Part shown: positions 1-64,000 of the stretch, in pieces
Numbering within the stretch: position 1 is the stretch's first letter
How the letters are laid out: every line of letters starts with the position of its first letter
Assembly: GCA_037146775.1 (NCBI GenBank)
Contig: JBAWWL010000001.1
Span: 325,464-389,463, forward strand
DNA from: Candidatus Omnitrophota bacterium
GTDB taxonomy: Bacteria; Omnitrophota; Gorgyraeia; Duberdicusellales; 4484-171
Reading direction: 5' to 3'
Length of the DNA stretch: 64,000 bases
Made by a program: the position numbers and the translations under genes
Notes under the pieces: generated by a model
Database searches by the model: none
What the model was told of the DNA's origin: nothing
The model's input: the letters and a program-made list of their open reading frames with translations, nothing else

Positions 1-44
1 CGCAAAAAGATAAGAACCTCAAGGAAATTGCGTCGAATCTTCCA

Positions 45-377
45 TTGAATATTAAAGATATCCAGAACGCCCACAAGAGTTTTAGCGAGGTATCGAATAT
101 TCCGCCGACCAGTATCGTTGCAGGAAAAAGATATTCTCTTTTTACTGGAAGTTTCGATATTTCTACGAAAGAAGAGCTAATACGGTGGATATTGGATCTG
201 CATGAGAAAATAGCGCGTAGTAAAAGTGGGCTTCCGTGGCTTGAGTTATCCGGTGACCGCTTGGCTATCCGAGTAGACTATTTCCCGAGCGATAAGTTAA
301 AAGTCGTGCCTGGGCAAGGTTGGAGAAGCCCCTATTACTTAGATGTTCTGGCATCAATCTACAAGGAGATAAGGTAA
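45..377 (+). CDS. hypothetical protein, first gene of the PLD-SNF2 operon (frame stays open to the window start, so it may be 5'-truncated)
   Basis: 110-aa ORF whose stop lies 3 nt before the next gene; no recognisable motif; same strand and tightly coupled to the downstream genes. Confidence 0.4.
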   Translation: MNIKDIQNAHKSFSEVSNIPPTSIVAGKRYSLFTGSFDISTKEELIRWILDLHEKIARSKSGLPWLELSGDRLAIRVDYFPSDKLKVVPGQGWRSPYYLDVLASIYKEIR

Positions 378-380
378 ATT

Positions 381-2303
381 ATGCACATTGTATTACGAGA
401 ACAGCTTTCTGATCACATACGCATATTGGAATCTGTCGAGTGTGCGCTATTTACGTCATTCACTTTTGATCCAGTTTTTTTTGAAAATAACATATTGCCC
501 ATTCTTTTTGATATCGAAAAAGCCAGTGAGGTACGGCGAAGAGCCCAGATTAATGAAAGACTGGCTGCTTCTCCATGTGTTGTGTTTTATGATAATTCGA
601 CAATGCCTTCGGGTGGTGGCATCTACCGGTACCAGGCAAAAGGGATTCATCTACGCGATAAATTCTTTCATCCAAAAAACGCGATTGTTGCAGGTTATTA
701 TCAGGATGCTCCGATGGTTATAGTGTCAGCCTCATCCGCAAACCTGAAATATCAGGCATGGGGTAGTAATGTGGAAGCCGCAGCCTTTATACAAATCAAC
801 AGTAAAAAACAACAAGCATATCGCACGCTATACAAGTTCTGCATCTATCTAAGAGACGAACTGAAGGTGTCAGATAGCGATGCTCTCAATAGAATGATCG
901 CTTTTCTCAACAAGATGCCTGAGTCGAATGTTCGTTTCCCTGATTATGATGGCGAACTTTATTTCTCTCCACTTGCAGGAAACAGGAAAGGCTTCCCAGA
1001 GTTTCTCAATGAAGAGGCCGCTAACAAGAGAGAGAAGCTTGTGGTCTATTCGCCATATTGGGGCGGTAATCTTTCATCCTTAGCTGATAAATTCATGGCA
1101 TCACAAATCGTCGTTCGTCCCGCATTCATGAAGGATTTAAAAACGTACGGATTGACTAAAGATCAGTTGATTCAACTGGGGTCCTTGGAGTGTAGCATAG
1201 AAAAAACTCCTGAGTCAAAAGAGGGATATCGTTTTTGGCACGCGAAAGTATATCTTTTGCATAGTAGCTCTGGTGGAAAAGTACGGCTCGGTATCGGCAG
1301 TTGTAATTTTACCGAAATGGGGCTCTCCGGAGAAAATGGCAACGTAGAATCGATGGTTGTATACAATATTACTAAGGAAGAGGCTGAAGAATTTGATATT
1401 CGGTGCAAAAAACTCGAGATTCCTGAAGAAATGAAAAAGGAGGCAAAAGAAGAGGATTCTCCCCAGCGACCTCCTTTCTTTATCCATGTTATTTTGGACT
1501 GGGAAAAAGAAGTATATCGCGTGGATTTTAAGTGGGAATCCAAATCTATGTGTCAGTCTTGCATGCTCTCTTTGCCCGGAAACGACGATGTGGATCTATT
1601 GAATTTAAAGAATGGGTCACAAATACCGATTACGAATTCTCCAAAGTCAGCAAGGACTTTTAGAATCAGGTATAATTTTGAGACCGAAAACAATGTATTT
1701 GATGGTTTGATATATGAAATAAATATGCGGTTCAGTCAGCGAAATTATACACCCACTCTCGGTTTTCACGACATCTTTGAAAGTTGGTGTCACCATGACG
1801 ATTATTGGGCCGACAACGTGCCAGATGACGGGGGTGATGGCGATAAGGAGGGCGATGAAGAAGATCAAGCTAAGAAGCAGGAAGGGGCAGAGTCCTCAGC
1901 TCCTCAGGAGCTCGATTATTACGAGATTTACCAAGGATTTTATGGTCTTTTTAAAAAACTCGAAACAGGTAAGGAAGGTAGTGGAGCGCTCTCGCGATAT
2001 CTGATAACCCGACCGGACAGTATTTATAATGTAATAAAAAGAATCTCCGACGCAAATTTAGACATAATATCAAAATACATCATTCTAACGGAATGCGAGA
2101 TACTGGTAAAAAAAGTTGAAAATGAAATGGGTGTTAAAGTTGACAAAATGCTCAAAGATGAAATCAAAAAATACCTTCCGAATATTAGGGTGCAAGTGGA
2201 GTCGCTTATAGAAGATAAAGACAAGAAGCGGATAAAAGATAAAAAAGGAGCAGACGCAATAATCTGGTTTGAAAGAGAAATTGAGCGCGCATGGAAAACA
2301 TGA
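381..2303 (+). CDS. phospholipase-D-family (single HKD motif) nuclease-like protein, 640 aa
   Basis: HxK(x)4D...GSxN signature 'FWHAKVYLLHSSSGGKVRLGIGSCNFT' near residue 290; acidic low-complexity stretch (DDGGDGDKEGDEEDQ) in the C-terminal half; 13-nt overlap with the downstream helicase gene. Confidence 0.7.
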   Translation: MHIVLREQLSDHIRILESVECALFTSFTFDPVFFENNILPILFDIEKASEVRRRAQINERLAASPCVVFYDNSTMPSGGGIYRYQAKGIHLRDKFFHPKNAIVAGYYQDAPMVIVSASSANLKYQAWGSNVEAAAFIQINSKKQQAYRTLYKFCIYLRDELKVSDSDALNRMIAFLNKMPESNVRFPDYDGELYFSPLAGNRKGFPEFLNEEAANKREKLVVYSPYWGGNLSSLADKFMASQIVVRPAFMKDLKTYGLTKDQLIQLGSLECSIEKTPESKEGYRFWHAKVYLLHSSSGGKVRLGIGSCNFTEMGLSGENGNVESMVVYNITKEEAEEFDIRCKKLEIPEEMKKEAKEEDSPQRPPFFIHVILDWEKEVYRVDFKWESKSMCQSCMLSLPGNDDVDLLNLKNGSQIPITNSPKSARTFRIRYNFETENNVFDGLIYEINMRFSQRNYTPTLGFHDIFESWCHHDDYWADNVPDDGGDGDKEGDEEDQAKKQEGAESSAPQELDYYEIYQGFYGLFKKLETGKEGSGALSRYLITRPDSIYNVIKRISDANLDIISKYIILTECEILVKKVENEMGVKVDKMLKDEIKKYLPNIRVQVESLIEDKDKKRIKDKKGADAIIWFEREIERAWKT

Positions 2304-5300
2304 TAATCGAGCCTTTTATCAAGAAAATATTACCAGATGATGTAGAGAGCCTGATGAATTTTAATCCACCCGGAGCCCTTGATAAATACAAGTCTATGCA
2401 TAATTTGCAGAAAGAGGGTGTAGCGGCGATCTATAACATACTTACGGAAAAGAATTTCGCTTATTTAGCGGATGAAGTTGGAATGGGGAAGACTTATCAG
2501 GCAATAGGGCTGATTACGCTGCTTTGGAATCTCAAAAGAAACGCGCGTATAGTAGTGATTTGTCCGCGGGTTAACCTGCAAATAAAATGGCAGCGTGATT
2601 ATCGAAATTTTATCATCAATAATTATCGCGGCCACATGAAAAAACAGGGCGATGATATCGTGAAGAGCGTTCTTTTGAATAAACCAGTGGTCAATCCACG
2701 TATTTGCCATAATCTGCGGCAATTTGCGTTGGAATTACAATCCCCAGAACGCCAACTATGTATTCTTCGCTATAGCTCATTTACGCGTCCCGTGTTTCTA
2801 AAAAGGGAAGATGAGCGTGATCCGCTAGGCGCATGGAACAATGCGGTTGAGATGATGAAGTTTTATGGTATCCATCCTTCTCATAAAGATAAGAGACTTG
2901 TAGAGGGGTGCGGCGATGGCATGTCGCTTCAATTCAATGAATGGTTTGCCGAAGCATTCAATGAAATGCTTGTCAATGCGTGCGAAAAAGAGAAAGGCAA
3001 AAAAGCGATCGATTTGCTGATATTTGACGAGGGGCAATATCTAAGGAATGAAAACCAGACGAACAGCGTTATACTTAAAGCTTTTGAAGGCAGAGTCAAT
3101 AAGTGGTTATTTCTGAGTGCGACGCCGATTCATTCCGGAAAAGAAAACATTCAAAATGTGATAAATCGATATGCCTGCCCAAAGTATATTGCTGATAGCG
3201 ATCTTGCTGATACAAAAAAGCTTCAAATTAAAATGAAGGAGTTCTTAGTCCGGCGTCCACGCGAATATTTTGTTCGAAATAGTACGGACAGAGATAAATT
3301 ATGGGCAAAATACAAATACCGTTACCATAATGAGGAAGAAAGCAAAATCAAGAATATGTCTCCTATGGAGTCGCTGGTAATGGCCGTAGTCCAAAAGAAT
3401 CTTGTAAAAATACTAGGAGGAAAGAATAACAGGTTTAAGATTGGATGTCTGACGTCTTTCGAAAGCTTGCAAGCCTCTGTGTACAACCAAGAAAACAAGA
3501 AAGCGCTGGCGTGCGATGATGAACAAGACGATGCGAACGAGGAAGCTGAAATAATGAAGTCGTCAGACTTATACGTGTCACAGGATGATGTAAAAAAAGG
3601 TCATGCCGAGGATCTAAAAGATATACCTGATATGAAATTCGTGGATGGGTTTGCACGACGTTATAAAAATACATTTGGCATAGAAATACCGCACCCAAAG
3701 GTTGACTTCGTAGTAGATCAGGTATCGAAAAAAGCGCTCAATAATGGCGAAAAATTTGTTGTTTTCACGCGAAGGATTAACGCCGTAGACGAGATCGTTC
3801 GTAGAATAAATGATGAATACGAAAAATGGATTAGGGAAAGAATTAATTCTGTGTGGAACATCGATATTGATGCCCTTTCAAAGAACCAAGGCACTGATCC
3901 CGACGAGATGATATCTGACGATCCTGATAGCGATGGTCTCGAAGCGCGCGGAAAAGGACTTCTTCAGGAGGCGAATCAAAAAGGAAATTGGCTTTTTCGG
4001 TATAGACAAACGTTCAGAGAAAGCGGTCGCAATGCCATGATGTTTGAAGAGAATTGGTTTAGATATTTTTCAGAAATTAATAATATACCTTTAAAAGATA
4101 TCGTTTCGAAAATACCCGATGAGCTTTGGAATGAAAGCTGGGTATTTGCGAATAGGCAAAAAGGGGCCAAAACAGCAAAAGTGATTCCATCCGAGAGATT
4201 CCAATATTTATTAGTGCAGACTGTAAAAAAATATCCCGAGATTCTTGGCCTAAAAGATGGAACCGTAAACAAGTGGCAAAACTTCTTTTCAAAGCGCTAT
4301 CCTTTGGTTACGGAACAACATTGTGGCGAGAAACAAAGAGCGAAGAATGAAAATCTGATCACGTATAAAGGTTTCTGGGACATCATTCGTGAAAAGATTT
4401 CTGAACCCCAAGGAGAGGTAATAAAGATATTCGATTTGATGAGAAAAAGTATGGATATTAATGACGAGAATGATCTTCTTAAAAGAGAGGTACTTAAAAA
4501 TTGTTTGTGGCAAACGATTCGATTGACAGATGCTATCCTTGATCTTTATTGCGCCAATGATACTGCCGGTGGCGCCAGTGCGCCTGTAGAAGATGCGGTA
4601 AATGAGTATTGCAAATATCTATTTGGTGATAGTGATTATGCGAAGCTTTTGAGAAACCAAATGAAAGAATGGGTAGAGCATATAGGTCTTATTTTGACAA
4701 ATTGTTTTAGCAATGATGATTTTGATTTAGCAGGTTATGCGGCCAGGGAAAGCTACGTCGAATTGCGCAATCCTCAATTTGCCGTTGGTATGACTGGAGG
4801 GAATCCAAACAAGACCGCCCTCAGTCAGTTTAAGACACCTGGTTACCCGAGAGTTATTGTGTGCACCGATATATTAAAGGAAGGCGAAGATCTTCACCTC
4901 TTCTGTGATCAGATTATTCATTATGGTGTAGCCTGGACATCTGGTGACTTGGAACAGCGGGTGGGAAGGATAGATCGTTACTTTTCAATGATTGAAAGAA
5001 AGCTTTACGGCTCTTCTAAACCAGAAAAAGAAAAATTGAATATTTATTACCCGCACTTGACTCAGTCGGTTGAAAAATATCAGATTGAAAGGGTTATCAA
5101 TCGTGCGAAAGAAGCGGAATTGATCATGGACAATATCGGTATTGATGAGCACACTGAGGGCAGGCAAATTGTCCTAGGAGTTATTGCAAATCGCCCCTTG
5201 GGCGTTGCGTTTTTAAACACGAAACCCGTTTTAGGCGAGCATCCCTTTACTCCGTCGTTTGCCAGTATAAAATCTTCAGGACTGCCGATTTTTTCAGAAC

Positions 5301-6130
5301 AAGATGCAAAGACGACCTTAAAAAAATATGAGAATATTTTTCAAAATCTTGGAGAAGAGCTCGAAAAGCAGGGATATACGTTATCATGTAAAGGAGCTGG
5401 ACGATTTGAAGATCCTTTTAAAATATCCAATTCTTCCAATAACATCGTATTAGAGTGTAAGTGGGAATTTATTCCCCAAATTTCGTCATATGCCATCAAA
5501 TTGAGCAAGCAAATTAAGATTGATGAGCTCAAGGCTAGCAAATTTCCGATTGCCGAGCATCGCGAATTACATGGCAAAGAATATCGTTATTTTCGCTCTC
5601 ACAGAGTGTTGATTCATGAGGATGCGATCATTGAGGATCTTTCTCGGCGCACATTTTCTGCTATTCGGCTGCTTATTGATGCGGATCATTTAAGTAAATG
5701 GGATGAAAATACAACGGAAAAGTTATCCAAATATTTTGTGAAAGATGAGCATGTCGTAACCGAGATTGATCCGCATTGCATTAAAGTGGCCTTTCGATTC
5801 AATACGCGAAAACATACAACCAAGATTAAAACATTTTTGGATTTGATAGTGGTCTCATCTATGGTGGGAGAAATTAAGTCACTTAAAGAGTGCCCAAAGT
5901 TTTTTGATGAGAATGGAGTATGGAATGATGATGTATTTAATAATTGGATACTCGATGAAAACGCGCGACTGAAATTTGGTTATCTTATGAGAAAGGATAA
6001 CGAGTTACGTTTTTGCGACCGTTTATTTCCGGTTGGGTTGGAAGACGCTTTGATCCATAATATTGTGGAAGAAATTGCTCGAACCGCAGATGTGTACGAA
6101 TCGCATATTATTGGTGAAGATATTGTGTGA
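2291..6130 (+). CDS. SNF2-family SF2 helicase-like ATPase, 1279 aa, with a ~650-aa uncharacterised C-terminal region
   Basis: motif I 'LADEVGMGKT', Ia 'VVICPR', II 'LIFDEGQYLRN' (DExx-LRN), III 'LFLSATP', V/VI 'VIVCTDILKEGEDL...QRVGRIDR'. Confidence 0.8.
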   Translation: MENMIIEPFIKKILPDDVESLMNFNPPGALDKYKSMHNLQKEGVAAIYNILTEKNFAYLADEVGMGKTYQAIGLITLLWNLKRNARIVVICPRVNLQIKWQRDYRNFIINNYRGHMKKQGDDIVKSVLLNKPVVNPRICHNLRQFALELQSPERQLCILRYSSFTRPVFLKREDERDPLGAWNNAVEMMKFYGIHPSHKDKRLVEGCGDGMSLQFNEWFAEAFNEMLVNACEKEKGKKAIDLLIFDEGQYLRNENQTNSVILKAFEGRVNKWLFLSATPIHSGKENIQNVINRYACPKYIADSDLADTKKLQIKMKEFLVRRPREYFVRNSTDRDKLWAKYKYRYHNEEESKIKNMSPMESLVMAVVQKNLVKILGGKNNRFKIGCLTSFESLQASVYNQENKKALACDDEQDDANEEAEIMKSSDLYVSQDDVKKGHAEDLKDIPDMKFVDGFARRYKNTFGIEIPHPKVDFVVDQVSKKALNNGEKFVVFTRRINAVDEIVRRINDEYEKWIRERINSVWNIDIDALSKNQGTDPDEMISDDPDSDGLEARGKGLLQEANQKGNWLFRYRQTFRESGRNAMMFEENWFRYFSEINNIPLKDIVSKIPDELWNESWVFANRQKGAKTAKVIPSERFQYLLVQTVKKYPEILGLKDGTVNKWQNFFSKRYPLVTEQHCGEKQRAKNENLITYKGFWDIIREKISEPQGEVIKIFDLMRKSMDINDENDLLKREVLKNCLWQTIRLTDAILDLYCANDTAGGASAPVEDAVNEYCKYLFGDSDYAKLLRNQMKEWVEHIGLILTNCFSNDDFDLAGYAARESYVELRNPQFAVGMTGGNPNKTALSQFKTPGYPRVIVCTDILKEGEDLHLFCDQIIHYGVAWTSGDLEQRVGRIDRYFSMIERKLYGSSKPEKEKLNIYYPHLTQSVEKYQIERVINRAKEAELIMDNIGIDEHTEGRQIVLGVIANRPLGVAFLNTKPVLGEHPFTPSFASIKSSGLPIFSEQDAKTTLKKYENIFQNLGEELEKQGYTLSCKGAGRFEDPFKISNSSNNIVLECKWEFIPQISSYAIKLSKQIKIDELKASKFPIAEHRELHGKEYRYFRSHRVLIHEDAIIEDLSRRTFSAIRLLIDADHLSKWDENTTEKLSKYFVKDEHVVTEIDPHCIKVAFRFNTRKHTTKIKTFLDLIVVSSMVGEIKSLKECPKFFDENGVWNDDVFNNWILDENARLKFGYLMRKDNELRFCDRLFPVGLEDALIHNIVEEIARTADVYESHIIGEDIV

Positions 6131-6572
6131 TGCTGAAACTAAAGCGGTAAAACAGAGCCATTTCTAATAAAGCATGTTCTAGAATTGTGTATTTTAAAGG
6201 GTTATAGATAGAAGATAAAATTAAATCAATATCATGCAACTCATAATTCATCGCGGAACTCATGAAATATGTGGAAGCTGTGTTGAGGTAAGGACGGTCA
6301 ACGGGAGTCAGATATTTAGTGCCAGACCCACCTCGTAAGAAAAGTTTTAGGGATTGGAAGAACGGAATAATAAAAGTTGTAAAATGTCAGAAGGTGTAGA
6401 GAGTAAATAAAGAAGTAAGCAGTAGAGATGGGTGCAGTATTATACGACCATACTAGGCTACCTAAGCAAAATCTGGTAACCAAAACCCATTGCTAATGCA
6501 ACACATTAGGAATATAATAGGGGATAATAAGGACTAATCAGGAACAAACAAAAAGTTAACAAAGTAAACCCT

Positions 6573-6767
6573 TTGACGAGGCTTTTCTCTATGGACGACC
6601 TACGCAAATACCTAACAGTCCGAGAAGCAGCGACGAGACTCGACATCAGCGAAGAGTCTGTGCGCGACCTGATTAACGAAAAAGAACTAAAGGCAGTCAA
6701 GATAGGACAATGGAGAATAAAACCAGACGAGCTCGAAAGGTTTATAAGGTCAAGGAGTAACCTTTAA
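6573..6767 (+). CDS. small helix-turn-helix DNA-binding protein (excisionase/AlpA/MerR-like HTH), possible start at the internal Met at 6591
   Basis: 'LTVREAATRLDISEESVRDLINEKELKAVKIGQWRI' matches the HTH_17 pattern; sits immediately upstream of hsdR. Confidence 0.5.
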   Translation: MTRLFSMDDLRKYLTVREAATRLDISEESVRDLINEKELKAVKIGQWRIKPDELERFIRSRSNL

Positions 6768-6795
6768 GGTTTATAAATGAGGAGTTTGTTTTTGT

Positions 6796-9585
6796 ATGGT
6801 TTACGATAATTTGGGTCCTGAGGATAAAGCGAGGCATGAGCTTATTAATCCAGCTTTGAAGCTTGCGGGTTGGGATATTCAGCCTTTTAAGTCTGCAAGC
6901 CCTGATAGTTTTAAGGGTGTTGCTGTTGAGTATTTTCCGATGGGGTGGGGTGTTGGTGAGGCGGATTATGTTTTGTTTGTTAATGGCGAGGCTTGTGGCA
7001 TTATTGAGGCTAAAAAAGAGGGCGAGACGCTTGTCGGCAAAGAGCCTCAGTCAGCAAGATACTCCAAGGGTTTTCCTAAGGATTATCGGTCAGTAGATTT
7101 GCCGCTACCTTTTGTTTATGAGACTTCTGGGAACGAGATACGTTTCACTAATTGCTGGGATCCCAAGCCTAGAAGTAGAGAAGTCTTTCACTTTCACACA
7201 CCTAATGAATTAGAGGCTTGGGTCAAGACAGGCAAAGAGACTTTGAGAAAAAGGCTTACAGAGATGCCTCAGATTGACAATCCTAGTCTTTGGGATGTGC
7301 AAAAGACGGCTATTCGTAACGTTGAGGAGTCTCTTGCTGGCGCAAAGCCCAAAGCTCTTATACAGATGGCAACTGGTTCAGGCAAAACCTTTACCGCCGT
7401 GAACATGTGTTATCGCTTAATCAGGCACGCTAATGCTAAAAGAATACTTTTCTTGGTTGACCGAGGGAATCTTGGCAGACAAACCATGCAGGAATTTGAC
7501 AACTTCGTGGTGCCTAAAGACGGAAGAAAATTCAGAGAACTCTACAACGTCCAGCACTTGCAAAGTAACAAAATAGATGACGTGTCCAGAATATGTATCT
7601 CAACAATCCAGCGTATCTACTCGATGCTTAAGGGCGAAAAGCAGCTTGACCCAGCCAGCGAAGAACTGTCAGCGTTTGAAGACGATTACAGTCTTGAGCC
7701 AGCACCAGTCGAATATAATCCCAAGTTTCCGATTTCGATGTTTGACGTAATTATTGTGGATGAGTGTCACCGCTCAATCTATAACCTTTGGAAACAAGTG
7801 CTGGACTATTTTGATTGTTTCCTTATAGGTCTTACTGCTACTCCGTCCAAAGGAACGATTGCTTTTTTTAACAAAAATCTCGTCATGGAGTATTCGCATG
7901 AAGAGGCTGTTGCGCACAACATAAACGTTGACTTCACAGTTTATGACATAAGGACAAAGATTACGAAACGCGGCTCTACTATTCCTAAAGGCGAGGTCGT
8001 CCAGAAAAGGGATAAAAGGACAAGGCGCAAAAAATGGGAACAACTGGAAGACGAAGTCAAATATGACGCAGAGCAGCTTGACAGGGATGTTGTGTCTAAA
8101 GACCAAATAAGGACAATTATTCGAGCATTCAAAGAAAGAGTTCTTACCGACATTTTTCCCGGAAGAAAACACGTGCCCAAAACCCTGATTTATGCAAAGG
8201 ACGACAACCACGCAGAAGAAATTGTACAAATAATTCGTGAAGAGTTTGATGAAGGAAATGACTTTGCGGTAAAAATTACTTACAAGACTGAAGGCGAGAA
8301 GCCAGAAAATCTAATATCTCAATTCAGAAACGACTTTTATCCGCGAATTGCGGTCACTGTTGACATGATAGCGACAGGGACAGACATAAAACCACTCGAA
8401 ATAGTCTTCTTCATGAGGGCCGTTAGGAGTAGAAACTACTTTGAACAGATGAAGGGGCGCGGCGTACGAGTAATGAGGAGCGACGACTTCATGGCAGTAA
8501 CACCAGATGCAGTAGCAAAAGAAAGATTCGTCATTGTTGATGCCGTTGGTGTTACAGAAGTCGATGAGCTGAATGATACTCGACCGCTTGAACAAAACCC
8601 AACAATCTCATTCGAGAAACTACTAAAGTCTATACGCTTCGGCAGACCAACAAAAGACAAGCTATCATCAATCGCAGGAAGACTCATCAGGCTTGAGAAG
8701 AAACTCACCGAAGAACAAATAAAAGAAGTCAGGAAGCTCACGGACGGCAAAAAACTATCAGAATACGCACACGACTTCATTGTCGCGATAGACGAAGACA
8801 GAATAGTTGAGCACGTTCAGAAGGAAAAGGGTGAAAAAGGCGCATACCTCGAATACAAACCTACTCAGAAAGAATTGAACGAGACGGCAGACAAAAGGAT
8901 GATTGAGGCAGTAAAGCCCTTTGTTGGTAACGGCAAACTAATGGAAAGACTGCCACAAATAAAGGCAGAGACAGAACAAATTATTGACGACGTTTCTGTT
9001 GACGAGGTAGTAACTGCTGGCTATTCACCCATAGCAACAGAAAAAGCAAGAAGCATAATAAAATCGTTCAAGGAATTTATTGAGAAGAACAAGAACGAGC
9101 TTGATGCTTTGCAGGTGTTTTATTCCAGCAAGAAGGCTTTGCACTGGAAAGACGTTAAAGAGCTATCCGAGAAGATTAAAACTCCGCCTTATAATTTGAC
9201 GCCTTCCAAAATCTGGCAAGCATACAAACAACTTGAATCTTCCAAAGTGCATGGCCTATCAAGAAACAAAATATCAGACTTCGTATCACTCCTAAAATTC
9301 GAGTTGGGCAAAGAAGACGAACTCGAACCATTCACAGACACAGTAGACAAAAACTTCTCGCGCTGGCTAACACAACAACGAACAGCAGGCGTCCAATTCA
9401 GCCAAGAGCAACTCAAATGGCTCGAAAAAATCAAAAACCACATAGCCGAATCAGTAGAAATAACACCCGACGACTTCGACTACGCACCATTCGACACAAT
9501 GGGCGGACTAGGAAAAGCAAACAAAATATTCGGCAACAGAATAAACAAAATCCTCGAAGAACTAAGTGAAGAATTGGTGGCATGA
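6796..9585 (+). CDS. hsdR: Type I restriction enzyme R subunit (HsdR)
   Basis: N-terminal 'ELINPALKLAGWDIQ'; helicase motif I 'MATGSGKTFTA', II 'IIVDECHRS', III 'GLTATP'; 929 aa. Confidence 0.9.
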   Translation: MVYDNLGPEDKARHELINPALKLAGWDIQPFKSASPDSFKGVAVEYFPMGWGVGEADYVLFVNGEACGIIEAKKEGETLVGKEPQSARYSKGFPKDYRSVDLPLPFVYETSGNEIRFTNCWDPKPRSREVFHFHTPNELEAWVKTGKETLRKRLTEMPQIDNPSLWDVQKTAIRNVEESLAGAKPKALIQMATGSGKTFTAVNMCYRLIRHANAKRILFLVDRGNLGRQTMQEFDNFVVPKDGRKFRELYNVQHLQSNKIDDVSRICISTIQRIYSMLKGEKQLDPASEELSAFEDDYSLEPAPVEYNPKFPISMFDVIIVDECHRSIYNLWKQVLDYFDCFLIGLTATPSKGTIAFFNKNLVMEYSHEEAVAHNINVDFTVYDIRTKITKRGSTIPKGEVVQKRDKRTRRKKWEQLEDEVKYDAEQLDRDVVSKDQIRTIIRAFKERVLTDIFPGRKHVPKTLIYAKDDNHAEEIVQIIREEFDEGNDFAVKITYKTEGEKPENLISQFRNDFYPRIAVTVDMIATGTDIKPLEIVFFMRAVRSRNYFEQMKGRGVRVMRSDDFMAVTPDAVAKERFVIVDAVGVTEVDELNDTRPLEQNPTISFEKLLKSIRFGRPTKDKLSSIAGRLIRLEKKLTEEQIKEVRKLTDGKKLSEYAHDFIVAIDEDRIVEHVQKEKGEKGAYLEYKPTQKELNETADKRMIEAVKPFVGNGKLMERLPQIKAETEQIIDDVSVDEVVTAGYSPIATEKARSIIKSFKEFIEKNKNELDALQVFYSSKKALHWKDVKELSEKIKTPPYNLTPSKIWQAYKQLESSKVHGLSRNKISDFVSLLKFELGKEDELEPFTDTVDKNFSRWLTQQRTAGVQFSQEQLKWLEKIKNHIAESVEITPDDFDYAPFDTMGGLGKANKIFGNRINKILEELSEELVA

Positions 9586-10811
9586 ATTTGATAAGCGGAA
9601 AAACGATGACTTTGTGGGATTTAACTAAAGATAATGGTCTGCTAACGGATGGAGATTGGGTCGAAACTAAAGACCAAGATACTTTAGGGAGTATAAGTTT
9701 AATCCAACTCGCCGACATTAAGGATGGCTATTTTCAAAGGAAATCAGATAGATATTTGAATGGAAAAACAGCTGAGAGATTGAATTGCACTTTCTTAGAA
9801 AACGGTGATGTTTTAATTGCTAGATTACCTGACCCATTGGGGAGGGCTTGTATTTACCCTGGCGAAGAAAAAAAAGCAGTAACTGTAGTCGATGTATGCA
9901 TTCTTAGAATAGATAATAAAAAATGCAATAACAAATGGTTAATGTATCTGATAAATAATCCACATTTTCGTAAAGAAATTGATGGATTACAGAGTGGTAC
10001 GACTAGGAAAAGAATATCAAAAAAGAATTTAGCAGCGATTCGTTTTCTTGTTCCAGAGAAAAATATTCAGGATAAAATTGTTGAGACTATTGAAACCCAG
10101 TTCACTCGTCTTGACGTAGCAATCAAAAACCTCAAAACAATAAAGAACAAACTCAAAGCTTATAGAAGAAGCGTGCTCAAAGCGGCGTTCGAAGGAAAAT
10201 TAGTTGCGTTTGATGATATTCCAGAAAGACCGATTTCTGATTTTTGTATTAAGGTGAGACAGTTAAAACCTGAACAGGAAGATTTTAAGGAGTTTTTTTA
10301 TATTGATATCGGTTCGGTTGATAATAAAAAACATAAGATAGATTCTCCTAAAATTGTTTCTGCGCAAAAGGCTCCCTCGCGAGCTAGACAAGAAACTTTT
10401 GCTGGCGATATTGTTTATTCTACTGTGAGGGTATATTTGATGAATTTAGCAATTGTTCCAGAAATGGGGGGTAAAAAAATCATTTCTTCTACTGGATTTA
10501 CAGTTTTAAGACCTGTCGAAGAGTTAAACAATAAGTTTCTATTCTATTATTTGTTACGGGACGAGGTAACAAGCTATTTAAATGCCAAACAACGGGGTAC
10601 AAGTTATCCTGCTATACGAGACAATGATGTATTTGACATGAGAATTAAAGCCCCCAAAAGAGCAATTCAAAACAAAATTATACAAGAGATTGAGTCTCGT
10701 TTTTCTGTTATTGAGAAGGTTGAGAGTGTTGTTGATGTTTCGCTTGCGAAAGCAGAAACATTACGAAAATCAATATTGAAATCGGCTTTTGAGGGAAAGC
10801 TAGTTAGTTGA
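9582..10811 (+). CDS. hsdS: Type I R-M specificity subunit (HsdS), two target-recognition domains
   Basis: conserved central and C-terminal HsdS repeats 'LKAYRRSVLKAAFEGKLV' and 'LRKSILKSAFEGKLV'; 4-nt overlap with the hsdR stop. Confidence 0.85.
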   Translation: MNLISGKTMTLWDLTKDNGLLTDGDWVETKDQDTLGSISLIQLADIKDGYFQRKSDRYLNGKTAERLNCTFLENGDVLIARLPDPLGRACIYPGEEKKAVTVVDVCILRIDNKKCNNKWLMYLINNPHFRKEIDGLQSGTTRKRISKKNLAAIRFLVPEKNIQDKIVETIETQFTRLDVAIKNLKTIKNKLKAYRRSVLKAAFEGKLVAFDDIPERPISDFCIKVRQLKPEQEDFKEFFYIDIGSVDNKKHKIDSPKIVSAQKAPSRARQETFAGDIVYSTVRVYLMNLAIVPEMGGKKIISSTGFTVLRPVEELNNKFLFYYLLRDEVTSYLNAKQRGTSYPAIRDNDVFDMRIKAPKRAIQNKIIQEIESRFSVIEKVESVVDVSLAKAETLRKSILKSAFEGKLVS

Positions 10812-10823
10812 GGTGAGTGATGG

Positions 10824-11399
10824 ATGAATCTTACTTGTCCCAAAAAAGAAGCTTTGCTTCTTGATGATAAGATCGCAAAACTTGCGAAAGAATTGTTAAC
10901 TGATGAACAAATTAAATTAGCTGATAGCCTCTCTCAAGCGATGGTGTCTTCAAAAGCGAAAAGAACCGAAGCCGTAATGAAATTGCAAAAAATTGTAGGA
11001 ATGAAACCCAAGAGACCAATGTATTATATGAATTGGGAACTAAATTACTTGCCAAGATGGACAAGAAACTCTACAAAATATTTAGGGGACTATATTGACC
11101 TTTTAGTAAAAATATTTGTGGCAGATAAGCTAAAAGACGAAAAATATAAATCGGTCTCTTTGGGAGCAAACCTAAAATATATGCCTAATATTATGCCTGA
11201 AGAGATCATAACCGCACTCAGAACCTATAACGAATTAATATACGTTCCAGCAAAGCACGATTTTGAAGTAAAAAATAGGCGGCACAGGTTTACATGCAGA
11301 GAAGTAGTATATGCCTGTTTAATAACAATGGAACTGGGCAAAAGAATTATTCCGCTCTCACAAAAAGTAAAAGATTGGACTGAAGATAAAAGAAATTAG
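10824..11399 (+). CDS. hypothetical 191-aa protein inserted between hsdS and hsdM
   Basis: ORF with balanced composition, same strand, 12 nt after hsdS and 14 nt before hsdM; no recognisable motif. Confidence 0.4.
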   Translation: MNLTCPKKEALLLDDKIAKLAKELLTDEQIKLADSLSQAMVSSKAKRTEAVMKLQKIVGMKPKRPMYYMNWELNYLPRWTRNSTKYLGDYIDLLVKIFVADKLKDEKYKSVSLGANLKYMPNIMPEEIITALRTYNELIYVPAKHDFEVKNRRHRFTCREVVYACLITMELGKRIIPLSQKVKDWTEDKRN

Positions 11400-11413
11400 A
11401 AGGTGGTATTTTT

Positions 11414-12898
11414 ATGAGTGATTCAAGACAATTGGTAGATAAGCTATGGAATTACTGCGACATATTGCGAGATGATGGGCTCTCGTATGGTGATTACGTT
11501 GAACAACTCACCTTCTTGCTATTTTTGAAGATGGATGATGAGAGGACAAAACCACCATACAGTAAGAAAAGTGACATTTCCAAAAACCTCAATTGGCAAA
11601 GCCTCCTTGAAAAGGATGGGGCAGAGCTAGAAACCCAATACATAAGGACGCTCACTGAGCTTGGTAAACAAGAAGGCATCATGGGCGTTATTTTTAGGAA
11701 GGCGCAGAACAGGATTCAAGACCCAGCCAAACTACGCAAGCTTATTGCTGACCTTATTGATAGGGAGAATTGGTTGAGTCTTGAGGTTGATGTTAAGGGT
11801 GATGCTTATGAGGGTTTGCTGGAGAAGAATGCTGCTGACGTTAAGGGTGGGGCAGGTCAATACTTTACGCCAAGGCCGCTAATAAACGCAATGGTTAGGG
11901 TTATGAAGCCAGAAGCGGGAATGAAGATTCATGATCCAGCATGCGGAACAGGAGGTTTCCTGCTTTCAGCATACAATTATATTGTCAAAAATCAGAAGCT
12001 TAACAAAGATGAAAAGCATGACCTCAAGCACCGTACATTTACGGGAAATGAGATTGTTCCGTTGGCTGCGCGTCTCTGCGTGATGAATCTTTATTTGCAT
12101 GGCGTGAATGGTGAGGAGTCTCCTATTAGCCCTGATGATTCTCTCAAAAAGAATCCGGGGGGCGTTTATCACATGGTTTTGACTAATCCGCCTTTCGGAA
12201 AAAAATCGTCAGAGAAGATTGTTACTGATGAAGGCAAGGCAGAGAGTCAGAGTCTCACTATTTTGCGGGACGATTTTTGGGCGCAGACAAGTAACAAGCA
12301 ACTCAACTTTCTTCAGCATGTGAGGAGCATTCTCAAAATCAACGGAAAAGCAGCAATAGTCCTGCCAGACAATGTATTATTTGAGGGTGGGGCTGGCGAG
12401 ACTGTTAGGAAGAAGCTGATGCAGACTTGCGACTTGCACACTATTCTGAGGCTTCCCACAGGTATTTTTTATGCGCAGGGAGTTAAGGCTAATGTTCTTT
12501 TCTTTGACAAGAAGGAAGCCTCAAAAGATAGTGCTACAAAGAAGGTGTGGATTTATGATTTGCGTACAAACATTCACTTCACGCTTAAGGAAAATAGGCT
12601 TAAAGAGGACGATTTGGAAGACTTCATCAAGTGCTTTAATCCAGATAATAGATTTGAGCGCAAACAGACCTATTCAGTAAAGAATCCTGATGCCAGATGG
12701 AGATGTTTCGAGATAGAAGAGCTTCTGAAAAGGGACAAGACGAACTTAGACATCTTTTGGGTTAAGGACGAGAGCCTAGACGACGTAGACAGCCTCCCAG
12801 AGCCAGGAATAATAGCAAACGAACTGGTAGAAGACCTACAAGACGCTTTGGAGCAATTAGAAGAGATAGCGGAAGACTTAGGTAAGAACAAGAAGTAG
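11414..12898 (+). CDS. hsdM: Type I R-M N6-adenine DNA methyltransferase (HsdM)
   Basis: HsdM N-terminal 'LWNYCDILRDDG...LTFLLFLK', motif I 'DPACGTGGFL', motif IV 'LTNPPFG'. Confidence 0.9.
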   Translation: MSDSRQLVDKLWNYCDILRDDGLSYGDYVEQLTFLLFLKMDDERTKPPYSKKSDISKNLNWQSLLEKDGAELETQYIRTLTELGKQEGIMGVIFRKAQNRIQDPAKLRKLIADLIDRENWLSLEVDVKGDAYEGLLEKNAADVKGGAGQYFTPRPLINAMVRVMKPEAGMKIHDPACGTGGFLLSAYNYIVKNQKLNKDEKHDLKHRTFTGNEIVPLAARLCVMNLYLHGVNGEESPISPDDSLKKNPGGVYHMVLTNPPFGKKSSEKIVTDEGKAESQSLTILRDDFWAQTSNKQLNFLQHVRSILKINGKAAIVLPDNVLFEGGAGETVRKKLMQTCDLHTILRLPTGIFYAQGVKANVLFFDKKEASKDSATKKVWIYDLRTNIHFTLKENRLKEDDLEDFIKCFNPDNRFERKQTYSVKNPDARWRCFEIEELLKRDKTNLDIFWVKDESLDDVDSLPEPGIIANELVEDLQDALEQLEEIAEDLGKNKK

Positions 12899-13043
12899 TA
12901 TTTTTTGTCAAAAAGTACCATTTTTTTGAATAAGGTTTATAAAGAGAGTTCTATTACTCAGAGGAATTCATTGCAATCATTAAAGAAGCCAGAAGCAGAT
13001 ACAGGAAGGCCTTAATGCACTTAAGAGTTGAGAAATATAAAAG

Positions 13044-14387
13044 ATGAAATTTATTGATTTGTTTGCTGGTCTTGGGGGATTTCATGTAGCTCTACATAGC
13101 TTGGGGCACACTTGTGTTTTTGCTTCAGAGCTTGATGAAAGCTTAAGACAGCTTTATGACAAAAATTTTGGCTTTATGCCAAAAGGGGACATTCGTAAAA
13201 TCCGTATTAAGGAGATTCCGAGCCATGATATTCTCTGCGCGGGGTTTCCTTGTCAGCCATTCTCTAAAGCAGGAGAGCAGCAAGGTCTATCTTGTCCGAA
13301 GTGGGGTGACCTTTTCAATTATGTTATAAAAATTCTTCGTTATCATCAGCCGAAGTATTTCATACTTGAGAATGTTCCCAATCTTTCGCGCCACGATGGG
13401 GGTGAGACTTGGGATAAGATGAAAAGGAGGCTTAAGAACGCTGGATATTTCATTGATGACCATAGGTTGTCACCGCATCACTTTGGTATTCCCCAAGTTC
13501 GCGAGCGTATTTTCATCGTCGGTAGCATTTCAGGATTGAATGGGTTCTCATGGCCAGAAGTCAAGCGAGATGCTTCCATATCCATTGTGAATATGCTCAA
13601 AAAGAATCCCACTGATGCAAGGCAGCTATCTTCGCAAGTCATTAAATGCCTGAACGTGTGGCAGGATTTCATTCGTTGCTTTCCCAAGGACAAAGAACTG
13701 CCATCGTTTCCGATATGGTCGACGGAGTTTGGCGCAACGTACCCTTATGAAGACACAACTCCTTTTGCGATTGGTAATGCCGCTTTACGTAGCTATAGGG
13801 GGAATCATGGGAAGAGGCTCAAATCCGTAGCTCCCAAGGATAGGTTGGCGTTGCTGCCATCTTACGCCCGTGTGGAAGAGAAAAAGTTTCCTGATTGGAA
13901 AATCCAATTCATTCGTCAGAATCGTGAGTTGTACAGACAGCATAAGAAGTGGATAAACAAATGGAAGCCGAAGATTTTGAAGTTCCCATCAAGCCTGCAG
14001 AAGCTTGAATGGAACTGTAAGGGAGAAGTTCGAGATATCTGGAAGTACGTGATACAATTCCGTGCATCGGGTGTCCGCATAAAAAGACCAACCAGTTCAC
14101 CATCGCTTATTGCGATGACTTCGACGCAAGTTCCAATTATTGCATGGGAGAAAAGATATATGACGCCGAGGGAATGTGCATATCTCCAAAGTTTCGGTGA
14201 CTTGTTACACCTTCCAGAATCAGACACAAGAGCTTTTAAAGCCCTTGGAAATGCCGTAAATACAGATGTTGTCAAAATGGTTGCAGGCTCGCTCATTCCA
14301 AAGGCTAAGACGACAAAGTCACAATATCCCCTTAGTCCAGGATCTCAATCTTCTGACCGTATGCCTGAGGAATTGGTGGAGGTATAA
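13044..14387 (+). CDS. DNA cytosine-5 methyltransferase (Dcm-type)
   Basis: motif I 'DLFAGLGGF', IV 'GFPCQPFS', VI 'ILENVPNL', X 'ALGNAVN'. Confidence 0.9.
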   Translation: MKFIDLFAGLGGFHVALHSLGHTCVFASELDESLRQLYDKNFGFMPKGDIRKIRIKEIPSHDILCAGFPCQPFSKAGEQQGLSCPKWGDLFNYVIKILRYHQPKYFILENVPNLSRHDGGETWDKMKRRLKNAGYFIDDHRLSPHHFGIPQVRERIFIVGSISGLNGFSWPEVKRDASISIVNMLKKNPTDARQLSSQVIKCLNVWQDFIRCFPKDKELPSFPIWSTEFGATYPYEDTTPFAIGNAALRSYRGNHGKRLKSVAPKDRLALLPSYARVEEKKFPDWKIQFIRQNRELYRQHKKWINKWKPKILKFPSSLQKLEWNCKGEVRDIWKYVIQFRASGVRIKRPTSSPSLIAMTSTQVPIIAWEKRYMTPRECAYLQSFGDLLHLPESDTRAFKALGNAVNTDVVKMVAGSLIPKAKTTKSQYPLSPGSQSSDRMPEELVEV

Positions 14388-15959
14388 ATGGAAGCAAAGA
14401 GAGAAGCAAAAACAAAAGGAATTGATGAACTTAAAACAGTAATCATCAGGCCAGGTGTAAGCATGCTTTCGGTGCTGCGGCATCTGAATTATCGGCCGTG
14501 GTTTGCTATCGCAGAATTTGTTGATAATTCGCTGGAAAGCTTTATGAGACACAAAGAAGCGCTTCGAAAAGCTGATGTGAATAATCAAAGCCTGCATGTT
14601 GTGATTGAGTATGATCCGAGAGATGGAGGAAGGATTGTTGTGCGTGATAATGCGGCTGGAATCTATGAGTCAGAGTATGCGCGTGCTTTCAGACCAGCGG
14701 AGATTCCTCCAGATCGATCAGGATTAGCCGAATTTGGCATGGGAATGAAGAGCGCAGCTTGCTGGTTTTCACAAAATTGGTCGGTGAGAACTTCAGCGCT
14801 TGGAGAGAATGTCGAGCGTACCGTTTCTTTTGATATTTCAAAAATTGTCAGAGATAACATCGAGGAATTGACCATCACATCTAAGCCGATAAACGCAAAT
14901 GCTCACTTCACTGAAATTACTCTTCAGGGTTTGCATAGACCTCCTCAGACCCGCACCCTAGGAAAAATAAAAGAGCACTTGGCAAGCATATATCGGGTGT
15001 TTGTCCGAGAGGGATTGCTGACACTTACTTTTGATGGAGAGCCGTTAATCTACTTTGAGCCAAAAGTTCTGAAAGCTCCGTACTACAAAAAGCCCCAAAG
15101 CGATTCAGTGCTCTGGCGTAAAAAAATTGATTTTGACTTTGGCAGTGGTCAAAAAGCCAAGGGATTCGCAGCACTCCGAGACACAGCTTCGACAACCCAC
15201 GCAGGGTTTGCCCTATTCAGAAGAAATCGGCTTATTCAAGGCAGTTGCGATGAAGGATACCGGCCAGAAGTTATCTTTGGCCGCCCTAATAGCTATCGTT
15301 ATCAGCGTCTTTTCGGAGAGCTTCACCTTGAGGGATTTGATGTTAGCCATACAAAAGATGGGTTTCGTTGGGAGGAGCACGAGGATGTGTTTCTTTCTCT
15401 GCTGAAAGAGTTCCTTGACCAGGAACCACTGCCTTTACTTGCGCAAGCAGAAGGCTTTCGTGTAAGGCCTAAGCGTAACGCAATTAAACAAGCAGCTGAG
15501 CAGGCGGTGAATGAAACGGCAGAGGCTATAGCAGCGAAAGGTGCTGAAGCTATGAATACCGCTTCTGCAGAGGCGGCTCTGAGAGATCAGCCTCTTGCCA
15601 AATCTCAACGGTCGGCTCATATCATAGCTCAGCAAGTAGTGAAAGAGGTCGAGTGGCGATCAAAGCGTTGGCGTATAACCATTGATCTTATCGACGATCC
15701 GGGAGTCGGAGATTGGCTAACTTTAACTGGCGACCTCGAATCTGAAGCAAAAGGCCAAATTGGTATTCGTTTGTCGCTCGCTCATCCATTTATGGAACGA
15801 TTTGAGGGTTCAAGCGGAGAGTCAATCGAAGCTCTTCTTCGTTTAGCCGTTGCTATTGCCCTTAGTGAAGTTGCTGCTAGGGCCACCGGAGTCAGACGAG
15901 CCAGCGTAATTAGGAGAAGCGTGAACGAAATCTTGAGGGATTGCTTATCAAGTCCTTAA
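14388..15959 (+). CDS. GHKL/MORC-type (Bergerat-fold) ATPase, 523 aa
   Basis: N-box 'AEFVDNSLES', 'VVRDNAAGI' (DxGxG), 'GLAEFGMGMKSA' (G2 box); start codon directly abuts the Dcm stop. Confidence 0.75.
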   Translation: MEAKREAKTKGIDELKTVIIRPGVSMLSVLRHLNYRPWFAIAEFVDNSLESFMRHKEALRKADVNNQSLHVVIEYDPRDGGRIVVRDNAAGIYESEYARAFRPAEIPPDRSGLAEFGMGMKSAACWFSQNWSVRTSALGENVERTVSFDISKIVRDNIEELTITSKPINANAHFTEITLQGLHRPPQTRTLGKIKEHLASIYRVFVREGLLTLTFDGEPLIYFEPKVLKAPYYKKPQSDSVLWRKKIDFDFGSGQKAKGFAALRDTASTTHAGFALFRRNRLIQGSCDEGYRPEVIFGRPNSYRYQRLFGELHLEGFDVSHTKDGFRWEEHEDVFLSLLKEFLDQEPLPLLAQAEGFRVRPKRNAIKQAAEQAVNETAEAIAAKGAEAMNTASAEAALRDQPLAKSQRSAHIIAQQVVKEVEWRSKRWRITIDLIDDPGVGDWLTLTGDLESEAKGQIGIRLSLAHPFMERFEGSSGESIEALLRLAVAIALSEVAARATGVRRASVIRRSVNEILRDCLSSP

Positions 15960-15983
15960 TATTTGCCAAGTGGGGGTGTTTAA

Positions 15984-18221
15984 ATGACAGATGATACACA
16001 AGCAGAGCATATTGAGATGATTCCTGAAGCCCTTCCTCCAGGGTTGCAGTGGCAACCTGTGATCGGGGAAGAAACACATAGGCTTATGGAGCACTTAGCA
16101 TCAGAGTTAGATAATACAGAGGCTCGCCAGCGTATTCAGCAATCAGCAGCCTCAGCACTCGGACGATGCACTCCTCCGAATCAGCCGGGAGGGACGACTG
16201 GCTTGGTGCTTGGCCAAATTCAGAGTGGTAAGACCATGTCATTCACGACGCTAACTTCGATTGCTCGGGATAATGGATACCGCATGGTGATAGTAATTAC
16301 AGGTTCGACGGTAGCTCTTTTGAAGCAGTCTGTTGACCGGATCAGGCGTGATCTTGGAATCGAAAGTGGAAATCGAGGATGGAGGCATATTCGTATTGAA
16401 CGCGCTGGAACGCCTGATATTCAGTCGATCACCTCTGCTCTTAATGAATGGACAGATCCAGATGTTCCTCCATCGGAGCGCCGAACAGTGCTCGTAACAG
16501 TGCTGAAACAGCACAATAATCTTTCTCGTCTAACAGAAGCTTTACGGCAAATCAATCTAGATAGTGTACCTACACTCATCATTGACGACGAAGCAGACCA
16601 AGCTAGTTTAAATTCCCAAGTCCTAAATAATAATCAGAGCACTACATATATGAGGCTTTTAGAGTTGCGCGATGCTGTTCCAAGGCATACCTTTGTGCAA
16701 TACACTGCCACTCCCCAAGCTTTGATGCTCATCAATATCATTGATACTCTATCACCAAGATTTATCAATGTTCTTGAAGCAGGGCAAGGATACCGGGGAG
16801 GATATGACTTCTTCGAACAGTATAGAGTCCAAGTCATACGTGAGATTCCCTCAGCAGAACTTCCGACACGCCAACAGCCACTTCAAGAGCCACCACAGAG
16901 CTTTTTTGAAGCTCTCCGTCTCTTTTTTGTTGGGGTTTCTGCAGGATATTGTCGTGGTGAGCAAGGTAACCGATCTATGATGATCCATCCTTCCAGGACT
17001 ACCAACGAGCACACAATTTATCAGCATTGGGTACAGCAAACAAAAGAAGAGTGGGAGCGCCTTTTGAGACTTCCTGATGATGATCAAAGTAAACAAGAGC
17101 TTCTGGACGAATTTCGGCAAGCTGCTGCTGATCTTCGGACAACTGAGCCTAACCTACCTCCTGATAATGAACTTTTAGGAAACAGATTAAGGTTTGCTGT
17201 TAATCGATCACAAGTACAAGTGCTGAACGCACGCGGTGGGAGAACTCCCCAGGTAGATTGGGGTGGAGAGTACGGTTTGATTTTGATAGGTGGGACTGTG
17301 CTGGATCGCGGCTTTACCATTAGAGGTCTGACAGTGACCTATATGCCACGTCCGCTAGGGGGTGGGATGGCAGATACTTTACAGCAGCGTGGCCGATTTT
17401 TTGGGTACCGAGCTTCTTACTTTGGGCTTTGTCGTGTATTTTTACCCAGGGATGTTATTGATGCTTTTCGTGCATATGTGGAGCATGAGCATGATCTTCG
17501 AGATAGGCTATTGGGTTTTGAGCAAAACGGTCGTCCTCTTACAGAATGGCCTCGAATGTTTATTCTTGACCCTAGCCTTAGGCCAACAAGGGATAGCATC
17601 ATTGATATCGCATATCGCTGGGGAATTATTGGAAATGATTGGTCATGGCCAAGGAGTCCCCATGTCACTGCAGAGTCCAGCGCTAGCAACACTCAAGTAA
17701 TAGATGCGTTTACAAGCAATGTGGCGTTCCAGGAAGATGAAGGGAATCCGCAAAGAACAGAGCACCAAAAACATCTAGTTACCACCGGCCTTGAGTTGCG
17801 CATGGTACTCCATGATTTATTGATGAAGTTTCAGTTTCGTAGCATCGAGGACTCCAGGCAGTTTACTGCAGTTCTCTCGCTTCTACAAAGAATTGTAGAG
17901 CAGAACGCGAATGCTTCGGCAAGTGTATATCTTATGAGTGGACGAAGAACCCGTGAGAGACGCGTGGACAGTGAGGATCGGTTGGGAAAAGTATCGACTC
18001 TTTTCCAAGGAGCCCATCCGAGCGTAAGCGGGCCTCGTCGTGGCTCAATATACCCAGGGGATGCTGCTATAAAAGCTTCACAAGGCGTGACAGTGCAGAT
18101 TCACACCCTCAAAATAATTCGAGAGAATGGTGAGCAACGCGAGAACGTTCCAGCAATTGCTGTTTGGATTCCTAATGATTTAGCGCGGCCTATCCTCATC
18201 CAACCACAAGGAGGAGCATAA
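15984..18221 (+). CDS. Z1-domain-like P-loop NTPase, 745 aa
   Basis: Walker A 'GQIQSGKTMSFTTL' followed by 'MVIVITGST', as in Z1-domain proteins that accompany Dcm methylases; Walker-B-like 'LIIDDEADQ'. Confidence 0.6.
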   Translation: MTDDTQAEHIEMIPEALPPGLQWQPVIGEETHRLMEHLASELDNTEARQRIQQSAASALGRCTPPNQPGGTTGLVLGQIQSGKTMSFTTLTSIARDNGYRMVIVITGSTVALLKQSVDRIRRDLGIESGNRGWRHIRIERAGTPDIQSITSALNEWTDPDVPPSERRTVLVTVLKQHNNLSRLTEALRQINLDSVPTLIIDDEADQASLNSQVLNNNQSTTYMRLLELRDAVPRHTFVQYTATPQALMLINIIDTLSPRFINVLEAGQGYRGGYDFFEQYRVQVIREIPSAELPTRQQPLQEPPQSFFEALRLFFVGVSAGYCRGEQGNRSMMIHPSRTTNEHTIYQHWVQQTKEEWERLLRLPDDDQSKQELLDEFRQAAADLRTTEPNLPPDNELLGNRLRFAVNRSQVQVLNARGGRTPQVDWGGEYGLILIGGTVLDRGFTIRGLTVTYMPRPLGGGMADTLQQRGRFFGYRASYFGLCRVFLPRDVIDAFRAYVEHEHDLRDRLLGFEQNGRPLTEWPRMFILDPSLRPTRDSIIDIAYRWGIIGNDWSWPRSPHVTAESSASNTQVIDAFTSNVAFQEDEGNPQRTEHQKHLVTTGLELRMVLHDLLMKFQFRSIEDSRQFTAVLSLLQRIVEQNANASASVYLMSGRRTRERRVDSEDRLGKVSTLFQGAHPSVSGPRRGSIYPGDAAIKASQGVTVQIHTLKIIRENGEQRENVPAIAVWIPNDLARPILIQPQGGA

Positions 18222-18326
18222 ATAACCGGGTGCTGAAGAATTAAGGTTGGAAAGTATTAAGAGTATGGGAGTCAACTGTCTTGAATCATCCCAAAATGGT
18301 CTCTCAAAAAGTAATAAAGGCATTAA

Positions 18327-19475
18327 ATGGAAGAAGAATTTAATACTAATAGTGGCGAACAACAAACAAGAAGTATAGAACCTAAAATTGCTAATCCGAA
18401 TCAGCGACGAGGAGCTGAACAGCACTCACTTGAATTACGTTATGAAGTTTTGGAACGTTTCTTGTTTGATGGTTGGACTCATAGAGAGTTGCAAAAGAAA
18501 GTTTTGCAAATTCCTGCTCCAAAGCACGGCGGTGGATTTGAAGCTATGTATATTCTACATTGTTTCGGATTTGGTGGTGACGATACACGAGGGCTTTTGG
18601 CAAGAGTCAAGTCCTATGATGATTTTCAAAAATTGATTCGATTTCAGTTGTCAACATTTTCTCCGGAGCAGCAGGATGCAGTTCGACAAGTTTGGCGTAG
18701 ACATTTAGGGTCAATGAAGGAAGAGGAGGTAATTGCGGTTCAAACGTCTTCGAATGATAAAACAAACAGCGATGAGGACTGGTCTGATTCAGAGATTAAG
18801 GAATCGGTAAAGGCATATCTTTGGATGCTCGGCTGCGAAAAAAATGGGAAGTCGTATAACAAAAGCGCTGTTAATAAATCATTGCGGGAGGGAGTGTTAT
18901 CCAAGAGAACTCATGGTTCCATAGAGTATAGGATGGAGAATATATCAGCTACATTGGCGGAGTTGTGTCTTCCTTGGATTGAAGGTTATAAACCGCACGG
19001 AAATGTCGGGAGCGGAGTTAAAAAGAAGATTGTTAAAGTGCTTGATGAATTGGGTGTTGTTAGTGCTGAAGATTATTCCCCAACTAACAAGCTAGAAGTT
19101 TTGGATGAGCGTTCACGAAGGCTTCTAAAAATAGATTTTGTCGGTGAACCTGCCGGCAATATTTCTCCGATAAAAACAGAGACAGTGTCTTATCAATATG
19201 TTCGTGATCCGCTGGTTAAAGCATGGATTTTGAGAAATGCGATTGGTCATTGTGAATTATGTAAGAGCCCTGCACCGTTTGTCATGCCGGACGGAATTCC
19301 ATACCTTGAAATTCACCACGTTAAGCCTCTTTCGGAAGATGGTCACGATACGATAAATAATGCTGTCGCACTGTGTCCGAACTGTCATAAAAAATGCCAT
19401 CTGAGTAAAGATAAAAAAGAAGCCGCAGAGGCTCTTTATAACAATATTAGAAGACTTCAAAGAACAAGTGAATAA
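18327..19475 (+). CDS. HNH-endonuclease-domain protein, 382 aa
   Basis: C-terminal 'HCELCKSPAPFVMPDGIPYLEIHHVKPLSEDGHDTINNAVALCPNCHKKCH' (HNH with two Cys pairs). Confidence 0.75.
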   Translation: MEEEFNTNSGEQQTRSIEPKIANPNQRRGAEQHSLELRYEVLERFLFDGWTHRELQKKVLQIPAPKHGGGFEAMYILHCFGFGGDDTRGLLARVKSYDDFQKLIRFQLSTFSPEQQDAVRQVWRRHLGSMKEEEVIAVQTSSNDKTNSDEDWSDSEIKESVKAYLWMLGCEKNGKSYNKSAVNKSLREGVLSKRTHGSIEYRMENISATLAELCLPWIEGYKPHGNVGSGVKKKIVKVLDELGVVSAEDYSPTNKLEVLDERSRRLLKIDFVGEPAGNISPIKTETVSYQYVRDPLVKAWILRNAIGHCELCKSPAPFVMPDGIPYLEIHHVKPLSEDGHDTINNAVALCPNCHKKCHLSKDKKEAAEALYNNIRRLQRTSE

Positions 19476-19485
19476 AGAAATACAC

Positions 19486-19758
19486 TTACCCCTTCATTAA
19501 TTCCTGCCGTATTTCTTCTCCTGCCTGTGTTAGTTGGTATATTCTTCCTCTTTTGTTTTGTGGGTTTATGCATATTGCGATGCCTTGTTTTTGGAAGGCT
19601 CTTAGGGTGTCGCTTGTGTGGTTGAGGCTTATTTTTGGGCTGTAGTCTTTGCTTTTTTTGTGCACCTGACAGGGCGCCATTGGCTTTTCGAGGGCTCTTA
19701 GTATTGCTGTCCGTCTTGAACCGCCAAGTATCCACGCGAATAGGTAAACGTCCACCAT
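19486..19758 (-). CDS. winged-helix transcriptional regulator (ArsR-like)
   Basis: 'SLNHTSDTLRAFQKQGIAICINPQNKRGRIYQLTQAGEE' shows an HTH followed by a wing; the overlapping K/R-rich ORF 19457..19735 was judged spurious. Confidence 0.4.
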   Translation of the reverse strand: MVDVYLFAWILGGSRRTAILRALEKPMAPCQVHKKSKDYSPKISLNHTSDTLRAFQKQGIAICINPQNKRGRIYQLTQAGEEIRQELMKG

Positions 19759-19825
19759 CTTTTTTTATATTTATAAATGGCGTGATGGCGTTAATAATTT
19801 TGCACCTTTTTTACACCTTTAGAGC

Positions 19826-19846
19826 GGGTGGTATTTGGGTATAAAG
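19826..19846 (+). promoter_or_regulatory. conserved element-specific promoter/operator motif GGGTGGTATTTGGGTATAAAG
   Basis: lies about 33 nt upstream of the ATG at 19879; the same motif recurs upstream of three minus-strand operons. Confidence 0.45.
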
Positions 19847-19878
19847 TTTTTATATGTCGCCGTCACTACTCCTTAGTC

Positions 19879-20067
19879 ATGGATGAAAGAAAATATTTAC
19901 GCAAAGCCAAAAGGGAAGGATTTGCCACAATAGAAGACTACATCAAAGCCAACCTGCATTATTTGCCAAAAGAAAAAAGAGAACTATTCTGCAACCTAAC
20001 AGGATACAAACCCCAACAACCCAACGAAAACAAAAATTACGGAGGCGAATACAATGGCAAAAATTAA
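19879..20067 (+). CDS. small hypothetical protein (63 aa from the internal ATG; the ORF track starts at GTG 19828 inside the motif)
   Basis: ORF with protein-like composition. Confidence 0.25.
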   Translation: MDERKYLRKAKREGFATIEDYIKANLHYLPKEKRELFCNLTGYKPQQPNENKNYGGEYNGKN

Positions 20068-20203
20068 CATCAGCCTCCGAATCAAACCAGCCCACCACAA
20101 CGCAATCAAACAAGAAATAAAAAAAGGAAAAACACTCACAAGCGTATTCGAAGAAATGCTAGACGAACGATTCCCAGTAACCTCACAACTAATCAGAAAT
20201 TAA
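20054..20203 (+). CDS. small hypothetical protein, 49 aa (below the ORF-track cut-off)
   Basis: ATG preceded by GGAGG at -9; 'MAKINISLRIKPAHHNAIKQEIKKGKTLTSVFEEMLDERF...'. Confidence 0.3.
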   Translation: MAKINISLRIKPAHHNAIKQEIKKGKTLTSVFEEMLDERFPVTSQLIRN

Positions 20204-20256
20204 AGGGGCGGTAGGGGGGCAAAACTATTTATAGCTAAACAATATTAGTAGTCGCT

Positions 20257-20709
20257 ATGAAATGGGTGTGCATATCTTGGGGGTTACTTGTCTTATCTTT
20301 TATGTCCTTTGTGATTAGTGGTTGTTCTTCATCACAGAATTCTTCAGTGTTTTCTAATTCCAGCGGCGTATTAGGATGCACCCAATTCAAAGTTATTGGA
20401 GAGCATAAATATAAGGGTTCAGTTCGTATCGATATAGATTTTTATAACAATTGTTCTAAAAATGTGAGCATATACCTCTTTGATGTGATAGACCAAGAAA
20501 ACAATGTATATAGCTTAAATCATCAAACTTGGGTTTCAGCTGTTAACTGTTTTCCGACAATACTTAATCCAAACCAACATGCAATAGGTCATTTTGGGAC
20601 TTTCTCTAACGAAAGCATATACAGTACAACTGTATCGCTAAACAAATGGTATGTATCATACGATGGAAAAGAAGAAGATTGTTGGCAGATTTATAAAAGG
20701 TTAGGATGA
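20257..20709 (+). CDS. putative lipoprotein, 150 aa
   Basis: signal peptide plus lipobox 'VISGC'. Confidence 0.55.
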   Translation: MKWVCISWGLLVLSFMSFVISGCSSSQNSSVFSNSSGVLGCTQFKVIGEHKYKGSVRIDIDFYNNCSKNVSIYLFDVIDQENNVYSLNHQTWVSAVNCFPTILNPNQHAIGHFGTFSNESIYSTTVSLNKWYVSYDGKEEDCWQIYKRLG

Positions 20710-21065
20710 AAACTTTAACGATATTGTTACTATCAGTATTTTTCTTGTTCTTAGTTATGGGATGTTTCAAAGAGCCTTCATCCGTAGCAACTAAGTGTTT
20801 AGATGGTTGGGGTGAAGATTCCTTTTTTTCCAATACTGATAAAAGTGTCAACAATTCTCCGTGGACTAGTTTTAGCCCGCCTGCCGCTGTAATTGAAAGG
20901 CGTGTGGCATATTTAAAATACTCATGTGATGAGCCCACAAAATATTTTGTTAAAACCAATGACAGTTTTAACAATGTTTCACTTGAAGACTTAAGAAATT
21001 ATGTCAAAGCCTATAATTCTTCGTGCGACGGCTGCTTAGAAGTGTATATCTCTGGGTGTTGTTGA
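20706..21065 (+). CDS. putative lipoprotein, 119 aa
   Basis: signal peptide plus lipobox 'LVMGC'; 4-nt overlap with the upstream gene. Confidence 0.5.
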   Translation: MKTLTILLLSVFFLFLVMGCFKEPSSVATKCLDGWGEDSFFSNTDKSVNNSPWTSFSPPAAVIERRVAYLKYSCDEPTKYFVKTNDSFNNVSLEDLRNYVKAYNSSCDGCLEVYISGCC

Positions 21066-21087
21066 TGTGTCTTTGGTGATTTAGTTT

Positions 21088-21327
21088 ATGGTACAAATAA
21101 TATTAATGCTTGGAGGATTATTGTCCCTGGCTATTGGCGTATATTTAATCTATTTGAGAGAAAATGCCTTAATCTTTGTGGGTTTCAAAAAGAATAGTAT
21201 TCTTCTCAAACACCCTCTTGGTAAATTTATGGCATGGTATGTCTTGTTGAGCATATTAATTTCTCTATTAACTGGGGGAGTAGTGCTTATACTAAAATCA
21301 ATAGGGTTTTTCCAAGTTTTTCCGTAA
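21088..21327 (+). CDS. small membrane protein with two predicted TM helices
   Basis: two hydrophobic stretches, one at each end of the 79-aa product. Confidence 0.4.
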   Translation: MVQIILMLGGLLSLAIGVYLIYLRENALIFVGFKKNSILLKHPLGKFMAWYVLLSILISLLTGGVVLILKSIGFFQVFP

Positions 21328-22638
21328 TTAGGGTGTTTGTGTGGCTTTTTGTTTTTGGTCTACAAGCGCCATCATTTCCAGCATCATTTGTTTTTTCATG
21401 GAAGCAAACTGGTCATTGAGGAATTGCACTTGTTGTTGCAGATGCTGAATCTCTACATCTTTTTGCTTAGCCTCCTCAACAATAACCTGCCTATCCAAAG
21501 GACGCTTACAGTTTTGGCAAACCGTTTCGTCAAAACCCGCTGCCGTATTACAAAAAGCACAAGTCCTAGTGCCTAAACCCTCTTGGCCTTTAGAATCACC
21601 AGCCAAAAGTCCTCGCCTTTGCAATTCCTTCTTAAAAGCCTCATCCTGACTTGAGAGGTCATAGGTTTTTAGCTGGCTTGTGCTCGTCCATCTTGCCGCG
21701 TGTTGGATTTCCATGTCGCTTTCGCCCCTAAGCCTCCTAATCGTAACACCATTACGTTTGAGGCTGTAGCACGTCACGGGCTTAATGATCCCCAGATTCT
21801 TACAAGCAGTCCGAATAAACTTGTTAACGTTATTTGGCTTGAGCTGCTTCAACGCGTTAGTCGTCCCAATATTTACGAAAAGAAACGACTGCTTGTTGGC
21901 CTTGTTTGGGTGAATGCTCAGCCACTTTGCAAGGTAAGGGAAGCTGTCAATACACTGAATAAGGCCAGTTCCTTCCTTGCCATGCTCGCTAATGTAAATC
22001 TTGGCATAATTATCAAACAACTTAACATCCTCAAGCTTCACATAAAGAAGTTCTTGCGGCCTTGCCAAACTCTCAAGCGACAAAGTGAGGAAGGCTTGAA
22101 TCCTTGGGTCTTTACCAAAATAGCCAACGAGGCTTTCAAACTCTTCATGGCTGAACTTGTCCTTTCGCATCTTCTGCCGGCTCTTATCAATCTTTGGTGA
22201 GATGTGGCGCACAGCGTAAGGCACAAGCGTTCCGTCCGGCCTGCCCTTTTCGTCTTTTTCCGGAAACAAAACTTTCCAAACAAGCTTAAGCTCCCTGATA
22301 AAAGTCTCTTTGCTCTGGGGAGTATTATAGACTTGGTGCATTGCCGCCATCAAAGCATCCATATCATCCCTGTCGCACTCCGCAAAATCTTTAACAAAAA
22401 AGTTGCCCGCAAACTTCACACACTGAATAATCCGAAGCCTCCTAATAAAAGACAAATCCCTAGCCCCAAAATGATTAAACAACTTCAAATAATATTCTAG
22501 GTTTGGCTTATGCTTGCAAACATACTTAGAACGCCCATCATTGCCAGCGCAAGCAATGATGTTTCTAAAATCTGCCACAAAATGTTCATACCTTTTTTTG
22601 TTCCCATAAATATCGTCCTCTGCCATCTTACACACCAT
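21328..22638 (-). CDS. tyrosine site-specific recombinase/integrase with a C-terminal zinc-ribbon and coiled-coil extension
   Basis: box I 'LESLARPQELLYVKLEDV', box II 'HAARWTSTSQLKTY' (HxxR...Y); 'CAFCNTAAGFDETVCQNCKRP' zinc ribbon. Confidence 0.8.
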   Translation of the reverse strand: MVCKMAEDDIYGNKKRYEHFVADFRNIIACAGNDGRSKYVCKHKPNLEYYLKLFNHFGARDLSFIRRLRIIQCVKFAGNFFVKDFAECDRDDMDALMAAMHQVYNTPQSKETFIRELKLVWKVLFPEKDEKGRPDGTLVPYAVRHISPKIDKSRQKMRKDKFSHEEFESLVGYFGKDPRIQAFLTLSLESLARPQELLYVKLEDVKLFDNYAKIYISEHGKEGTGLIQCIDSFPYLAKWLSIHPNKANKQSFLFVNIGTTNALKQLKPNNVNKFIRTACKNLGIIKPVTCYSLKRNGVTIRRLRGESDMEIQHAARWTSTSQLKTYDLSSQDEAFKKELQRRGLLAGDSKGQEGLGTRTCAFCNTAAGFDETVCQNCKRPLDRQVIVEEAKQKDVEIQHLQQQVQFLNDQFASMKKQMMLEMMALVDQKQKATQTP

Positions 22639-22690
22639 CCAGACGACACCACACTATATATAGATTGTATTACGCAACAAACCAAGAAAG

Positions 22691-22845
22691 CAATGCGGTA
22701 ACCCCGCATCCAACCGCCAACAATTGGCTGCACAAAAAAATAAGCGCACCCAACCCAAAGTATCATGCGGCCAAAATGCATCCAACCGCCCCCTGATTTC
22801 CTGCGTCAAACAAGCTGACGCATTGAACCCCAGGTATTATGCGGA
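22691..22845. repeat. imperfect ~72-bp tandem repeats upstream of the integrase start (candidate arm-type or att sites)
   Basis: 'gcatccaaccgcc' at 22706 and 22778; '(t)at(c/t)atgcgg' at 22693, 22763 and 22837. Confidence 0.4.
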
Positions 22846-22921
22846 GAGAAGGCACAGCGCTTCCAGTAGCTTGCGAATTGCCTTTTTTGTCGTCTATTTG
22901 TCTATAAAGGGGAGGGAGTAT

Positions 22922-23350
22922 TTAAACTTTTTGGTAGGTTGCGTCATGTGCGTTGTTGATTATTTTTTCTGCCTTTTCTAAGAGGTAGTCTGTGTATAGT
23001 TTTTGGTCTGCCATTTTCCCACTTATCAGTATTTGGATGTCTGTTTTTAGTGTTAGCGCGTCGAGCTGGTCGTTGAGTGCTTTTTGAGTAAGCTTTAGGA
23101 TGTTTGCCTGAAGCATTACGTTTTCTTTTGCCCGCTTGTATTCCTTCCTGTCTTTTTTGCTTGTCTTTGCGTAATCTTGGAGGTGGCTAGATAGGTAGTC
23201 TGTTTCTTTTTTGACCAGTTCTGAGTAGTATTCTGCCCTGTAGATGTCTGTTGCAGTCGCCATGTGATTTCTGCTGAACTCGTCAATGTTATCCCTTTGC
23301 TGAACATTGCGTTCCTTCATTTCCTTAAGCAACGAATTAATATTTCTCAT
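22922..23350 (-). CDS. hypothetical coiled-coil protein, 142 aa
   Basis: ORF with the promoter-like motif at 23384..23404 upstream. Confidence 0.4.
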   Translation of the reverse strand: MRNINSLLKEMKERNVQQRDNIDEFSRNHMATATDIYRAEYYSELVKKETDYLSSHLQDYAKTSKKDRKEYKRAKENVMLQANILKLTQKALNDQLDALTLKTDIQILISGKMADQKLYTDYLLEKAEKIINNAHDATYQKV

Positions 23351-23383
23351 AAAAGAAAAAAACTAAAAAAACAAGAATAAAAA

Positions 23384-23404
23384 CTTTACACCCAAATAAC
23401 ACCC
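23384..23404 (-). promoter_or_regulatory. conserved motif copy (minus strand reads GGGTGTTATTTGGGTGTAAAG)
   Basis: lies 34 nt upstream of the minus-strand start at 23350. Confidence 0.45.
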
Positions 23405-23606
23405 TCACCTCGGGCACTGACTGAGTGTTTTCTGGTAGCTTATGCCATCGAGAGCGTCGCAATAATCCTCTCGGTAGTTTTCGTTGATTTGTGGCATAAA
23501 AAGCAGGAAGTCGCAATTGATAAGAATATTCTTGTTCAATAAAAGGATTTATATACAACTTCTTCCTTAAAGACTACAAATCATAAAGGAGTAAGAACGA
23601 ATAAAG

Positions 23607-25904
23607 ATGCGGCAAGCAAAGGTAACGGTTCAAGTCTTAATATTTCTGGTAATTGCTTCAGCAGCCCAGGCAACATCCGGAGCATTAAGTCCCCTATCTA
23701 ACCAAGAAGGGTTGTTCAGTCTTAGCAACGGTAATTCTTTCAATATCAAGGCAACAGGGCTGAACGGCGACACCTGTGTCTATGAAATAACCTACAGTGG
23801 ATATGTTAAAGAGACTGGTAATCTTGATGTTGGTTGCTCTTACATTTACAAGTATCCGGGAAGCAAGGCGATATTGACTCATAAAGGATTCAATTACCAA
23901 ACAAGCAAGTGCGAATTCACTCTTTTCGAATATACCGGAAGTGCATCACAATGGTCGACTGTATGCAATGAGGACTGTTCAAGCTGCTCAAGCACATGCC
24001 CCTGTACGGGCGGAGCAGTAGTGGACTGCAACGAATGCGAATACACAGGATATGACTGCACAGGAAACACTCTTTACTACTGTACAAGCCAGGGAAACTG
24101 CATTGTGAGGGAATTGGTTGATGTCTGCGGAGAAAACGAAGTCTGTGACCCCACAGATGGAATCTGTGAAGGAGTAGGAACACCCTGCCCTTATGAATGC
24201 TGCAAATACACAAACGCATATCTAGACAAGAACTGTCCCACTGGATACGCCTGCTCAAATTATCAATGCATACAACAGTGCACCAATAATGCTGAGCAGA
24301 AATGTTTTAACGGTAATGTCTATTGGTATGACAGCTGCGGCAACAAAGGAAACCTCTATGACACCTGCGGCTCAGAAGAAACTTGCAACAACGGATATTG
24401 CAGTTCTACCAGGACTACCTGTCCTTACGGATGCTGTGATAGTGACGATAGATATTTTGACAAAAGCTGCTCTTCAGGATATGAATGCAAATCTCAATCT
24501 TGCGAAAAGATATGTACCAGCAAGTACTCCACCAAATGCTACAACAACGATGTTTACTACTATGACAGCTGCGGAAGCAAAGAGACAATAAAGTACGATT
24601 GTAAGATCGATGAGAAATGCAACGGCAATTATTGTGTATCCACAAAATCTGCCTGTCCTCATGAATGCTGTATAGGCAATCAGAATTATTTTGATAAATC
24701 ATGTCCTGGCAAGGACAATTGCGAAAACAACAAGTGCATCGAACATAAAGGCGCTTGTCCTTACGGATGCTGTGACATATTTTCCGAATATGAAGAGAAG
24801 ACCTGTGAAGCGGGTTTTTCCTGCCTTGCAAATAAATGCGAGCAAATGAGTCCTGACAGTATTGAACTTCACAGCAAAATTAAACCTCACGATTCTTTGC
24901 TTTTGACCTTGTTAGACGGGCTTACTGGAAGGGACTATTCCGAACAAAAGTTCAACACTAACCTAAGAAAAGTGTATGAATACGTAAGCAGCATACCTTA
25001 CAGATACGATGACGAAAACAGCGCGGGCTGTATAAAGGGGAGCAAAGATTGCGGAGATGGAAGGCCTGGAATAGATTATTCTCAAGAACCCAAAGAGACT
25101 ATCTCAGAAAACATGGGAGACTGTGAAGACCACGCAATATTATTACAGAGCATGAACGAAGCATTATTCTACAAAACATATGGAACGATTCCTAAAGGCA
25201 GACTCTACCTAGTGTGTGGATGTATAGACTTCAATAATGACGGAGAAGAAGAAGGATGCCACTGCTGGAACATAATTCTGGATGATGACCCCTTATCAAG
25301 CTCAGGTAATACTAATAACCAAGCAATTACACGAGAAGTCCTGGTCGGCGACGTAGGCATCGGAGATATAAAATCAAATCCCCGTAAGATTACTGTGGAA
25401 ATCAAGCCTTATGTTAGCGGCGAGACGGATAAATCAATGACCAGGCAAGCTGTGTTATGGAATAACAAAAAATGGAATGAACTGGAATCAACATGGAAAA
25501 ACCCTTTTGATTTTTATGTTAACCTAAAATATCCCTTTAGCGAGGTATGGTACGTAGCGACAAGTGAAGAATTTTATTACGCACCAGATTTCACGAAAAT
25601 AGGCTGCGAATATGAACAAAGGTTACTATGGTACCTAGGATTAGACAACCTATGCCCTGCTGAAAAAAGCGCATCACCAGGCACAAAAGAAACAGCACCT
25701 CAACCAGAAACTAAAGCAATACAGCCAGAAACTACCAAAGTAACCTGGTGGAAAAAAGTATTAGAAGGCGACACAGAAAATAAAGACAATACCTCTGGGC
25801 AGCCAAAGCAAGAGCAGAAGGCAGATGGAACAAACGAAGCACCTCCACAACAAAAGCCATCCAAAGAAAAGACTTGGTGGAAACCCTGGACATGGCGCTG
25901 GTAA
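23607..25904 (+). CDS. secreted cysteine-rich repeat protein, 765 aa, with C-terminal transglutaminase-like cysteine-protease domain and Trp-rich tail
   Basis: signal peptide; at least four 'CPYGCC...D..C..GY.C....C' modules alternating with 'C...VY.YDSCG...' modules; 'GDCEDHAILL' and 'GCHCWNIILDDD' match the transglutaminase Cys and His-Asp motifs; C-terminal 'WWKPWTWRW'. Confidence 0.7.
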   Translation: MRQAKVTVQVLIFLVIASAAQATSGALSPLSNQEGLFSLSNGNSFNIKATGLNGDTCVYEITYSGYVKETGNLDVGCSYIYKYPGSKAILTHKGFNYQTSKCEFTLFEYTGSASQWSTVCNEDCSSCSSTCPCTGGAVVDCNECEYTGYDCTGNTLYYCTSQGNCIVRELVDVCGENEVCDPTDGICEGVGTPCPYECCKYTNAYLDKNCPTGYACSNYQCIQQCTNNAEQKCFNGNVYWYDSCGNKGNLYDTCGSEETCNNGYCSSTRTTCPYGCCDSDDRYFDKSCSSGYECKSQSCEKICTSKYSTKCYNNDVYYYDSCGSKETIKYDCKIDEKCNGNYCVSTKSACPHECCIGNQNYFDKSCPGKDNCENNKCIEHKGACPYGCCDIFSEYEEKTCEAGFSCLANKCEQMSPDSIELHSKIKPHDSLLLTLLDGLTGRDYSEQKFNTNLRKVYEYVSSIPYRYDDENSAGCIKGSKDCGDGRPGIDYSQEPKETISENMGDCEDHAILLQSMNEALFYKTYGTIPKGRLYLVCGCIDFNNDGEEEGCHCWNIILDDDPLSSSGNTNNQAITREVLVGDVGIGDIKSNPRKITVEIKPYVSGETDKSMTRQAVLWNNKKWNELESTWKNPFDFYVNLKYPFSEVWYVATSEEFYYAPDFTKIGCEYEQRLLWYLGLDNLCPAEKSASPGTKETAPQPETKAIQPETTKVTWWKKVLEGDTENKDNTSGQPKQEQKADGTNEAPPQQKPSKEKTWWKPWTWRW

Positions 25905-25954
25905 ATCCAAAACCTTAAATAGAACACATGTGAATCAAACTTCCTCTAGGAAAG

Positions 25955-26812
25955 ATGGTAATAATAAACTATTGCACCAAATGTGGAAAGAAACTATCGA
26001 AAGAATATGATTTCTGTCCAGAATGCGGGAACCGTATTATTAACATAAAGAAAAAAGAAATATTAGTAACAACTCAGAAACAAACAGAATCATCTAATAA
26101 ATCTATTTGGTGGATAATTATCTTAATCGCAGTATTAATAATATTTGTGATTGTATCGATAGTATGCTTTTTAGTACCATTTAGTTATAGCTCAACAGAG
26201 GCATATTACGAAAAGGAACCATCTGCGTTACAAGAACAATATACTGAAAGTGTAATAAAATATCGACAAGTTCAGTCTGGTTATGATGAGAGTATCAGAC
26301 CTTTAGTAGACGAAGAGGGAAGTTATTATTCTCTCTTATCGCCAGGATTTAATGTGTGTACAGGTTGTTATGTCTCACTTACTATAGAAGCAAATTATCC
26401 TAAAGTTCCATTTAGATACATCATATCAGACCAATTTTTTGAGTGTAATAAAATATTCAGCGGAGAAGATGTTCCCAATGATGTCCAAAATATTGACCTC
26501 AGTCTTGGCACTCTTGATGTGGAGGATAGGGAAATTGGCCCAATCAATACAGATTCAACATTGTGTTTTGCAATTAGCGCAGTTGGTCCTCCAGGAAACA
26601 ACAACCAAAACATATACTCAAAGATTCAAATCAACCAAATAAGAAAGACTCCAATTATGATTTCTGAACCATATGAAACATCTGAGATTAGGAATAGGAC
26701 AGTAACCAACTATAAGGATGTAAAGAAAGAAAGGAATGTTACCAAATATGCTTCGATCTATAAGATTTGGACTAAACAGGTAGATTTCTATTATGTTCTA
26801 GGTCAAGAATGA
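25955..26812 (+). CDS. zinc-ribbon membrane protein, 285 aa
   Basis: N-terminal 'CTKCG...CPECG' zinc ribbon, one TM helix, then an extracytoplasmic domain. Confidence 0.5.
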   Translation: MVIINYCTKCGKKLSKEYDFCPECGNRIINIKKKEILVTTQKQTESSNKSIWWIIILIAVLIIFVIVSIVCFLVPFSYSSTEAYYEKEPSALQEQYTESVIKYRQVQSGYDESIRPLVDEEGSYYSLLSPGFNVCTGCYVSLTIEANYPKVPFRYIISDQFFECNKIFSGEDVPNDVQNIDLSLGTLDVEDREIGPINTDSTLCFAISAVGPPGNNNQNIYSKIQINQIRKTPIMISEPYETSEIRNRTVTNYKDVKKERNVTKYASIYKIWTKQVDFYYVLGQE

Positions 26813-26923
26813 GTAAAATAACTTGGATCATAATGGTTACTTTTTCAATTGTGCAAAAATGTAAGAAATAGTTTTTGCTTAGAAAGAAATCAAAAAAAAG
26901 AATCATATACCCATAAGCCGCCC

Positions 26924-27094
26924 TTATTTTGGGTAGTCTTTGAGCACTTTTTGGTATGAGAGGTCGCTTAGGGCGTAGTAGCTGTCTTTTTCGGTCTCAA
27001 TCATGTGGCCGAGCAAATACTTGATCTCGTTCACATCCTGACTAATTTTCAGCACTGCCTTCCTGCAACGCTCCTCAAGCGTTTCTTCAGCCAT
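26924..27094 (-). CDS. small hypothetical protein, 56 aa (coordinates approximate to within 1 nt)
   Basis: start overlaps the stop of the upstream small ORF, suggesting translational coupling; below the ORF-track cut-off. Confidence 0.25.
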   Translation of the reverse strand: MAEETLEERCRKAVLKISQDVNEIKYLLGHMIETEKDSYYALSDLSYQKVLKDYPK

Positions 27095-27096
27095 TC

Positions 27097-27282
27097 TCAG
27101 CCACCTTTTGAAAGGATGGCATCCATGTAGTGCCTGTGCATAATGTCAGTCCTGATGCTTTCTATGATGAGCCACTGACCATCTCTGCTCAGACGAATCT
27201 TTCTACTCAGCTTCGGCTGCTTTTCCTCAAAAACTTTCACTTCATTACTTACTTTTTCTTTTGCCATTTTCTGTTTCTCCAT
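27097..27282 (-). CDS. small hypothetical protein, 61 aa
   Basis: RBS-like AAGAGG upstream; part of a run of small minus-strand ORFs. Confidence 0.3.
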   Translation of the reverse strand: MEKQKMAKEKVSNEVKVFEEKQPKLSRKIRLSRDGQWLIIESIRTDIMHRHYMDAILSKGG

Positions 27283-27321
27283 CTATCATTTACCTCTTGT
27301 GTATGAGTGGGAGGGGGGCAT

Positions 27322-27522
27322 TTACTGCCGCCCCGTCCTGAATTGACAGCTTTCGCATTTCGAAGGGTCTTTGCATGCCTGACAAATAGCCTTTGCGTCA
27401 AGATGCTTCGGTAATTCCTTAAAGCACCAATCAAGCGCAAAAGTCATCGGCTTGCCAAGATGCCACGCAATCCTTCGCAGCGAGCAACTGTTTTCGTAGC
27501 TTAGCTCCGGGGTATAAGCCAT
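27322..27522 (-). CDS. small Cys-rich protein, 66 aa
   Basis: GAAAGGAG RBS 6 nt upstream; 'CQACKDPSKCESCQ' cluster. Confidence 0.35.
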   Translation of the reverse strand: MAYTPELSYENSCSLRRIAWHLGKPMTFALDWCFKELPKHLDAKAICQACKDPSKCESCQFRTGRQ

Positions 27523-27683
27523 TGATTCTCCTTTCTTTGATTTGACATTTCTGCCAAAAGCTTCCGCCCCTTACTGCTGTCAAAAGCCACGAACTCTAGA
27601 CACTTCTCAGGAATCGCTTTTCGAAACTCCCTCAGCCTAAAATCCACAGTGAAGCCTTTGAAGACAAGCAGCTTCGTAACCAT
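27501..27683 (-). CDS. small hypothetical protein, 60 aa
   Basis: AAAGGAGG RBS 8 nt upstream of the ATG. Confidence 0.35.
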   Translation of the reverse strand: MVTKLLVFKGFTVDFRLREFRKAIPEKCLEFVAFDSSKGRKLLAEMSNQRKENQWLIPRS

Positions 27684-27789
27684 AGCTAAACCTCCTTTCG
27701 TTAAAAAAAACCTATTCAGAAGTAGTAGCGAACAGAAATAAAAGGTTTACACCCCTTTTAATCCTAAGTGATGGGTGGTATTTGAGTGG

Positions 27790-28209
27790 TTAGTAGATGA
27801 GCTTATATTTTTTGTAAGGTTCTATTATTTTTATTGAGATGTACTCTTTGTTCTTAAGTTCTGGGTGTTGATTGAAAAATGATTTCATCGCAATTTTTAA
27901 TGAGGCTACGTGTTTTACCTCATCTTGGCCGTCTATGTTTAATATGAATTCTTGGCGGTCAGGGGGGAAGTATTTTCTGTCTTTAGTGCTTAATGTGGAT
28001 ACTCCCCAGTTGAAACATGTATCCACCAGTTTGACCTTTATTGATCCTGCGGAAAGAATTGGCATGTCTTCATTAATTTTGAAAGGTTTTCTAGGTTCAA
28101 ATTCTATTTCATCATTTTCTTGATATCCTAAGTAATCCATTAATTGTTTGTTGAAGGGTATGTAGTATTCCTGATTTATTTTTACGATGGTTGATATTAT
28201 TTTTCTCAT
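27790..28209 (-). CDS. hypothetical protein, 139 aa from the ATG (the ORF track begins at a TTG at 28236)
   Basis: ORF with balanced composition; an 18-bp perfect palindrome sits just upstream. Confidence 0.45.
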   Translation of the reverse strand: MRKIISTIVKINQEYYIPFNKQLMDYLGYQENDEIEFEPRKPFKINEDMPILSAGSIKVKLVDTCFNWGVSTLSTKDRKYFPPDRQEFILNIDGQDEVKHVASLKIAMKSFFNQHPELKNKEYISIKIIEPYKKYKLIY

Positions 28210-28340
28210 GTTATGCACCCCACATTGTTTAAACAATGTTTTAACAATGAGAAACCATTGCTAGTATAAAAATGTTTCTTTTTTTAAGAAAGTCGGGCCT
28301 TTTTTTAAGTCGTGCCCGGGACTTTTGTGGCGGCGGATTT

Positions 28341-28592
28341 TTAGTCAGTGTTGTATGCTTCAAGGACTCTTCCGCTCAATTCCTGCTTTGCTTCTTCGGA
28401 GAGGAGACTTACGGTTTCGTACCATCTGCCTTCTTTTCCTTTTTGCTTTGGCATGGAAACAAACAGGGAATCATCCTTTGCCGAAACGACTCTGACACCT
28501 TTTATCAGCACTTCTCCGCCAACAATTACGTCGGCAAATGCCTTAAGGTTTGAGCCGTTATCCATTCGATATAGCCTTGCAACTTCCAACAT
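28341..28592 (-). CDS. spoVG: SpoVG-family protein
   Basis: aligns with SpoVG along its length: 'MLEVARLYRM...LKAFADVIVGGEVLIKGVRVVSAKDDSLFVSMPKQKGKEGRWYETVSLLSEEAKQELSGRVLEAY' (GTG alternative start at 28601). Confidence 0.7.
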   Translation of the reverse strand: MLEVARLYRMDNGSNLKAFADVIVGGEVLIKGVRVVSAKDDSLFVSMPKQKGKEGRWYETVSLLSEEAKQELSGRVLEAYNTD

Positions 28593-28607
28593 ACCAACCA
28601 CCCCCTT

Positions 28608-28946
28608 TCACTTTGTGTGGCACCAGCCTTGTGCTTGCGCAATTAGCTGTACTTCCTTTGCTTTCTTTTTCTCCCAGTAGAGGTCTCTGTCAACTTCAAC
28701 AAACTTTATCCGAAGGTCGGATAGTTCGTTGAGGCTGAAGTTTCCCCATTCGGCCATTTCCAAGTCGCCGTTGAGCACCGCAAACCCAAAGAAGATTTCT
28801 TCCGCAGGGTCGTACTCTGTGGCAAACCAGTCACAGCCGCCAATGAAAAAGTGCATACAGATCACTTTTTCCTCTAAAGGCACGTCTTCTCCCGAATACA
28901 TGCGTGGGAGCTTTGCAAGCTCTTCTCTTGTGGGCTTATTCCACAT
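28608..28946 (-). CDS. DUF2958-like small protein (family typical of phages and conjugative elements)
   Basis: 'ELAKLPRMYSGE...HFFIGGCDWFATEYD...FFGFAVL...EMAEWGNFSLNEL' matches the DUF2958 pattern from memory; AAAGGAG RBS. Confidence 0.5.
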   Translation of the reverse strand: MWNKPTREELAKLPRMYSGEDVPLEEKVICMHFFIGGCDWFATEYDPAEEIFFGFAVLNGDLEMAEWGNFSLNELSDLRIKFVEVDRDLYWEKKKAKEVQLIAQAQGWCHTK

Positions 28947-29152
28947 GACAACTCTCCTTTCTCCGGGACATCAACCCAGATTTCTCCGTCAAGGTCAACC
29001 CAATCCAAAACTTCAACAGTTTCGTCTTGCAACTTCCGCTTAGGCATCCACAACACAACCACCCCCTTTCTTTTTTGCGGCAGATACGTAATTCGTCCAT
29101 ATCTGTCTAATTTGTTTTTACAAAGGAGTGGTATCAAGACAAATTAATAAGT

Positions 29153-29173
29153 TTTACACCCAAAAAACACCCG
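29153..29173 (-). promoter_or_regulatory. conserved motif copy (minus strand reads GGGTGTTTTTTGGGTGTAAAA)
   Basis: upstream of the DUF2958-SpoVG minus-strand operon. Confidence 0.45.
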
Positions 29174-29269
29174 AGAAGAAGTGAGGAAGGATTCACGAAA
29201 GAATTGCGTATTGAGGGAGGGGTTCGTTGGGGAAAGGTTTTTATATTGGGTTATTTGTAACTGTAAGAG

Positions 29270-29464
29270 GTGATTGTTATGGATAATGTGTTTGTAAAAT
29301 ATAATGGGAGAATTTTGTTTGTAGGTATTTTGATTCTTATTGCTGCGATAATTTTGGCTACGATTCCTTTAATGATATTTACATCGACGTTTTGGATGTT
29401 GATAGTTATTGGTGGTGGGCTTACCGGTTTTGCATTGAAATTTAGAAAACATAGTAAGAAATAG
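29270..29464 (+). CDS. small membrane protein, 64 aa, two TM helices
   Basis: two hydrophobic helices followed by a basic C-terminus. Confidence 0.35.
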   Translation: MIVMDNVFVKYNGRILFVGILILIAAIILATIPLMIFTSTFWMLIVIGGGLTGFALKFRKHSKK

Positions 29465-29586
29465 TTTAGTGCTTTCGAATTATAAATAACTACGTTATTT
29501 ATGTGCGCCCCTTAATTGTTGAGTCATAGGTCGAAATCTTTAAAGAGGGCGATGCCATGAAGTGAAGTGTTAATGAATTAGATTTT

Positions 29587-29925
29587 TTGAGGTGGATCAT
29601 TATGGGAGAAGGGAAGAATTGGAAGTTTGGTGTTTTCATTTTAGGTATTATCGGGTTGATACTGTTATTTAGTGCAGCAGCCGTATTAGGTGTGATTATA
29701 TTATTTATTGTCATTATGATTGTGCTGATACATGAGGGCTTAAAGAAGTCTGTAAAAGGTGGGCATAAGTCCTCTTCAGATAAAAAAAGGGATAAGCATA
29801 AATCTTCTTCAGATACTAATAAGCAAGATGAATCAGCTGCGTGGCGTCCTACTATATGGCAGCGAATCTATGAAAGGAAACTGTTGGAGAACAATGAGCG
29901 GAAACGTATTGAACTGAAGAAGTAA
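29587..29925 (+). CDS. membrane protein with a TM hairpin and a highly charged C-terminal tail (holin-like topology)
   Basis: hydrophobic stretch of about 40 aa followed by a K/S/D-rich tail. Confidence 0.4.
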   Translation: MRWIIMGEGKNWKFGVFILGIIGLILLFSAAAVLGVIILFIVIMIVLIHEGLKKSVKGGHKSSSDKKRDKHKSSSDTNKQDESAAWRPTIWQRIYERKLLENNERKRIELKK

Positions 29926-29999
29926 GATAGAGAAACCTTGATTCTTCTTTACACTTTTAAAACATAAATACTACGTATTTATTAGGTATCCCCACAGTT

Positions 30000-30362
30000 T
30001 TAAAAGTGTTGTGGCTTCTTGAAGAATATCGTCGGACTGAGGTATTTTGTTCTTTGCTGGTTGTTCCTGTGGTTGTATTTTTCCTTCAGGAGGAGAATTA
30101 TTGGTGCGTGAGCTATTATTTGGGGTTTTCCGGCCTCGTCGTCCATTTCCGCTCTCATCGTTCCCCAGAGCCTTACTGCTGTGCTTGTCGTTGAGAGAGT
30201 GCTGTGCTTAATCTTTCTTGCGAGCTTGCTGATTGGCGTCCATTGCGGATAGTTGGGGAGTTCTTCCAGCATCTTGATTGCTCTCTTTTCTTCTGAAGCT
30301 TCAAGGTGCAGATAGCTGACCTCCTGATGGAAGCTGATTAGTCTTAGTTTTTCTCGTTCCAT
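30000..30362 (-). CDS. hypothetical protein, 120 aa
   Basis: 19-nt overlap with the upstream ATPase gene. Confidence 0.4.
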   Translation of the reverse strand: MEREKLRLISFHQEVSYLHLEASEEKRAIKMLEELPNYPQWTPISKLARKIKHSTLSTTSTAVRLWGTMRAEMDDEAGKPQIIAHAPIILLLKEKYNHRNNQQRTKYLSPTIFFKKPQHF

Positions 30363-31753
30363 TTTTTTACCAGTTCTTTTAGTTCTTCGTCTGTTAGTTT
30401 CCTCGTTGGTAGTGGTGGGGGTGTTTTTATGAGGCAGTTTTTGGCTCTGCCTTTGACTTTGGCGAAGGCTTGGCCTAGCCAGATGTAATCAATGTATCTT
30501 GTCTCGTGCTGTTTGAGGAAGAGGCCGTTTGATACTGTTGACACGTCTTTGAATGTGTTTGCGGCAAAGTGTATTTGGGTTTTGCATTGGAAGGCGTAGT
30601 TTTTGAGTTCGCTGCATTCCTGAGCAAGCGTGACTACTCCCAGTCCTAGTTTTCTTCCTTCTCGATAAATGTTTTGTAGCGTGCCGTCGCCAAACATTCG
30701 TTCTTCTGTTGAAGAGGTCATCATGTTTTGGCTTTCTTCCATTATGAGAAGCATCCTTAGTTTTTCTGTTTCTCCGATGCTGAGGAAGTACAGCATGATG
30801 TAAAGCAACAAGGTTTCTTGGAATAGTATCCTTAGGCTGTTTGGGAGTTCTATGTCCATCTCAAGAATTGTAATTCCGGGTCTCTCAAGCATTTTGGATA
30901 TGTCCATTGGGTTTCTTGAGCCGAACAACTCTTTTGTGTTCGGCCTAAGCATTGAAGACAAAACCCTCATTGCACTGTCTTTCCAAAGTGAAGCCCTGCC
31001 GCGCAGGAATTGGTTATCTACCCTTTTTTTGATGTCTTCAATGTTTGGAAGCAGATGAAGTTTTCCCTGCTGATAGCCTTCCAGCAAATTTTCTGCCTCG
31101 TTCAGTATCAAGCTTCCTGATCCCTGCCCTGAGAGCAAAGATTTCGAGAGAGGCTTTTCAGAAATTATGCCTATCCAACTCAGTGGCGAAACGCCCGGAG
31201 GGGGTGAGAAGAAGAGGTTGTATCTGAACGGCGAAGTTTCCCTCCCTATGGTGTAAACCCGAATGTCTTTTACGAAAGGATAACTTTCTTTGGGCAGTTT
31301 ACACAGACTTGACCATGTCCTGTTCCAATCCACAATCCAAATAGGAACATTCTTCTCTGCCAACTGCACAGCGATATTGTAAGCAAGAGTAGTCTTTCCC
31401 GTTCCAGTAAGGCCAGTACAAAGAATATGATGCCTCAAATCATTCATGGACAGTTTCAGGGGATAAAGCTCCCTATCAGTCCCGTCACCGTTCCTTCCGT
31501 AGCATACCTGTCCGAGCGTTATTTCTCCCAATCCGCACTCTTCTTTGGTTGATGGCGGCAACATCGGCTGGTCTGGCAAAAGACTGTCATTTAAGAGCTT
31601 GTTTGCTGAGAGCTTCAATATTTTTGACAGTCGATCTTTTCGTTCCTCATCACCAATAGCATGAATCAGCTTGAGCTTTTCCGCTTTTTCCCGCCCCCAC
31701 GCAGGTTCGAGACGAAGGATAAGCTCGTCCGTCTGCTCATCAATCTGTATCAC
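30344..31753 (-). CDS. HerA/FtsK-superfamily (DUF87/AAA_10-like) P-loop ATPase, 469 aa
   Basis: 'RHHILCTGLTGTGKTTLAY' Walker A with a preceding conserved His; Walker B-like 'LLIMEESQNM'. Confidence 0.6.
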   Translation of the reverse strand: MIQIDEQTDELILRLEPAWGREKAEKLKLIHAIGDEERKDRLSKILKLSANKLLNDSLLPDQPMLPPSTKEECGLGEITLGQVCYGRNGDGTDRELYPLKLSMNDLRHHILCTGLTGTGKTTLAYNIAVQLAEKNVPIWIVDWNRTWSSLCKLPKESYPFVKDIRVYTIGRETSPFRYNLFFSPPPGVSPLSWIGIISEKPLSKSLLSGQGSGSLILNEAENLLEGYQQGKLHLLPNIEDIKKRVDNQFLRGRASLWKDSAMRVLSSMLRPNTKELFGSRNPMDISKMLERPGITILEMDIELPNSLRILFQETLLLYIMLYFLSIGETEKLRMLLIMEESQNMMTSSTEERMFGDGTLQNIYREGRKLGLGVVTLAQECSELKNYAFQCKTQIHFAANTFKDVSTVSNGLFLKQHETRYIDYIWLGQAFAKVKGRAKNCLIKTPPPLPTRKLTDEELKELVKKWNEKN

Positions 31754-32232
31754 TTCTGCTCACCCAGAATCTTCTTGTCTTGCTGCCCTTCAAGGCGCTT
31801 ATGCCACAGGTCTACAAACATCGAGGTTGGTTCTGACAGGTCTTCCCAAGCCTTAATTTTTTGTTCAAGAAGCAGGTTCTCTGTGCCTTTTTTTTCCTTT
31901 TCCAAAGCCATCCTTCGCCTCTCAATATTCATGTTATAACCAAGCTTAAACGAATAAAGCTGTCCGATCTCTTTAGAAAGCTCGTTCCACTGGTTTTCCA
32001 AAACTGAGACCGTGTTATTGTAAATCTTAAGCCTGTACGTAATACAGAAGGCAGTATTAACGACCTTATCCAAAAGCTTAGCCTCATCCATACCAAGAAT
32101 TGCTTCCAAAGAAAAGCCGCCATCCTGCGATTGAACAGCCTTTTGCGGAGTTGGCTGGTAGCGGGAGGAGTAGAGGTATCTCTCAAACACAGGCGTTCCG
32201 TACAGTGCTGGCTTGTAATTATTGAAGTCCAT
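31750..32232 (-). CDS. hypothetical protein, 160 aa, coupled to the HerA-like ATPase
   Basis: 4-nt overlap with the downstream ATPase; motif copy located upstream. Confidence 0.4.
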   Translation of the reverse strand: MDFNNYKPALYGTPVFERYLYSSRYQPTPQKAVQSQDGGFSLEAILGMDEAKLLDKVVNTAFCITYRLKIYNNTVSVLENQWNELSKEIGQLYSFKLGYNMNIERRRMALEKEKKGTENLLLEQKIKAWEDLSEPTSMFVDLWHKRLEGQQDKKILGEQK

Positions 32233-32267
32233 CTTAACTACACAGTAAAAACAAACCCATTAAAAAA

Positions 32268-32290
32268 GATTACACCCAAATAGCACCCGC
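32268..32290 (-). promoter_or_regulatory. conserved motif copy (minus strand reads GCGGGTGCTATTTGGGTGTAATC)
   Basis: lies 36 nt upstream of the start at 32232. Confidence 0.45.
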
Positions 32291-32639
32291 GTTTTAGGTG
32301 ATGATTGGCTGATAGATAGCTTCAATCCTAAATATGCTTTTCCTATCAAAGAAGGTATACCCATCGTTCTGTATAAGGTGGCCAATGTGGATGCCTCAAG
32401 TGTTTGGAATAGATTTTGTAACGTGCCCTAATGGGTCTTTCCTAAGCCCTTGATTCTTATGATGGTTATGGGTTTTGTGACTTAACCAAGCCCCCTATTC
32501 CTCCCTGATTTTTCCAGTTTTCCTTTATTAGCAGTTATGACGTTTCTCTTATATATGTGTAAAATTTATGCCTTAGCAACACAAGGCGACCCAAAATTTT
32601 TGAGAGCGGTCTGTCTTGACCAGAAAGGAGGTGAATTCT

Positions 32640-32771
32640 ATGGGATGTTTAGGGAAATGCGGCGAGTGTTTGAGGTTGAAGTGTGGGGGCGGCTGGGTTA
32701 CTGACGGGAAAAGGTATTACTGGCTGCCAAAACAAGAGAAACAGAAAATAAAAATGGGAGGTGCAAAATGA
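32640..32771 (+). CDS. Cys-rich micro-protein, 43 aa
   Basis: GGAGGTG RBS 7 nt upstream; 'MGCLGKCGECLRLKCGGGW'. Confidence 0.35.
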   Translation: MGCLGKCGECLRLKCGGGWVTDGKRYYWLPKQEKQKIKMGGAK

Positions 32772-32947
32772 GCGAGAGAATGCCTTGCAGTCATTGTGGA
32801 AAAAGCGGAACTACGCAGTATTCGTGTTGTTTCTACAAATTTTATGGCAGAAAACCTGGGTTTTTTGAGTCCATGGATTACGTGCAGTGTTGTGCTTGTA
32901 AAGGCACAGGCTATGAGCCGAAGGCTGCGCCCCTTTACAACATGTAA
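32768..32947 (+). CDS. Cys-rich zinc-finger-like micro-protein, 59 aa
   Basis: ATGA overlap with the previous ORF; GGAGGTG RBS; 'CSHCGKSG...CCACKGTG' (CxxCxGxG-like). Confidence 0.4.
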   Translation: MSERMPCSHCGKSGTTQYSCCFYKFYGRKPGFFESMDYVQCCACKGTGYEPKAAPLYNM

Positions 32948-33017
32948 AGGGTGGGAAAGTGAGGGGCGGCTAAAGTGTTTTTGGCCGCCTCTCCACTCAC
33001 AAAAAAAGGAATATGCT

Positions 33018-33761
33018 ATGAAAAGAATTAGGCTGTGGAAAAGAGACTACGACATCATCGAAAACTTAAAGAATGGTTTGTTTACAACCGGCCAGCTTGC
33101 CAAACTCTTTTTTAGTTCGCAAAAGAAAGCTGCTGAACGCCTCATATTATTATTCAAAGCCGGACTTGCCGATAGATTTCAGGCACCACTTGATGAGGCA
33201 AAGGGAAAGCCAGAATACGTCTACTGCAAAAAAAACGGGAAAATCCCCAAGAATTACAGCCATATCAAGCACAGCCTTGCAATAACTGATTTTTATGTAT
33301 GGCTCATCGAAAAGACAAAACAAGTTCAAGACATGGTTGCCAAATTTTATTATGGAACAACCCTCGAAGATAAGGGATTGCATGGCGGACTTTTGCTTCC
33401 TGACGCTTTTTTCGTTCTTGAGAAGGCAGACAAAAAGCTCCTGTATTTTGTCGAAATAGATTTGGGAACAGAAACCCTAAGGTCAGGATCAAACTACTCA
33501 TTTGAAGGAAAACTCGATTTATACGCCGACATTTTTGACAGCGAAGAATACAACAAATTCCTCAACCACAAATTCGTAGGCTTCAGACTGCTCTGTGTTT
33601 TTACATCACAAAAAAGGATGCAAAATTTTCTGGGAATCGCAAAAGAAAAGAACTCCGACTTTGTCTTGTGCTCAACATTTGATTCGCTCAAAAATTCTGA
33701 TTTTATCGAAAAAACATGGGCTGACATTTCAGGGAAGAAAGTTGGTTTGTCAGGAAAATAA
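33018..33761 (+). CDS. replication-relaxation-family protein (plasmid/ICE-associated), 247 aa from Met 33018
   Basis: 'FTTGQLAKLFF...AAERLILLFKAGLADR', 'HSLAITDFYVWL', 'GGLLLPDAFFVL', 'YFVEIDLGTE' match the family pattern; the ORF-track start at 32796 was rejected. Confidence 0.55.
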   Translation: MKRIRLWKRDYDIIENLKNGLFTTGQLAKLFFSSQKKAAERLILLFKAGLADRFQAPLDEAKGKPEYVYCKKNGKIPKNYSHIKHSLAITDFYVWLIEKTKQVQDMVAKFYYGTTLEDKGLHGGLLLPDAFFVLEKADKKLLYFVEIDLGTETLRSGSNYSFEGKLDLYADIFDSEEYNKFLNHKFVGFRLLCVFTSQKRMQNFLGIAKEKNSDFVLCSTFDSLKNSDFIEKTWADISGKKVGLSGK

Positions 33762-33779
33762 ATTTTAGAGGATAGGGTA

Positions 33780-34337
33780 GTGAAAATTCTTCCAACCCAA
33801 AAAGGATACAACATAGTTTACGCAGACCCGCCTTGGCGTTACGGCGCTCAGGGTAGCTCTTCTTGGATGGGGCGAGGAGCGAAAAAGCACTATCCGACTA
33901 TGAATTTGGAAGACATAAAGAACCTGAAAATTCCGTGCGGCAAAGATTGCGTACTTTTCTTATGGGTAGTTTTTCCACTACTAAAAGAAGGATTACAAGT
34001 AATGGACGCATGGGGCTTCAAATACAAAACCGTAGCCTTCGTCTGGATTAAGCTAAACAAGAAAAACAAAGAACCATTCTGCGGCATGGGCTCATGGACA
34101 AGGTCAAACGCAGAAATTTGCCTGCTTGGAACAAGAGGAAAAAACAAGCGAACGAGTGCCAAAGTAAGACAAGTAATCATTTCGGAAAGAAGGGAACACT
34201 CACGAAAGCCCGACGAAGTACGAGACAGAATAATTCAACTCATGGGAGATAATCCAAGAATAGAACTCTTTGCTAGACAGAAAAATGAAGGTTGGGATGT
34301 TTGGGGAAACGAAGTAGACAAATTCGGGACGAATTAA
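33780..34337 (+). CDS. MT-A70-family N6-adenine DNA methyltransferase (orphan)
   Basis: 'YADPPWRY' DPPW motif; 'HSRKPDE...ELFARQKNEGWDVWGNE'. Confidence 0.8.
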   Translation: MKILPTQKGYNIVYADPPWRYGAQGSSSWMGRGAKKHYPTMNLEDIKNLKIPCGKDCVLFLWVVFPLLKEGLQVMDAWGFKYKTVAFVWIKLNKKNKEPFCGMGSWTRSNAEICLLGTRGKNKRTSAKVRQVIISERREHSRKPDEVRDRIIQLMGDNPRIELFARQKNEGWDVWGNEVDKFGTN

Positions 34338-34340
34338 GCA

Positions 34341-34371
34341 GGGGATTAGGTTGGGGATTTGGTCGGGGATT
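34341..34371. repeat. three direct GGGGATT repeats spaced 12 bp apart (iteron or operator-like)
   Basis: 'GGGGATTaggttGGGGATTtggtcGGGGATT'. Confidence 0.5.
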
Positions 34372-34494
34372 AAGCCCCTGTATAGGAATGGCGTAACTGG
34401 CAGAAAACAAGCGGGAAGCAACAAATTGGCAGAAGCCAATACCCCTTGAAACAGTGACAGGGGATACATAACTCAAAATACAAAGGAGTACCTA

Positions 34495-36828
34495 ATGAAA
34501 AACCAACAAAGAATACAAGACTTCATGACAGAAATGTTCCTAGGTAATGCAAGAAATAATTACCAATACGAATGTGGCCGTTGGAGCCTTCCTGCCGTTT
34601 ACCCTTACCAGATTTGCGCCGAACCCATTTTTGAACTTTTTGACCCAATGCAGACTTACTCACTATCCACCAATACCGCCAGATTGGTCAGAAGGGTTAG
34701 TAGTAGCAGTAGTAGTAGTCGGGTAGTAAGGGAAGTAAAGCTAAATTATTTTGAAAAAGTTGAGTGGCTAAAGTTTGAGAGCTTGCTTAATTGTTTTTCC
34801 GCCTTTGAGAAATCGGTAAGCTTCGAAATTTTCTGCCTAAATGGTTCTGTAACTTTCTTTATCGGCAGTGCTTCTTTGGATCAGCTAAATATTGTCTGCA
34901 ATGTTTTCCAGAGCTACTTTCCCGGCACTGTTTTTAGGGAAGTTCCTGATCCTTTGCTGACCTTAAATGATTGCGGAGAGGGATTTTTTGTTTGCGATTT
35001 TTACTGCTCTGCTCCTTATCACAAAAAGGTATCTTCTGACAGGACGGTTGGTTGCCTTAATTCTGTTTTCAAAACATTCTCTGGCCTGAAGAGCGGGGAG
35101 TGCGGTTTTTATCAGGTCATCTTTGAGCCTGCAAAGGATGAATGGGGCAAAAACGTCAAGGCTCTTAGTGCCGCAGAAAAGCTTGCAAGCAACACCTATC
35201 CTTCCGGCGCAAGCCCCTCTGATGGCTTCAAAGACGCGGCTTTGCCTTTGTATGCCTGCCGGGTACGCTTGGGCTGTGTTGTTGGGAAGGATAGCGGTGT
35301 TGTTGACGCTATTAAGCAGTTTGGCAGTTGTTTTGTTCATGGCGGAAAAGCCTTGAGTTTTCGGACTGAAAAGGACTTTCTTGACGTTGTAAAAAAACGG
35401 GATGTGGCCGAAATGGTTGGCGGCAGATTCGGGTTTTGTTCCGGCCTTTTGCTTGACACCAAGGAGCTTGCTTCTTTTGTTTACTTTCCTGACCGAAGCA
35501 TTACCAGTTTTGGGCTAAAGATTAACTTCACAAGAGGATTTATGGTGAGCAAAGCTTTGCTATCAGGCCGCCCAATAGGATTTAGCTGCTCAAGCGGCAG
35601 CGATGACGTCATCTGCCTGCCAACAAACATTCAGAACAAGTGCATGTGGATTCTTGGCACTGCAAGGAAAGGCAAAAGTGTTTCGATGGCTAATCAGTTC
35701 CTTTGGCTTGCAGACAACGGCGACGGAGCGGATTTTATTGATCCTCACCGCACAACAGTATTTGAACTCCTCGGTCTCTTGCCCGATGAAGTCTTAGATA
35801 GGGTTATTTATTTGGATTATGACGATGACGATTATGTTGTGGACTTCAATCCTTTTGATGAAGCTGATGAAGAGTCTTTTGGCAGGCTGACTATCGAGTT
35901 TGTGAACAGCTTCAAGAACCTGTTTGAGGCGGCAAGTTTCCACCGCATGAGCCATTTGCTTAGGATGGCGGTTTATGCCCTCTTTGTACTGAAAAAAAAT
36001 ATCAGCAGTATTCCTGCTCTTTTTTCCCGGACAGATGAGGGAGATGCTTTAAGGAAGGCTGTTGTTGATAAGTGCAAAAATGAAGAGGTGACGCGGTTTT
36101 GGAAAAGCGAGTTTTATGGTTATCGTAAAGATGCTTTTAGCCCAATCCTTAACAGGTTTTCCGCACTTCTTATGGACGCTAAGGCTTCGCGTATTTTCTC
36201 AAGAGAAAAAAACAAGGTTGATTTGGCAGACGCTATGGATTCCGGCAAGTTATTGCTTGAGGCGTTGCCTAACAGCATTGATGTTTCCGGGATTATCGGT
36301 GGAATGAGGATTGGGCAGACTCAGAAATGCGCTTTTGCCCGGACAGCAAAAAGGGATAGTTGCCGCAGAGAGTTTCATTTGTTGGTCGATGAGTTTCACC
36401 GTTTTTCTACAGGCAAAACGCTTGAGAGCATCATTAACGAAACTGTAAAGGCTGGACTTCATTTGTGCGCGGCTAATCAGGAGACTGCGCAACTTAGTGA
36501 TGAGTTGTTGAGGGCTGTTTTGAGCATGCCGAACATCATGTTGTTCAATGTCAATTTCTTGGATGCAAAGAAGCTGTTGCCTGTTTTCAATAATCGTATA
36601 GGTGTTGAAGACATTACAGGGCTTGGTGTGGGGGAGTGTTTTGTTAAGTTTGGTGATGAGATTGTGGACGTTAAATGTTTTGCGCCTAGAAAGGATTATT
36701 CAGAAGAAAAGGCCAAAAGAATCATTGAGGAGAGCAGAAAAAAATATTACACACCAGTCTCTATGCTCCAAAAAGAAAAACCAGAAGCAAGAGGCGAGAA
36801 GCGCGCAAGAATTATTGACTCATTCTAA
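34495..36828 (+). CDS. large P-loop NTPase of the VirB4/HerA/T4CP class, 777 aa (possible DNA-transfer ATPase)
   Basis: Walker A 'GTARKGKS', Walker B 'HLLVDEFHRF', downstream 'CAANQETAQL'; Ser-run encoded by an AGT repeat near the N-terminus. Confidence 0.5.
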   Translation: MKNQQRIQDFMTEMFLGNARNNYQYECGRWSLPAVYPYQICAEPIFELFDPMQTYSLSTNTARLVRRVSSSSSSSRVVREVKLNYFEKVEWLKFESLLNCFSAFEKSVSFEIFCLNGSVTFFIGSASLDQLNIVCNVFQSYFPGTVFREVPDPLLTLNDCGEGFFVCDFYCSAPYHKKVSSDRTVGCLNSVFKTFSGLKSGECGFYQVIFEPAKDEWGKNVKALSAAEKLASNTYPSGASPSDGFKDAALPLYACRVRLGCVVGKDSGVVDAIKQFGSCFVHGGKALSFRTEKDFLDVVKKRDVAEMVGGRFGFCSGLLLDTKELASFVYFPDRSITSFGLKINFTRGFMVSKALLSGRPIGFSCSSGSDDVICLPTNIQNKCMWILGTARKGKSVSMANQFLWLADNGDGADFIDPHRTTVFELLGLLPDEVLDRVIYLDYDDDDYVVDFNPFDEADEESFGRLTIEFVNSFKNLFEAASFHRMSHLLRMAVYALFVLKKNISSIPALFSRTDEGDALRKAVVDKCKNEEVTRFWKSEFYGYRKDAFSPILNRFSALLMDAKASRIFSREKNKVDLADAMDSGKLLLEALPNSIDVSGIIGGMRIGQTQKCAFARTAKRDSCRREFHLLVDEFHRFSTGKTLESIINETVKAGLHLCAANQETAQLSDELLRAVLSMPNIMLFNVNFLDAKKLLPVFNNRIGVEDITGLGVGECFVKFGDEIVDVKCFAPRKDYSEEKAKRIIEESRKKYYTPVSMLQKEKPEARGEKRARIIDSF

Positions 36829-36859
36829 AAACACAAAACCAAAAAGGGAGGTGTTTACC

Positions 36860-37480
36860 ATGTTTGCTGCAAAAAGCGTAAAAGAAGTAATTGCATTACT
36901 GCACGTAGACGTCATCGCGGAACAAATCGAAAGCGTACACAAAATCATTCGGGAAAGCTACAAAGTCAAAAAATACGTTGTGGAGGACTATGAGGAATTC
37001 AAAAATGAGATTTCGAGGTATTACCAGTATCACTTCAGCATGTGGATAGATGCAGACTCAATAATGCCTCCTGATCTTGCACACACAAGAGCGCGCAACA
37101 TACTAAAGAATCAGCCAAACACAAATCTGCCAGAGATTCGAGACGTCTTGGGCAGCTCTGGCGAAAACGGCTACACAATATCTTACAAAAACGCAAAAAC
37201 AGGCCGCTACGGAGGACTAATAGGCGTTATCGACGCCCTTGCGGAAGGGATTAAAAATGACGCCATATCCAAATACGTCTCAGCAGTCTTCCTCGACTGC
37301 GTTAACCCAATGGACTTCGACAAAAAAATATATTTCATCCAAGAATACCTAAAAACGTACGGACAGATATTGCTTCCGGGGGAAGAATTCCTAAGCATAT
37401 ACGAACTAGCAAACGACCTAGAAGCAATAATACAAAACCACGTAAAAATAATAAACGAATTCAGAAAAAAATTGCAATAA
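36860..37480 (+). CDS. hypothetical protein, 206 aa
   Basis: ATG with AAGGGAGGTG RBS; the 5' extension in the ORF track overlaps the ATPase gene and was rejected. Confidence 0.45.
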   Translation: MFAAKSVKEVIALLHVDVIAEQIESVHKIIRESYKVKKYVVEDYEEFKNEISRYYQYHFSMWIDADSIMPPDLAHTRARNILKNQPNTNLPEIRDVLGSSGENGYTISYKNAKTGRYGGLIGVIDALAEGIKNDAISKYVSAVFLDCVNPMDFDKKIYFIQEYLKTYGQILLPGEEFLSIYELANDLEAIIQNHVKIINEFRKKLQ

Positions 37481-37787
37481 ATTGTGTTTTAAGCGCGGAG
37501 GTTTCTTGATGAGTCTGCTTCCAAGTAAGGCTATTAGTTATGCAGTGATTGTTTTTTTGTGCGCAGTGTTTTTTGGTTTAGTAATAAAATTTTGGTAAGG
37601 ACTTGGAGGTGTGTTGATTGATGAACAACAAGGCGCAGAGAAGTTTGGATGGTTTTGATGAAAAGAAGAGGTTGCAGCGTTTTTATGCGATTCTTCTTGA
37701 TGCAGACCTTGCATGCTTTTCTGACCTTATCGAGAAACGCAGGAGGTACAAGAAATAGTTCTTTACAAAACCCTACAAATACCTATA

Positions 37788-37988
37788 ATGTTTGCTATGG
37801 ACAAGAAGAGCAAGACTTACAACATTCCAAAGACGGCAGAGTTTCTTGGTGTGCATGAGATGACGATTCGGTATTGGATTCGCAAAAAATGGGTGACGCC
37901 TCAGCGCGATTACAGAAACTATCCTGTATTTACGGACGAGGACATAAAGAAGATTGAGCTGTGGCGTAACACTTTGAGGAAGCCATGA
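37788..37988 (+). CDS. excisionase-like HTH protein (candidate recombination directionality factor)
   Basis: 'IPKTAEFLGVHEMTIRYWIRKKWV' MerR/Xis-type HTH; 4-nt overlap with the recombinase start. Confidence 0.6.
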   Translation: MFAMDKKSKTYNIPKTAEFLGVHEMTIRYWIRKKWVTPQRDYRNYPVFTDEDIKKIELWRNTLRKP

Positions 37989-39619
37989 AAGTAGCGATAT
38001 ACACGAGAGTTTCTACTGAAGACCAAGTGCGTGAGGGGACTTCTCTTGAGGTTCAGAGGGAGTATCTTGAGGCTTTTGCCAAAAGAGAAGGATGGACAAT
38101 TTATTATCCTGAACGCGGAAAAATTTATATGGACGATGGTTACAGCGGGAACTTGCGGGATAGGCCAGCACTGAACCGGCTACTTTTTGATGCTAGGGCA
38201 AAAAAGTTTGACATTGTTCTGGTCTACAAGATAGATCGCTTTGCTAGAAATAATCGCATGCTCCTGAATCTTGTTGAAGAACTCAGCGAGCTAGAAATTG
38301 GTTTTAAAAGTGCAACAGAATCTTTTGATACAGTGAGTGCTGCTGGAAAAATGGCACTGAGCATGCTTGGAACAGTAGCACAGTTTGAGAGGGACAGAAT
38401 CATTGAGCGCGTATTTCCCGGAATGGTCAAAGGAGTCCAGCGCGGCAATTGGCAGGGCGCAAGATACTCGCCATACGGCTACAGCTACAACAAAGAAAAA
38501 AAAGTCCTCGAAGTAGTAAAAGAGGAAACGGAAATAGTCAAACTTATTTATACGATGTATCTTGCAAACCAAAGCACACCACAAATCGCGGGCTACCTAT
38601 ACAAGAAAGCATACAAGACCAGAAGCGGCGGAAAATTCCACACAAAACTCATAGGCGATATTTTGAAAAATCAGGTTTACTTGGGAAAGCTTGTGTGGAA
38701 CCGACACCACTATGACCAGAAGCAAAAGACAAGAAGGGGATACAAGTATGTAAAGAATGAAGCTTCGAAAATAATTGTTGCTGATGGAAGACACCAACCA
38801 ATAATAAATCCAGAAGATTTTTTGCTAGTACAAGACAAGCTAAAAGGCAACAGGCGAGGAGTCATGCATCGGGCAGGAGTAAAAGAATACCCCCTCTCAG
38901 GAATCTTGTTCTGCGCTAAGTGCGGCCACAAATATTTGGGAGCAGCAAACATATCTAATCATCGCGAAAAAATAAAGAAGAGATGGTACAGGTGCAACGC
39001 CCGCCAAGTACACTTCATCAAGTGCCCGAACAACTCTATTCGCGCAGAAATCTTAGAGCCACAAATTTATGGCATCATCGAAACCATCCTTCAACACCCA
39101 GAAACGACCTCTACGCGCATGCAAAACATAGTAAAGACGAGAATGGAGATAGGCGACACTGATCTCAAGGCAGAGAAAGAAGACTTGAAGGATGCTCTAC
39201 GAAAGAACCTTGAGAAGCAGCACAAGCTGAACGATACCTACTTAGCAGACCTCTTAGCAATAGAAGTATACAAAGACCAATCAATCCTTCTGCGCGAAGA
39301 AGAGAAGGAGCTAAAGAAGGCCATAGCCAAAGCAGACATGAAACTTGTCGAAAAAGAACGCTCACAAGAATACGAACGACTCCTGCGAAGAATTACAGAA
39401 AATTTTGAAGACACAAAGAAAAAAATAGATATAGTAACCAAAAAAGAGCTGCTTCAACTCGTATTCAAAAGAATAGTGGTAAATGACGGCAAAATAGAGG
39501 ACTTTGAACTATACAAGCCCTTCAAAAGGCTTTATGAGGAGCAAAAATGCAAGACAAAACCAATAGCGACAGCCACAAAGGACGACTCGTATATATTGCA
39601 ACCTACGGCTGTCAGATGA
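37985..39619 (+). CDS. large serine recombinase (integrase), 544 aa
   Basis: resolvase N-domain 'VAIYTRVSTEDQ...YMDDGYSGNLRDRPALNRLL...VLVYKIDRFARN'; recombinase domain; Zn-ribbon 'CAKCGHK...RCNARQVHFIKCP'; coiled coil. Confidence 0.9.
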   Translation: MKVAIYTRVSTEDQVREGTSLEVQREYLEAFAKREGWTIYYPERGKIYMDDGYSGNLRDRPALNRLLFDARAKKFDIVLVYKIDRFARNNRMLLNLVEELSELEIGFKSATESFDTVSAAGKMALSMLGTVAQFERDRIIERVFPGMVKGVQRGNWQGARYSPYGYSYNKEKKVLEVVKEETEIVKLIYTMYLANQSTPQIAGYLYKKAYKTRSGGKFHTKLIGDILKNQVYLGKLVWNRHHYDQKQKTRRGYKYVKNEASKIIVADGRHQPIINPEDFLLVQDKLKGNRRGVMHRAGVKEYPLSGILFCAKCGHKYLGAANISNHREKIKKRWYRCNARQVHFIKCPNNSIRAEILEPQIYGIIETILQHPETTSTRMQNIVKTRMEIGDTDLKAEKEDLKDALRKNLEKQHKLNDTYLADLLAIEVYKDQSILLREEEKELKKAIAKADMKLVEKERSQEYERLLRRITENFEDTKKKIDIVTKKELLQLVFKRIVVNDGKIEDFELYKPFKRLYEEQKCKTKPIATATKDDSYILQPTAVR

Positions 39620-40809
39620 ATGTTCGCGATAGCGAGGCGCTTCTGGGGCTTTTTTTAGAAAAAGGTTATAAACAAGCGCGGGGTTATGAAGACGCAGACG
39701 TAATCTTGCTTAATACTTGTTCGGTACGTGCTCACGCCGAACATCGCGTCCAGTCCATTATAGGCTCTTTTAAGAAACTATTCAGACTCAATACTCACGA
39801 CTCGCGACTAAATACTAAAAAAATAATTGGCCTTATTGGTTGCATGGCACGTAGTCAAGGCCAGGAAATTTTTAAGCGTATGCCGCATGTAAATTTGATC
39901 TGTGGGCCGGCAAGTTTGCATAAAATACCGGAATATGTAGATAGGATCTCAAAGCGCAAAGTGCAAAGTGTAAAACAAGAAAACAACTTACGAATAATTG
40001 ATTTAGAGGATATAGACAGGGAGGAAGAATTTTACGATGCTGGATTTAGGGTAGACTCGGATCATGCGCAGGTAGTGATCTCAACTGGTTGTTCTAACCA
40101 CTGCTCTTACTGTGTGGTTCCTTTTGTGCGAGGCGCGTTGCGCTTACGCGCTCCGCAGGATATTATCGCAGAAGTTAAGCGTAATGTCGTACTTGGTATC
40201 AAAAAAATTACACTTCTGGGGCAAAATGTGAATGATTACCAATTTAACCCACAGTCTATAGTTTGCGGTAGACACGCTAAAAATGTTATACTCAATACTC
40301 AATACTCACAACTCAATACTAAAGTTAATTTTGTTGATTTATTAAAAATGGTAGAAGAAGTAGAGGGGGTTGAGGAAATTGATTTTCTTACACCACATCC
40401 TAAAAATACGACCAAAGAACTATTTAAATTAATGGCCAAATCAAAGAAAATAAAAAAGTACTTACATTTGCCATATCAGGCCGGTTCTGATAGAATCTTA
40501 AAGCTTATGAATAGGGGTTACACCAAGAAAGAATATCTTACGTTAGCAAAGGACTATAAAACTATTGTCGGCGGCACTATAGGAACGGATATCATAGTTG
40601 GTTTTCCTACTGAAACCGAGGAAGATTTTCAACATACCAGAGATATTTTAGAAAAAGTTAAGTTTATGGGCGCCTATATTTTTAAATATTCACCCCGTCC
40701 CCATACAGAAGCTTTAAGCTTGGATGATAATGTTTCTTTGGCAGTTAAAGAAAAACGCCACAAGATCCTTTTAGATTTACAAAAAGAGATTTCAAATTCA
40801 TGCAGATAA
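39547..40809 (+). CDS. miaB: MiaB-family tRNA methylthiotransferase (radical SAM); C-terminal TRAM domain apparently absent
   Basis: 'VYIATYGCQMNVRDSE', 'LLNTCSVR', radical-SAM 'GCSNHCSYCVVP'; 420 aa; 5' end overlaps the recombinase 3' end. Confidence 0.75.
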   Translation: MQDKTNSDSHKGRLVYIATYGCQMNVRDSEALLGLFLEKGYKQARGYEDADVILLNTCSVRAHAEHRVQSIIGSFKKLFRLNTHDSRLNTKKIIGLIGCMARSQGQEIFKRMPHVNLICGPASLHKIPEYVDRISKRKVQSVKQENNLRIIDLEDIDREEEFYDAGFRVDSDHAQVVISTGCSNHCSYCVVPFVRGALRLRAPQDIIAEVKRNVVLGIKKITLLGQNVNDYQFNPQSIVCGRHAKNVILNTQYSQLNTKVNFVDLLKMVEEVEGVEEIDFLTPHPKNTTKELFKLMAKSKKIKKYLHLPYQAGSDRILKLMNRGYTKKEYLTLAKDYKTIVGGTIGTDIIVGFPTETEEDFQHTRDILEKVKFMGAYIFKYSPRPHTEALSLDDNVSLAVKEKRHKILLDLQKEISNSCR

Positions 40810-41531
40810 AATATATTATTTTAACCTTTGCGATACTATTGTTTCAGTCGGCAGCTTTTGCTTTTACTGTTGATGATGTATACAAGGATTATCTCAGTGA
40901 TGATTGTGAGTCGGCCTTAATAAAGGCAAAAAAGCTAAAGGAGGATGACGATGTATTGTATATATTAGGATTGGTGTATCTTAAAATCGGGAATTATCCG
41001 CAAGCGCGGGACTATTTTCAAAGATTACAAAATAATTTTCCCCGTTCCGAATTTTATCAGCAAAGCCTGCTTAAATTTGCTGACTCGTACTTTATGGAAG
41101 AGAATTTCCAAAAGGCAAAAACGCTCTATGAGCAAATTATTCAAAAATACCCTTCCTGTAATTACAAGTCGATGCTTTATCTGCGTTTAGCGCAGATAGC
41201 AAATAAAGAGGGCAACTGGGAAGAGAAGAAGAAATATACCAATCTTATAAAAGAAAAACATCCTCAATGCAGTGAGGTGCGTTTTATTGATACGCTTGAT
41301 TCTGGTTGCGATTTTTTTACCGTACAAATTGGAGCATTTAGCAGCAAAAAAAATGCCTATGCCCTCATGAAAGAAATTTCTCAAGAATATGAAGCATACA
41401 TCGCAGAGGATGCACGAGATGGCCTCACGCTTTATAAGGTTAGGATTGGTAAGTTTAAGGAGCGTAAAGAGGCGACACGCTTATCAATAAAACTTCTCAA
41501 AAAAGGATACCCTGCGCGGATATACCCGTAA
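40800..41531 (+). CDS. TPR-repeat plus SPOR-domain protein (secreted, peptidoglycan-binding)
   Basis: signal peptide, TPR-like helices, C-terminal 'FTVQIGAFSSKKNAYALM...LYKVRIGKFKERKEA'. Confidence 0.65.
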   Translation: MQIKYIILTFAILLFQSAAFAFTVDDVYKDYLSDDCESALIKAKKLKEDDDVLYILGLVYLKIGNYPQARDYFQRLQNNFPRSEFYQQSLLKFADSYFMEENFQKAKTLYEQIIQKYPSCNYKSMLYLRLAQIANKEGNWEEKKKYTNLIKEKHPQCSEVRFIDTLDSGCDFFTVQIGAFSSKKNAYALMKEISQEYEAYIAEDARDGLTLYKVRIGKFKERKEATRLSIKLLKKGYPARIYP

Positions 41532-41553
41532 TTAAAATGGCTTAAAGTATCTG

Positions 41554-42459
41554 ATGCCAAATATCATTTTTATCGTAGGCCCCACCGCTACCGGCAAAAC
41601 TGAATTAGCCTTCCGATTGGCTAAATCTATCAAAGCTCAAATTATTTCCTGTGATTCGATGGCTATTTATAAAGAGCCGCAGATTATCACCTCTAAGCCT
41701 ACCGAGCGTATGTTGCAAGAGATACCCCATCATTTTGTAAATATTGTTTCCGTAGAGGATACTTACAGTGTTTTTGATTACTTTACTTCTGCTACGAAAA
41801 CAATACAGGACATATTCGCACGAATATGTCCTGTAGTTGTGTGTGGGGGTAGCGGTCTGTATGCTAAGACGATCCTTGACGGTATATTCGATGGGGTAGG
41901 CGCAGATGCATCTTTGCGTAAAGACTTAGAAGAAAAAGCCCGTCATTACGGAAAAGATTACGTACATCAGGAGCTAAAAAAGGTTGATCCCGAAACAGCC
42001 GCAAAAGTGAATGATGTAAGAAGAATTATCAGGGCTCTTGAAGTGTACCATATAACGGGGCTGCCTATGTCCAAGAAAAAACAACAAGCAAAGGGGCTTT
42101 GGAGTAGCTTACCGATAAAAATATTCGGTGTACATCTTACGAGAGAAAACCTTTATGATAGGATACATAAGCGCGTTGATGAAATGTTTGAAAAGGGGGC
42201 GGTCCGGGAGGTTGAGGGGCTGCTGAAATTGAAATTGAGTCTTACCGCGGAAAAGATGATCGGAATAAAAGAAATCTCTGGATATTTAAAAGGGGAGTAT
42301 AATATAGAGAAAGCCCGGGATGAAATGAAGAAAGCTACGCGGCATTTTGCAAAACGTCAATTGACGTGGTTTAGGGCGGATAGGCGGATCGAATGGCTAC
42401 GGGCTGACGATTTAGATACCGAACATATTACAGAGCGCGTATTGGATAGTATAAAATAA
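41554..42459 (+). CDS. miaA: tRNA dimethylallyltransferase
   Basis: 'IIFIVGPTATGKTELA...QIISCDSMAIYKEPQIITSKPT'. Confidence 0.9.
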   Translation: MPNIIFIVGPTATGKTELAFRLAKSIKAQIISCDSMAIYKEPQIITSKPTERMLQEIPHHFVNIVSVEDTYSVFDYFTSATKTIQDIFARICPVVVCGGSGLYAKTILDGIFDGVGADASLRKDLEEKARHYGKDYVHQELKKVDPETAAKVNDVRRIIRALEVYHITGLPMSKKKQQAKGLWSSLPIKIFGVHLTRENLYDRIHKRVDEMFEKGAVREVEGLLKLKLSLTAEKMIGIKEISGYLKGEYNIEKARDEMKKATRHFAKRQLTWFRADRRIEWLRADDLDTEHITERVLDSIK

Positions 42460-42506
42460 TAAAGAGGGAATGGCCTTTTATCCGGCCGCTACCCCTAAAG
42501 GAGATT

Positions 42507-43775
42507 ATGCACGAAACACAAAAGCAGGAAAAAGCTATTCTGGTAATGGTAGAAATGGGAAAAGAGAAATGGTCCCACGAAATCTTAGCCGAGGAATTTA
42601 AGCATTTGGTTGTTTCTGCCGGCATTGAAGTGAAAGAGATGATAACGGCTAAACGCCACGAAGTGAATCCTGCCCTTTATATAGGAAAGGGTAAAGTAGA
42701 AGAATTAGCACTTCTAGTCAAAGAGGAGGGTGTTGATACGGTTATTTTCAATAATAACCTCGGTGTTAGTCAACAGCGTAATCTTGAGGATGTTTTTGGT
42801 GTTAAGACGATTGATCGTACCCAGCTTATCCTGGATATCTTTGCCGCGCATGCCCGCAGCCAGGAAGGTATTTTACAGGTTGAGTTAGCTCAGCTTGAGT
42901 ATCTTTTACCTCGGCTTAAAGGCAAAGGCACAATGCTTTCTCGGCTTGGCGGTGGTATTGGAACCCGCGGTCCTGGCGAAAAGAAGCTTGAAATCGACCG
43001 GCGATGCATTAGCGATCGCATTACCAGTTTAAAGTATGAAATAAGCGCGCTAAGCCAGCATCGCGAAACTATGAGGAAAAAAAGGGAAAAAGAAAATATC
43101 GCCATATGCTCGCTGGTGGGTTATACCAGTGCAGGGAAAACTACAGTATTTAACGCCCTTACTGAAAGCAACGAGAAAACATCCGGTTCTTTGTTTACAA
43201 CGCTTGATACGGTAAGCCGGGTATTCCCGGTGCATAATACCGTAAAAGCGATTCTTACTGATACCGTTGGTTTTATTTATAAGTTGCCGCTTAATCTGGT
43301 CGAAGCGTTCAAAGCGACGCTGGAGGAATTAAACTATGCAGACGTATTGTTACATGTGGTAGATGTCGCCAGCAATGACATTAATCGTTTGCTGAATTCT
43401 GTCGGTTCTACCCTGGAGGAGCTTAAGCTTGAAACGAAACCGACGATTCTGGTATTTAACAAAATCGATAAAGTGTCGTCGCAGTATGTAGAACAGCTTC
43501 AGCGCCAATTTCCCGAAGCAGTCTTCGTATCGGCATTAGAAAAAACAAATCTTGAGGTTTTGCGGGAACGGATATATCAGATGATCGGTAAAGACACGGT
43601 TGAGGCGATCATAAAGTTTCCTTTTACCCGTATGGAGCTGGTTAACTTTTTGCACGCCAACTGCGAAATTATGAAAACGAATTATCAAGAGAACGAAGTG
43701 GTGTATTGGGTGAAGACAAAACAACCCTTCTTGGCATACATAGCAAAACAGGGCGCGCAGGTTAAAAAAATGTAA
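42507..43775 (+). CDS. hflX: GTPase HflX
   Basis: 'GTRGPGEKKLEIDRR', G-domain 'VGYTSAGKTT', 'DTVGFI', 'NKID'. Confidence 0.9.
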   Translation: MHETQKQEKAILVMVEMGKEKWSHEILAEEFKHLVVSAGIEVKEMITAKRHEVNPALYIGKGKVEELALLVKEEGVDTVIFNNNLGVSQQRNLEDVFGVKTIDRTQLILDIFAAHARSQEGILQVELAQLEYLLPRLKGKGTMLSRLGGGIGTRGPGEKKLEIDRRCISDRITSLKYEISALSQHRETMRKKREKENIAICSLVGYTSAGKTTVFNALTESNEKTSGSLFTTLDTVSRVFPVHNTVKAILTDTVGFIYKLPLNLVEAFKATLEELNYADVLLHVVDVASNDINRLLNSVGSTLEELKLETKPTILVFNKIDKVSSQYVEQLQRQFPEAVFVSALEKTNLEVLRERIYQMIGKDTVEAIIKFPFTRMELVNFLHANCEIMKTNYQENEVVYWVKTKQPFLAYIAKQGAQVKKM

Positions 43776-43873
43776 AGACGCTTTTTTGTCTGCCCTCGAA
43801 AACAACGCCTGCCATCAGGTGGCTCGGCCACGTCATTATTGCTGTAGTTTTACAATACTGTATCGTACAATAT

Positions 43874-44122
43874 TTAATCGACGCGCAGATAACCCTGGCA
43901 AAGCCAGGGTTAAAATGCGCCAAAGATTATCTTCCGGGATGCCTTTATACCGTGAAAATTTTGATAGAAAATTTTTACGGAGCATCACGGAACCTATTGG
44001 CCGACGAGGTTGCGGGAAATTCTCTTCGACAATTTCCCGCATATCCAGCCGAGTCGGGAATATCCAGAGAAACCACGGGCTTTAGTTCAGCAGGCCGAAG
44101 GCCTGGTGGATAGCCCGTGGAG
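43874..44122. repeat. structured intergenic repeat, copy A (249 nt; contains a 69-nt insertion relative to copy B)
   Basis: near-identical to 51293..51472; hairpins 'ccctggcaaagccaggg', 'gcgggaaatt-N9-aatttcccgc', 'ggccgaaggcc'. Confidence 0.6.
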
Positions 44123-44161
44123 TTTAATTTAATAAATACTTCAATATTTTTTAATAAATAG

Positions 44162-44177
44162 TTTGAAATTTTTCAAA
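44162..44177. promoter_or_regulatory. perfect inverted repeat TTTGAAA-tt-TTTCAAA just upstream of the -35 of the MerR-like gene (candidate operator)
   Basis: palindrome read directly from the sequence. Confidence 0.35.
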
Positions 44178-44184
44178 TAAAATA

Positions 44185-44213
44185 TTGACAGAAAATTAAA
44201 AATATGTTATACA
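44185..44213 (+). promoter_or_regulatory. sigma70-type promoter TTGACA-N17-TATACA ending 9 nt before the ATG at 44223 (near-leaderless)
   Basis: consensus -35 hexamer, 17-nt spacer and -10-like hexamer. Confidence 0.45.
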
Positions 44214-44222
44214 TTATTTGAG

Positions 44223-44510
44223 ATGAGAGGAGGCAAGAAAAAAGCAAAACCTGGCTTTGAGATTGATATACCGCAGGACGAGCCGGTATTTCCTTTGAAT
44301 GTAGTATGTAATCTCGTGCACCTGCACTACTGGACATTACATGAAATTTTAAAAGAGGGGATAGTGGAACCGAGGAAAAAAGGCAAGAATAAAAAACTAT
44401 TTTCCTATCAGGACATTAAGCAGCTTAAATATGTAAAATACCTTATAGAAGATAAAGGGGTTAATATTAAAGGAGTAAAAATAATCTTAGAAATGCGAGA
44501 CGAAGAATAA
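44223..44510 (+). CDS. MerR-family transcriptional regulator, HspR-like (sits upstream of clpB)
   Basis: 'VFPLNVVCNLVHLHYWTLHEILKEGIVEPRK...KLFSYQDIKQLKYVKYL' MerR HTH architecture; position as in hspR-clpB loci. Confidence 0.55.
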   Translation: MRGGKKKAKPGFEIDIPQDEPVFPLNVVCNLVHLHYWTLHEILKEGIVEPRKKGKNKKLFSYQDIKQLKYVKYLIEDKGVNIKGVKIILEMRDEE

Positions 44511-44528
44511 AAAATTTTTGATCCGTAT

Positions 44529-44555
44529 TTAGCACTCTCAAGGCAGAAGTGCTAA
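44529..44555. promoter_or_regulatory. CIRCE element (HrcA operator) upstream of clpB
   Basis: TTAGCACTC-tcaaggcag-AAGTGCTAA against the consensus TTAGCACTC-N9-GAGTGCTAA (one mismatch). Confidence 0.65.
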
Positions 44556-44671
44556 GAAGGGTGTTATTTTTAAGATAGTACTTTCTAAACAATAGATAAA
44601 ATATTATTAGCCGGAAGGGTGATTTGAACAATATCTAATTAAGGGAAAAGTTTTGTCCAAGGAGGACAGAA

Positions 44672-47254
44672 ATGAACTTAGAAAATTTTACCCTAAAAGC
44701 ACAGGAAGCCATTACTAGGGCGGTTGCGATAGCTAAAGAGTATCACCAGCAAATACTTTTGCCGGAGCATATTTTAGCTGCCTTACTTGAAGATTCCCGG
44801 GGTATTGCTCGGGAAATCTTTGGCAAAATAGCGGTAGATACTCGGGATATAGGCGGCAAAGCCCAGGAGTTTCTCAAGAATCAGCCTAAGGTGTATGGCC
44901 AGAGCAAAGAAGTGCAGGCTGCTGGTCGCTCGGTGGATGTGTTAAATGATGCTAAGCGTTACGCAAAAGATTTTGGCGACGAATATGTGAGCTCCGAACA
45001 TCTTTTGTTGGCGATAGTTAAAGATCGAAGCGGTTTCCTGTATGAATATTTTTCCAAGCAAGGTATAGCTTTTGACGATGTGCTGCGTATTGTTAAAGAA
45101 GTGCGTTCCGGGCATCAGGCAGATTCGGCATCTGCCGAAGACACTTACCGGGCATTAGAAAAGTTTGGCAAAGATTTAACTGAGCTGGCTAAAAAAGGAA
45201 AACTCGATCCGGTTATAGGCAGAGACCAGGAAATTCGTCGTCTTATCCAGGTTCTGAGTCGAAGAACAAAAAATAACCCCGTTTTAATCGGTGAACCTGG
45301 TGTAGGGAAGACTGCTATAGCCGAAGGCCTGGCCCAGCGTATTTCTCTCGGCGATGTTCCGGAAGGCTTAAAAGACAAGAAAATTATTGCGTTAGACCTT
45401 GGTGGCCTTGTGGCCGGCACGAAATTCCGCGGTGAATTCGAAGAACGCCTCAAAGCGGTATTAAAAGAGGTCGAAGCCAAGGAAGGGGAAATCATTCTTT
45501 TTATCGACGAACTGCATCTTTTGGTCGGCGCAGGAGCTGCCGAGGGGGCAGTCAGTGCGGCGAATATGTTAAAGCCGGCATTGGCTAAAGGTATATTACG
45601 TTGTATTGGCGCAACCACGCTTGATGAATACCGTAAATATATCGAGAAAGACGCAGCGCTTGAGCGCAGATTTCAGCCTGTGATGGTTGAGGAGCCTAGC
45701 GTAGAACAAACTATCGCCATCCTAAGAGGCTTAAAAGAAAAATACGAGGTTCATCACGGTATACGCCTGAAAGATTCTGCCATCATAGCGGCGGCGGTAT
45801 TGTCCGACCGTTATATTAGCGAGCGTTTCTTACCCGATAAAGCTATCGATCTGATTGATGAGGCAGCGTCAAAATTACGTATTGAGATTGACTCAAAGCC
45901 TGAAGAGGTAGATAAGCTTGAGCGTAAGATCGTGGAATTGGAAATCCAGAAACAGGCTTTGATAAAAGAAAAGGATGAGGCCGGGAAGGAACGGTTCAAG
46001 AAAGTAGAAGAAGAAATCGGTCAGCTTTCAAGAGAGCTGAACGCATATAAAGAGCATTGGCAGAAAGAAAAAGAGCTGATTACAAAAATACGTAAAGCAA
46101 AAGAAGAAATCGAAGCGCTTAAATTAGCTTCTGTAGAATTACAAAAAGAAGCTCAGCTTGATAAGGTTGCCGAGATACGTTATGGCAAGGTTCCTAAGCT
46201 CAGTAAAGAAGTGGATGAGTTGAACAAGGAACTTATAAAGCTGCAGAAAAAAGACAAAATGCTTAAAGAGGAAGTCGACGAAGAGGATATCGCGGAAATT
46301 GTCAGTCGCTGGACAGGTGTTCCGGTCTCGCGCTTGATGGAAGAAGAGGTCGCAAAATTAGTGCGTATGGAAGATGAATTAAGAAAGCGGGTGGTGGGCC
46401 AAGACAATGCGATTAAGGTAATCTCAGACTGTATCCGCAGGTCCCGTTCCGGCTTGGCAGACCCGGCGCATCCTCTTGGTTCTTTCATTTTTCTGGGACC
46501 GACCGGTGTCGGCAAAACCGAGTTGGCAAAAGCTTTGGCCTGGTTTTTGTTCAACAGCGAACACAATTTGATCAGGATCGACATGAGTGAGTATATGGAA
46601 AAATTTTCTGTGTCGCGCTTGCTCGGTGCGCCTCCCGGCTACGTCGGTTATGATGAGGGAGGGCAATTGACCGAACAGGTGAGAAGAAAACCATACGCAG
46701 TGGTGCTTTTCGATGAGATTGAAAAAGCACATCCAGATGTGTTTAATGTGCTGCTGCAAGTGCTTGATGACGGCCGCTTAACCGATTCGCAGGGCCGGAT
46801 CGTGAATTTCAAAAATACGGTCATTATTATGACCTCCAACATTGGCAGTGAATATTTTAATGATCCTACTATGTATCAGAAGGGCATAGAAGAGAAGATC
46901 AGGGTAGAGCTAAAGAAGTATTTCCGTCCGGAATTCATTAACCGGTTAGATGAAATTATTATCTTTAACCAACTGGATCTGGAAGCAATTAAACATATTG
47001 TGGATATTCAGGTGGATATCCTAAAAGAAAGATTGAAAGATAGAAAAATAGCGGTAGAATTAACTCCAAAAGCTCGAGAATTTATCGCCGAGAAAGGTTA
47101 TAGTCCCGAATATGGCGCACGGCCGCTCAAGCGAACTATCCAGAAGTTGATCGTTGATCCTTTGAGTGTTAAACTGATCAGTGCAGAATTTATCGATAAT
47201 GACACTGTCATTGTTGACGTTCAGAATAAAGAAATTAGTTTTAGAAAGAAGTAA
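44672..47254 (+). CDS. clpB: ATP-dependent chaperone ClpB
   Basis: two AAA+ modules '[15 protein letters not shown]' and '[15 protein letters not shown]', with a coiled-coil middle domain. Confidence 0.95.
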
Positions 47255-47266
47255 GAAAGGAGAGCT

Positions 47267-47605
47267 ATGCGAGTTGAGGTGACGTATAAGAATGTAGAGA
47301 AAAGCGAATTTCTGGAAAATGTAATTGATAAGGATTTAGAAAAGATAGGGCGAAGGATCCAGATGTTTCGAGAAAATGACCCGATACATATTACCGTGCA
47401 TCTTGAAAAGAGCCAGCATTGCGAAGAATATCTCTGTAATTCCCATATTTATCTGCCCAAGCGAGTTTTGAGGGCAGATAGCCGCGAAAGTAATATGGCT
47501 ACAGCGATCAACAAAGCATTTGCTGCGTTAGCGAAACAGTTAGAGAAGCTTAAATGTAAAGTTGAAGCGCATCTAAAAAGAAGAGATACCCGGCAAACCC
47601 GTTAA
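47267..47605 (+). CDS. hpf: ribosome hibernation-promoting factor (HPF/RaiA family)
   Basis: 'MRVEVTYKNVEKSEFLENVIDKDLEKIGR...IHITVHLEK...ATAINKAFAALAKQLEKLKCK'. Confidence 0.65.
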   Translation: MRVEVTYKNVEKSEFLENVIDKDLEKIGRRIQMFRENDPIHITVHLEKSQHCEEYLCNSHIYLPKRVLRADSRESNMATAINKAFAALAKQLEKLKCKVEAHLKRRDTRQTR

Positions 47606-47745
47606 GATTGCTTGCTTAAAGCTTGTTGCATTCAAAAAGCTTCATAGCCAGGGAAAACTTAAGAAACCAAAACTTGACTATAAAAACTTTATATGTTAAT
47701 ATTTTTGGCACTCTCCAGCTATATTTGCTAAACATGAGGTAATAT

Positions 47746-48483
47746 ATGGTAAGAAGCTTAGATACCAGAGAACGCGAAACGGAAATTTTAAATTTAATAG
47801 TGGACAGTTATATTAGGGAGTCTAAGCCCATAAGCTCAAGTCATCTGTGCCAGCAATACCATCTTCCTTATTCCTCGGCAACGGTGCGCAATGTCATGGA
47901 GAACCTCGAACAAAAAGGTTTTCTTTCTCACATACATACTTCTTCGGGCAGGGTTCCTACGAGAGCCGGTTTTAAATATTATGTAGAGCACCTAAAAGAA
48001 GATGAAATGGCCAAGGATTATCCTATAGTATTTGATTTTGAGACAGAAATAGCCGATATCAACGGAGTCATCAACCATGCCTTAAACATTCTTGCTCAAA
48101 GCAGCGGTTACACGTCTTTTTTGGCTCTAGCCGGCCGCGACGAAAAATTATTTTTTCGCGGCGCACGTTTTATGCTTGAACAACCGGAATTTGAAGACAT
48201 GCATAGACTGAAAAACGTATTTTACGCTTTGGAAATGAAATTGTCACAGCTACAGGATTTGCTATCGCACTATTTTAATAATGGCATAAAAATCCTTGTA
48301 GGCGACGAAATAGGTTTCGCGGAGATTTCCGATTGTTCTTTAGTGGTCTCTGGTTCAAGCGACGATCGATTCTCTTTTACGCTTGCATTGCTTGGCCCGA
48401 TGCGGATGGATTATGTTAAGGCTGCGTCGTGCCTTTATACGACAAAGAGGCAGTTTAGAGAAGTCATGGAAAGTTATCTATGA
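47746..48483 (+). CDS. hrcA: heat-inducible transcription repressor HrcA
   Basis: 'RETEILNLIVDSYIRESKPISSSHLCQQY...SSATVRNVMENLEQKGFLSHIHTSSGRVPTRAGFKYYV'. Confidence 0.85.
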   Translation: MVRSLDTRERETEILNLIVDSYIRESKPISSSHLCQQYHLPYSSATVRNVMENLEQKGFLSHIHTSSGRVPTRAGFKYYVEHLKEDEMAKDYPIVFDFETEIADINGVINHALNILAQSSGYTSFLALAGRDEKLFFRGARFMLEQPEFEDMHRLKNVFYALEMKLSQLQDLLSHYFNNGIKILVGDEIGFAEISDCSLVVSGSSDDRFSFTLALLGPMRMDYVKAASCLYTTKRQFREVMESYL

Positions 48484-49115
48484 GCGAACACGATAAAAAT
48501 AACGCGAAAGAACCGTTGCCGGAAGAAGTTGTAGAAAAACTTCAGCAAGAAGGCAATAAAGAACAAACTGAGGCGCCCGGAGAAGATTATCAGGCTCTCT
48601 GGAACAAATACGTACGTGCGTGCGCTGATTTTTCCAATGCCCGTAAGCGTTGGGACAGGGAAAAGGAAGATATTGTTAAATTTTCCAACTCTTCTTTGAT
48701 GCGGGATCTTTTAATAATACTTGATGAAACAGAGCAGGCGTTGAAGATGGCAGCAACGCATCATAGCAGCGAAGATATTCTCAAAGGTTTAGAGATGACC
48801 TATAATAATTTTATCGGTGTGCTCAAAAAAAGAGGTTTGCAGGCGATTACGGCAGTAGGAAAAGATTTTGATCCGCATTTTCATGAAATTATTGCGACTA
48901 AAGAAGTAGACTCCAATATTTCAAAACCAGTTGTGCTTGAAGAAATTCAGAAGGGTTACTTGTTCGAAGATAAAGTTTTGAGGTCGGCGAAGGTAATTGT
49001 GGGGATACAGAGAGAAGAACAAAAGGCAGATAACAAAGAACAGAAGGCAGATAGTAAAGGGCAAAAGACGGATAATAAAGGTCAGAAGGCAGAAAAATCT
49101 GATTCCGGACTCTGA
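48480..49115 (+). CDS. grpE: nucleotide exchange factor GrpE
   Basis: 'DFSNARKRWDREKED', 'LLIILDETEQAL', 'GKDFDPHFHEIIA', 'QKGYLFEDKVLRSAKVIVG'. Confidence 0.8.
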   Translation: MSEHDKNNAKEPLPEEVVEKLQQEGNKEQTEAPGEDYQALWNKYVRACADFSNARKRWDREKEDIVKFSNSSLMRDLLIILDETEQALKMAATHHSSEDILKGLEMTYNNFIGVLKKRGLQAITAVGKDFDPHFHEIIATKEVDSNISKPVVLEEIQKGYLFEDKVLRSAKVIVGIQREEQKADNKEQKADSKGQKTDNKGQKAEKSDSGL

Positions 49116-49250
49116 CCTCTGGCTACCGACATCTGATTTCCGAAAATAGACATCCTATAAAGATCAGGATGTTTTGATTTGAGAAGATTAGGGGCAAGAT
49201 TGCGCAGATTGTTTTAGAGAGAATTCTGTATAGAACGTTTAGAAACTTTT

Positions 49251-49286
49251 AATCTGTGTAATCGGTTTTAAATCAGTGTAATCAGG
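49251..49286. promoter_or_regulatory. two direct copies of AATC(T/A)GTGTAATC(G/A)G spaced 20 nt apart, immediately upstream of a TATAAT and an 8-bp inverted repeat in front of dnaK
   Basis: 'aatctgtgtaatcgg' at 49251; 'aatcagtgtaatcagg' at 49271; TATAAT at 49287; IR 'ggtataat/attatacc' at 49285..49308. Confidence 0.35.
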
Positions 49287-49332
49287 TATAATCCTACTAA
49301 ATTATACCTGAAGATTATACCAGGAGGTTGCT

Positions 49333-51258
49333 ATGGCACGTGTAATAGGTATTGATTTAGGAACTTCAAATTCTGCGGCAGCAGTTATGGAAGGAGACAG
49401 GCCGGTGATTATTCCTTCTGCCGAAGGTGCTGGTGTGGCCAGCGGTAAAGCATTCCCTTCCTTTGTTGCGTTTACAAAAGATGGCCAACGATTGGTGGGT
49501 GAGCCGGCCAAGCGACAAGCCTCTATAAACCCGGAAGGAACTATATATGCCGCAAAACGTAAAATGGGTACTGATTATAAATTCCAAGTTCACGGCAAAG
49601 AATATACGCCGCAGCAAATTTCCGCGTTCATTTTGCAAAAAATCAAACAGGACGCCGAAGGCTATTTAGGCGATAAGATCGAGGAAGCTGTCATTACCTG
49701 TCCGGCATATTTTGATGATAACCAGCGGCAAGCCACAAAAGATGCCGGTGAAATAGCCGGGTTAAAAGTGCTGCGTATTATTAATGAACCTACCGCAGCT
49801 TGTCTTGCTTATGGTTTAGAGAAGGCGGGCAAAGAATTAAAAATTTTGGTATTTGATTTTGGCGGCGGAACGCTCGATGTCACAATTATGGAAATGTGGA
49901 AAGAGGGTGGTTTTAAGGTTATCTCGACCAACGGCGATACTCAGCTGGGTGGAACCGACATGGATAACGTCATGATTGATTATGTCGCGAAAGAATTTAA
50001 GCGCGATACCGGTATAGATATTAAGAATGACAAAATGGCTATGCAACGTGTTCGTGAGGCGGCAGAAAAAGCAAAGGTTGAACTTTCGAGTACCTTGACC
50101 ACAGATATTAATCTTCCTTTTATTACCGCAGACGCTTCCGGGCCGAAACATTTAACTATGTCGATTAATCGAGCTAAGCTCGAAGAATTGGTGGGGCCGA
50201 TCATTGATCGTTGTCGCGGTCCTCTGGAACGTGCGTTGGCAGACGCTAAGGTAACCTTTGAAAAAGAAGGGGTAAAATTCGACGATAAAGATGTTGATAA
50301 GATCATCATGGTTGGCGGTCCAACCCGCATGCCGATTGTTCAGAAGTTCGTTGAAGATTATTTCGGTAAAAAAATTGAGCGCGGAGTGGATCCGATGGAA
50401 TGCGTTGCGCTCGGTGCGGCAATCCAGGCAGCTATTATCAAGGGCGACGTAAAAGATGTGTTACTTTTGGATGTCACGCCGCTATCTCTGGGTATTGAAA
50501 CGCTCGGCGGAGTTAATACTAAACTTATTGAGCGTAATACCACCATCCCGACCAGAAAAAGCCAGATTTTTTCAACCGCGGCAGATAATCAAACTGCGGT
50601 TACCATCAGGGTATTGCAGGGAGAAAGGGCGATGGCTGATGACAGTGTGGAGCTGGGTAGATTTAATTTAGAAGATATACCGCCTGCGCCGCGCGGTTTA
50701 CCGCAGATTGAAGTAACTTTTGACATTGACGCCAATGGTATAGTTCACGTTTCCGCTAAAGACAAAGGAACCGGGAAAGAGCAGTCGATAAAGATCACCG
50801 CTCCGCATAAACTGTCTAAGGAAGAAATTGATAAAATGGTTCACAATGCAGAAAAATTTGCTTCCGAAGACGTTAAGAGAAAAGAGCAAGTTGAGGTCAT
50901 AAACCAGGCGGATAATCTGGTTTACGCTACCGAGAAATCTTTAAAAGACTATGGTGACAAGGTCAGCCAGGGGGAACGTGCGAACATCGAATCAAAAATT
51001 AATGAACTTAAGACCGCGATTAAAGACAAAAATACCGAGCGTATTAAAAAAGAAATAGAAGAGTTAGGCAAAGTTTCGCACAAGTTAGCGGAGGAGATTT
51101 ACAAACAGGCAGCGCAAAAACAGCAGCAGCAAGGTTCTCAGGCCGGTCCTCAAGAGCAGAAAACGGCAGAGGGTGCGCAGAAGGCAGAAGAAGAGCCAAA
51201 AGCGAACAAGGAAGACATTATAGACGCGGACTTCAAAGAAGAAGACGGGAAAAAATAA
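49333..51258 (+). CDS. dnaK: molecular chaperone DnaK (Hsp70)
   Basis: '[10 protein letters not shown]', 'DLGGGTLDV' and other Hsp70 motifs read along the full length. Confidence 0.97.
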
Positions 51259-51292
51259 AAAAGCAAATATCAGAAAATTTGATTTTTGCATT

Positions 51293-51472
51293 TTAATCGA
51301 CGCGCAGATAACCCTGGCAAAGCCAGGGTTAAAATGCGCCAAAGATTATCCCGACGAGGTTGCGGGAAATTGTCGAAGAGAATTTCCCGCATATTCAGCC
51401 GAGTCGGGAATATCCAGAGAAACCACGGGCTTTAGTCCAACAGGCCGAAGGCCTGGTGGATAGTCCGCGGAG
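51293..51472. repeat. structured intergenic repeat, copy B (180 nt), filling the dnaK-dnaJ spacer
   Basis: near-identical to copy A; the hairpin loop at 51372..51380 is the exact reverse complement of the copy-A loop; ends in a T-rich tract. Confidence 0.6.
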
Positions 51473-51488
51473 GTTCATTTTTTAAATT

Positions 51489-52616
51489 TTGAGAACTATG
51501 AGTACGCAAAGAGATTATTACGAAATTTTGGGTGTTCAGAAAACTGCTTCCGTTGAGGATATCAAAAAAGCATATCGGCAGTTGGTAATGCAGTTCCATC
51601 CGGACAGGGTAGCCCCGGAAAAGAAAAAAGAAGCGGAAGAGAGATTCAAAGAAATTTCCGAGGCCTATGCGGTTTTGAGTGACCCGCAAAAGAAGGAATT
51701 ATATGACCGTTATGGCCATGCCGGAGTGGATGCTCGTTATACGCAGGAAGATATTTTTAAAGGAACCAATTTTTCCGATATTTTCCGAGATCTTGGCGGT
51801 GGTGGTAGTTCGGGGTCTGGCATTTTTGATGAATTCTTTTCGGATCTTGGTTTTGATGTTTTCGGTTCCGGAGGCTCTCGTCGTGGCCAACGCCATCGGG
51901 GCGGAGAAGATGTCCATTATGAAATGGCGATTAGCCTGGAGGAAGCGTATTCCGGTTTAGAAAAAGAGCTTTCTTTCTATCGCTATGAAAATTGTCATCA
52001 GTGTAACGGAAGCGGCGCACAGCCCGGTTCCAAAAAAGAAGCCTGTCCTACCTGCCGAGGCCGGGGTGTGGTTACCAGCGGCATGGGGTTTATCAGTTTT
52101 TCTCAAACTTGTCCTTCCTGCAGGGGTGAGGGGGCTATCGCGAAGAACCGTTGCTCTAAGTGTTCCGGCGAAGGAAGAATCAAGGTAAAGAAAAACATTA
52201 AAGTTACTATCCCCTCCGGAGTTGATACGGGTTCGGTGTTGCGTTTAAGAGACGAAGGAAACTTCGGCCCGGGCGGCTACGGAGATTTATATCTGCATAT
52301 AGAAGTTAAGCCCCATTATTTGTTTGTGCGAGAAGGTGATATTGTTACCTGTAAAGTAAAAATAAGTGTTTTCAAAGCGCTTTTGGGCACAGAGATAGAA
52401 GTGCCGACGTTAAGCGGAAACGTAAAAATGGCTATTCCCGGCGGCACACAGCCGAATTCCACTTTTCGGCTTAAAGGCAAGGGTATGCCGAATTTACGCA
52501 CTAAAAGAGCAGGGGATGAATTAGTGGAAGTAGAAGTTGAAATTACTAAAAAGTTATCTACGCAGGAACGAAGCGTTCTCTTGGAATTGGCGAAAGAACG
52601 CGGAGAAAGTGTTTAG
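51489..52616 (+). CDS. dnaJ: co-chaperone DnaJ
   Basis: J-domain 'DYYEILGV...HPD'; G/F region; four CxxCxGxG zinc-finger repeats. Confidence 0.95.
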   Translation: MRTMSTQRDYYEILGVQKTASVEDIKKAYRQLVMQFHPDRVAPEKKKEAEERFKEISEAYAVLSDPQKKELYDRYGHAGVDARYTQEDIFKGTNFSDIFRDLGGGGSSGSGIFDEFFSDLGFDVFGSGGSRRGQRHRGGEDVHYEMAISLEEAYSGLEKELSFYRYENCHQCNGSGAQPGSKKEACPTCRGRGVVTSGMGFISFSQTCPSCRGEGAIAKNRCSKCSGEGRIKVKKNIKVTIPSGVDTGSVLRLRDEGNFGPGGYGDLYLHIEVKPHYLFVREGDIVTCKVKISVFKALLGTEIEVPTLSGNVKMAIPGGTQPNSTFRLKGKGMPNLRTKRAGDELVEVEVEITKKLSTQERSVLLELAKERGESV

Positions 52617-52668
52617 AAAATAAAGAAAAAAATACTTGTTGTAATTTCCGGTATACAAAAGGAGTGTC

Positions 52669-52905
52669 ATGCCAACCTACGACTATGAATGTCAAAAGTG
52701 CGGTAAGCGTACCGAGGTGTTTCATAAAATGAGCGAAACGTCGCTCAAGGCGTGCCCTGCCTGCAAGGGCAAGTTGAAAAAAATGATCAGCGCGGGTAGT
52801 GGATTGATATTTAAGGGGAGTGGTTTTTATATTACCGATTATAAAAAAAATAGATCAGGCGATACCAAAGAGAAACCTGCCTCCAAGAGCGCACATAAAA
52901 AATAA
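52669..52905 (+). CDS. FmdB-family zinc-ribbon protein
   Basis: 'MPTYDYECQKCGKRTEVF...CPACKG'. Confidence 0.7.
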   Translation: MPTYDYECQKCGKRTEVFHKMSETSLKACPACKGKLKKMISAGSGLIFKGSGFYITDYKKNRSGDTKEKPASKSAHKK

Positions 52906-54104
52906 TGGCACACACCATAAAACCTTTTCAGGCTACTTACTACAACCCGTCTCTAATAAAAAATTCTTCGCTTGTTACTTGCCCTCCTTATGACGTGATT
53001 GACGAGCATCAGGCAGAGGCATTGCGTCGAAAATCCCCTTATAATTTTTGTCGCATATTGCTTGCGTTGGGCGGAGACTATAAGGCGCTCGGGCGGACTT
53101 TTCGATCGTGGCTTAAGGAAAAAGTACTCGTTGACGATATTGACGAGGCCTTATATCTTTACGAGCAACGTTTTATCGTAGAAGGAAAGCGGTGCCAGCG
53201 ATTCGGCATTTTGTCGCTTTTGGATATGGTGGGAAAAAACTCGATTTTTCCTCATGAATATACTTTGAAAGCTCCCAAAGAAGACCGCAAAAAAATAATC
53301 AGAGAAATGAAGGCGAATTTAAGCCCTATTTTTGTAATTGCGGCCAAGCCTATACCATACTTGCGCACACTCCATGGCTTATATGCGAAGCGCAAGCCTT
53401 TTATGGAATTTAAAGACTTGGACGGTAACGCAAATATTATCTGGAAAATTGATGATAAAAAACATATTGAACAGATTTGCACAGCGGTTGATCGGGCGCA
53501 ATTAGTCATTGCCGATGGTCATCATCGTTTTGAGGTTGCGTACGGTTATTACAAGCGTAACCGAGGTCGTTTCAGACATTTAAATTATATTCTGGCGTAT
53601 ATTACCGATCCGCAGGACGGCTTGGTGATATTGCCAACACATCGAATTGTAACGGTACCTTCAACGACCGAAATGTTTCCTTCGAGCATTAAAGAGCATT
53701 TTTATGTCGAAAAGGTTAACGAGCGCCTTTTACATGAGAAGTTGAAAAAAAGCGGTGATTTTGCTTTTGGTATATATAACGGTACATTTTATTATCTTCG
53801 TTTGAAAGCCCCGCATATTTTAGATACAATGTTTAAGGGGTCAGCATATCGCGATCTTGATACGTATCTTATGCATCAATTCGTGTTTCCTTTGTATAAT
53901 ATTACCGGCGCAATACAATATACGCACAGTATACAAGAAGCAAAAAACATGGTTTGTGGAAACAAAGTTGCCTTTTTGCTGCGATCAACGCCGCTTGGCG
54001 CAATATTTAAGATCGCTAATCACGGTTCTCGGCTTCCGCAGAAATCAACGTATTTTTATCCGAAAGTTTCTTCCGGTATCGTGACGAGGAGATTTAAGGT
54101 TTGA
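52905..54104 (+). CDS. DUF1015-family protein
   Basis: N-terminal 'IKPFQATYYNP...VTCPPYDVIDE' matches the conserved DUF1015 signature. Confidence 0.5.
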   Translation: MAHTIKPFQATYYNPSLIKNSSLVTCPPYDVIDEHQAEALRRKSPYNFCRILLALGGDYKALGRTFRSWLKEKVLVDDIDEALYLYEQRFIVEGKRCQRFGILSLLDMVGKNSIFPHEYTLKAPKEDRKKIIREMKANLSPIFVIAAKPIPYLRTLHGLYAKRKPFMEFKDLDGNANIIWKIDDKKHIEQICTAVDRAQLVIADGHHRFEVAYGYYKRNRGRFRHLNYILAYITDPQDGLVILPTHRIVTVPSTTEMFPSSIKEHFYVEKVNERLLHEKLKKSGDFAFGIYNGTFYYLRLKAPHILDTMFKGSAYRDLDTYLMHQFVFPLYNITGAIQYTHSIQEAKNMVCGNKVAFLLRSTPLGAIFKIANHGSRLPQKSTYFYPKVSSGIVTRRFKV

Positions 54105-54940
54105 AGATATTTAAGAAGCCATTTCGCTATACTCTCGCCCGCAGGAGAAAAGAAATTCCCGACGGACTGTGGAGCAAGTGTTCCAGCTGTTCTCACCTTA
54201 TTTTTAATAAAATTTTGCACGAGAATTCCAAGGTCTGTCCTAAATGCAACTATCATTTTACTCTTACATGTTGGGAGAGAGTGGATCTTTTAACGGAAAA
54301 GGAAAGTTTTAAAGAATTTTATAAAGATATGGAATCGCTGGATCCTTTGAATTTTGCGGGGCCGAAATCTTATAAAGATAAATTAAAGGAAGAGACCGAA
54401 GCAACCGGCTTAAAAGATGCGGTAGTGGTGGGGGAAGCGAAGCTTGAAAAGAAAGTCATAGCTTTGGCGGTGACTGATTCCCGTTTTATCATGGGGTCGA
54501 TGGGCTCGGTTGTCGGCGAAAAGATTTCTCGTTTGATCGAGCATGCGATAGAAAAGAAATCGCCGGTAGTGATCGTTTCCGGTTCCGGCGGCGGGGCAAG
54601 AATGTATGAGGGGCTTTTAAGCCTGATGCAGATGGCGAAAACAAGCGGTGCGCTTGCGAATTTAAAAAAAGCAAATTTACCCTTTATTTCCATTTTGACG
54701 CATCCGACTATGGCCGGCGTGATGGCTTCGTTTGCGGGCTTGGGCGACGTTATTATCGCTGAGCCGGGCGCATTAATCGGTTTTACCGGGCCGCGAGTGA
54801 TCAAGCAGACAATAAAGCAGGATCTGCCAAAAGGGTTCCAGACATCCGAGTTTAACCTGGAGCATGGTATGATTGATATGGTGGTGCATCGGCGCGATCT
54901 TAAGTCGGTTGTGTCAAAACTCCTGTATTATTTGACTTGA
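54101..54940 (+). CDS. accD: acetyl-CoA carboxylase carboxyltransferase beta subunit
   Basis: N-terminal Zn-finger 'WSKCSSCSHL...KVCPKCNYH'; carboxyltransferase 'GGARMYEG'. Confidence 0.85.
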   Translation: MKIFKKPFRYTLARRRKEIPDGLWSKCSSCSHLIFNKILHENSKVCPKCNYHFTLTCWERVDLLTEKESFKEFYKDMESLDPLNFAGPKSYKDKLKEETEATGLKDAVVVGEAKLEKKVIALAVTDSRFIMGSMGSVVGEKISRLIEHAIEKKSPVVIVSGSGGGARMYEGLLSLMQMAKTSGALANLKKANLPFISILTHPTMAGVMASFAGLGDVIIAEPGALIGFTGPRVIKQTIKQDLPKGFQTSEFNLEHGMIDMVVHRRDLKSVVSKLLYYLT

Positions 54941-55066
54941 CATCATTAGCCTTTAAACATACAATTTTAGAACATGCGTTGAATTTTTGCGACAGTCTTG
55001 AACGCCTGTGAGTGTTTTGTGCGGCGATAACGGTCATAGCTTAAAGACAAAATTCTATAATTAATT

Positions 55067-56170
55067 ATGGCACAAGTAAGTTTGAAAAATGTAGTGAAAA
55101 CATATGATGGCGGAGTTCCTGCCGTCAAAAATGTCAGTCTCGGCGTAGAGAATAAAGAATTTCTGGTCTTACTTGGCCCTTCCGGTTGCGGGAAATCTAC
55201 GACGTTACGTATGATTGCCGGTCTTGAAGCTCCGACGAGCGGTGATATATACATTGCGGATAGGTGGGTTAATAACGTTCCGGCGAAAGACAGAAACATC
55301 GCGATGGTTTTTCAAAACTACGCTCTTTATCCACACATGAATGTGTATGACAATATGGCGTTTGCGTTGAAACTGAGAGGATACTCCAAGATTGATATAG
55401 GAAAACGGGTTAAGGAAGCGGCGCAGATATTGGGGATAATGCACCTTTTGGAAAGAAAGCCGCGCGAATTGTCCGGAGGAGAGAGGCAACGGGTTGCCGT
55501 GGGCAGAGCTATTGTGCGTAAACCCCTTGTATTTTTGTTTGATGAGCCTCTTAGTAACCTCGATGCAAAATTGCGCGTGCAAATGCGTACCGAAATTCAC
55601 AAACTTCACTTGAAGATTCAAACTACTATGATATATGTAACGCACGATCAAACTGAGGCGATGACGTTGGGCGATCGTATCGCTGTCATGAAAGACGGCA
55701 ATCTTCTTCAACTGGATACTCCTTTGAACGTATATAATAATCCGACGAGTAAATTCGTGGCCGGATTCATCGGTTCTCCGCCGATGAATTTTATGAAAGG
55801 AACGATCATCAAAAAAGAGAGCATTTTATATTTTGATGAAGGCAATTTTAAAACTAAGATACTTGAGGGAATGTATGACAAGCTGCGGCCGTATATTGGT
55901 AAAGAGATAATTTTTGGGATACGGCCGGAGAATATTTACGATAAACTGTTTGCGTCCCATTCTACCCCCGAGAATACCGTGACCGTGGTATGCGATGTGC
56001 TGGAAACTATGGGGTCGGAAAATTACGTGTACCTTTCGACCAATAAACATGTTTTTGTTGCAGTCGTTGATGCGGCTAACATCCCTACTATTGGGAGTAT
56101 GATAGAGGTTGTTTTGGATATGAAACGGGTCCACTTTTTCGACCCGGCGACTGAAAATACCATTGTATAA
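55067..56170 (+). CDS. ABC transporter ATP-binding protein (MalK/UgpC-like)
   Basis: Walker A 'GPSGCGKST', signature 'LSGGERQRV', Walker B 'LFDEPLSNLD'; C-terminal TOBE-like domain. Confidence 0.85.
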   Translation: MAQVSLKNVVKTYDGGVPAVKNVSLGVENKEFLVLLGPSGCGKSTTLRMIAGLEAPTSGDIYIADRWVNNVPAKDRNIAMVFQNYALYPHMNVYDNMAFALKLRGYSKIDIGKRVKEAAQILGIMHLLERKPRELSGGERQRVAVGRAIVRKPLVFLFDEPLSNLDAKLRVQMRTEIHKLHLKIQTTMIYVTHDQTEAMTLGDRIAVMKDGNLLQLDTPLNVYNNPTSKFVAGFIGSPPMNFMKGTIIKKESILYFDEGNFKTKILEGMYDKLRPYIGKEIIFGIRPENIYDKLFASHSTPENTVTVVCDVLETMGSENYVYLSTNKHVFVAVVDAANIPTIGSMIEVVLDMKRVHFFDPATENTIV

Positions 56171-57419
56171 TTTTGCTACTCTTACAAATTTACTGCTTTT
56201 TATTATTGTTGCCACCTGGTTCCTTATTGCGGGTAAAATTCCTTCCTTTATTTTTCTGATATTTCTTGGCACGCTGTTTTTTATTTTTTTCTTATTTCGC
56301 GCGTTGAAATCCCGCCATTCTTCCAGGAGTAAGGGCGAGCTGGACAGATTAGAAGAAAATCTCAATCTTCTTACCGATGCGGTCAATACAAAAAAAAAGC
56401 TCCTTGAAGCCCTGCCGCTTAAATACGAAAAGATCGCTTCTCTTTTTAAGGTCTCCCATGATTTGATTGAACTGACCGAACCTCAAACCATTTACACATT
56501 TTTAGTGAATACTCTTGAGCGTTTATTTCCTCAGGCTGAAAGCATTATAATTTTTTCTCTCAAGAAAGATTCCCTATCTCTTACCTTTTCTTCCAAAAAA
56601 GAAAAAACTCCTATTAAGGAAAAACACGGAGATATCATAGAGAAATGGGTATTGAAGCAAAACCAATCTCTGGCGATAGACGATATCGCAAGAGATTTTC
56701 GGTTCGATTATAATAAAGTAAATGCTTTTCGCGAACGAAAAATGCGATCTTTTTTGGTAAGTCCTCTTTCTGTGGGAGATAACGCGCTGGGGGTCGTCCG
56801 TGTGGAAAGCAGAAATGTATCGTCTTTTTCCGTAGATGATTCGCGCCTTTTGCGTAGTATTTGTGATTTTGCGGCAGTGGTATTAGAGCGAGCGAATTTT
56901 ATCGAGAATGCCAAGGATCTCGCGGCGAAAGATTCTCTCACGGCGCTTTATGTGCGTGATTATTTTTTCAATCGTTTGCGAGAAGAGTTAAAACGGGCAA
57001 CGCTTAAAAATTCCAATCTCGGGTTGATTATGCTTGATATTGATGATTTTAAGCGCATTAATGATATCCATGGCCATATCGTGGGCGATGCAGTTCTAAA
57101 GAAGCTTGCAAGTATATTGGTTCAAATTGCAGGAGACGCCGGTAATGCGATTTGTCGGTTTGGCGGAGAAGAATTTGTCATTTTTATCGTTGAGTGCAAA
57201 AAAGAACAGCTTATCGCGGCGGCAGAAAAGATTCGTTCAAGTGTTGAACAGGTACAGCTTATGTTTCGCAGAAAAAATATAACATTTACTGTTTCGTTGG
57301 GGCTTGCATTTTATCCCGAAGATGGCAATGATGCCATTACGCTTCTGGATAAGGCTGATCACATGCTTTATCGTGCAAAGAAAACAGGAAAGAATAAGTT
57401 ATGTTATATGGGGCAATAG
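56163..57419 (+). CDS. membrane-anchored GGDEF diguanylate cyclase
   Basis: N-terminal TM helices, GAF-like region, 'RFGGEEF'. Confidence 0.8.
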   Translation: MYNFATLTNLLLFIIVATWFLIAGKIPSFIFLIFLGTLFFIFFLFRALKSRHSSRSKGELDRLEENLNLLTDAVNTKKKLLEALPLKYEKIASLFKVSHDLIELTEPQTIYTFLVNTLERLFPQAESIIIFSLKKDSLSLTFSSKKEKTPIKEKHGDIIEKWVLKQNQSLAIDDIARDFRFDYNKVNAFRERKMRSFLVSPLSVGDNALGVVRVESRNVSSFSVDDSRLLRSICDFAAVVLERANFIENAKDLAAKDSLTALYVRDYFFNRLREELKRATLKNSNLGLIMLDIDDFKRINDIHGHIVGDAVLKKLASILVQIAGDAGNAICRFGGEEFVIFIVECKKEQLIAAAEKIRSSVEQVQLMFRRKNITFTVSLGLAFYPEDGNDAITLLDKADHMLYRAKKTGKNKLCYMGQ

Positions 57420-58369
57420 CCTGTGTATTTGTGATCGTATTTCTTGCAGAAGAAATTTTTGTCTTCCGTCGATTCGTGAACGGTATTGCCCGGAAGAAAC
57501 AATCATTTACAACGCGCGTTGAAACGCTTCACAAAGAGCTTGAGTCGATAAAACAAAATATGGAAGATTTCGATGCACGCATTGCAGAGCATTTTTTCTT
57601 TTATGATTTAACTCGAAAAATAGCGCCCACCCTTGAGATCGATGAGCTTTGTAAGATTTTTTCTGAAGAAATAAAGTATTTAGGTGATGTCGAAAGCGTT
57701 ACCTATTCAAAACCATTTGATGCTGAGGGTTATTTGCAATTTCCTCTGGATGAGGAGAACCTACTCGGGTTATTTGTAAAAACGAAATCAAAAAAAGTGA
57801 CCGAGTACCTGCCTTCGCTTGCAAAATTATTGCGTTTATGCGTCGAAAAGGTTCATCTTTACCACGCGTCTCAGCAGCTTTCTATCTATGATTCGCTGAC
57901 TGAATGTTACAACCGCCGGTATTTTATGAATAGATTTTTCGACGAATTTGAACGTGCCAAGAAGTTCAACCATCATATATCGTTTTTGATGGTCGATATA
58001 GACCACTTTAAAAAAATAAATGATACTTACGGGCATCTTGTAGGCGACGCAGTGTTGAAAACTATTGCCGGTCTTATACAGGAAAATATCCGGGAAATCG
58101 ATTTTTTGGCAAGGTATGGCGGAGAGGAGTTTGCGATTATTTTGCCGGAAACAGATAAGGCAGGAGCCATTATGGTCGCGGACAGAATTTGCGGTAAGGT
58201 TTCTCAGGAGCGCTTAAAGGCATTCGATGAAATGGTGACTACCACTATCAGCGTGGGCGTGGCAAGTTTTCCTCAAAACACGCTCTATGCCGACGTGTTG
58301 ATGGAAACTGCGGACAAGGCGCTTTACAAAGCCAAAGTATCGGGAAGAAACCGCGTATCTTGGTTTTAA
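57401..58369 (+). CDS. GGDEF diguanylate cyclase (second tandem copy)
   Basis: 'RYGGEEF'; 19-nt overlap with the upstream GGDEF gene. Confidence 0.8.
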   Translation: MLYGAIACVFVIVFLAEEIFVFRRFVNGIARKKQSFTTRVETLHKELESIKQNMEDFDARIAEHFFFYDLTRKIAPTLEIDELCKIFSEEIKYLGDVESVTYSKPFDAEGYLQFPLDEENLLGLFVKTKSKKVTEYLPSLAKLLRLCVEKVHLYHASQQLSIYDSLTECYNRRYFMNRFFDEFERAKKFNHHISFLMVDIDHFKKINDTYGHLVGDAVLKTIAGLIQENIREIDFLARYGGEEFAIILPETDKAGAIMVADRICGKVSQERLKAFDEMVTTTISVGVASFPQNTLYADVLMETADKALYKAKVSGRNRVSWF

Positions 58370-58474
58370 GCCTTGCCGTACGATTTCCTGTCGTATCCAG
58401 CGAACACCGAAAATTTATCAACTAAAAATATGTTTTCATTTATACAAAATCTGCTATAATCATGCAATCATATC

Positions 58475-59896
58475 ATGAATAATACATTAGAGGCATATCT
58501 TTTAGAGGCTGTAGGCAAGGCCAAGGAAGAGATTCCCGCGGAGAATCCCTATCGTACCGTTGGCTTTGATAAAGATAAAAAACGATTAGGGTGGCTGCGC
58601 GTCGTGCCTTTTGCGGATATCAAGGCAGTCCTGGAAAAAACCATTCCTTTTTTAGAAAATAAAGAAAACTTTATATTTGTTGGTATGGGAGGGTCAATAA
58701 ACGGAATTAAGCCGTTATTTTCTTTTTTTAAAACAAAATCTCTCTATGCGCTTGATAGCCTGGATCCCGCAGCGCTTAAAAATATTATCAAAAAAATAAA
58801 GCATGTAGATAAAACGCTTATAATAGCGATTTCGAAGTCAGGCACGACCCAGGAGACGCAGCTCCTTTCCGGTACGCTTAAGGAGTTATTCCCGGTGGAT
58901 TGGAAGAGCCATTTTCTTTGGTTAACTGACAAAACCGCGTTCGAAAAGCTTGACGGATTAGGTTGGGCGGGTACCGTACGTTTTCCTATTCAGTTTGATA
59001 CCGAAACTGATGTCGGGGGAAGATTTTCTTCTCCTCACACGCTTATATTTTTTCTTCCTCTTTTCATACTGCTGAAATACAATTCTAAAAAGCTGGAAAC
59101 TATCTACAAAAAGTATGTCGCTTTGCAGGGGAAGGTAAGGGCACAGGCGTATCGATTGGCCGAGAAATCTAAAGATGCTTCGTGTGCCTATTTTTCTCCG
59201 AAAGTGAAAGGGTCTTTCGGCAAAAGTTTTATTTCCTGGATTGTACAGATGTTCCAGGAATCTCTCGGTTCGAAGAAAGATTCGTTGGCGGTAAAAACTA
59301 CCCCCGCTAAAATTGCGGACAATCGTTTCATGCCGGTAGGCCTTAGCCTTGGCGTTACTCATCCGGTTGTTTCCTTAATGTCTCAAATGTATTTTTTCCA
59401 GGTGTTTATCGCATTTTACGCAGGCCTGAAAGGCGTAAATTTTGTAGATCAGGATTTTGTAGAGAAATATAAGGAAGAAATGCGCAAACTGTCATCGGAG
59501 GCCGTAAGTGATATAACTCCGGCGACGCTCGGCCAAGTTATCGAAAAGGTAAAAAAGAATGCGGGCTCAACATATCAGTTTATCGAAGTGGTGCTCTATT
59601 TTTGTCCTTCCGAGCCGACTATACGCGCGGTGCACAACGAATTCACGAAAGCATTTAAAGACAAACATATTTTTCTTTTTATCGGTAGTGACTGGAATCA
59701 TCACTCGTATCAAGCTGCCTTTTCGGACAAGAAGACGTATTATGTATTTCTTGTGTGTTCGCCCTATGCGTCAGAAGTTACGCTCATTGCCCGGGAGACT
59801 TTACGGAAAAATATCGATACGCTCAAACTTATCAGCAAGGCTACCTATCTTACCCTCAAAGATAAATCGCTTCTGTTTTCTTTAAACATTTCTTGA
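58475..59896 (+). CDS. pgi: glucose-6-phosphate isomerase (short form)
   Basis: 'FIFVGMGGSINGIKPL' and 'IAISKSGTTQETQLL'. Confidence 0.7.
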   Translation: MNNTLEAYLLEAVGKAKEEIPAENPYRTVGFDKDKKRLGWLRVVPFADIKAVLEKTIPFLENKENFIFVGMGGSINGIKPLFSFFKTKSLYALDSLDPAALKNIIKKIKHVDKTLIIAISKSGTTQETQLLSGTLKELFPVDWKSHFLWLTDKTAFEKLDGLGWAGTVRFPIQFDTETDVGGRFSSPHTLIFFLPLFILLKYNSKKLETIYKKYVALQGKVRAQAYRLAEKSKDASCAYFSPKVKGSFGKSFISWIVQMFQESLGSKKDSLAVKTTPAKIADNRFMPVGLSLGVTHPVVSLMSQMYFFQVFIAFYAGLKGVNFVDQDFVEKYKEEMRKLSSEAVSDITPATLGQVIEKVKKNAGSTYQFIEVVLYFCPSEPTIRAVHNEFTKAFKDKHIFLFIGSDWNHHSYQAAFSDKKTYYVFLVCSPYASEVTLIARETLRKNIDTLKLISKATYLTLKDKSLLFSLNIS

Positions 59897-60000
59897 CGGC
59901 CTCGCGTTTTTTGCGCTCGGTGTCGTAGCGTAAAAATACATAGTTTAATGGGCTTGCGTTACGTTTGATTTTTATACTGCGGATGGTATAATTCCTAACT

Positions 60001-61029
60001 ATGAAGCGGTTATTTATTAGTATAGTGCTTATTGTTATCAGCGGATGTGCAACAGCGCCTCACAGAAATGCGCCTATTGCAGGTGGCCCTGACGATTATG
60101 TATCGGTTGAAGACTTTTGTAAAAAACATAATTTTCAATATAGCTTTGATACCTTGGATGATATGATAAAGATTTCTTCGGTAAAGGATGATATTCGATT
60201 GGTGTTGTATTCAACCGTTGCATATATGAATGGCAGTCTTATTGACGTGAAGAATGCTCCGATGTATTCCAACGGAAAGATTTTGATTCCGCAGGAATTA
60301 GAAAAAATAGTTTCTTCCAAAGAATCGGGCGTGTCTAAGCCGTCTATCAGCATTTCGAACATTGTGATCGATCCTGGCCACGGCGGCAAAGATCCCGGGG
60401 CAATTTCTTGCAGAGGAGCGAAAGAGAAAGATTTTAACTTAAAGATAGCAAAATATCTCAAGGCTGAGTTGGAAGAAAGAGGATTTTCGGTAACCTTAAC
60501 GCGTACGTACGATGAGTATCTTTCGCTTCAGGAGAGAGTAGACATTGCGAAAAAACGTAACGCTGACCTTTTTATCAGTATACACGCTAATTCCAGCCGT
60601 TCAAAATACATGAAGGGAGCGGAAGTATATTATCTTTCTCCCGCTCGGCTTAACAGCGAAGAAAGAGCCGTCAATCTGGCAAAACAGGGAAATTTTGGTT
60701 CCCGTCAACTACCCGTAGATGTGGAAACGATCCTTTGGGATTTGTTGCTTACCAAGAATTACGCGTCTTCTGTTGCTTTTTCTCATTCAGTCTATTTTAG
60801 TTTCAAGCAGCTGGGATTGAAAGTGAAAGTGCCCCGCAGGGCCCCTTTTTATGTATTGCGTAATGCCTATGTTCCCTCGGTGCTGGTAGAAACGGGATAT
60901 TTGAGCAATCGGTACGAAGAAAAATATTTAAAAAAAGAATCATACCAGAAACAAATAGCCGAAGCAATTGCGCTTGCGGTAGTTTCTCTCGATAAACAGC
61001 ATAAAACATTAGCGGTGTATCATGAATAA
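60001..61029 (+). CDS. N-acetylmuramoyl-L-alanine amidase (Amidase_3; lipoprotein signal)
   Basis: 'IVIDPGHGGKDPGAIS', 'FISIHANSS', lipobox 'ISGCA'. Confidence 0.85.
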   Translation: MKRLFISIVLIVISGCATAPHRNAPIAGGPDDYVSVEDFCKKHNFQYSFDTLDDMIKISSVKDDIRLVLYSTVAYMNGSLIDVKNAPMYSNGKILIPQELEKIVSSKESGVSKPSISISNIVIDPGHGGKDPGAISCRGAKEKDFNLKIAKYLKAELEERGFSVTLTRTYDEYLSLQERVDIAKKRNADLFISIHANSSRSKYMKGAEVYYLSPARLNSEERAVNLAKQGNFGSRQLPVDVETILWDLLLTKNYASSVAFSHSVYFSFKQLGLKVKVPRRAPFYVLRNAYVPSVLVETGYLSNRYEEKYLKKESYQKQIAEAIALAVVSLDKQHKTLAVYHE

Positions 61030-61816
61030 CCGGCCCATTGGCATATTCGATTCGGGGGTTGGAGGATTGACGGTGTTAAACGCCGTCACCAAGATTTTGC
61101 CTAAGGAGGATATCATTTATTTCGGCGATACCGCCCGGGTTCCTTACGGTAATAAGTCAAAATCAACCATTGTCAAATTTAGCACCGATAATATTTTATT
61201 TCTCTTACGAAAAAAAGTAAAAATGGTTATCGTGGCCTGTAACACTGCATCCGCTTTGGCGCTAGACTATCTGCAGGGAATATTTAATGTTCCGATCATC
61301 GGCGTTATCGAAGCGGGGGCAGTGAAGGCGTTAGAGATGTCGCAGTCCAAGAAAATCGCTATCATCGGCACACGTTCGACTATCGCAAGTGGCAGTTATG
61401 AGAAAGCGATAGTAAAACGGGCCAAAGAAGCAAAAGTATACACGAAAGCCTGCCCCTTATTTGTGCCGTTCGTAGAAGAAGGAATCGTAAAAGGAAAAAC
61501 GGTACAACGTATCGTAGAGATGTATCTGGCGGATTTTAAGAGAAGCGATATCGATGTAATTATTTTAGGTTGCACGCATTACCCGCTTCTTAAGAATGAA
61601 ATTGCGCAGTATTTAAAAGGCGTGCACATTGTTGACTCGGCAACGGAAGTAGCTTTCCATGCAAAAAACGTTCTTGCCGCGCACAAAAGTCTGCGTTATG
61701 AACGCCGAAGAGGGACGCAGGAATTTTATGTAACCGATGAGCCAAGAGGATTCATGAAGCTCGCAACGCTATTTCTTAAGCGCCAAATCAAAAAACCGGG
61801 AGTGGTCAATGTTTAG
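61022..61816 (+). CDS. murI: glutamate racemase
   Basis: 'IGIFDSGVGGLTVL', 'VVACNTAS', 'ILGCTHYPLL'. Confidence 0.9.
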   Translation: MNNRPIGIFDSGVGGLTVLNAVTKILPKEDIIYFGDTARVPYGNKSKSTIVKFSTDNILFLLRKKVKMVIVACNTASALALDYLQGIFNVPIIGVIEAGAVKALEMSQSKKIAIIGTRSTIASGSYEKAIVKRAKEAKVYTKACPLFVPFVEEGIVKGKTVQRIVEMYLADFKRSDIDVIILGCTHYPLLKNEIAQYLKGVHIVDSATEVAFHAKNVLAAHKSLRYERRRGTQEFYVTDEPRGFMKLATLFLKRQIKKPGVVNV

Positions 61817-62177
61817 GATAAAAGTAATTCAAACGTTTAGCGCCGCTCATTCGTTGCGCGGTTATAAAGGTAAATGTGAAAGTTTGCATGGCCACAACTG
61901 GAGAGTTGAGGCAGTTATCTGCGGCAGCTCACTTAATGCGACAGGTATGGTCATCGATTTTGGCAAAGTAAAAGAAATGCTTACCGAGATTCTGGATGAG
62001 CTCGACCACACGCACTTAAACAAGATAGCTTATTTCAGAAAAAATAATCCCAGCTCGGAGCATATCGCTAAATATATATATCAGCGCTTAGAGGCGTATA
62101 TGCGAGAAAAAGAATGCAAAGTTGAAGAAATATGTATTTGGGAAACGGATACTTCTTGCGCGGCTTATAGCGAATGA
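61809..62177 (+). CDS. queD: 6-carboxy-5,6,7,8-tetrahydropterin synthase
   Basis: 'FSAAHSLRGYKGKCESLHGHNW'. Confidence 0.8.
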   Translation: MFRIKVIQTFSAAHSLRGYKGKCESLHGHNWRVEAVICGSSLNATGMVIDFGKVKEMLTEILDELDHTHLNKIAYFRKNNPSSEHIAKYIYQRLEAYMREKECKVEEICIWETDTSCAAYSE

Positions 62178-62833
62178 AGAAAGCGGTTATTTTACTTTCC
62201 GGCGGGTTAGATTCGGCTACGACACTTTATTTTGCCAAAAAGTATGGCCACGATTTAACCGCTCTTATTTTTGACTATCATCAGCGACATAAAAAAGAGA
62301 TAAAAGCGGCAAAAAAAATCGCAAGTTTAAATAAAGTTAAATACCACATTGTAAAAATAAGTCTCGCGTGGACGCGCTCCAGTTTAACTGATGCAAAAAA
62401 GAATGTTCCGTTAAATCGTAATTTAATTGCAACCAAAATTCCTTCTACCTATGTGGCAGCGAGAAATATCGTTTTCTTAAGCTATGCCTATTCGCTGGCT
62501 GAAAGTATCGGCGCAAATAAGGTATTTATCGGCGCGCATATCCAGGATTATTCCGGTTATCCCGATTGCCGTCCAGAGTTTTTGGAGGCTTTTCAAAAAG
62601 CAGCCAATAGTGGTATGAAGCGCGCTGATGTCAAAATAGAAGCTCCTTTAATAAATAAAAGTAAAAAAGAAATAATTGAAATGGGTTTAAGGCTGGCGGT
62701 ACCTTTTCAGCATACCTGGTCATGTTACCAGGGCGGGAAAAAGCCATGCACCAAGTGTGATAGCTGTCGGTTCAGGATAAAGGCGTTTGAGGAATTGGGG
62801 ATGATAGACCCGCTATTGGAGAAATCTTTGTAA
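62174..62833 (+). CDS. queC: 7-cyano-7-deazaguanine synthase
   Basis: 'AVILLSGGLDSAT' PP-loop; C-terminal 'CYQGGKKPCTKCDSC'. Confidence 0.9.
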   Translation: MKKAVILLSGGLDSATTLYFAKKYGHDLTALIFDYHQRHKKEIKAAKKIASLNKVKYHIVKISLAWTRSSLTDAKKNVPLNRNLIATKIPSTYVAARNIVFLSYAYSLAESIGANKVFIGAHIQDYSGYPDCRPEFLEAFQKAANSGMKRADVKIEAPLINKSKKEIIEMGLRLAVPFQHTWSCYQGGKKPCTKCDSCRFRIKAFEELGMIDPLLEKSL

Positions 62834-62859
62834 TCCTGACTGCCGATAGGCAGGCGTCT

Positions 62860-62874
62860 AATCTGTGTAATCAG
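62860..62874. promoter_or_regulatory. third copy of AATCTGTGTAATCAG in the queC-queE spacer, followed by TATAAT that overlaps the queE ATG
   Basis: exact 15-mer shared with the dnaK upstream region. Confidence 0.3.
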
Positions 62875-62879
62875 CTATA

Positions 62880-63545
62880 ATGAAAGCCAGAATTTCCGAA
62901 ATTTTTAAAAGTATTCAGGGTGAAGGTGTATATCAGGGCAAAGAACAGGTGTTTGTGCGATTCTTTGGCTGTAATCTCAACTGTCTATTTTGTGATACTA
63001 AGCCGGAACGCTATGAAGAAAAAACAATAGAAGAGGTTATTAAGGATATTTCTGCGTATACGGATTATCATTCTCTTTCGATAACCGGAGGAGAACCGTT
63101 ATTGCAAATCGATTTTTTAAAACAGTTATTGCCGCGTTTGCGGGCGAGTGGGCGGCGTATTTATTTAGAAACTAACGGTACCTTGTACCGTCAGCTAGAG
63201 CAAGTGGTCGGTTTGGTGGATATTATTGCTATGGATTTTAAGCTGCCTTCTTCTACCGGTACAGGTGAATTTTGGGTGGAGCATAAAGCATTTTTTGAAA
63301 TTGCTTTACGGAAAGAGGTATTTGTTAAGGCGGTTATCGGCTGCGAGACGCAGGTGGCTGATGTAACGAAGATGCTTAAAATCATTAATGAGTTAGCGTC
63401 AGACACGTGTCTTGTGCTGCAATCACAGTATCCTTTTGAGGGCATGCTGCAGTTAAAATTAAACGCTATTCAGGCTTTGGCTCAGGAAAGCGGCATCAAT
63501 GCGAGAGTTCTTGGGCAACTGCACAAAGTTTTGGGTGTACGATGA
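62880..63545 (+). CDS. queE: 7-carboxy-7-deazaguanine synthase (radical SAM)
   Basis: 'IFKSIQGEGVYQGKEQVFVRFFGCNLNCLFCDT'. Confidence 0.85.
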   Translation: MKARISEIFKSIQGEGVYQGKEQVFVRFFGCNLNCLFCDTKPERYEEKTIEEVIKDISAYTDYHSLSITGGEPLLQIDFLKQLLPRLRASGRRIYLETNGTLYRQLEQVVGLVDIIAMDFKLPSSTGTGEFWVEHKAFFEIALRKEVFVKAVIGCETQVADVTKMLKIINELASDTCLVLQSQYPFEGMLQLKLNAIQALAQESGINARVLGQLHKVLGVR

Positions 63546-64000
63546 ATATTCCTGCGGGTAATAGAATTGAACAGTTAGCGGCGCAGGCAAATTTTACGTT
63601 ACGCCGGGATGTGATGAGCCTTTTGCGTAAAGCTTACCGCCGGGAACGTAATCCGCGCTCAAAAAACGCGTTGGGTTGGATTTTGGAAAATGCGAAAATA
63701 GCTCAAAGAGAACATCTTGCAATTTGCCAGGATACCGGGTTGCCGATTGTGTTTATCGAGGTGGGCCGCGGTAGCGTTGTTTCTCCTAGCGTCATAGAAA
63801 AAATAAAAACAAGCATAGAAAAAGGGTATATAAAGAATTATCTTCGTTCTTCTATCGTCGATCCTCTCGTCCGCGGAAAAGCTTCCTATCGCGGCGCAGT
63901 TGTCCATATTGAATGTTCGTCCAGAATGAAAGGGATACGCCTCACGCTTTTACCTAAAGGCTTTGGAAGTGAAAATAAGTCACAACTGAAAATGTTTAAT
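63542..64000 (+). CDS. class I fumarate hydratase / Fe-S hydro-lyase alpha subunit, N-terminal part (runs off the window end)
   Basis: ATGA overlap with the queE stop; 'AICQDTGLPIVFIEVG'. Confidence 0.6.
   Translation, partial: MNIPAGNRIEQLAAQANFTLRRDVMSLLRKAYRRERNPRSKNALGWILENAKIAQREHLAICQDTGLPIVFIEVGRGSVVSPSVIEKIKTSIEKGYIKNYLRSSIVDPLVRGKASYRGAVVHIECSSRMKGIRLTLLPKGFGSENKSQLKMFN

What the first reader, a model, noticed from the sequence alone, without database searches (positions are those of the whole stretch)
45..6130. Three-gene operon of a small protein, a single-HKD PLD-family nuclease and an SNF2-type ATPase: candidate undescribed defence module
Three tightly coupled genes (3-nt gap, then a 13-nt overlap) encode a 110-aa protein of unknown function, a 640-aa protein with one HxK...GSxN phospholipase-D/Nuc-type nuclease motif, and a 1279-aa protein with a complete SNF2-like helicase motif set (LADEVGMGKT, DEGQ..LRN, SATP, QRVGRIDR). 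The operon sits at the head of a defence island, directly upstream of a Type I R-M system and a Dcm-associated restriction module. SNF2 plus PLD pairing is known from DISARM (DrmD/DrmC), and helicase plus PLD from Mokosh. Neither fits here, because there is no DrmA/DrmB, no methylase in the operon, and the SNF2 here is not the RNA-helicase type. The composition argues for a nucleic-acid-targeting immunity system whose architecture I cannot place in any named family.
Basis: partly seen in the sequence, partly recalled or inferred. Interest (0 to 1): 0.8.

Follow-up and report, generated by a model that had tools for sequence, protein, structure and literature searches.

The report
Catalogued but untested PLD–SNF2 defence trio
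The three genes are real and form a conserved nuclease, motor and partner-protein cassette that very likely cuts foreign DNA, but a defence-system database already lists it as the untested candidate PDC-M27, and two details of the first description are wrong.

Summary
The three co-directional ORFs exist as described: a 3-nt gap, a 13-nt overlap and a full SNF2 motif set. Two details are wrong.

- The "110-aa small protein" is the C-terminal end of a 412-aa gene cut by the window edge. The frame is open from base 3. An identical contig supplies the rest.

PADLOC-DB models give all three proteins their best hits to PDC-M27A, B and C. PDC-M27 is a three-gene "phage defence candidate" predicted by guilt-by-embedding (Payne et al. 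2024 preprint). I found no experimental test of it.

The A-B-C order is kept in every one of about 21 independent loci from many phyla. No methyltransferase or other fourth gene is constant.

The nearest validated system is Azaca (ZacABC). B and C resemble ZacB and ZacC only weakly, and A shows no ZacA/DUF6361 signal and has no solved structural analogue. DISARM, Dpd and Mokosh membership fail.

The most likely mechanism is an ATP-driven translocase–PLD nuclease complex that degrades foreign DNA.

Verdict: a divergent new member of a catalogued but uncharacterised kind. Interest is moderate.

The parts
1..377 (+). 3' end of gene A (PDC-M27A family). Only the last ~125 codons lie in the window. 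The full gene is 412 aa (L001:3221-4459).
   Evidence: The frame is open from base 3. The identical contig L001 gives the 412-aa ORF. PADLOC PDC-M27A scores E 4.7e-15 for the full protein and 5.2e-7 for the fragment. The AF2 model has pLDDT 92.4, is mostly helical, and gives only winged-helix subdomain matches in the PDB.
381..2303 (+). Gene B: 640-aa two-lobed PLD-superfamily nuclease (PDC-M27B family) with a C-terminal beta/helical extension.
669..743 (+). First HKD-type motif of B (H97-P-K99 ... S119-A-N121).
   Evidence: H97, K99, S119 and N121 are invariant in 25 homologues.
1239..1307 (+). Second HKD-type motif of B (H287-A-K289 ... G306-S307-C308-N309).
   Evidence: H287, K289, G306, S307, C308 and N309 are invariant in 25 homologues.
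2291..6130 (+). Gene C: 1279-aa SNF2-like SF2 ATPase/translocase (PDC-M27C family).
   Evidence: PADLOC PDC-M27C E 4.8e-95; DrmD 3.9e-20; ZacC 1.3e-17. Pfam SNF2-rel_dom, ResIII and Helicase_C. It overlaps B by 13 nt. B/C overlaps of 4-53 nt occur in 11 of 13 loci.
2465..2494 (+). Helicase motif I (Walker A) of C, LADEVGMGKT, residues 59-68.
   Evidence: L59, A60, D61, E62, V63, G64, G66, K67 and T68 are invariant in 13 homologues.
3026..3037 (+). Helicase motif II (Walker B) of C, DEGQ, residues 246-249.
   Evidence: D246 and E247 are invariant.
4955..4978 (+). Helicase motif VI of C, QRVGRIDR, residues 889-896.
   Evidence: Q889, R890, G892, R893, D895 and R896 are invariant.
5138..6127 (+). 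Variable C-terminal extension of C (about residues 950-1279). It is absent or different in short-form homologues.
   Evidence: Alignment occupancy falls to 0.3-0.5 and identity to 0.05-0.14 after residue ~950. No Pfam domain and no PDB sequence match.

Best explanation
The locus is a divergent member, from a Candidatus Omnitrophota MAG, of the three-gene cassette that PADLOC lists as phage defence candidate PDC-M27.

The parts are:
- A: a ~410-aa helical protein with winged-helix-like subdomain(s).
- B: a ~640-aa PLD-superfamily nuclease with two HKD motifs.
- C: an SNF2-like ATPase.

The proposed mechanism, inferred by analogy with Azaca and other ATP-dependent PLD restriction enzymes, is as follows:
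1. The three proteins assemble into one complex.
2. C uses ATP hydrolysis to translocate on or remodel double-stranded DNA.
3. B cuts DNA without a metal ion through a covalent phosphohistidine intermediate. Its single composite active site is built from its two HKD halves (H97/K99/N121 and H287/K289/N309).
4. A acts as a DNA-binding, specificity or regulatory subunit.

No methyltransferase travels with the trio. Self/non-self discrimination is therefore most likely Type IV-like, meaning recognition of modified or otherwise foreign DNA, rather than protection by methylation.

Shown here: domain identities, intact and conserved catalytic motifs, conserved gene order, and frequent defence-island context.
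Inferred: complex formation, DNA cleavage, the target, and the anti-phage phenotype.
For: - Best PADLOC hits are PDC-M27A, B and C for all three proteins. 63 of 64 A-family members hit PDC-M27A.
- A-B-C keep the same order and strand, adjacent or overlapping, in every locus where the contig allows. That is about 21 independent loci: Omnitrophota, Thermodesulfobacteriota, Ignavibacteriaceae, Polyangiaceae, Burkholderia, Caballeronia, Pseudomonas, Achromobacter, Massilia, Duganella, Colwellia, Pseudoalteromonas and a Rhodoferax plasmid.
- Both HKD motifs of B are invariant. The B model superposes on two-lobed PLDs, on the PLD4 nuclease and on the SauUSI restriction enzyme.
- Helicase motifs I, II, III, V and VI of C are invariant.
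- No constant fourth gene or methylase appears among 103 neighbouring proteins.
- The Azaca precedent: ZacA, ZacB and ZacC are all required for cleavage of T4 DNA, and the ZacC Walker A motif is required (bioRxiv 10.1101/2025.07.10.664194).
- PDC-M27 was derived from cassettes embedded in BREX, DISARM or Type I R-M systems.
Against: - I found no experimental test of PDC-M27. No paper in the library mentions it, and other PDC candidates have failed when tested.
- Many neighbourhoods are housekeeping genes rather than defence genes.
- A has no detectable similarity to ZacA/DUF6361, so the Azaca analogy may not extend to the third subunit.
- Similarity of B and C to ZacB and ZacC is weak (37 and 62 bits).
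- Complex formation, substrate and target specificity were not and could not be tested here.
Confidence: 0.68

Rival explanations
1. The trio is a true Azaca system (ZacABC) that has simply diverged. It would then work exactly as Azaca does: a three-subunit complex that prefers hypermodified T-even phage DNA.
For: It has the same three-part layout of unknown protein, then two-HKD PLD, then SF2 helicase. The weak PADLOC hits are collinear: ZacB at B residues 94-335 against profile positions 108-341, and ZacC at C residues 767-900 against profile positions 764-902. The canonical PDC-M27 on the Rhodoferax plasmid also hits ZacB and ZacC weakly.
Against: None of 64 A-family proteins match Pfam DUF6361 or the PADLOC ZacA model. 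B and C score far better on the PDC-M27 models (139 and 318 bits) than on the Zac models (37 and 62 bits). C scores slightly better on DrmD than on ZacC.
Confidence: 0.12
2. The trio is not autonomous. It is an accessory or effector arm of a larger system, either the adjacent Type I R-M (using its methylation for self-protection) or a DISARM/Dpd-like system whose other genes lie elsewhere.
For: PDC candidates were found embedded in R-M, BREX or DISARM systems. Here the trio sits 660 nt upstream of hsdR. C has sub-threshold hits to DrmD and DpdE. A Dcm methylase 7 kb downstream also matches DrmMII models.
Against: - Most homologous loci have no Type I R-M. N6_Mtase appears in 1 of 103 neighbouring proteins.
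- DrmD and DpdE equivalog scores are 79 and 65 bits against cut-offs of 610 and 500.
- No gene upstream or downstream in the same contig is annotated with a DrmA/DrmB-type domain.
Confidence: 0.08
3. The trio serves a mobile element or DNA metabolism rather than anti-phage immunity. Possible roles are plasmid or ICE competition, exclusion, or replication/repair remodelling.
For: The canonical copy lies on a mobilizable plasmid next to a Tn3 transposase and a recombinase. Several loci carry resolvase, integrase or prophage-type genes nearby. Many neighbours are non-defence genes. SNF2 ATPases and PLD enzymes such as Tdp1 also act in repair.
Against: The patchy distribution across phyla, the lack of a conserved chromosomal context, and the repeated neighbourhood with McrBC, SIR2-HerA, R-M and WYL regulators are typical of defence cassettes. 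Anti-plasmid activity would still count as defence in the broad sense.
Confidence: 0.12

Closest known systems
PADLOC phage defence candidate PDC-M27 (Payne et al., bioRxiv 10.1101/2024.01.29.577857; cassette CAS_00110, listed with the number 127)
   Same: All three proteins hit the PDC-M27A, B and C models best. Gene order and sizes are the same. A canonical example on a Rhodoferax antarcticus plasmid scores E 1.9e-182, 1.3e-242 and 0.
   Different: The window copy is a distant member, scoring 53 bits (A), 139 bits (B) and 318 bits (C). The A model covers only its C-terminal third. It comes from Candidatus Omnitrophota and has the long form of C with a ~330-aa variable C-terminal extension.
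Azaca (ZacA/ZacB/ZacC; the only experimentally validated system of this layout that I found)
   Same: Three genes: an uncharacterised protein, a PLD nuclease and an SF2 helicase. Hits to ZacB and ZacC are weak but collinear. Azaca needs all three proteins and the helicase Walker A motif for DNA cleavage.
   Different: ZacA carries DUF6361, and no A-family member matches it. B and C sit far outside the Zac models' strong-scoring range.
DISARM class 1 (DrmD SNF2 helicase + DrmC PLD, with DrmA, DrmB and DrmMI)
   Same: It pairs an SNF2-type ATPase with a PLD nuclease. C has its best non-PDC hit to DrmD.
   Different: The DrmD equivalog score is far below its cut-off (78.8 against 610). There is no DrmA/DrmB and no operon methylase. 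B is a 640-aa two-HKD protein, whereas the PADLOC DrmC model is 256 positions long.
ATP-dependent PLD restriction enzymes (SauUSI Type IV; NgoAVII/CglI R+N proteins; BfiI)
   Different: Those enzymes use single-HKD domains that dimerise, while B carries both halves in one chain. Nuclease and ATPase are separate proteins here, with a third subunit. There is no cognate methylase as in NgoAVII/CglI (the NgoAVII/CglI and single-HKD points rest on my own knowledge).

Membership tests
PDC-M27 (PADLOC candidate) | Protein A matches the PDC-M27A model. | tested here: met
   E 4.7e-15 and 53 bits for the full 412-aa protein. It is the only PADLOC hit and covers profile positions 304-448 of 460. 63 of 64 family members hit the model.
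PDC-M27 (PADLOC candidate) | Protein B matches PDC-M27B as its best hit. | tested here: met
   E 4.5e-41 and 139 bits, covering B residues 92-616 against profile positions 104-621 of 635.
PDC-M27 (PADLOC candidate) | Protein C matches PDC-M27C as its best hit. | tested here: met
   E 4.8e-95 (PDLC04556) and 7.6e-91 (PDLC04554). The next family is DrmD at 3.9e-20.
PDC-M27 (PADLOC candidate) | The three genes are adjacent, co-directional and in the order A>B>C. | tested here: met
   The same holds in ~21 homologous loci.
PDC-M27 (PADLOC candidate) | The PADLOC program itself calls the system, using its own per-model thresholds and system rules. | not testable with these tools
   Only the HMM library was available. 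PADLOC's coverage and E-value rules were not run, and the partial coverage of the A model could fail them.
Azaca (ZacABC) | A ZacA protein with the DUF6361 domain. | tested here: not met
   No A-family member (0 of 64) matches Pfam DUF6361 at E<=0.01 or PADLOC ZacA at E<=0.001.
Azaca (ZacABC) | A ZacB PLD nuclease. | tested here: inconclusive
   ZacB model E 4.4e-10 and 37 bits, much weaker than PDC-M27B. B is related but not clearly a member.
Azaca (ZacABC) | A ZacC SF2 helicase. | tested here: inconclusive
   ZacC model E 1.3e-17 and 62 bits, below both DrmD and PDC-M27C.
DISARM | A DrmD SNF2 helicase that reaches the NCBIfam equivalog cut-off. | tested here: not met
   NF038317 scores 78.8 bits against a cut-off of 610. 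NF038318 scores 35.7 against 950.
DISARM | Core DrmA + DrmB genes and a DrmM methylase in the operon. | tested here: not met
   The upstream genes on the same contig are an amidohydrolase fragment, an unknown protein and a DUF2779 protein. The downstream genes are an HTH_17 protein and hsdR/S/M. None carries a DrmA/DrmB-type annotation.
Mokosh | Mko RNA-helicase and PLD proteins. | tested here: not met
   B hits only PDC-M27B and ZacB at E<=0.1. No Mko model is among the 25 C hits shown, out of 33 in total.
Dpd (7-deazaguanine DNA modification/restriction) | A DpdE helicase at the equivalog cut-off. | tested here: not met
   NF041062 scores 64.6 bits against a cut-off of 500.
PLD superfamily, two-lobed (two HKD motifs in one chain) | Two HxK...SxN motifs and a bilobed PLD fold. 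| tested here: met
   [not shown]
SNF2-related SF2 ATPases | The SNF2-rel_dom domain and helicase motifs I-VI. | tested here: met
   PF00176 scores 44.5 bits (cut-off 24.9), ResIII 48.6 and Helicase_C 34.9. The motifs are invariant in 13 homologues. PDB sequence hits are Rad26 and Fft3.

The most novel reading that the evidence does not exclude
PDC-M27 is a defence family mechanistically distinct from Azaca. Its A subunit has a fold with no solved analogue and supplies target recognition. In a subset of lineages, including this Omnitrophota genome, the trio is functionally coupled to an upstream Cas4-like/3'-5' exonuclease (DUF2779) protein. In some lineages an IetA-like double-AAA ATPase and a WYL regulator join it, giving a 4-6-gene super-system.
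Probability: 0.3. Interest if true: 0.6.

Novelty: new member of a known kind. Interest (0 to 1): 0.4.

Why it matters
PDC-M27 is one of 145 computationally predicted defence candidates, and I found no experimental test of it. This locus widens its known range to Candidatus Omnitrophota and to a very divergent sequence branch.

The analysis also clarifies the architecture:
- A is a full-size ~410-aa subunit with no solved structural analogue.
- B is a self-contained two-HKD nuclease.
- C is an SNF2 motor with a variable C-terminal extension.

It also reveals recurrent optional partners: DUF2779, an AAA ATPase and WYL. If the system is validated, comparing it with Azaca would show how PLD–SNF2 machines tell foreign DNA from self without a methylase. 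On its own, the finding is an annotation refinement, not a discovery of a new kind of system.

Tried and rejected
- **Small 110-aa first gene:** rejected. The frame is open to the window edge, and the full 412-aa gene was recovered from the identical contig.
- **DISARM, Dpd, Zorya or BREX helicase membership:** all far below curated cut-offs.
- **ZacA identity of A:** no hit in 64 family members. ZacA sequences could not be obtained for a profile-profile test, because the Azaca preprint has no text supplement held.
- **Solved-structure relatives by sequence:** none for A, only BfiI weakly (E 0.054) for B, and only SNF2 remodellers weakly for C. The C-terminal extension of C gave nothing.
- **First genome scan with the single B protein:** found nothing. 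The profile scan worked.
- **Phage genomes:** no homologue of B.
- **Promoter and terminator scan:** counts did not differ from shuffled sequence.
- **Literature:** no paper mentions PDC-M27, and I found no validation.
Full report
**1. The observation**

The ORF listing finds ORFs at 45-377 (110 aa, TTG start), 381-2303 (640 aa) and 2291-6130 (1279 aa) on the + strand. The gap is 3 nt and the overlap 13 nt. The quoted SNF2 motifs are all in the translation.

Two details do not hold.

First, the frame of ORF1 is open from base 3 to 377, with no stop before the TTG (sequence read). A look-up of protein B recovered a MAG contig (GCA_964613555.1, CAZTHQ010000016.1, locus L001). It is identical to the window over 12,303 nt with 0 mismatches, and window base 1 equals L001 position 4083. 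On that contig the gene starts at L001:3221 and encodes 412 aa ending in exactly the window's sequence. The "small protein" is therefore the last quarter of a full-size gene, called A here.

Second, B has two HKD-type motifs: H97-x-K99...S119-x-N121 and H287-x-K289...G306-S307-x-N309. Both are invariant in 25 homologues with 24-50% identity. Pfam reports two PLDc_2 stretches.

**2. Identity**

Against PADLOC-DB, the three proteins have their best hits to PDC-M27 models:
- A: PDC-M27A, E 4.7e-15 for the full protein and 5.2e-7 for the window fragment. The fragment matches profile positions 367-449 of 460, which already showed it was a C-terminal piece.
- B: PDC-M27B, E 4.5e-41.
- C: PDC-M27C, E 4.8e-95.

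Weaker hits are ZacB (4.4e-10) for B, and DrmD (3.9e-20), ZacC (1.3e-17) and DpdE (9.1e-16) for C.

NCBIfam (June 2026) has no model for A or B. C scores far below the equivalog cut-offs: DrmD 78.8 against 610, and DpdE 64.6 against 500.

PDC stands for "phage defence candidate". Payne et al. (bioRxiv 10.1101/2024.01.29.577857) derived 145 single- and multi-gene candidates from genes embedded in BREX, DISARM and Type I R-M systems, added them to PADLOC, and call them untested. Their supplementary table lists a three-family cassette, CAS_00110, with the number 127, marked "Assign as candidate PDC-M27".

No paper in the searchable library mentions PDC-M27. The validation studies I checked tested other PDCs.

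A canonical PDC-M27 lies on a mobilizable Rhodoferax antarcticus plasmid, with E 1.9e-182, 1.3e-242 and 0 for A, B and C. RefSeq annotates its genes only as a hypothetical protein, a PLD-like protein and a DEAD/DEAH helicase.

**3. Conservation**

A profile scan of one genome per species found 17 loci. Contig look-ups of further homologues added more.

Wherever the contig extends far enough, A, B and C are present in that order, on one strand, adjacent or overlapping. That is about 21 independent loci. They span Thermodesulfobacteriota, Ignavibacteriaceae, Polyangiaceae, several Burkholderiales, Pseudomonas, Colwellia and Pseudoalteromonas. B/C overlaps of 4-53 nt occur in 11 of 13 loci.

Two copies look decayed. 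C is truncated in L005, and B is shortened with a 528-nt gap before C in L018.

An exhaustive HMMER search finds 424 representatives of the A family at 50% clustering.

Among 103 proteins flanking the trio in 15 loci, no Pfam family occurs more than three times. N6_Mtase occurs once. There is therefore no constant fourth gene and no linked methylase.

Defence neighbours are nonetheless frequent:
- Elsewhere: McrBC and SIR2+HerA, and a second PLD+SNF2 module.

**4. Anatomy**

*C.* Motifs I (L59-T68), II (D246, E247), III (S276-P279), V and VI (Q889-R896) are invariant in 13 homologues. The conserved core ends near residue 950. The last ~330 residues are variable or absent and have no Pfam or PDB match.

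*A.* The model is confident, with pLDDT 92.4 and pTM 0.90. It is mostly helical.
- Foldseek finds nothing at E<=0.001, so there is no solved global analogue.
- The secondary-structure pattern of residues ~305-377 (three helices, then a beta hairpin) suggests that the part inside the window is such a winged helix. This is inference, because the tool does not give aligned ranges.
- The N-terminal ~20 residues are low-confidence yet carry conserved residues (D11, D22, P23, G25). That fits an interaction peptide, which is also inference.

**5. Mechanism**

The only validated system of this layout that I found is Azaca. In a 2025 preprint (10.1101/2025.07.10.664194):
- BmAzaca protected more than 10^6-fold against T4.
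- It preferentially degraded T4 DNA in vitro.
- It needed ZacA, ZacB and ZacC together.
- It lost activity when the nuclease site or the ZacC Walker A motif was mutated.
- ZacA is described there as a DUF6361 protein.

By analogy, and from established PLD chemistry (covalent phosphohistidine intermediate, metal-independent) and SNF2 function (dsDNA translocation), I propose this model:
1. A-B-C form a complex.
2. C provides ATP-driven translocation.
3. B cuts DNA.
4. A provides DNA binding, specificity or control.

Without a linked methylase, discrimination is most likely Type IV-like. I put 0.68 on the general statement that this is an ATP-dependent nuclease complex acting against foreign DNA. 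I put much less on the target.

**6. Membership and rivals**

- PDC-M27: all HMM and synteny criteria were met. PADLOC's own system rules were not run.
- Azaca: ZacA/DUF6361 was tested and not met, with 0 of 64 A-family proteins matching. ZacB and ZacC are only weakly similar. The trio works like Azaca but is not shown to be Azaca.
- DISARM, Dpd and Mokosh: not met.
- Dependence on the neighbouring Type I R-M is unlikely, because most homologous loci lack one.
- A mobile-element or DNA-metabolism role cannot be excluded, given the plasmid/Tn3 context and the many non-defence neighbours.

**7. An extra observation**

On the window's own contig, a 494-aa protein lies 13 nt upstream of A. It has a Cas4-like N-terminal half and a DUF2779 C-terminal domain. 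Majorek et al. 2014 class DUF2779 as an RNase-H-like 3'-5' exonuclease that co-occurs with a PD-(D/E)XK domain. A 2026 paper calls the family uncharacterised "solo Cas4" fusions.

Full-length homologues sit just upstream of the trio in two other, mutually distant loci. One is the Rhodoferax plasmid copy (33% identity, E 1.6e-68). The other is L029.

Two further neighbours recur:
- An IetA-like double-AAA ATPase, in L016, L020, L029 and the P0015 contig.
- A WYL regulator, in L008, L020 and the P0015 contig.

These are facultative partners, present in 3-4 of ~21 loci. I judge that this is too often to be chance, but I did not compute a background rate.

**8. Verdict**

The feature is real. However, it is not uncatalogued, its first gene was truncated by the window, and its nuclease is a two-HKD enzyme. 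Novelty: a new and divergent member of a known but uncharacterised candidate kind. Interest: 0.4.

Noticed in passing
L001:1724-3208 (same contig, 13 nt upstream of gene A; outside the window): A 494-aa protein with a Cas4-like PD-(D/E)XK half and a DUF2779 (RNase-H-like exonuclease) domain heads the four-gene co-directional cluster. Full-length homologues lie just upstream of PDC-M27 trios on a Rhodoferax plasmid (L020:5081-6583) and in L029:2634-4139. It is absent from the other ~18 loci.
   Followed up: partly
L020:2937-5033, L029:135-2297, L016:336-2513, and the P0015 contig (gene at 1312-3480): A ~700-720-aa double-AAA ATPase (PADLOC IetA-like, E 2.6e-40) recurs upstream of PDC-M27 trios. 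WYL-domain regulators recur too (L020:6589-7551, L008:2607-3362, P0015 contig). Together with DUF2779 they may form an optional accessory module.
   Followed up: partly
window 10824-11399 (+): A 191-aa ORF is embedded between hsdS and hsdM of the Type I R-M system. It has no Pfam or PADLOC hit. It is an "embedded" gene of the sort used for guilt-by-embedding predictions.
   Followed up: partly
[not shown]
   Followed up: partly
window 6591-6767 (+): A 58-aa HTH_17 protein lies immediately upstream of hsdR. A 10/12 sigma-70-like promoter match sits about 70 nt before it. It may be a controller of the R-M unit, and it marks the end of the A-B-C transcription unit.
   Followed up: no
window 21328-22638 (-): A tyrosine recombinase (Phage_integrase family) a few kb beyond the restriction modules suggests that the defence island is, or was, part of an integrative element.
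   Followed up: no
L021:827-6461 (= L004:2818-8455): In an Ignavibacteriaceae MAG the PDC-M27 trio is directly preceded by another PLD (175 aa) + SNF2 (1040 aa) + 452-aa unknown module. Two PLD-SNF2 systems therefore sit in tandem.
   Followed up: no
L005:11845-13245 and L018:2030-4034: Two homologous loci look decayed. C is truncated to ~467 aa in a Polyangiaceae MAG. B is shortened to ~491 aa, with a 528-nt gap before C, in Pseudoalteromonas sp. BSi20652.
   Followed up: no
window 23607-25904 (+) and 34495-36828 (+): Two large ORFs (765 aa and 777 aa) near the island have no Pfam hit. The 765-aa ORF also has no PADLOC hit.
   Followed up: no

Follow-up and report, generated by a model that had tools for sequence, protein, structure and literature searches.

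Tandem GTG boxes in a probable promoter-operator cassette shared by core operons of an integrative element from an Omnitrophota bacterium

Six gene clusters of a ~20-kb mobile element in a Candidatus Omnitrophota contig are preceded by a common cassette that begins with a short direct repeat. Judging from sequence, we consider it fairly probable (about 65%) that these repeats are the upstream half of a ~55-bp promoter-operator cassette common to six transcription units and bound by one protein. The cassette is most likely a control site that switches the core genes of the element jointly. The element is integrative and probably mobilisable. Within the window, the whole 64-kb stretch of DNA that was analysed, all copies fall at 19.8–32.3 kb, inside the element; every copy other than one that consists of boxes only lies upstream of an operon's first gene and in the same orientation.

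A window search allowing up to three mismatches returned exactly four matches to GGGTGNTATTTGGGTGTAAA (19826–19845 on the plus strand; 23404–23385, 29172–29153 and 32288–32269 on the minus strand), each with zero or one mismatch, versus 0.01 matches predicted from shuffles. The first-pass annotation had reported this recurrent motif and quoted its sequences correctly; the starts of two of its copies move slightly, to 32288 (from 32290) and 29172 (from 29173). An independent repeat search of the window recovered the same motif family, as D1. A position weight matrix (PWM) trained solely on related elements, free of window sequence, found five window sites of at least 16 bits, all inside 19.8–32.3 kb, against a mean of 0.06 in 300 shuffles, in agreement with the earlier claim that the copies are confined to the mobile element. 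Beyond the four matches, the window holds two degenerate copies and one box-only copy.

Related elements were located through their ATPase (76–53% identity) and winged-helix (wHTH) proteins. They come from other metagenomes, have hosts in several phyla and carry the cassette at syntenic or orthologous promoters: L007 has six copies with 0–4 mismatches, and variant cassettes occur in L009, L011, L012, L013, L017–L021 and L023–L025. Alignment of 32 instances gave the consensus RRGTG-N6-RRGTG-YAAA-nCTTtTAw followed by a pyrimidine-rich ACTAC/ACTCCTT segment, which we would parse as two RRGTG boxes 11 bp apart, a YAAA tract, a T-rich or TAT box and the pyrimidine-rich stretch. T14, G15 and A18 are invariant, GTG, AA and T25 nearly so, and T22 is frequent. 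The box-to-box period is always 11 bp, upholding the GGGTG direct repeat first described; one such period is a helical turn and would set both boxes on the same face of the DNA. Between elements, positions 1 and 2 of the distal box vary jointly with those of the proximal box (GG/GG, AA or GA, CA), with a distal-versus-proximal mismatch of 0.54 compared with 1.19 after shuffling and none of 20,000 shuffles as low, a count that treats related promoters as independent. This joint variation argues for one small, element-encoded DNA-binding protein that would bind both boxes in tandem. Several related promoters have a degenerate distal box, suggesting that tandem binding is perhaps not obligatory.

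Two cassettes diverge at the edge of the backbone. Cassette A (19826..19846, +; GGGTGGTATTTGGGTATAAAG) scores 26.5 bits with the window-free PWM, has orthologous copies in L007 (18127−), L023 (965−) and L009 (17838−), and precedes an operon from ATG 19879 that encodes a 62-aa protein, a 49-aa ribbon-helix-helix (RHH)-like protein and small membrane or secreted proteins. Divergent from it, cassette E (19797..19818, −; AGGTGTAAAAAAGGTGCAAAAT), which the first-pass annotation missed, is degenerate with the same 11-bp box period and lies 39 nt 5' of the ATG (19758) of the wHTH gene; at the orthologous place L007 has a full copy, GGGTGTTAATTGGGTGCAAAAT. Cassette B (23384..23404, −; GGGTGTTATTTGGGTGTAAAG) precedes a 142-aa gene (ATG 23350) and a downstream tyrosine integrase (21328..22626, −; Pfam Phage_integrase, 9.5e-10). 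Cassette D (32268..32288, −; GGGTGCTATTTGGGTGTAATC) precedes a 160-aa gene (ATG 32232), the DUF87/HerA-FtsK-type ATPase used as the family marker (30344..31753, −) and a 120-aa wHTH-like protein that is conserved behind the ATPase (30000..30362, −). The 21-mer ends 32, 33 and 35 nt from the ATG in A, B and D, respectively. Cassette C (29152..29172, −; GGGTGTTTTTTGGGTGTAAAA) heads a leadered operon comprising a small ORF at 29047, DUF2958, SpoVG and a 139-aa protein. Cassette F (27745..27765, −; AGGATTAAAAGGGGTGTAAAC) has a degenerate distal box, and a long leader and strong Shine–Dalgarno sequence (SD) ahead of ATG 27683, the start of a four-gene operon (56–66 aa); its L007 orthologue (13073+) is a perfect copy. 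The partial copy previously placed at 27744–27755 is the proximal box of cassette F. The plus-strand copy beside it is borne out, spanning 27773–27792 (GGGTGGTATTTGAGTGGTTA) and divergent from F. This box-only copy has neither the TAAA/T-rich part nor a plus-strand gene downstream, and may either serve as an auxiliary site for binding or be what is left of a promoter.

The right half of the element (32537..39619, +), which ends adjoining host miaB, carries no cassette, and no PWM match was found in it. It encodes small SD-led ORFs, a Replic_Relax protein, an MT-A70 methylase, a 777-aa ATPase, a 206-aa protein, a MerR-like ORF and a large serine recombinase, and is syntenic in L007, L009 and L020.

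In groups A, B, D and E, the first gene begins at aligned positions 50–60 in 19 instances, with a conserved N-terminus and no SD; an ATG of this kind, 33–36 nt past the boxes, would leave a very short leader or none. In the leadered C and F cassettes the SD is strong and pairs with an anti-SD arm lying 5' of it. In cassette C, which was rightly credited with a long leader from the start, a hairpin at 29058..29132 (−; −25.8 kcal/mol, z = −2.1) joins the anti-SD-like ACCACUCCUUU (29132..29122) to the SD AAAGGGGGUGG (29068..29058) of the ORF at 29047. Hairpin arms of related elements show compensating differences, and cognate arms pair better than non-cognate arms (p = 0.008). A second, post-transcriptional layer of control is likely in the long-leader operons, where a transcribed anti-SD-like segment would pair with the SD. 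For such pairing, transcription would have to start at most ~20 nt past the proximal box, which would put the boxes inside the RNA polymerase footprint.

None of the cassettes passed a sigma-70 scan, and no −35 hexamer with 4/6 matches was present in any cassette core promoter; position −12 would be A. Three −10 candidates each fit part of the data: TG-Y-AAAnnT (aligned positions 14–22), TATnnn (23–30) and TACnnn (38–46). The host hrcA and HspR-like/clpB promoters are canonical sigma-70 promoters (TTGACA-17-TATAAT). Since the boxes abut or overlap AT-rich −10-like elements and no sigma-70 −35 accompanies them, promoter recognition probably depends on a bound factor. Confinement to the element, conservation at orthologous promoters, joint box variation and the sigma-70 promoters of the host all support the earlier proposal of an element-encoded factor or a dedicated promoter class.

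The binder would come from the divergent pair at 19.5–20.2 kb, whose wHTH and RHH-like genes are adjacent across the family and have boxes in both their promoters; each is a good candidate. The 90-aa wHTH protein (19486..19758, −; recognition helix at residues 45–58, SLNHTSD...) was modelled by AF2 with a pLDDT of 93. Its Foldseek matches include HxlR, and the best of them, to TubR, Fur, CadC, PadR and MarR, are about equal, with TubR the top single match (3m8e, TM 0.69); its only Pfam match is HxlR (E = 0.035), so that the label 'ArsR-like' given to it initially was too specific for a generic winged helix. Its nomination as the factor survives, but as one of two: the 49-aa protein encoded in operon A (20054..20203, +; MAKINISLRIKP...) is RHH-like by its residue pattern, with no HMM match, and is conserved in L007, L023, L009, L018 and L024. 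His47, in the N-terminal turn of the wHTH recognition helix, is confined to the GGGTG clade; Asn takes its place in the clades whose second box position is A. Covariation of residue and box is equally good for the wHTH protein (H/N) and the RHH-like protein (K/Q or H), amounts to essentially one evolutionary event, and in neither protein accounts for A/G as opposed to C at box position 1. In some orthologues the wHTH is duplicated in tandem, consistent with head-to-tail binding on direct repeats. The 120-aa wHTH-like protein is disfavoured as the box reader, because its L011 counterpart has a nearly identical helix (one conservative V/I change) and different boxes.

Binding of either candidate would set RNA polymerase access simultaneously at all backbone promoters, namely those of the integrase, the HerA-type ATPase, the DUF2958/SpoVG operon, the small-gene operons and the regulator genes. 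As the regulators' own promoters are included, the backbone would act as one autoregulated regulon. For the sign of control, we tentatively place a positive regulator or specificity factor slightly ahead of a global repressor, neither reaching an even chance. Taken as a separate explanation, repression is a sub-case of the shared cassette with the opposite sign, unlikely but the most serious of the alternatives: the boxes would be operators of a global, autoregulated MarR/PadR-type wHTH repressor over weak sigma-70 core promoters (an extended −10-like TG-Y-AAAnnT, or GTGnTA-17-TATnnn), which would keep the integrated element silent until derepression led to excision and transfer. MarR/PadR-type proteins usually bind palindromes, as repressors, and most members of the wHTH fold family are repressors. 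The position of the wHTH gene at the backbone edge, divergent from an operon and with boxes in its own promoter, is also what this reading expects, as are boxes within the polymerase footprint, the match of T14, G15, A18 and frequent T22 to key extended −10 positions, and the possibly auxiliary box-only site adjoining cassette F. However, mobile-element promoters are usually strong once derepressed, and the core promoters here are poor; strict orientation and the conservation of YAAA and T25 exceed the repeated box; and a master repressor normally works from a single switch region rather than six or more promoters, KorA/KorB being the exception.

Direct reading of the motif by an alternative sigma factor or RNA polymerase specificity subunit, from host or element and with no separate factor, is improbable. 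It would account for the missing sigma-70 −35, and TGTAAA(C) resembles the −35 elements of ECF sigma factors (TGAAAC/TGTAAC); GTGTAAA could then be an ECF-like −35 and CGT the −10, a trinucleotide that roughly one in three instances (A and C types) has 15–16 nt downstream. Yet CGT is missing from the B and E types and most D-type cassettes, the E type having a perfect TATAAAT in its place, and no sigma-70 r2/r4 domain was reported in any family element. Hosts from several phyla also argue against this reading, as does a distal box that repeats and co-varies with the proximal one, which distinct −35 and −10 readers would not predict.

Much more doubtful still is a role for the repeats in DNA transactions, whether as arm-type sites for the integrase, as iterons or as a TubR/tubC-like centromere to which the wHTH protein would bind. 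TubR, the best single fold match of that protein, coats arrays of 12-bp direct repeats, and integrases too bind direct-repeat arm sites. The copies, however, are scattered over 12.5 kb, one per operon start and co-oriented with genes, and each has the same AT-rich and leader segments attached; they form no array and do not cluster at element ends, the window encodes no TubZ/ParA partner, and the TubR match is no better than that to many other wHTH regulators. Least probable are archaeal-type promoters, in which YAAA-nn-TTTTAT would be a BRE and TATA box with a leaderless ATG ~24 nt downstream, reflecting archaeal origin or cross-domain host range: sequence and spacing look the part and three family members sit in archaeal-labelled bins (P0028, P0054, P0111), but the window is unambiguously bacterial (Omnitrophota; hrcA-grpE-dnaK-dnaJ, clpB with CIRCE, miaA/miaB, SPOR and amidase genes, sigma-70 promoters), other members lie on long bacterial-labelled contigs (Planctomycetia, Aureabacteria), the two archaeal-labelled contigs covered, L012 and L013, carry only element-type genes, and leader/SD pairing puts the transcription start upstream of the expected leaderless position.

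The shared promoter-operator cassette can be set beside several known systems. AcaCD of IncA/C plasmids and SetCD of SXT/R391 integrative elements govern master-activator regulons through FlhDC-type heteromers. As here, a conserved box occupies a fixed position at many backbone promoters of a mobile element; those regulons include integration/excision and transfer operons, and their promoters lack a good −35. Unlike them, no FlhDC-type protein was seen in this element, and their boxes are not tandem 5-mers. The lambda CII promoters PRE, PI and PaQ, in which a helix-turn-helix tetramer binds TTGC-N6-TTGC, share a short direct repeat with a 6-bp spacer, a poor −35 and use at several promoters including that of the integrase, but differ in sequence and in period (10 versus 11 bp). 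Pho boxes do have 11-bp-period direct repeats, on which PhoB/OmpR-family winged-helix domains bind head-to-tail in place of the −35; those proteins are receiver-domain response regulators, in contrast to the stand-alone 90-aa wHTH candidate with its MarR/PadR-like topology. Among repressors, KorA and KorB of IncP plasmids act globally on the backbone through palindromic operators, and omega of inc18 plasmids is an RHH repressor of non-palindromic direct repeats, contiguous 7-bp heptads in arrays of 7–10. Both resemble the present case in pairing a small, autoregulated, element-encoded DNA-binding protein (here a candidate) with sites in several backbone promoters, but the cassette has two 5-mers 11 bp apart rather than palindromes or heptads. 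TubR of type III plasmid partition has the solved structure nearest in fold to the 90-aa protein, by a match that is not specific. It is a wHTH protein that autoregulates its operon and recognises direct repeats spaced by about one helical turn; the tubC centromere array and the TubZ partner are both absent here. On the reading that one protein binds a cassette common to the core promoters, this set of sites would belong with known mobile-element backbone regulons, such as those defined by AcaCD/SetCD boxes and KorA operators.

The pattern GGGTGNTATTTGGGTGTAAA, allowing up to three mismatches, matched the 64-kb window four times, at 19826 (+), 23404 (−), 29172 (−) and 32288 (−), each with zero or one mismatch (0.01 matches in shuffled sequence). 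The motif sequences of the first-pass annotation were right; two of its coordinates were shifted by 1–2 nt. Inspection of the flanks bore out its claims that an ATG follows three copies at a fixed distance (32–35 nt; ATGs at 19879, 23350 and 32232), that the copy at 29172 has a long leader, and that a half copy (27765..27745, −) and a plus-strand copy (27773–27792) lie between two operons. We found an additional copy, AGGTGTAAAAAAGGTGCAAAAT at 19818..19797 (−), also with an 11-bp box period, upstream of the start codon of the gene for a 90-aa winged-helix (wHTH) protein (19486–19758, −) and divergent from the copy at 19826. Six cassettes were counted in the window (A, 19826+; B, 23404−; C, 29172−; D, 32288−; E, 19818−; F, 27765−), each consisting of two GGGTG-type boxes (distal and proximal) 11 bp apart, YAAA and a T-rich box. 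A position weight matrix built without the window instances detected five sites of at least 16 bits, all in 19.8–32.3 kb, against 0.06 from 300 whole-sequence shuffles, a control used after block shuffles had given erratic scores; restriction of the motif to the island therefore holds within the 64 kb. In IMG/VR, the exact pattern gave four single matches, similar to our own rough estimate of the number expected by chance.

The cassettes lie in a block of mixed gene orientation encoding the wHTH protein, small proteins, a tyrosine integrase, a 765-aa Cys-rich secreted protein, DUF2958, SpoVG and a DUF87/HerA-type ATPase. A plus-strand block follows, with a Replic_Relax protein, an MT-A70 methylase, a 777-aa ATPase and a large serine recombinase abutting miaB. 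Because the overall gene order of 19.5–39.6 kb recurs in other metagenomes, we regard this interval as one integrative element. It is not a recognisable prophage, since no phage structural proteins were found among its genes (PHROGs) and neither an ATPase search nor an ATPase alignment recovered relatives in viral contigs (IMG/VR). Megablast against a plasmid database gave no match, an Rfam scan of 18–41 kb returned nothing relevant, and no att-type direct repeats were found flanking the element. At a distance of 8–30 nt beyond the wHTH gene, six independent elements have convergent restriction or defence genes (window 1–19475; related loci L007 19035–20203, L009 18760–21413, L011 20454–21401, L023 1333–3226 and L025 7892–17886), which encode type I restriction–modification subunits, YgjP-like, DUF6119, Z1/HNH and Vsr/Dcm proteins. 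Either these genes are cargo beyond the backbone, with the left border lying left of 19486, or the element targets defence islands.

Two other features of the block were observed. The 765-aa secreted protein (23607–25904), which may be an adhesin, combines numerous Cys-rich repeat modules with a weak transglutaminase-like core and a C terminus rich in Trp and Lys; its gene contains internal DNA repeats at 24300/24534 and 24420/24756 and has an SD-led promoter of its own within the element. A small ORF (…EVLDWVDLDGEIWVDVPEKGE…; 28874–29047, −), conserved upstream of DUF2958 in L007, L009 and L011, terminates at the DUF2958 start codon or overlaps it; the overlap in the window is 72 nt in a different frame, which could point to translational coupling, a frameshift or a wrongly split gene.

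The contig is part of a metagenome-assembled genome labelled Candidatus Omnitrophota, and the genes flanking the element are bacterial (hrcA-grpE-dnaK-dnaJ, clpB, hflX, an amidase, miaB and a SPOR/TPR protein). Host promoters are canonical (TTGACT-17-TAATAT and TTGACA-17-TATACA, preceding hrcA and the small HspR-like ORF ahead of clpB), CIRCE-like inverted repeats are present and about half of the genes have SD sequences. One such repeat, TTAGCACTC-N9-AAGTGCTAA, lies upstream of clpB (44529–44555) and a weaker one past the hrcA promoter (47697–47725); together with the small MerR/HspR-like ORF preceding clpB (approximately 44225–44510), they represent ordinary host heat-shock regulation. Several host genes (55067, 58475 and 60001) carry a perfect TATAAT only 5–14 nt before an ATG without an SD, suggesting frequent use of leaderless or very short-leader mRNAs in this genome. 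The miaB-like gene contains two in-frame 34-nt low-complexity repeats (ACTCAATACTCA…; 39786–39819 and 40290–40323) that yield LNT-rich insertions.

Contigs encoding homologues of the ATPase (76–53% identity) or of the wHTH protein were retrieved and scanned. L007 has six copies with zero to four mismatches, which precede the orthologous operons and are full even where their window counterparts are degenerate. More distant elements keep the architecture with different boxes: AAGTG or GAGTG in L009, L011, L012, L020 and L021, and CAGTG in L013, L017, L018, L024 and L025. The better-sampled loci (L007, L009, L011, L024 and L025) each gave four to six matrix matches, and 32 instances aligned without gaps over the cassette to the consensus RRGTG-N6-RRGTG-YAAA-nCTTtTAw, in which GTG, AA and T25 are nearly invariant. 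In L011 (12363–12450) and L012 (2373–2460), tandem cassettes 44–53 bp apart precede one operon in the ArdA/DUF2958 region. Family members also occurred in bins labelled ‘archaeon’, Aenigmatarchaeota and Hodarchaeales (homologues P0028, P0054 and P0111); the two of these three contigs that were inspected, those of P0054 and P0028, hold only element-type genes, so their archaeal labels may be binning errors.

Between elements, the distal and proximal boxes vary in concert at their first two bases, falling into three distinct classes (GG, AA/GA and CA). Their mean mismatch was 0.54, compared with 1.19 when partners were shuffled; 20,000 shuffles never gave a value as low, in a test that ignores relatedness among instances. 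One protein binding two tandem sites on the same helix face would yield such concerted change, whereas separate readers of a −35 and a −10 element would not. This protein is probably element-encoded, because box specificity differs between elements in related hosts.

Two candidate readers are encoded by a divergent gene pair kept across the family, both promoters of which carry boxes: the wHTH protein and a 49-aa ribbon-helix-helix-like (RHH-like) protein (20054–20203, +). The predicted structure of the former (pLDDT 93) is a winged helix with residues 45–58 as recognition helix; in Foldseek, TubR, Fur, CadC, PadR, HxlR and MarR scored alike, pointing to no single family. Its initial description as ArsR-like was not upheld: no ArsR-type HTH Pfam profile matched, the only hit being HxlR (E = 0.035; 14.4 bits against a 20.8-bit cut-off), and CadC, of the ArsR family, ranked third among many equally scoring wHTH proteins in the fold search. 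The PadR Pfam profile did not match the window protein; the tandem-duplicated 160-aa orthologue in L011 passes its gathering score (30.3 bits versus 27). PDB profile matches to MarR and PadR were weak (E 0.014–0.9). The RHH-like protein had no Pfam match, and its assignment comes from a sequence pattern, KINISLRIKP plus two helical segments, conserved in five orthologues.

His47, in the first turn of the wHTH recognition helix, is confined to the four GGGTG-clade proteins; the remaining orthologues all have Asn there, except the distant or partial P0107, P0108 and P0111, and the boxes of the Asn47 elements examined mostly have A at position 2. The RHH-like protein changes in parallel (Lys11 to Gln or His). 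Both correlations go back to essentially one evolutionary event and cannot separate the two candidates. The analysis was small because searching genome and metagenome contigs with the wHTH alignment found only one and five loci, respectively. Some wHTH orthologues are 148–160 aa long (L011 19944–20426; P0063, P0064 and P0076) and have a doubled recognition helix and wing; this tandem duplication in one polypeptide would suit direct-repeat binding. Three other element proteins were considered as readers. The 120-aa wHTH-like protein encoded after the ATPase is disfavoured, because the window and L011 differ in their boxes but have near-identical helices in this protein (one conservative V/I change). 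SpoVG and an AbrB-like 139-aa protein were rejected, as several elements have the cassette but lack them.

We compared the cassette with known promoter classes. With TTGACA-like and TATAAT-like hexamers 16–18 bp apart as the sigma-70 definition, a scan of 19000–33000 returned no cassette, and none has a −35 hexamer. For an extended −10 element (TGnTAnnnT; TG at −15/−14, A at −11, T at −7), the 32-instance alignment has nearly invariant T14, G15 and A18 and frequent T22, but A rather than T at −12. The cassettes, placed alike in multiple backbone promoters, fit the master-regulator regulons of mobile elements (AcaCD/SetCD/KorA type), whose regulator is encoded by the element, and the element-specific box variants argue for such an element-encoded reader here.

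A dedicated sigma factor reading the motif was rated lower. About a third of instances (A and C types) contain TGTAAA(C) followed 15–16 nt on by CGT, recalling the ECF arrangement (AAC in −35, CGT in −10, 16–17 bp apart); CGT is absent from B and E types and most D-type cassettes, and no sigma domain was found in family elements. Archaeal-type promoters, defined by an archaeal host, a purine-rich BRE and an 8-bp TATA box approximately 26 nt before the start, were likewise rated lower: the sequence resembles them, but the host is bacterial and leader pairing argues for an earlier start. Of the other classes, the Bacteroidota −33/−7 promoter (TTTG / TAnnTTTG, the latter approximately 7 nt upstream of the start) was rejected, as the motif has TATTTG, with TA directly before TTTG, and the host uses TTGACA/TATAAT and SD sequences. 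Sigma-54 promoters (GG and GC spaced as in TGGCAC-N5-TTGC) differ in spacing from GGGTG-N6-GGGTG, which lacks the GC element. Sigma-28 and sigma-B consensus readings were rejected by inspection, a sigma-28-like TAAAGTTT…GCCG occurring in copy A only and with the wrong spacing. Readings of the repeats as recombination sites or as partition sites were also rated lower.

For the transcription start, the alignment holds three candidate −10-like elements: TG-Y-AAAnnT (positions 14–22), TATnnn (23–30) and TAC(T/C)nn (38–46). In four non-homologous gene groups (19 instances), an ATG without an SD lies at positions 50–60 and the encoded N termini are conserved, which, with the apparently very short leaders of the host, first suggested leaderless mRNAs with boxes at approximately −41 and −52. 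This strict model, with TACTnn as −10, was weakened by the ACTAC/ACTCCTT segment, which pairs with the SD in leadered cassettes and so is apparently transcribed.

In C- and F-type leaders (window 29058–29132 and 27690–27730, both −), the SD of the first ORF has its complement in a pyrimidine-rich segment at positions 35–50; in cassette C, 29132..29122 pairs with 29068..29058 (z = −2.1). The arms show compensating differences between elements (CCAC/GUGG, UUCAC/GUGAA, CACUUCUC/GAGAAGUG and GCCAC/GUGGC), and cognate arms pair better than non-cognate ones (−13.8 versus −12.1 kcal/mol; permutation p = 0.008). A sequence mimicking the 3′ end of 16S rRNA (for example, UUCACUCCUUAAUC in L011) is present in the leaders of long-leader cassettes; its pairing with the downstream SD, which is conserved, probably makes it a translational attenuator. 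If the segment is transcribed, as this pairing suggests, the start would lie at most approximately 20 nt after the proximal box, placing the boxes within the polymerase footprint. For the SD-less genes, short leaders are somewhat favoured over near-leaderless starts, which keep a substantial share of the probability.

On this sequence evidence, the best-supported reading is a regulon-defining promoter–operator cassette. A small element-encoded protein is predicted to bind the tandem boxes and would set polymerase access at all backbone promoters, including its own, with the SD-sequestering leader as a second layer in long-leader operons. The poor sigma-70 core and strict geometry of the cassettes resemble the boxes of master activators (AcaCD/SetCD, lambda CII and pho boxes), whereas the wHTH fold family, the gene position and the overlap of the boxes with the core promoter resemble the global repressors KorA and omega. 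We consider it very improbable that the cassette is a promoter class independent of ordinary sigma-70 recognition, to which an element-encoded small protein redirects RNA polymerase; this would be akin to sigma appropriation, here in a non-phage integrative element. If true, the cassette might work in both bacteria and archaea, because it is BRE/TATA-like with near-leaderless starts, and such dual-domain function would explain the archaeal-labelled bins.

The principle of the cassette is known; the element family, its cassette and its regulators are undescribed, and we found no literature on them. To our knowledge, hardly any work exists on the mobile elements of uncultivated bacteria such as Omnitrophota and Planctomycetes. 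The analysis defines a family of approximately 20-kb integrative elements that have restriction or defence genes as constant neighbours. They carry genes for a tyrosine integrase, two HerA/FtsK-type ATPases, a Replic_Relax protein, anti-restriction functions and, in some members, a serine recombinase. The putative regulatory code outlined here comprises a cassette that can be scanned for, its three specificity variants and two candidate readers. Such elements can be delimited in metagenomes by means of the cassette, which is also a source of ready-made promoters, probably regulator-dependent, for genetic tools in PVC-group bacteria (Planctomycetes–Verrucomicrobia–Chlamydiae and relatives).

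Follow-up and report, generated by a model that had tools for sequence, protein, structure and literature searches.

What does a mobile island in a bacterial genome gain by carrying a gene for a protein with 61 cysteines, and is that protein an enzyme? The gene lies in a 64,000-nt stretch of the Candidatus Omnitrophota assembly GCA_037146775.1, hereafter the window. The original prediction had read it as a secreted Cys-rich modular protein with a transglutaminase-like protease domain. Our analysis points to a Sec-exported, disulfide-stabilised modular enzyme, in which a stalk of Cys modules carries a C-terminal peptidase, and we regard this explanation as a whole, its proposed origin included, as reasonably likely. 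The protein is divided as follows:

23607..25904, + strand: whole open reading frame, 765 aa plus stop, ATG start and TAA stop
23607..23672, + strand: Sec-type signal peptide, aa 1-22, read from the sequence, with predicted cleavage between AQA and TS and without a lipobox Cys
23676..23966, + strand: N-terminal region, aa 24-120, with four Cys and without a family match
23967..24179, + strand: irregular Cys-rich region, aa 121-191, with 12 Cys
24864..25622, + strand: transglutaminase-like cysteine-peptidase domain, aa 420-672, from profiles and an AF2 model (pLDDT 84, pTM 0.88)
25656..25871, + strand: low-complexity linker rich in P, E, T, K and Q, aa 684-755
25872..25901, + strand: Trp-rich basic C-terminus, TWWKPWTWRW, aa 756-765

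A ribosome-binding site (AAGGAG, 23586-23591) is located 15 nt 5' of the reading frame. The predicted signal peptide (MRQAKVTVQVLIFLVIASAAQA, followed by TS) has a basic n-region and an AxA site and is the sole hydrophobic segment of the protein, in agreement with the signal peptide originally claimed. The motifs quoted in the original prediction were likewise all found: GDCEDHAILL (504-513), GCHCWNIIL (550-558), DDD (559-561) and WWKPWTWRW (757-765). A Sec signal in a diderm is evidence for export only as far as the periplasm. Trp occurs 15 times in the protein, and by count the 61 Cys comprise 60 pairable residues plus the predicted catalytic C506. The linker holds a 21-nt tandem repeat (25694-25734) and the first TWWKK motif (25743-25757), and TWWKPWTWRW occurs once only in the window. 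A relative, P0002, has a non-Cys-rich N-terminal region at the equivalent place, with no detectable similarity to aa 24-120.

A profile was run exhaustively against 1.84 billion protein representatives and returned 115 matches to the domain, about 25 of them over its whole length; conservation counts given below refer to 24 family members. Scanned alone, the protein scored 17.3 bits against the Pfam family DUF553 (profile positions 19-72 of 140), below the cut-off of 20.5, and gave no NCBIfam, PHROG or PADLOC match. Because the query alone fails the curated Pfam cut-off, whereas the family profiles are significant, the superfamily assignment rests on these profiles and on structure. Alignment of the family with 30 DUF553/Transglut_core proteins by hhalign gave 99.7% (E 1.8e-25) and paired Cys with Cys and His with His. 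Members matched CEPT76_peptidase (17/24), Transglut_core (6/24) and DUF553 (6/24, at E<=0.01). P0006 exceeds the cut-offs of Transglut_core (25.7 vs 23) and CEPT76_peptidase (28.1 vs 27.8), and P0013 just exceeds that of DUF553 (20.8 vs 20.5). Peptidase_C93 (PF06035) was matched by three of the 24, all below the cut-off (best 21.3 vs 27 bits), and not by the query.

The best match in a profile search of the PDB was LapG (4fgo, E 1.1e-6; also 4u65), and LapG was also first in a Foldseek search with the AF2 domain model (prob 1.0), followed by NAT, PeiP/PeiW, Rad4 and PNGase; the top matches were all transglutaminase-fold proteins. The scores against LapG were modest (TM 0.38-0.55, E about 1e-3) because of insertions. 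Taken together, these results support membership of the domain in the transglutaminase-like cysteine-peptidase superfamily (Pfam clan Peptidase_CA, transglutaminase branch), as first proposed, and it belongs there to the DUF553/BTLCP (LapG-like) branch. The domain carries a family-specific insertion of ~65 aa (about aa 559-620) after the His strand and a C-terminal extension with Y-P...F-N-S-Q. Its motifs and candidate active-site residues are:

24999..25070, + strand: YRYDDEN...GDGRPG motif, aa 465-488, with the C475/C482 pair, common to archaeal DUF553 proteins
25116..25130, + strand: G-D-C-E-D, aa 504-508, with C506 at 25122-25124
25260..25262, + strand: H552, predicted catalytic His on a beta-strand
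25281..25289, + strand: DDD, aa 559-561, the Asp of the original prediction
25350..25352, + strand: D582, the other candidate third residue of the triad, where the strand that follows the His strand ends
25473..25496, + strand: WNELESTW, aa 623-630, with E627 at 25485-25487

C506 is the predicted nucleophile. It is invariant in 24/24 members, is the first residue of AF2 helix 506-525 and pairs in profile alignments with the Cys of the DUF553 proteins and of LapG. H552 is also invariant (24/24), lies on strand 550-558 and pairs with the His of the DUF553 proteins. C551 and C553 flank it, while C537 and C539 are on the preceding strand; within the family C537 covaries with C553, and C539 with C551, likely reflecting two disulfides. 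The other invariant residues are N452, G504, D505, E518, L520, P529, G538, W554, E625 and L626. Around the nucleophile, D505 is kept in 24/24, E507 in 20/24 and D508 in 21/24 members, and these three correspond to the Ca-binding residues of LapG/DvhG. The D-C-E around the nucleophile of DvhG is a Ca site verified by mutation (PMC13090378), and D139 of LapG binds Ca (PMC4866520).

The Cys and His of the Cys-His-Asp triad first put forward thus align with catalytic residues, but its acid does not hold. DDD 559-561 was rejected: column 559 is N in 16/24 members, 560 and 561 are variable, the closest homologue reads NIN, and all three residues are at the end of H552's own beta-strand. The third residue is most likely E627, with D582 (D15/G7/P1/A1 in the family) as the alternative. 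E627 is Glu in 22 members and Asp in 2, and WNELESTW fits the canonical acid-strand motif W..l[DE]pT, which the compact relatives L038 and L020 also show. This motif match is short and statistically weak, with hhalign against L038 (both full length and as a fragment) and shuffled pairwise alignments truncated or not significant. The profile alignments end just past the His, so E627 and D582 are both no more than candidates.

Between the irregular region and the catalytic domain, we found six Cys modules of two types:

24186..24269, + strand: module A1, aa 194-221, CPYECC...C
24279..24401, + strand: module B1, aa 225-265, C..C.NGNVYWYDSCG..C..C..C
24420..24503, + strand: module A2, aa 272-299
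24513..24635, + strand: module B2, aa 303-343
24654..24737, + strand: module A3, aa 350-377
24756..24839, + strand: module A4, aa 384-411

Module A follows the pattern C-x3-CC-x10-C-x5-C-x4-C (starts at aa 194, 272, 350 and 384) and module B the pattern C-x7-C-x10-C-x9-C-x5-C-x4-C (starts at aa 225 and 303). The two Cys-rich types described earlier are therefore real, but they do not strictly alternate: the order is ABABAA, with only two AB units, and the A copies start at 24186, 24420, 24654 and 24756, spaced by 234, 234 and 102 nt. Aligned without gaps over 77 aa, the two AB units share 45% aa identity (E 2e-22), which places the repeat far beyond chance; Tandem Repeats Finder reported no array in the A/B region, as the copies have diverged too much. 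A degenerate B-like module (aa 141-187) within the irregular region aligns with P0002. In the AF2 model, module B1 forms three beta-hairpins with a pLDDT of 92-96, and the modules are predicted to be stacks of beta-hairpins.

No Pfam family matched the modules. With an A+B module model, Foldseek found no significant solved fold (best the CD40 CRD, E 1.4); the Cys-rich region alone (aa 187-414) retrieved no homologue, only 10 candidates having words in common with it; and phmmer of the whole protein against the PDB gave only chance LDL-receptor-A matches on the Cys region. Among the relatives, module B was found only in P0002, P0003 (Woesearchaeota) and P0020. Homology between modules A and B is only a suggestion, since MAFFT could not align the A-only modules consistently with the A+B units. 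Like the CRDs of TNF receptors, EGF-like domains and the Dumpy DPY module, A and B are small six-Cys modules in tandem and would form disulfide-stapled beta-hairpins, and short homologues of the protein weakly match Dumpy_DPY. Unlike in those families, however, the Cys spacings of A and B are distinct, and no significant sequence or fold match to them was detected.

All relatives on placeable contigs are archaeal. The contigs of P0002 and P0005 are identified as archaeal by S8e, L21e, Rpb4 and Rpr2, with Kae1 above its cut-off; P0003 is named Woesearchaeota; and the GTDB species representatives yielded a single full-length match, a Bathyarchaeia MAG. The domain partners in homologues are lipase (fused to the domain in P0002), CARDB, PKD, dockerin and beta-helix, a setting that fits an active enzyme. 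A tblastn search against phages and a scan of IMG/VR revealed no viral relatives, the viral matches in a BFVD fold search were marginal, and neither a substrate nor a partner gene nor a gene neighbourhood shared across the family loci was found. The present gene, in contrast to these archaeal relatives, is within a bacterial island:

21328..22638, - strand: tyrosine integrase (Phage_integrase 38.9 bits; phrog_1)
25955..26812, + strand: zinc-ribbon protein with one transmembrane segment, the downstream gene
30344..39619: the other mobility genes, namely
30344-31753, - strand: HerA/FtsK-like ATPase
32796-33761, + strand: Replic_Relax
33780-34337, + strand: MT-A70
34495-36828, + strand: 777-aa phrog_5156 protein
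37985-39619, + strand: large serine recombinase

The gene's neighbours are the integrase, a small ORF and the zinc-ribbon membrane protein, whose homologues were not found beside family members elsewhere. This setting agrees with the mobile-element cargo originally proposed. The flanks are bacterial (HrcA-GrpE-DnaK-DnaJ, MiaA, HflX, ClpB and SPOR), and neither a tRNA nor a convincing att-like flanking repeat was found at the island ends. The candidate stretch lies between an HNH gene (about 19.5 kb) and a MiaB-like gene (about 39.6 kb). Inter-domain transfer of the gene is probable because the other family members that can be placed are all archaeal and this one lies in an Omnitrophota island. 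The GC content of the gene equals that of the host, and therefore either the transfer was not recent or its direction is uncertain.

In the mechanism that we propose, removal of the signal peptide would leave a stalk of ~290 residues, built of six-Cys beta-hairpin modules (four A, two B and degenerate ones), that carries the catalytic domain at its C-terminal side. C506, at the N-terminus of its helix, would attack the substrate, with H552 on the adjacent sheet as general base and, as the probable acid partner, E627 in W-x-E-L-E-x-T past the insertion. D505, E507 and D508 would form a LapG-type Ca2+ site around the nucleophile, and activity would then be confined to compartments outside the cytoplasm. 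It most likely cleaves, and less likely cross-links, surface or envelope proteins, although a peptidase, a transglutaminase, an isopeptidase and an amidase would look alike in sequence. Tethering of the enzyme to a membrane interface or envelope is the probable role of the PETK-rich linker together with the Trp-rich basic tail.

LapG and DvhG (BTLCP, Pfam Peptidase_C93, MEROPS C93) are Ca-dependent periplasmic cysteine proteases that free adhesins. The present protein has in common with them the motif ...DYWqt..ET...G-GDCED-AI, a nucleophile at a helix N-terminus with D-C-E Ca residues around it and the His on the adjacent strand, a signal peptide and, presumably, activity outside the cytoplasm. 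In contrast to LapG, to which it is only 14-16% identical in structural alignment, the domain has the long insertion after the His strand, an extra C-terminal sub-domain and probably a Glu instead of an Asp as acid, and it is fused to a long Cys-rich stalk. The island contains neither a LapD-type/c-di-GMP receptor nor a LapA-type T1SS adhesin with a TAAG site. DUF553 (PF04473) and Transglut_core (PF01841) are the transglutaminase-like proteins from archaea and bacteria that Makarova, Aravind and Koonin described in 1999 (family 3; see PMC10318531). The DUF553 proteins, which are predominantly archaeal and extracellular, have the YRYDDEN...GDGRPG.DY.Q.P.ET..G.GDCED block and the His in common with the present domain. 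However, these relatives have an EF-hand ahead of the domain and a short C-terminal half with V-D-N-A-Y-S, whereas the present family has no EF-hand loop and instead carries the insertion and the ELE.TW and FNSQ motifs. PeiW and PeiP are pseudomurein endoisopeptidases (MEROPS C71) of methanogen proviruses; they too are mobile-element-encoded, have a transglutaminase-like Cys-His-Asp fold and act on archaeal envelopes, but no sequence similarity to them was detected and they carry pseudomurein-binding repeats in place of Cys-rich hairpin modules.

It is conceivable, though unlikely, that the domain is a true transglutaminase that stitches surface proteins or the Cys-rich stalk itself into an envelope layer. 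Enzymes that cross-link and enzymes that hydrolyse have one fold and one Cys-His-acid chemistry in common, Transglut_core or DUF553 fits the domain as well as Peptidase_C93 does, and DUF553 proteins have been described as catalysing transamidation in a classification paper (PMC10318531). However, the best solved relatives by both sequence and fold are the proteases LapG and DvhG with the same D-C-E Ca site, and no candidate substrate with Gln/Lys-rich repeats is encoded nearby. Most tested prokaryotic members of the superfamily are hydrolases, which we also count against cross-linking. Hydrolysis of another kind, by a PeiW/PeiP-like endoisopeptidase or S-layer protease that breaches the envelope of a recipient or prey, possibly archaeal, on behalf of the mobile element or of an epibiotic or predatory Omnitrophota cell, seems quite unlikely to us. 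PeiP and PeiW are indeed among the fold matches, the gene is within an island of transfer genes, the family is otherwise archaeal, P0002 joins the domain to a lipase, and Omnitrophota include epibiotic predators of archaea (PMC10066038; PMC13153191). Nevertheless, the PeiP and PeiW matches are weak (prob 0.57 and 0.13), sequence searches gave no viral relatives and the viral fold matches are marginal, nothing marks the source MAG as a predator, and the archaeal members are encoded by archaea themselves. A bolder version, to which we give little credence, is that an Omnitrophota bacterium captured, on an integrative element, an archaeal-type peptidase of surface proteins with a hitherto undescribed disulfide hairpin stalk and a membrane-seeking Trp-rich tail, and uses it to attach to or cut the proteinaceous envelopes of archaeal hosts, as an inter-domain 'stolen key' virulence factor.

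The protein might instead be mainly an adhesin or structural surface protein, with Cys modules that bind and a transglutaminase-like domain that is a non-catalytic binding module. About 290 residues of repeated disulfide modules do look like an adhesin stalk, and inactive transglutaminase-like domains are known in Rad4/XPC and EPB42 (PMC10318531), but the Cys, the His and the D-C-E are invariant or nearly so in the 24 members, divergent as these are and some of them lacking Cys modules. This is the pattern expected of an active enzyme, and we consider the adhesin explanation improbable. Most improbable of all is an assembly or binning artefact, whether repeats that collapsed or a bacterial contig chimerically fused to archaeal DNA, even though the source is a MAG and the nearest relatives are archaeal. 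The gene lies well inside the window, 23 kb from one end and 38 kb from the other, on a contig reported as 398 kb and with bacterial genes downstream, and neither GC content nor skew shows a break across the region. The repeats, at 45% protein identity, are too diverged to have collapsed, and in a second public assembly, GCA_964613555.1, a stretch of 22,298 nt that includes the gene is 100% identical; misassembly of the repeats, which the original prediction had allowed for, is therefore rejected.

If the proposal of an exported stalk-borne peptidase is true, the gene belongs to a sub-family of extracellular transglutaminase-like cysteine peptidases that is small, mostly archaeal and without a Pfam model of its own, and whose marks are a distinctive insertion, a Ca site of the LapG type and probably a triad of Cys, His and Glu; it also brings two related six-Cys hairpin modules without a known fold match. 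The bacterial copy on a mobile island would then be a concrete candidate for a surface-acting enzyme passed from archaea to bacteria, and would offer a testable handle on the interaction with host envelopes in a phylum suspected of parasitism or predation on microbes. Were only the conservative part to hold, it would be another predicted secreted protease of a well-known superfamily. Overall, the gene is an unusual variant, probably imported across domains, rather than a new kind of system. One further feature lies at the junction of domain and linker:

25605..25655, + strand: C667-EYEQRLLWYLGLDNL-C683, an aromatic amphipathic segment between two Cys

In the short homologues, a C-terminal amphipathic helix is the counterpart of this segment.

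The gene under study lies on an island bearing an integrase upstream and a serine recombinase downstream:

21328-22638, minus strand, tyrosine integrase; the order here is small ORFs, integrase, a 142-aa ORF, then the gene
23607..25904, plus strand, the gene under study; ATG start, 765 codons, TAA stop
37985-39619, plus strand, large serine recombinase, the last of the listed island genes downstream

The open reading frame was found as originally predicted from the sequence, with every quoted motif in its place, and AAGGAG occurs 15 nt upstream of it. The N-terminus, MRQAKVTVQVLIFLVIASAAQA followed by TS, combines a basic n-region with an AxA cleavage motif and is the sole hydrophobic segment of the 765-aa protein, which contains 61 Cys and 15 Trp. 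The identical protein is encoded in another public assembly, GCA_964613555.1, which shows 100% identity over 22,298 nt; since the repeat copies have, in addition, diverged from one another, their misassembly, a possibility raised with the original prediction, is very unlikely. No further copies of the Cys modules and the Trp-rich terminus were detected in the window.

The C-terminal domain (aa 420-672) is a transglutaminase-like cysteine-peptidase domain, because its Cys and His are aligned in a profile search. Scans of the protein against NCBIfam, PHROGs and PADLOC gave no match. Pfam queried with the protein alone gave only DUF553 ('transglutaminase-like domain') at aa 453-514, with 17.3 bits against a cut-off of 20.5, so that the Pfam search proposed as a check fell short with the single query and it was the family profiles and the structure model that supported the superfamily. 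Only three proteins emerged when 5.8 billion were searched through a word index: the window protein (deposited at NCBI from a 'Candidatus Omnitrophota bacterium' MAG, 398-kb contig); P0002, a 985-aa homologue with the same Cys modules, the C-terminal domain at 44% identity and a C-terminal lipase; and P0003 from a Woesearchaeota archaeon, in which a CAP domain precedes five or six B modules. A family profile was seeded from the C-terminal domains of the window protein and P0002. The indexed search with the two-domain profile yielded thirteen proteins, and an exhaustive profile search of 1.84 billion cluster representatives yielded 115 matches, 30 of them below 1e-10 and about 25 spanning the whole domain. 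Invariant in 24 full-length members are N452, G504, D505, C506, E518, L520, P529, G538, H552, W554, E625 and L626. Members match CEPT76_peptidase (17/24), Transglut_core (6/24), DUF553 (6/24) and Peptidase_C93/BTLCP (3/24) in Pfam, and the homologue P0006 exceeds the curated cut-offs of both Transglut_core and CEPT76_peptidase. Compared profile to profile with 30 more distant proteins, 28 of which match DUF553 and 26 Transglut_core, the family aligned at 99.7% probability (E 1.8e-25), with C506 on their Cys and H552 on their His, which bears out the transglutaminase-like domain of the original prediction. A PDB search with the family profile retrieved LapG (4fgo, E 1.1e-6; 4u65), aligned along ...DYWqt..ET...G.GDCEDhAI. 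In the AF2 model of aa 420-672, built with the family alignment as input (pLDDT 84, pTM 0.88), helix 506-525 opens with C506 and H552 lies within strand 550-558. Foldseek likewise ranked LapG at the top (probability 1.0, TM 0.52-0.55 on LapG length), followed by transglutaminase-fold proteins only: arylamine N-acetyltransferases, PeiP/PeiW, Rad4/XPC, PNGase and axonemal CEP76-like proteins. It is very probable that the domain has the transglutaminase fold and is, as predicted, an active Cys/His enzyme.

The acid of the triad had been placed in the DDD at aa 559-561, which is ruled out by its poor conservation and its location on the H552 strand. Column 559 is occupied by N in 16 of the 24 members, by D in 6 and by E in 2, conservation is lacking at columns 560 and 561, the closest homologue reads NIN, and the motif stands at the end of the H552-bearing strand, at least 7 residues downstream of H552. 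D582, which ends the next strand (VLVGD), is a second candidate acid residue beside E627; D occurs there in only 15/24, the others having G, P or A. E627 lies within W-x-E-L-[E/D]-x-T-W, which we take to resemble the canonical W..lDpT acid strand of Transglut_core; E625 is present in 24/24, and position 627 is E in 22 and D in 2. In compact relatives from genomes, an E627-type motif stands at the usual 15-20 residues after the His, as in those from Thermotogota (...GHAWVVFKVLDVFGYEVWRYLEPT...) and Sulfurimonadaceae (...GHAWVVLFANGKEYILEAT...), the latter having a Pfam Transglut_core match that extends to profile position 103 of 108, within the motif region. We therefore prefer a putative Cys506-His552-Glu627 triad, in which aa 559-620 would form a family-specific insertion; because the family profile alignments end just past the His, and fragment and shuffle alignment tests of the E627 motif gave no significance, this preference comes from motif matching alone. 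Around the nucleophile, D505 (24/24), E507 (20/24) and D508 (21/24) correspond to the Ca-binding residues of BTLCP proteases, a putative Ca site. In DvhG, the D316A/E318A double mutant, altered at both residues flanking C317, is inactive (PMC13090378); in LapG, Ca is bound by D139 (PMC4866520) and Ca ions adjoin the triad (PMC4359373).

The domain shares a superfamily with LapG/DvhG and would work similarly. It fails the tests for the BTLCP family, lacking both a match to that Pfam model and any partner of the LapD or adhesin type, and the window protein also scores under the DUF553 threshold. An insertion and a C-terminal sub-domain are particular to it, and its acid is probably Glu. The DUF553-type relatives (P0014-P0016 and A5, an alignment of distant ones) carry an EF-hand Ca-binding loop, FDxNxDGxLxxxEA, right before the YRYDDEN...GDCED block, whereas the window protein has kept the surrounding helices but lost the loop. 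Since the BTLCP and DUF553 family tests failed and the insertion and sub-domain are its own, the domain is a distinct variant within a known superfamily; what is new is this variant joined to undescribed Cys modules. Predictions of secreted transglutaminase-like proteases in archaea and bacteria go back to 1999 (family list, PMC10318531), and the finding would surprise a specialist only mildly; some interest is added by the new modules and by the cross-domain setting on a mobile island.

Taken as a whole, the protein is probably best explained as a Ca-dependent cysteine peptidase that is exported, sits on a disulfide-rich stalk and would act on surface or envelope proteins. The transglutaminase fold might belong instead to a cross-linking transglutaminase, which we regard as unlikely, and the island setting to an envelope-lytic isopeptidase or S-layer protease for element transfer or predation, which seems somewhat less likely again. 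The Cys-rich region might be that of a non-catalytic adhesin, but this is improbable given that the catalytic residues are invariant, and an artefact is hardly credible.

Ahead of the peptidase domain, module A (C-x3-CC-x10-C-x5-C-x4-C) occurs at aa 194, 272, 350 and 384 and module B (C-x7-C-x10-C-x9-C-x5-C-x4-C) at aa 225 and 303; an irregular stretch with 12 Cys, part of which is a degenerate B-like module, comes before the whole series. There are indeed two module types, but they do not alternate throughout, the order being ABABAA; likewise, the expected ~230-bp DNA periodicity holds for two spacings between module A copies (starts 24186, 24420, 24654 and 24756; spacings 234, 234 and 102 nt) but not for the third. 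Tandem Repeats Finder reported no array across the A/B region, which reflects the age and divergence of the copies; the two A+B units (77 aa each) align without gaps at 45% identity (E 2e-22). The modules belong to no described family; no Pfam family matched, a sequence search of the PDB gave chance matches only, and Foldseek with the A+B model found nothing significant, the top being the CD40 TNFR cysteine-rich domain at E 1.4. In that AF2 model (mean pLDDT 81), the B part forms three consecutive beta-hairpins (pLDDT 92-96); for the A part, with just two sequences behind it, the prediction is less secure. Besides the window protein, B modules were seen only in P0002, P0003 and the homologue P0020, and short family members have simpler C-x5-C-x5-C-x4-C repeats at the equivalent position. 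Since MAFFT tends to place the core of A (CC-x10-C) opposite that of B (C-x10-C), the two may be variants of one module. We infer that the region serves as a rigid stalk or a binding region. Each region holds an even number of Cys apart from the catalytic domain, in which C506 is left over; the count is consistent with a protein that is extracellular and oxidised. Cys stands at both 537 and 553 in six family members, with one further member having just one, and at both 539 and 551 in four and never singly; this covariation suggests two cross-strand disulfides bracketing H552 (C-G-C ... C-H-C).

Directly after the domain comes C667-EYEQRLLWYLGLDNL-C683, which positionally matches the aromatic amphipathic C-terminal helix of short homologues (e.g. 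IFEDMYAYLTGWLKGLLSILTE), and then a linker of 72 residues in which P, E, T, K and Q abound and TWWKK occurs. The Trp-rich tail was confirmed at the C-terminus as TWWKPWTWRW and is absent from all homologues. In composition the tail resembles those peptides rich in Trp, Pro and Arg which bind to membrane interfaces; by this analogy we only hypothesize that it might anchor the protein.

The family is archaeal wherever the host is readable. P0002 adjoins genes for the ribosomal proteins S8e and L21e, Rpb4 and Rpr2, the contig of the homologue P0005 carries archaeal Kae1 above its cut-off, and among 185,579 species-representative genomes the single full-length match is a Bathyarchaeia MAG. Other members join the domain to CARDB, PKD, dockerin, beta-helix or S/T-rich linkers, as is typical of surface proteins in archaea. 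The simplest reading is that the gene entered the Omnitrophota lineage by inter-domain transfer, a direction taken from the distribution and not from a tree. No viral relatives of the family were found, and no neighbour gene is conserved across the family loci, including the P0005 locus compared with the window. Around P0005 (contig L048, 4363-8687, archaeal) lie numerous small ORFs without annotation, together with a resolvase and CopG/MazE-like antitoxins. Mobile elements may often carry members of the family. Some Omnitrophota are epibiotic predators of archaea (PMC10066038; PMC13153191), and a link between such predation and the archaeal affinity of the family is speculative.

Downstream of the gene lie a Zn-ribbon membrane protein, small ORFs, a HerA/FtsK-like ATPase, Replic_Relax, an MT-A70 methylase, a 777-aa phrog_5156 protein and the large serine recombinase. 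With the integrase and these transfer and recombinase genes around it, the gene is reasonably read as cargo of an integrative element. That part of the original prediction is favoured by the recombinases, ATPase and Replic_Relax nearby, but neither tRNA nor att repeats were found at the island ends, and GC content is uniform across the region. From about 39.6 kb onward the gene content is clearly that of a bacterium (MiaB-like, TPR/SPOR, MiaA, HflX, ClpB, HrcA-GrpE-DnaK-DnaJ, AccD).

The tyrosine integrase has a C-terminal zinc-ribbon-like CxxC...CxxC segment, and two elements, nested or side by side, may explain the presence of both recombinases. The serine recombinase ORF runs at its 3' end about 70 nt past the MiaB-like start as called mechanically (39547). 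An imperfect 34-nt direct repeat (ACTCAATACTCA...ACTAAA; 39786-39819 and 40290-40323, 504 nt apart, 85% identity) within the MiaB-like radical-SAM ORF is probably a low-complexity chance similarity. A ~37-nt intergenic motif ending in TTTACACCCAAAWAACACCC occurs in five copies (23368-23404, 26887-26923, 27729-27765, 29136-29172 and 32252-32288) that are 65-76% identical to the reference copy. Two or more of them stand directly upstream, in the minus-strand sense, of leftward island ORFs (22922-23350 and 31750-32232, both minus strand), and the motif has the look of a common promoter or operator within the element.
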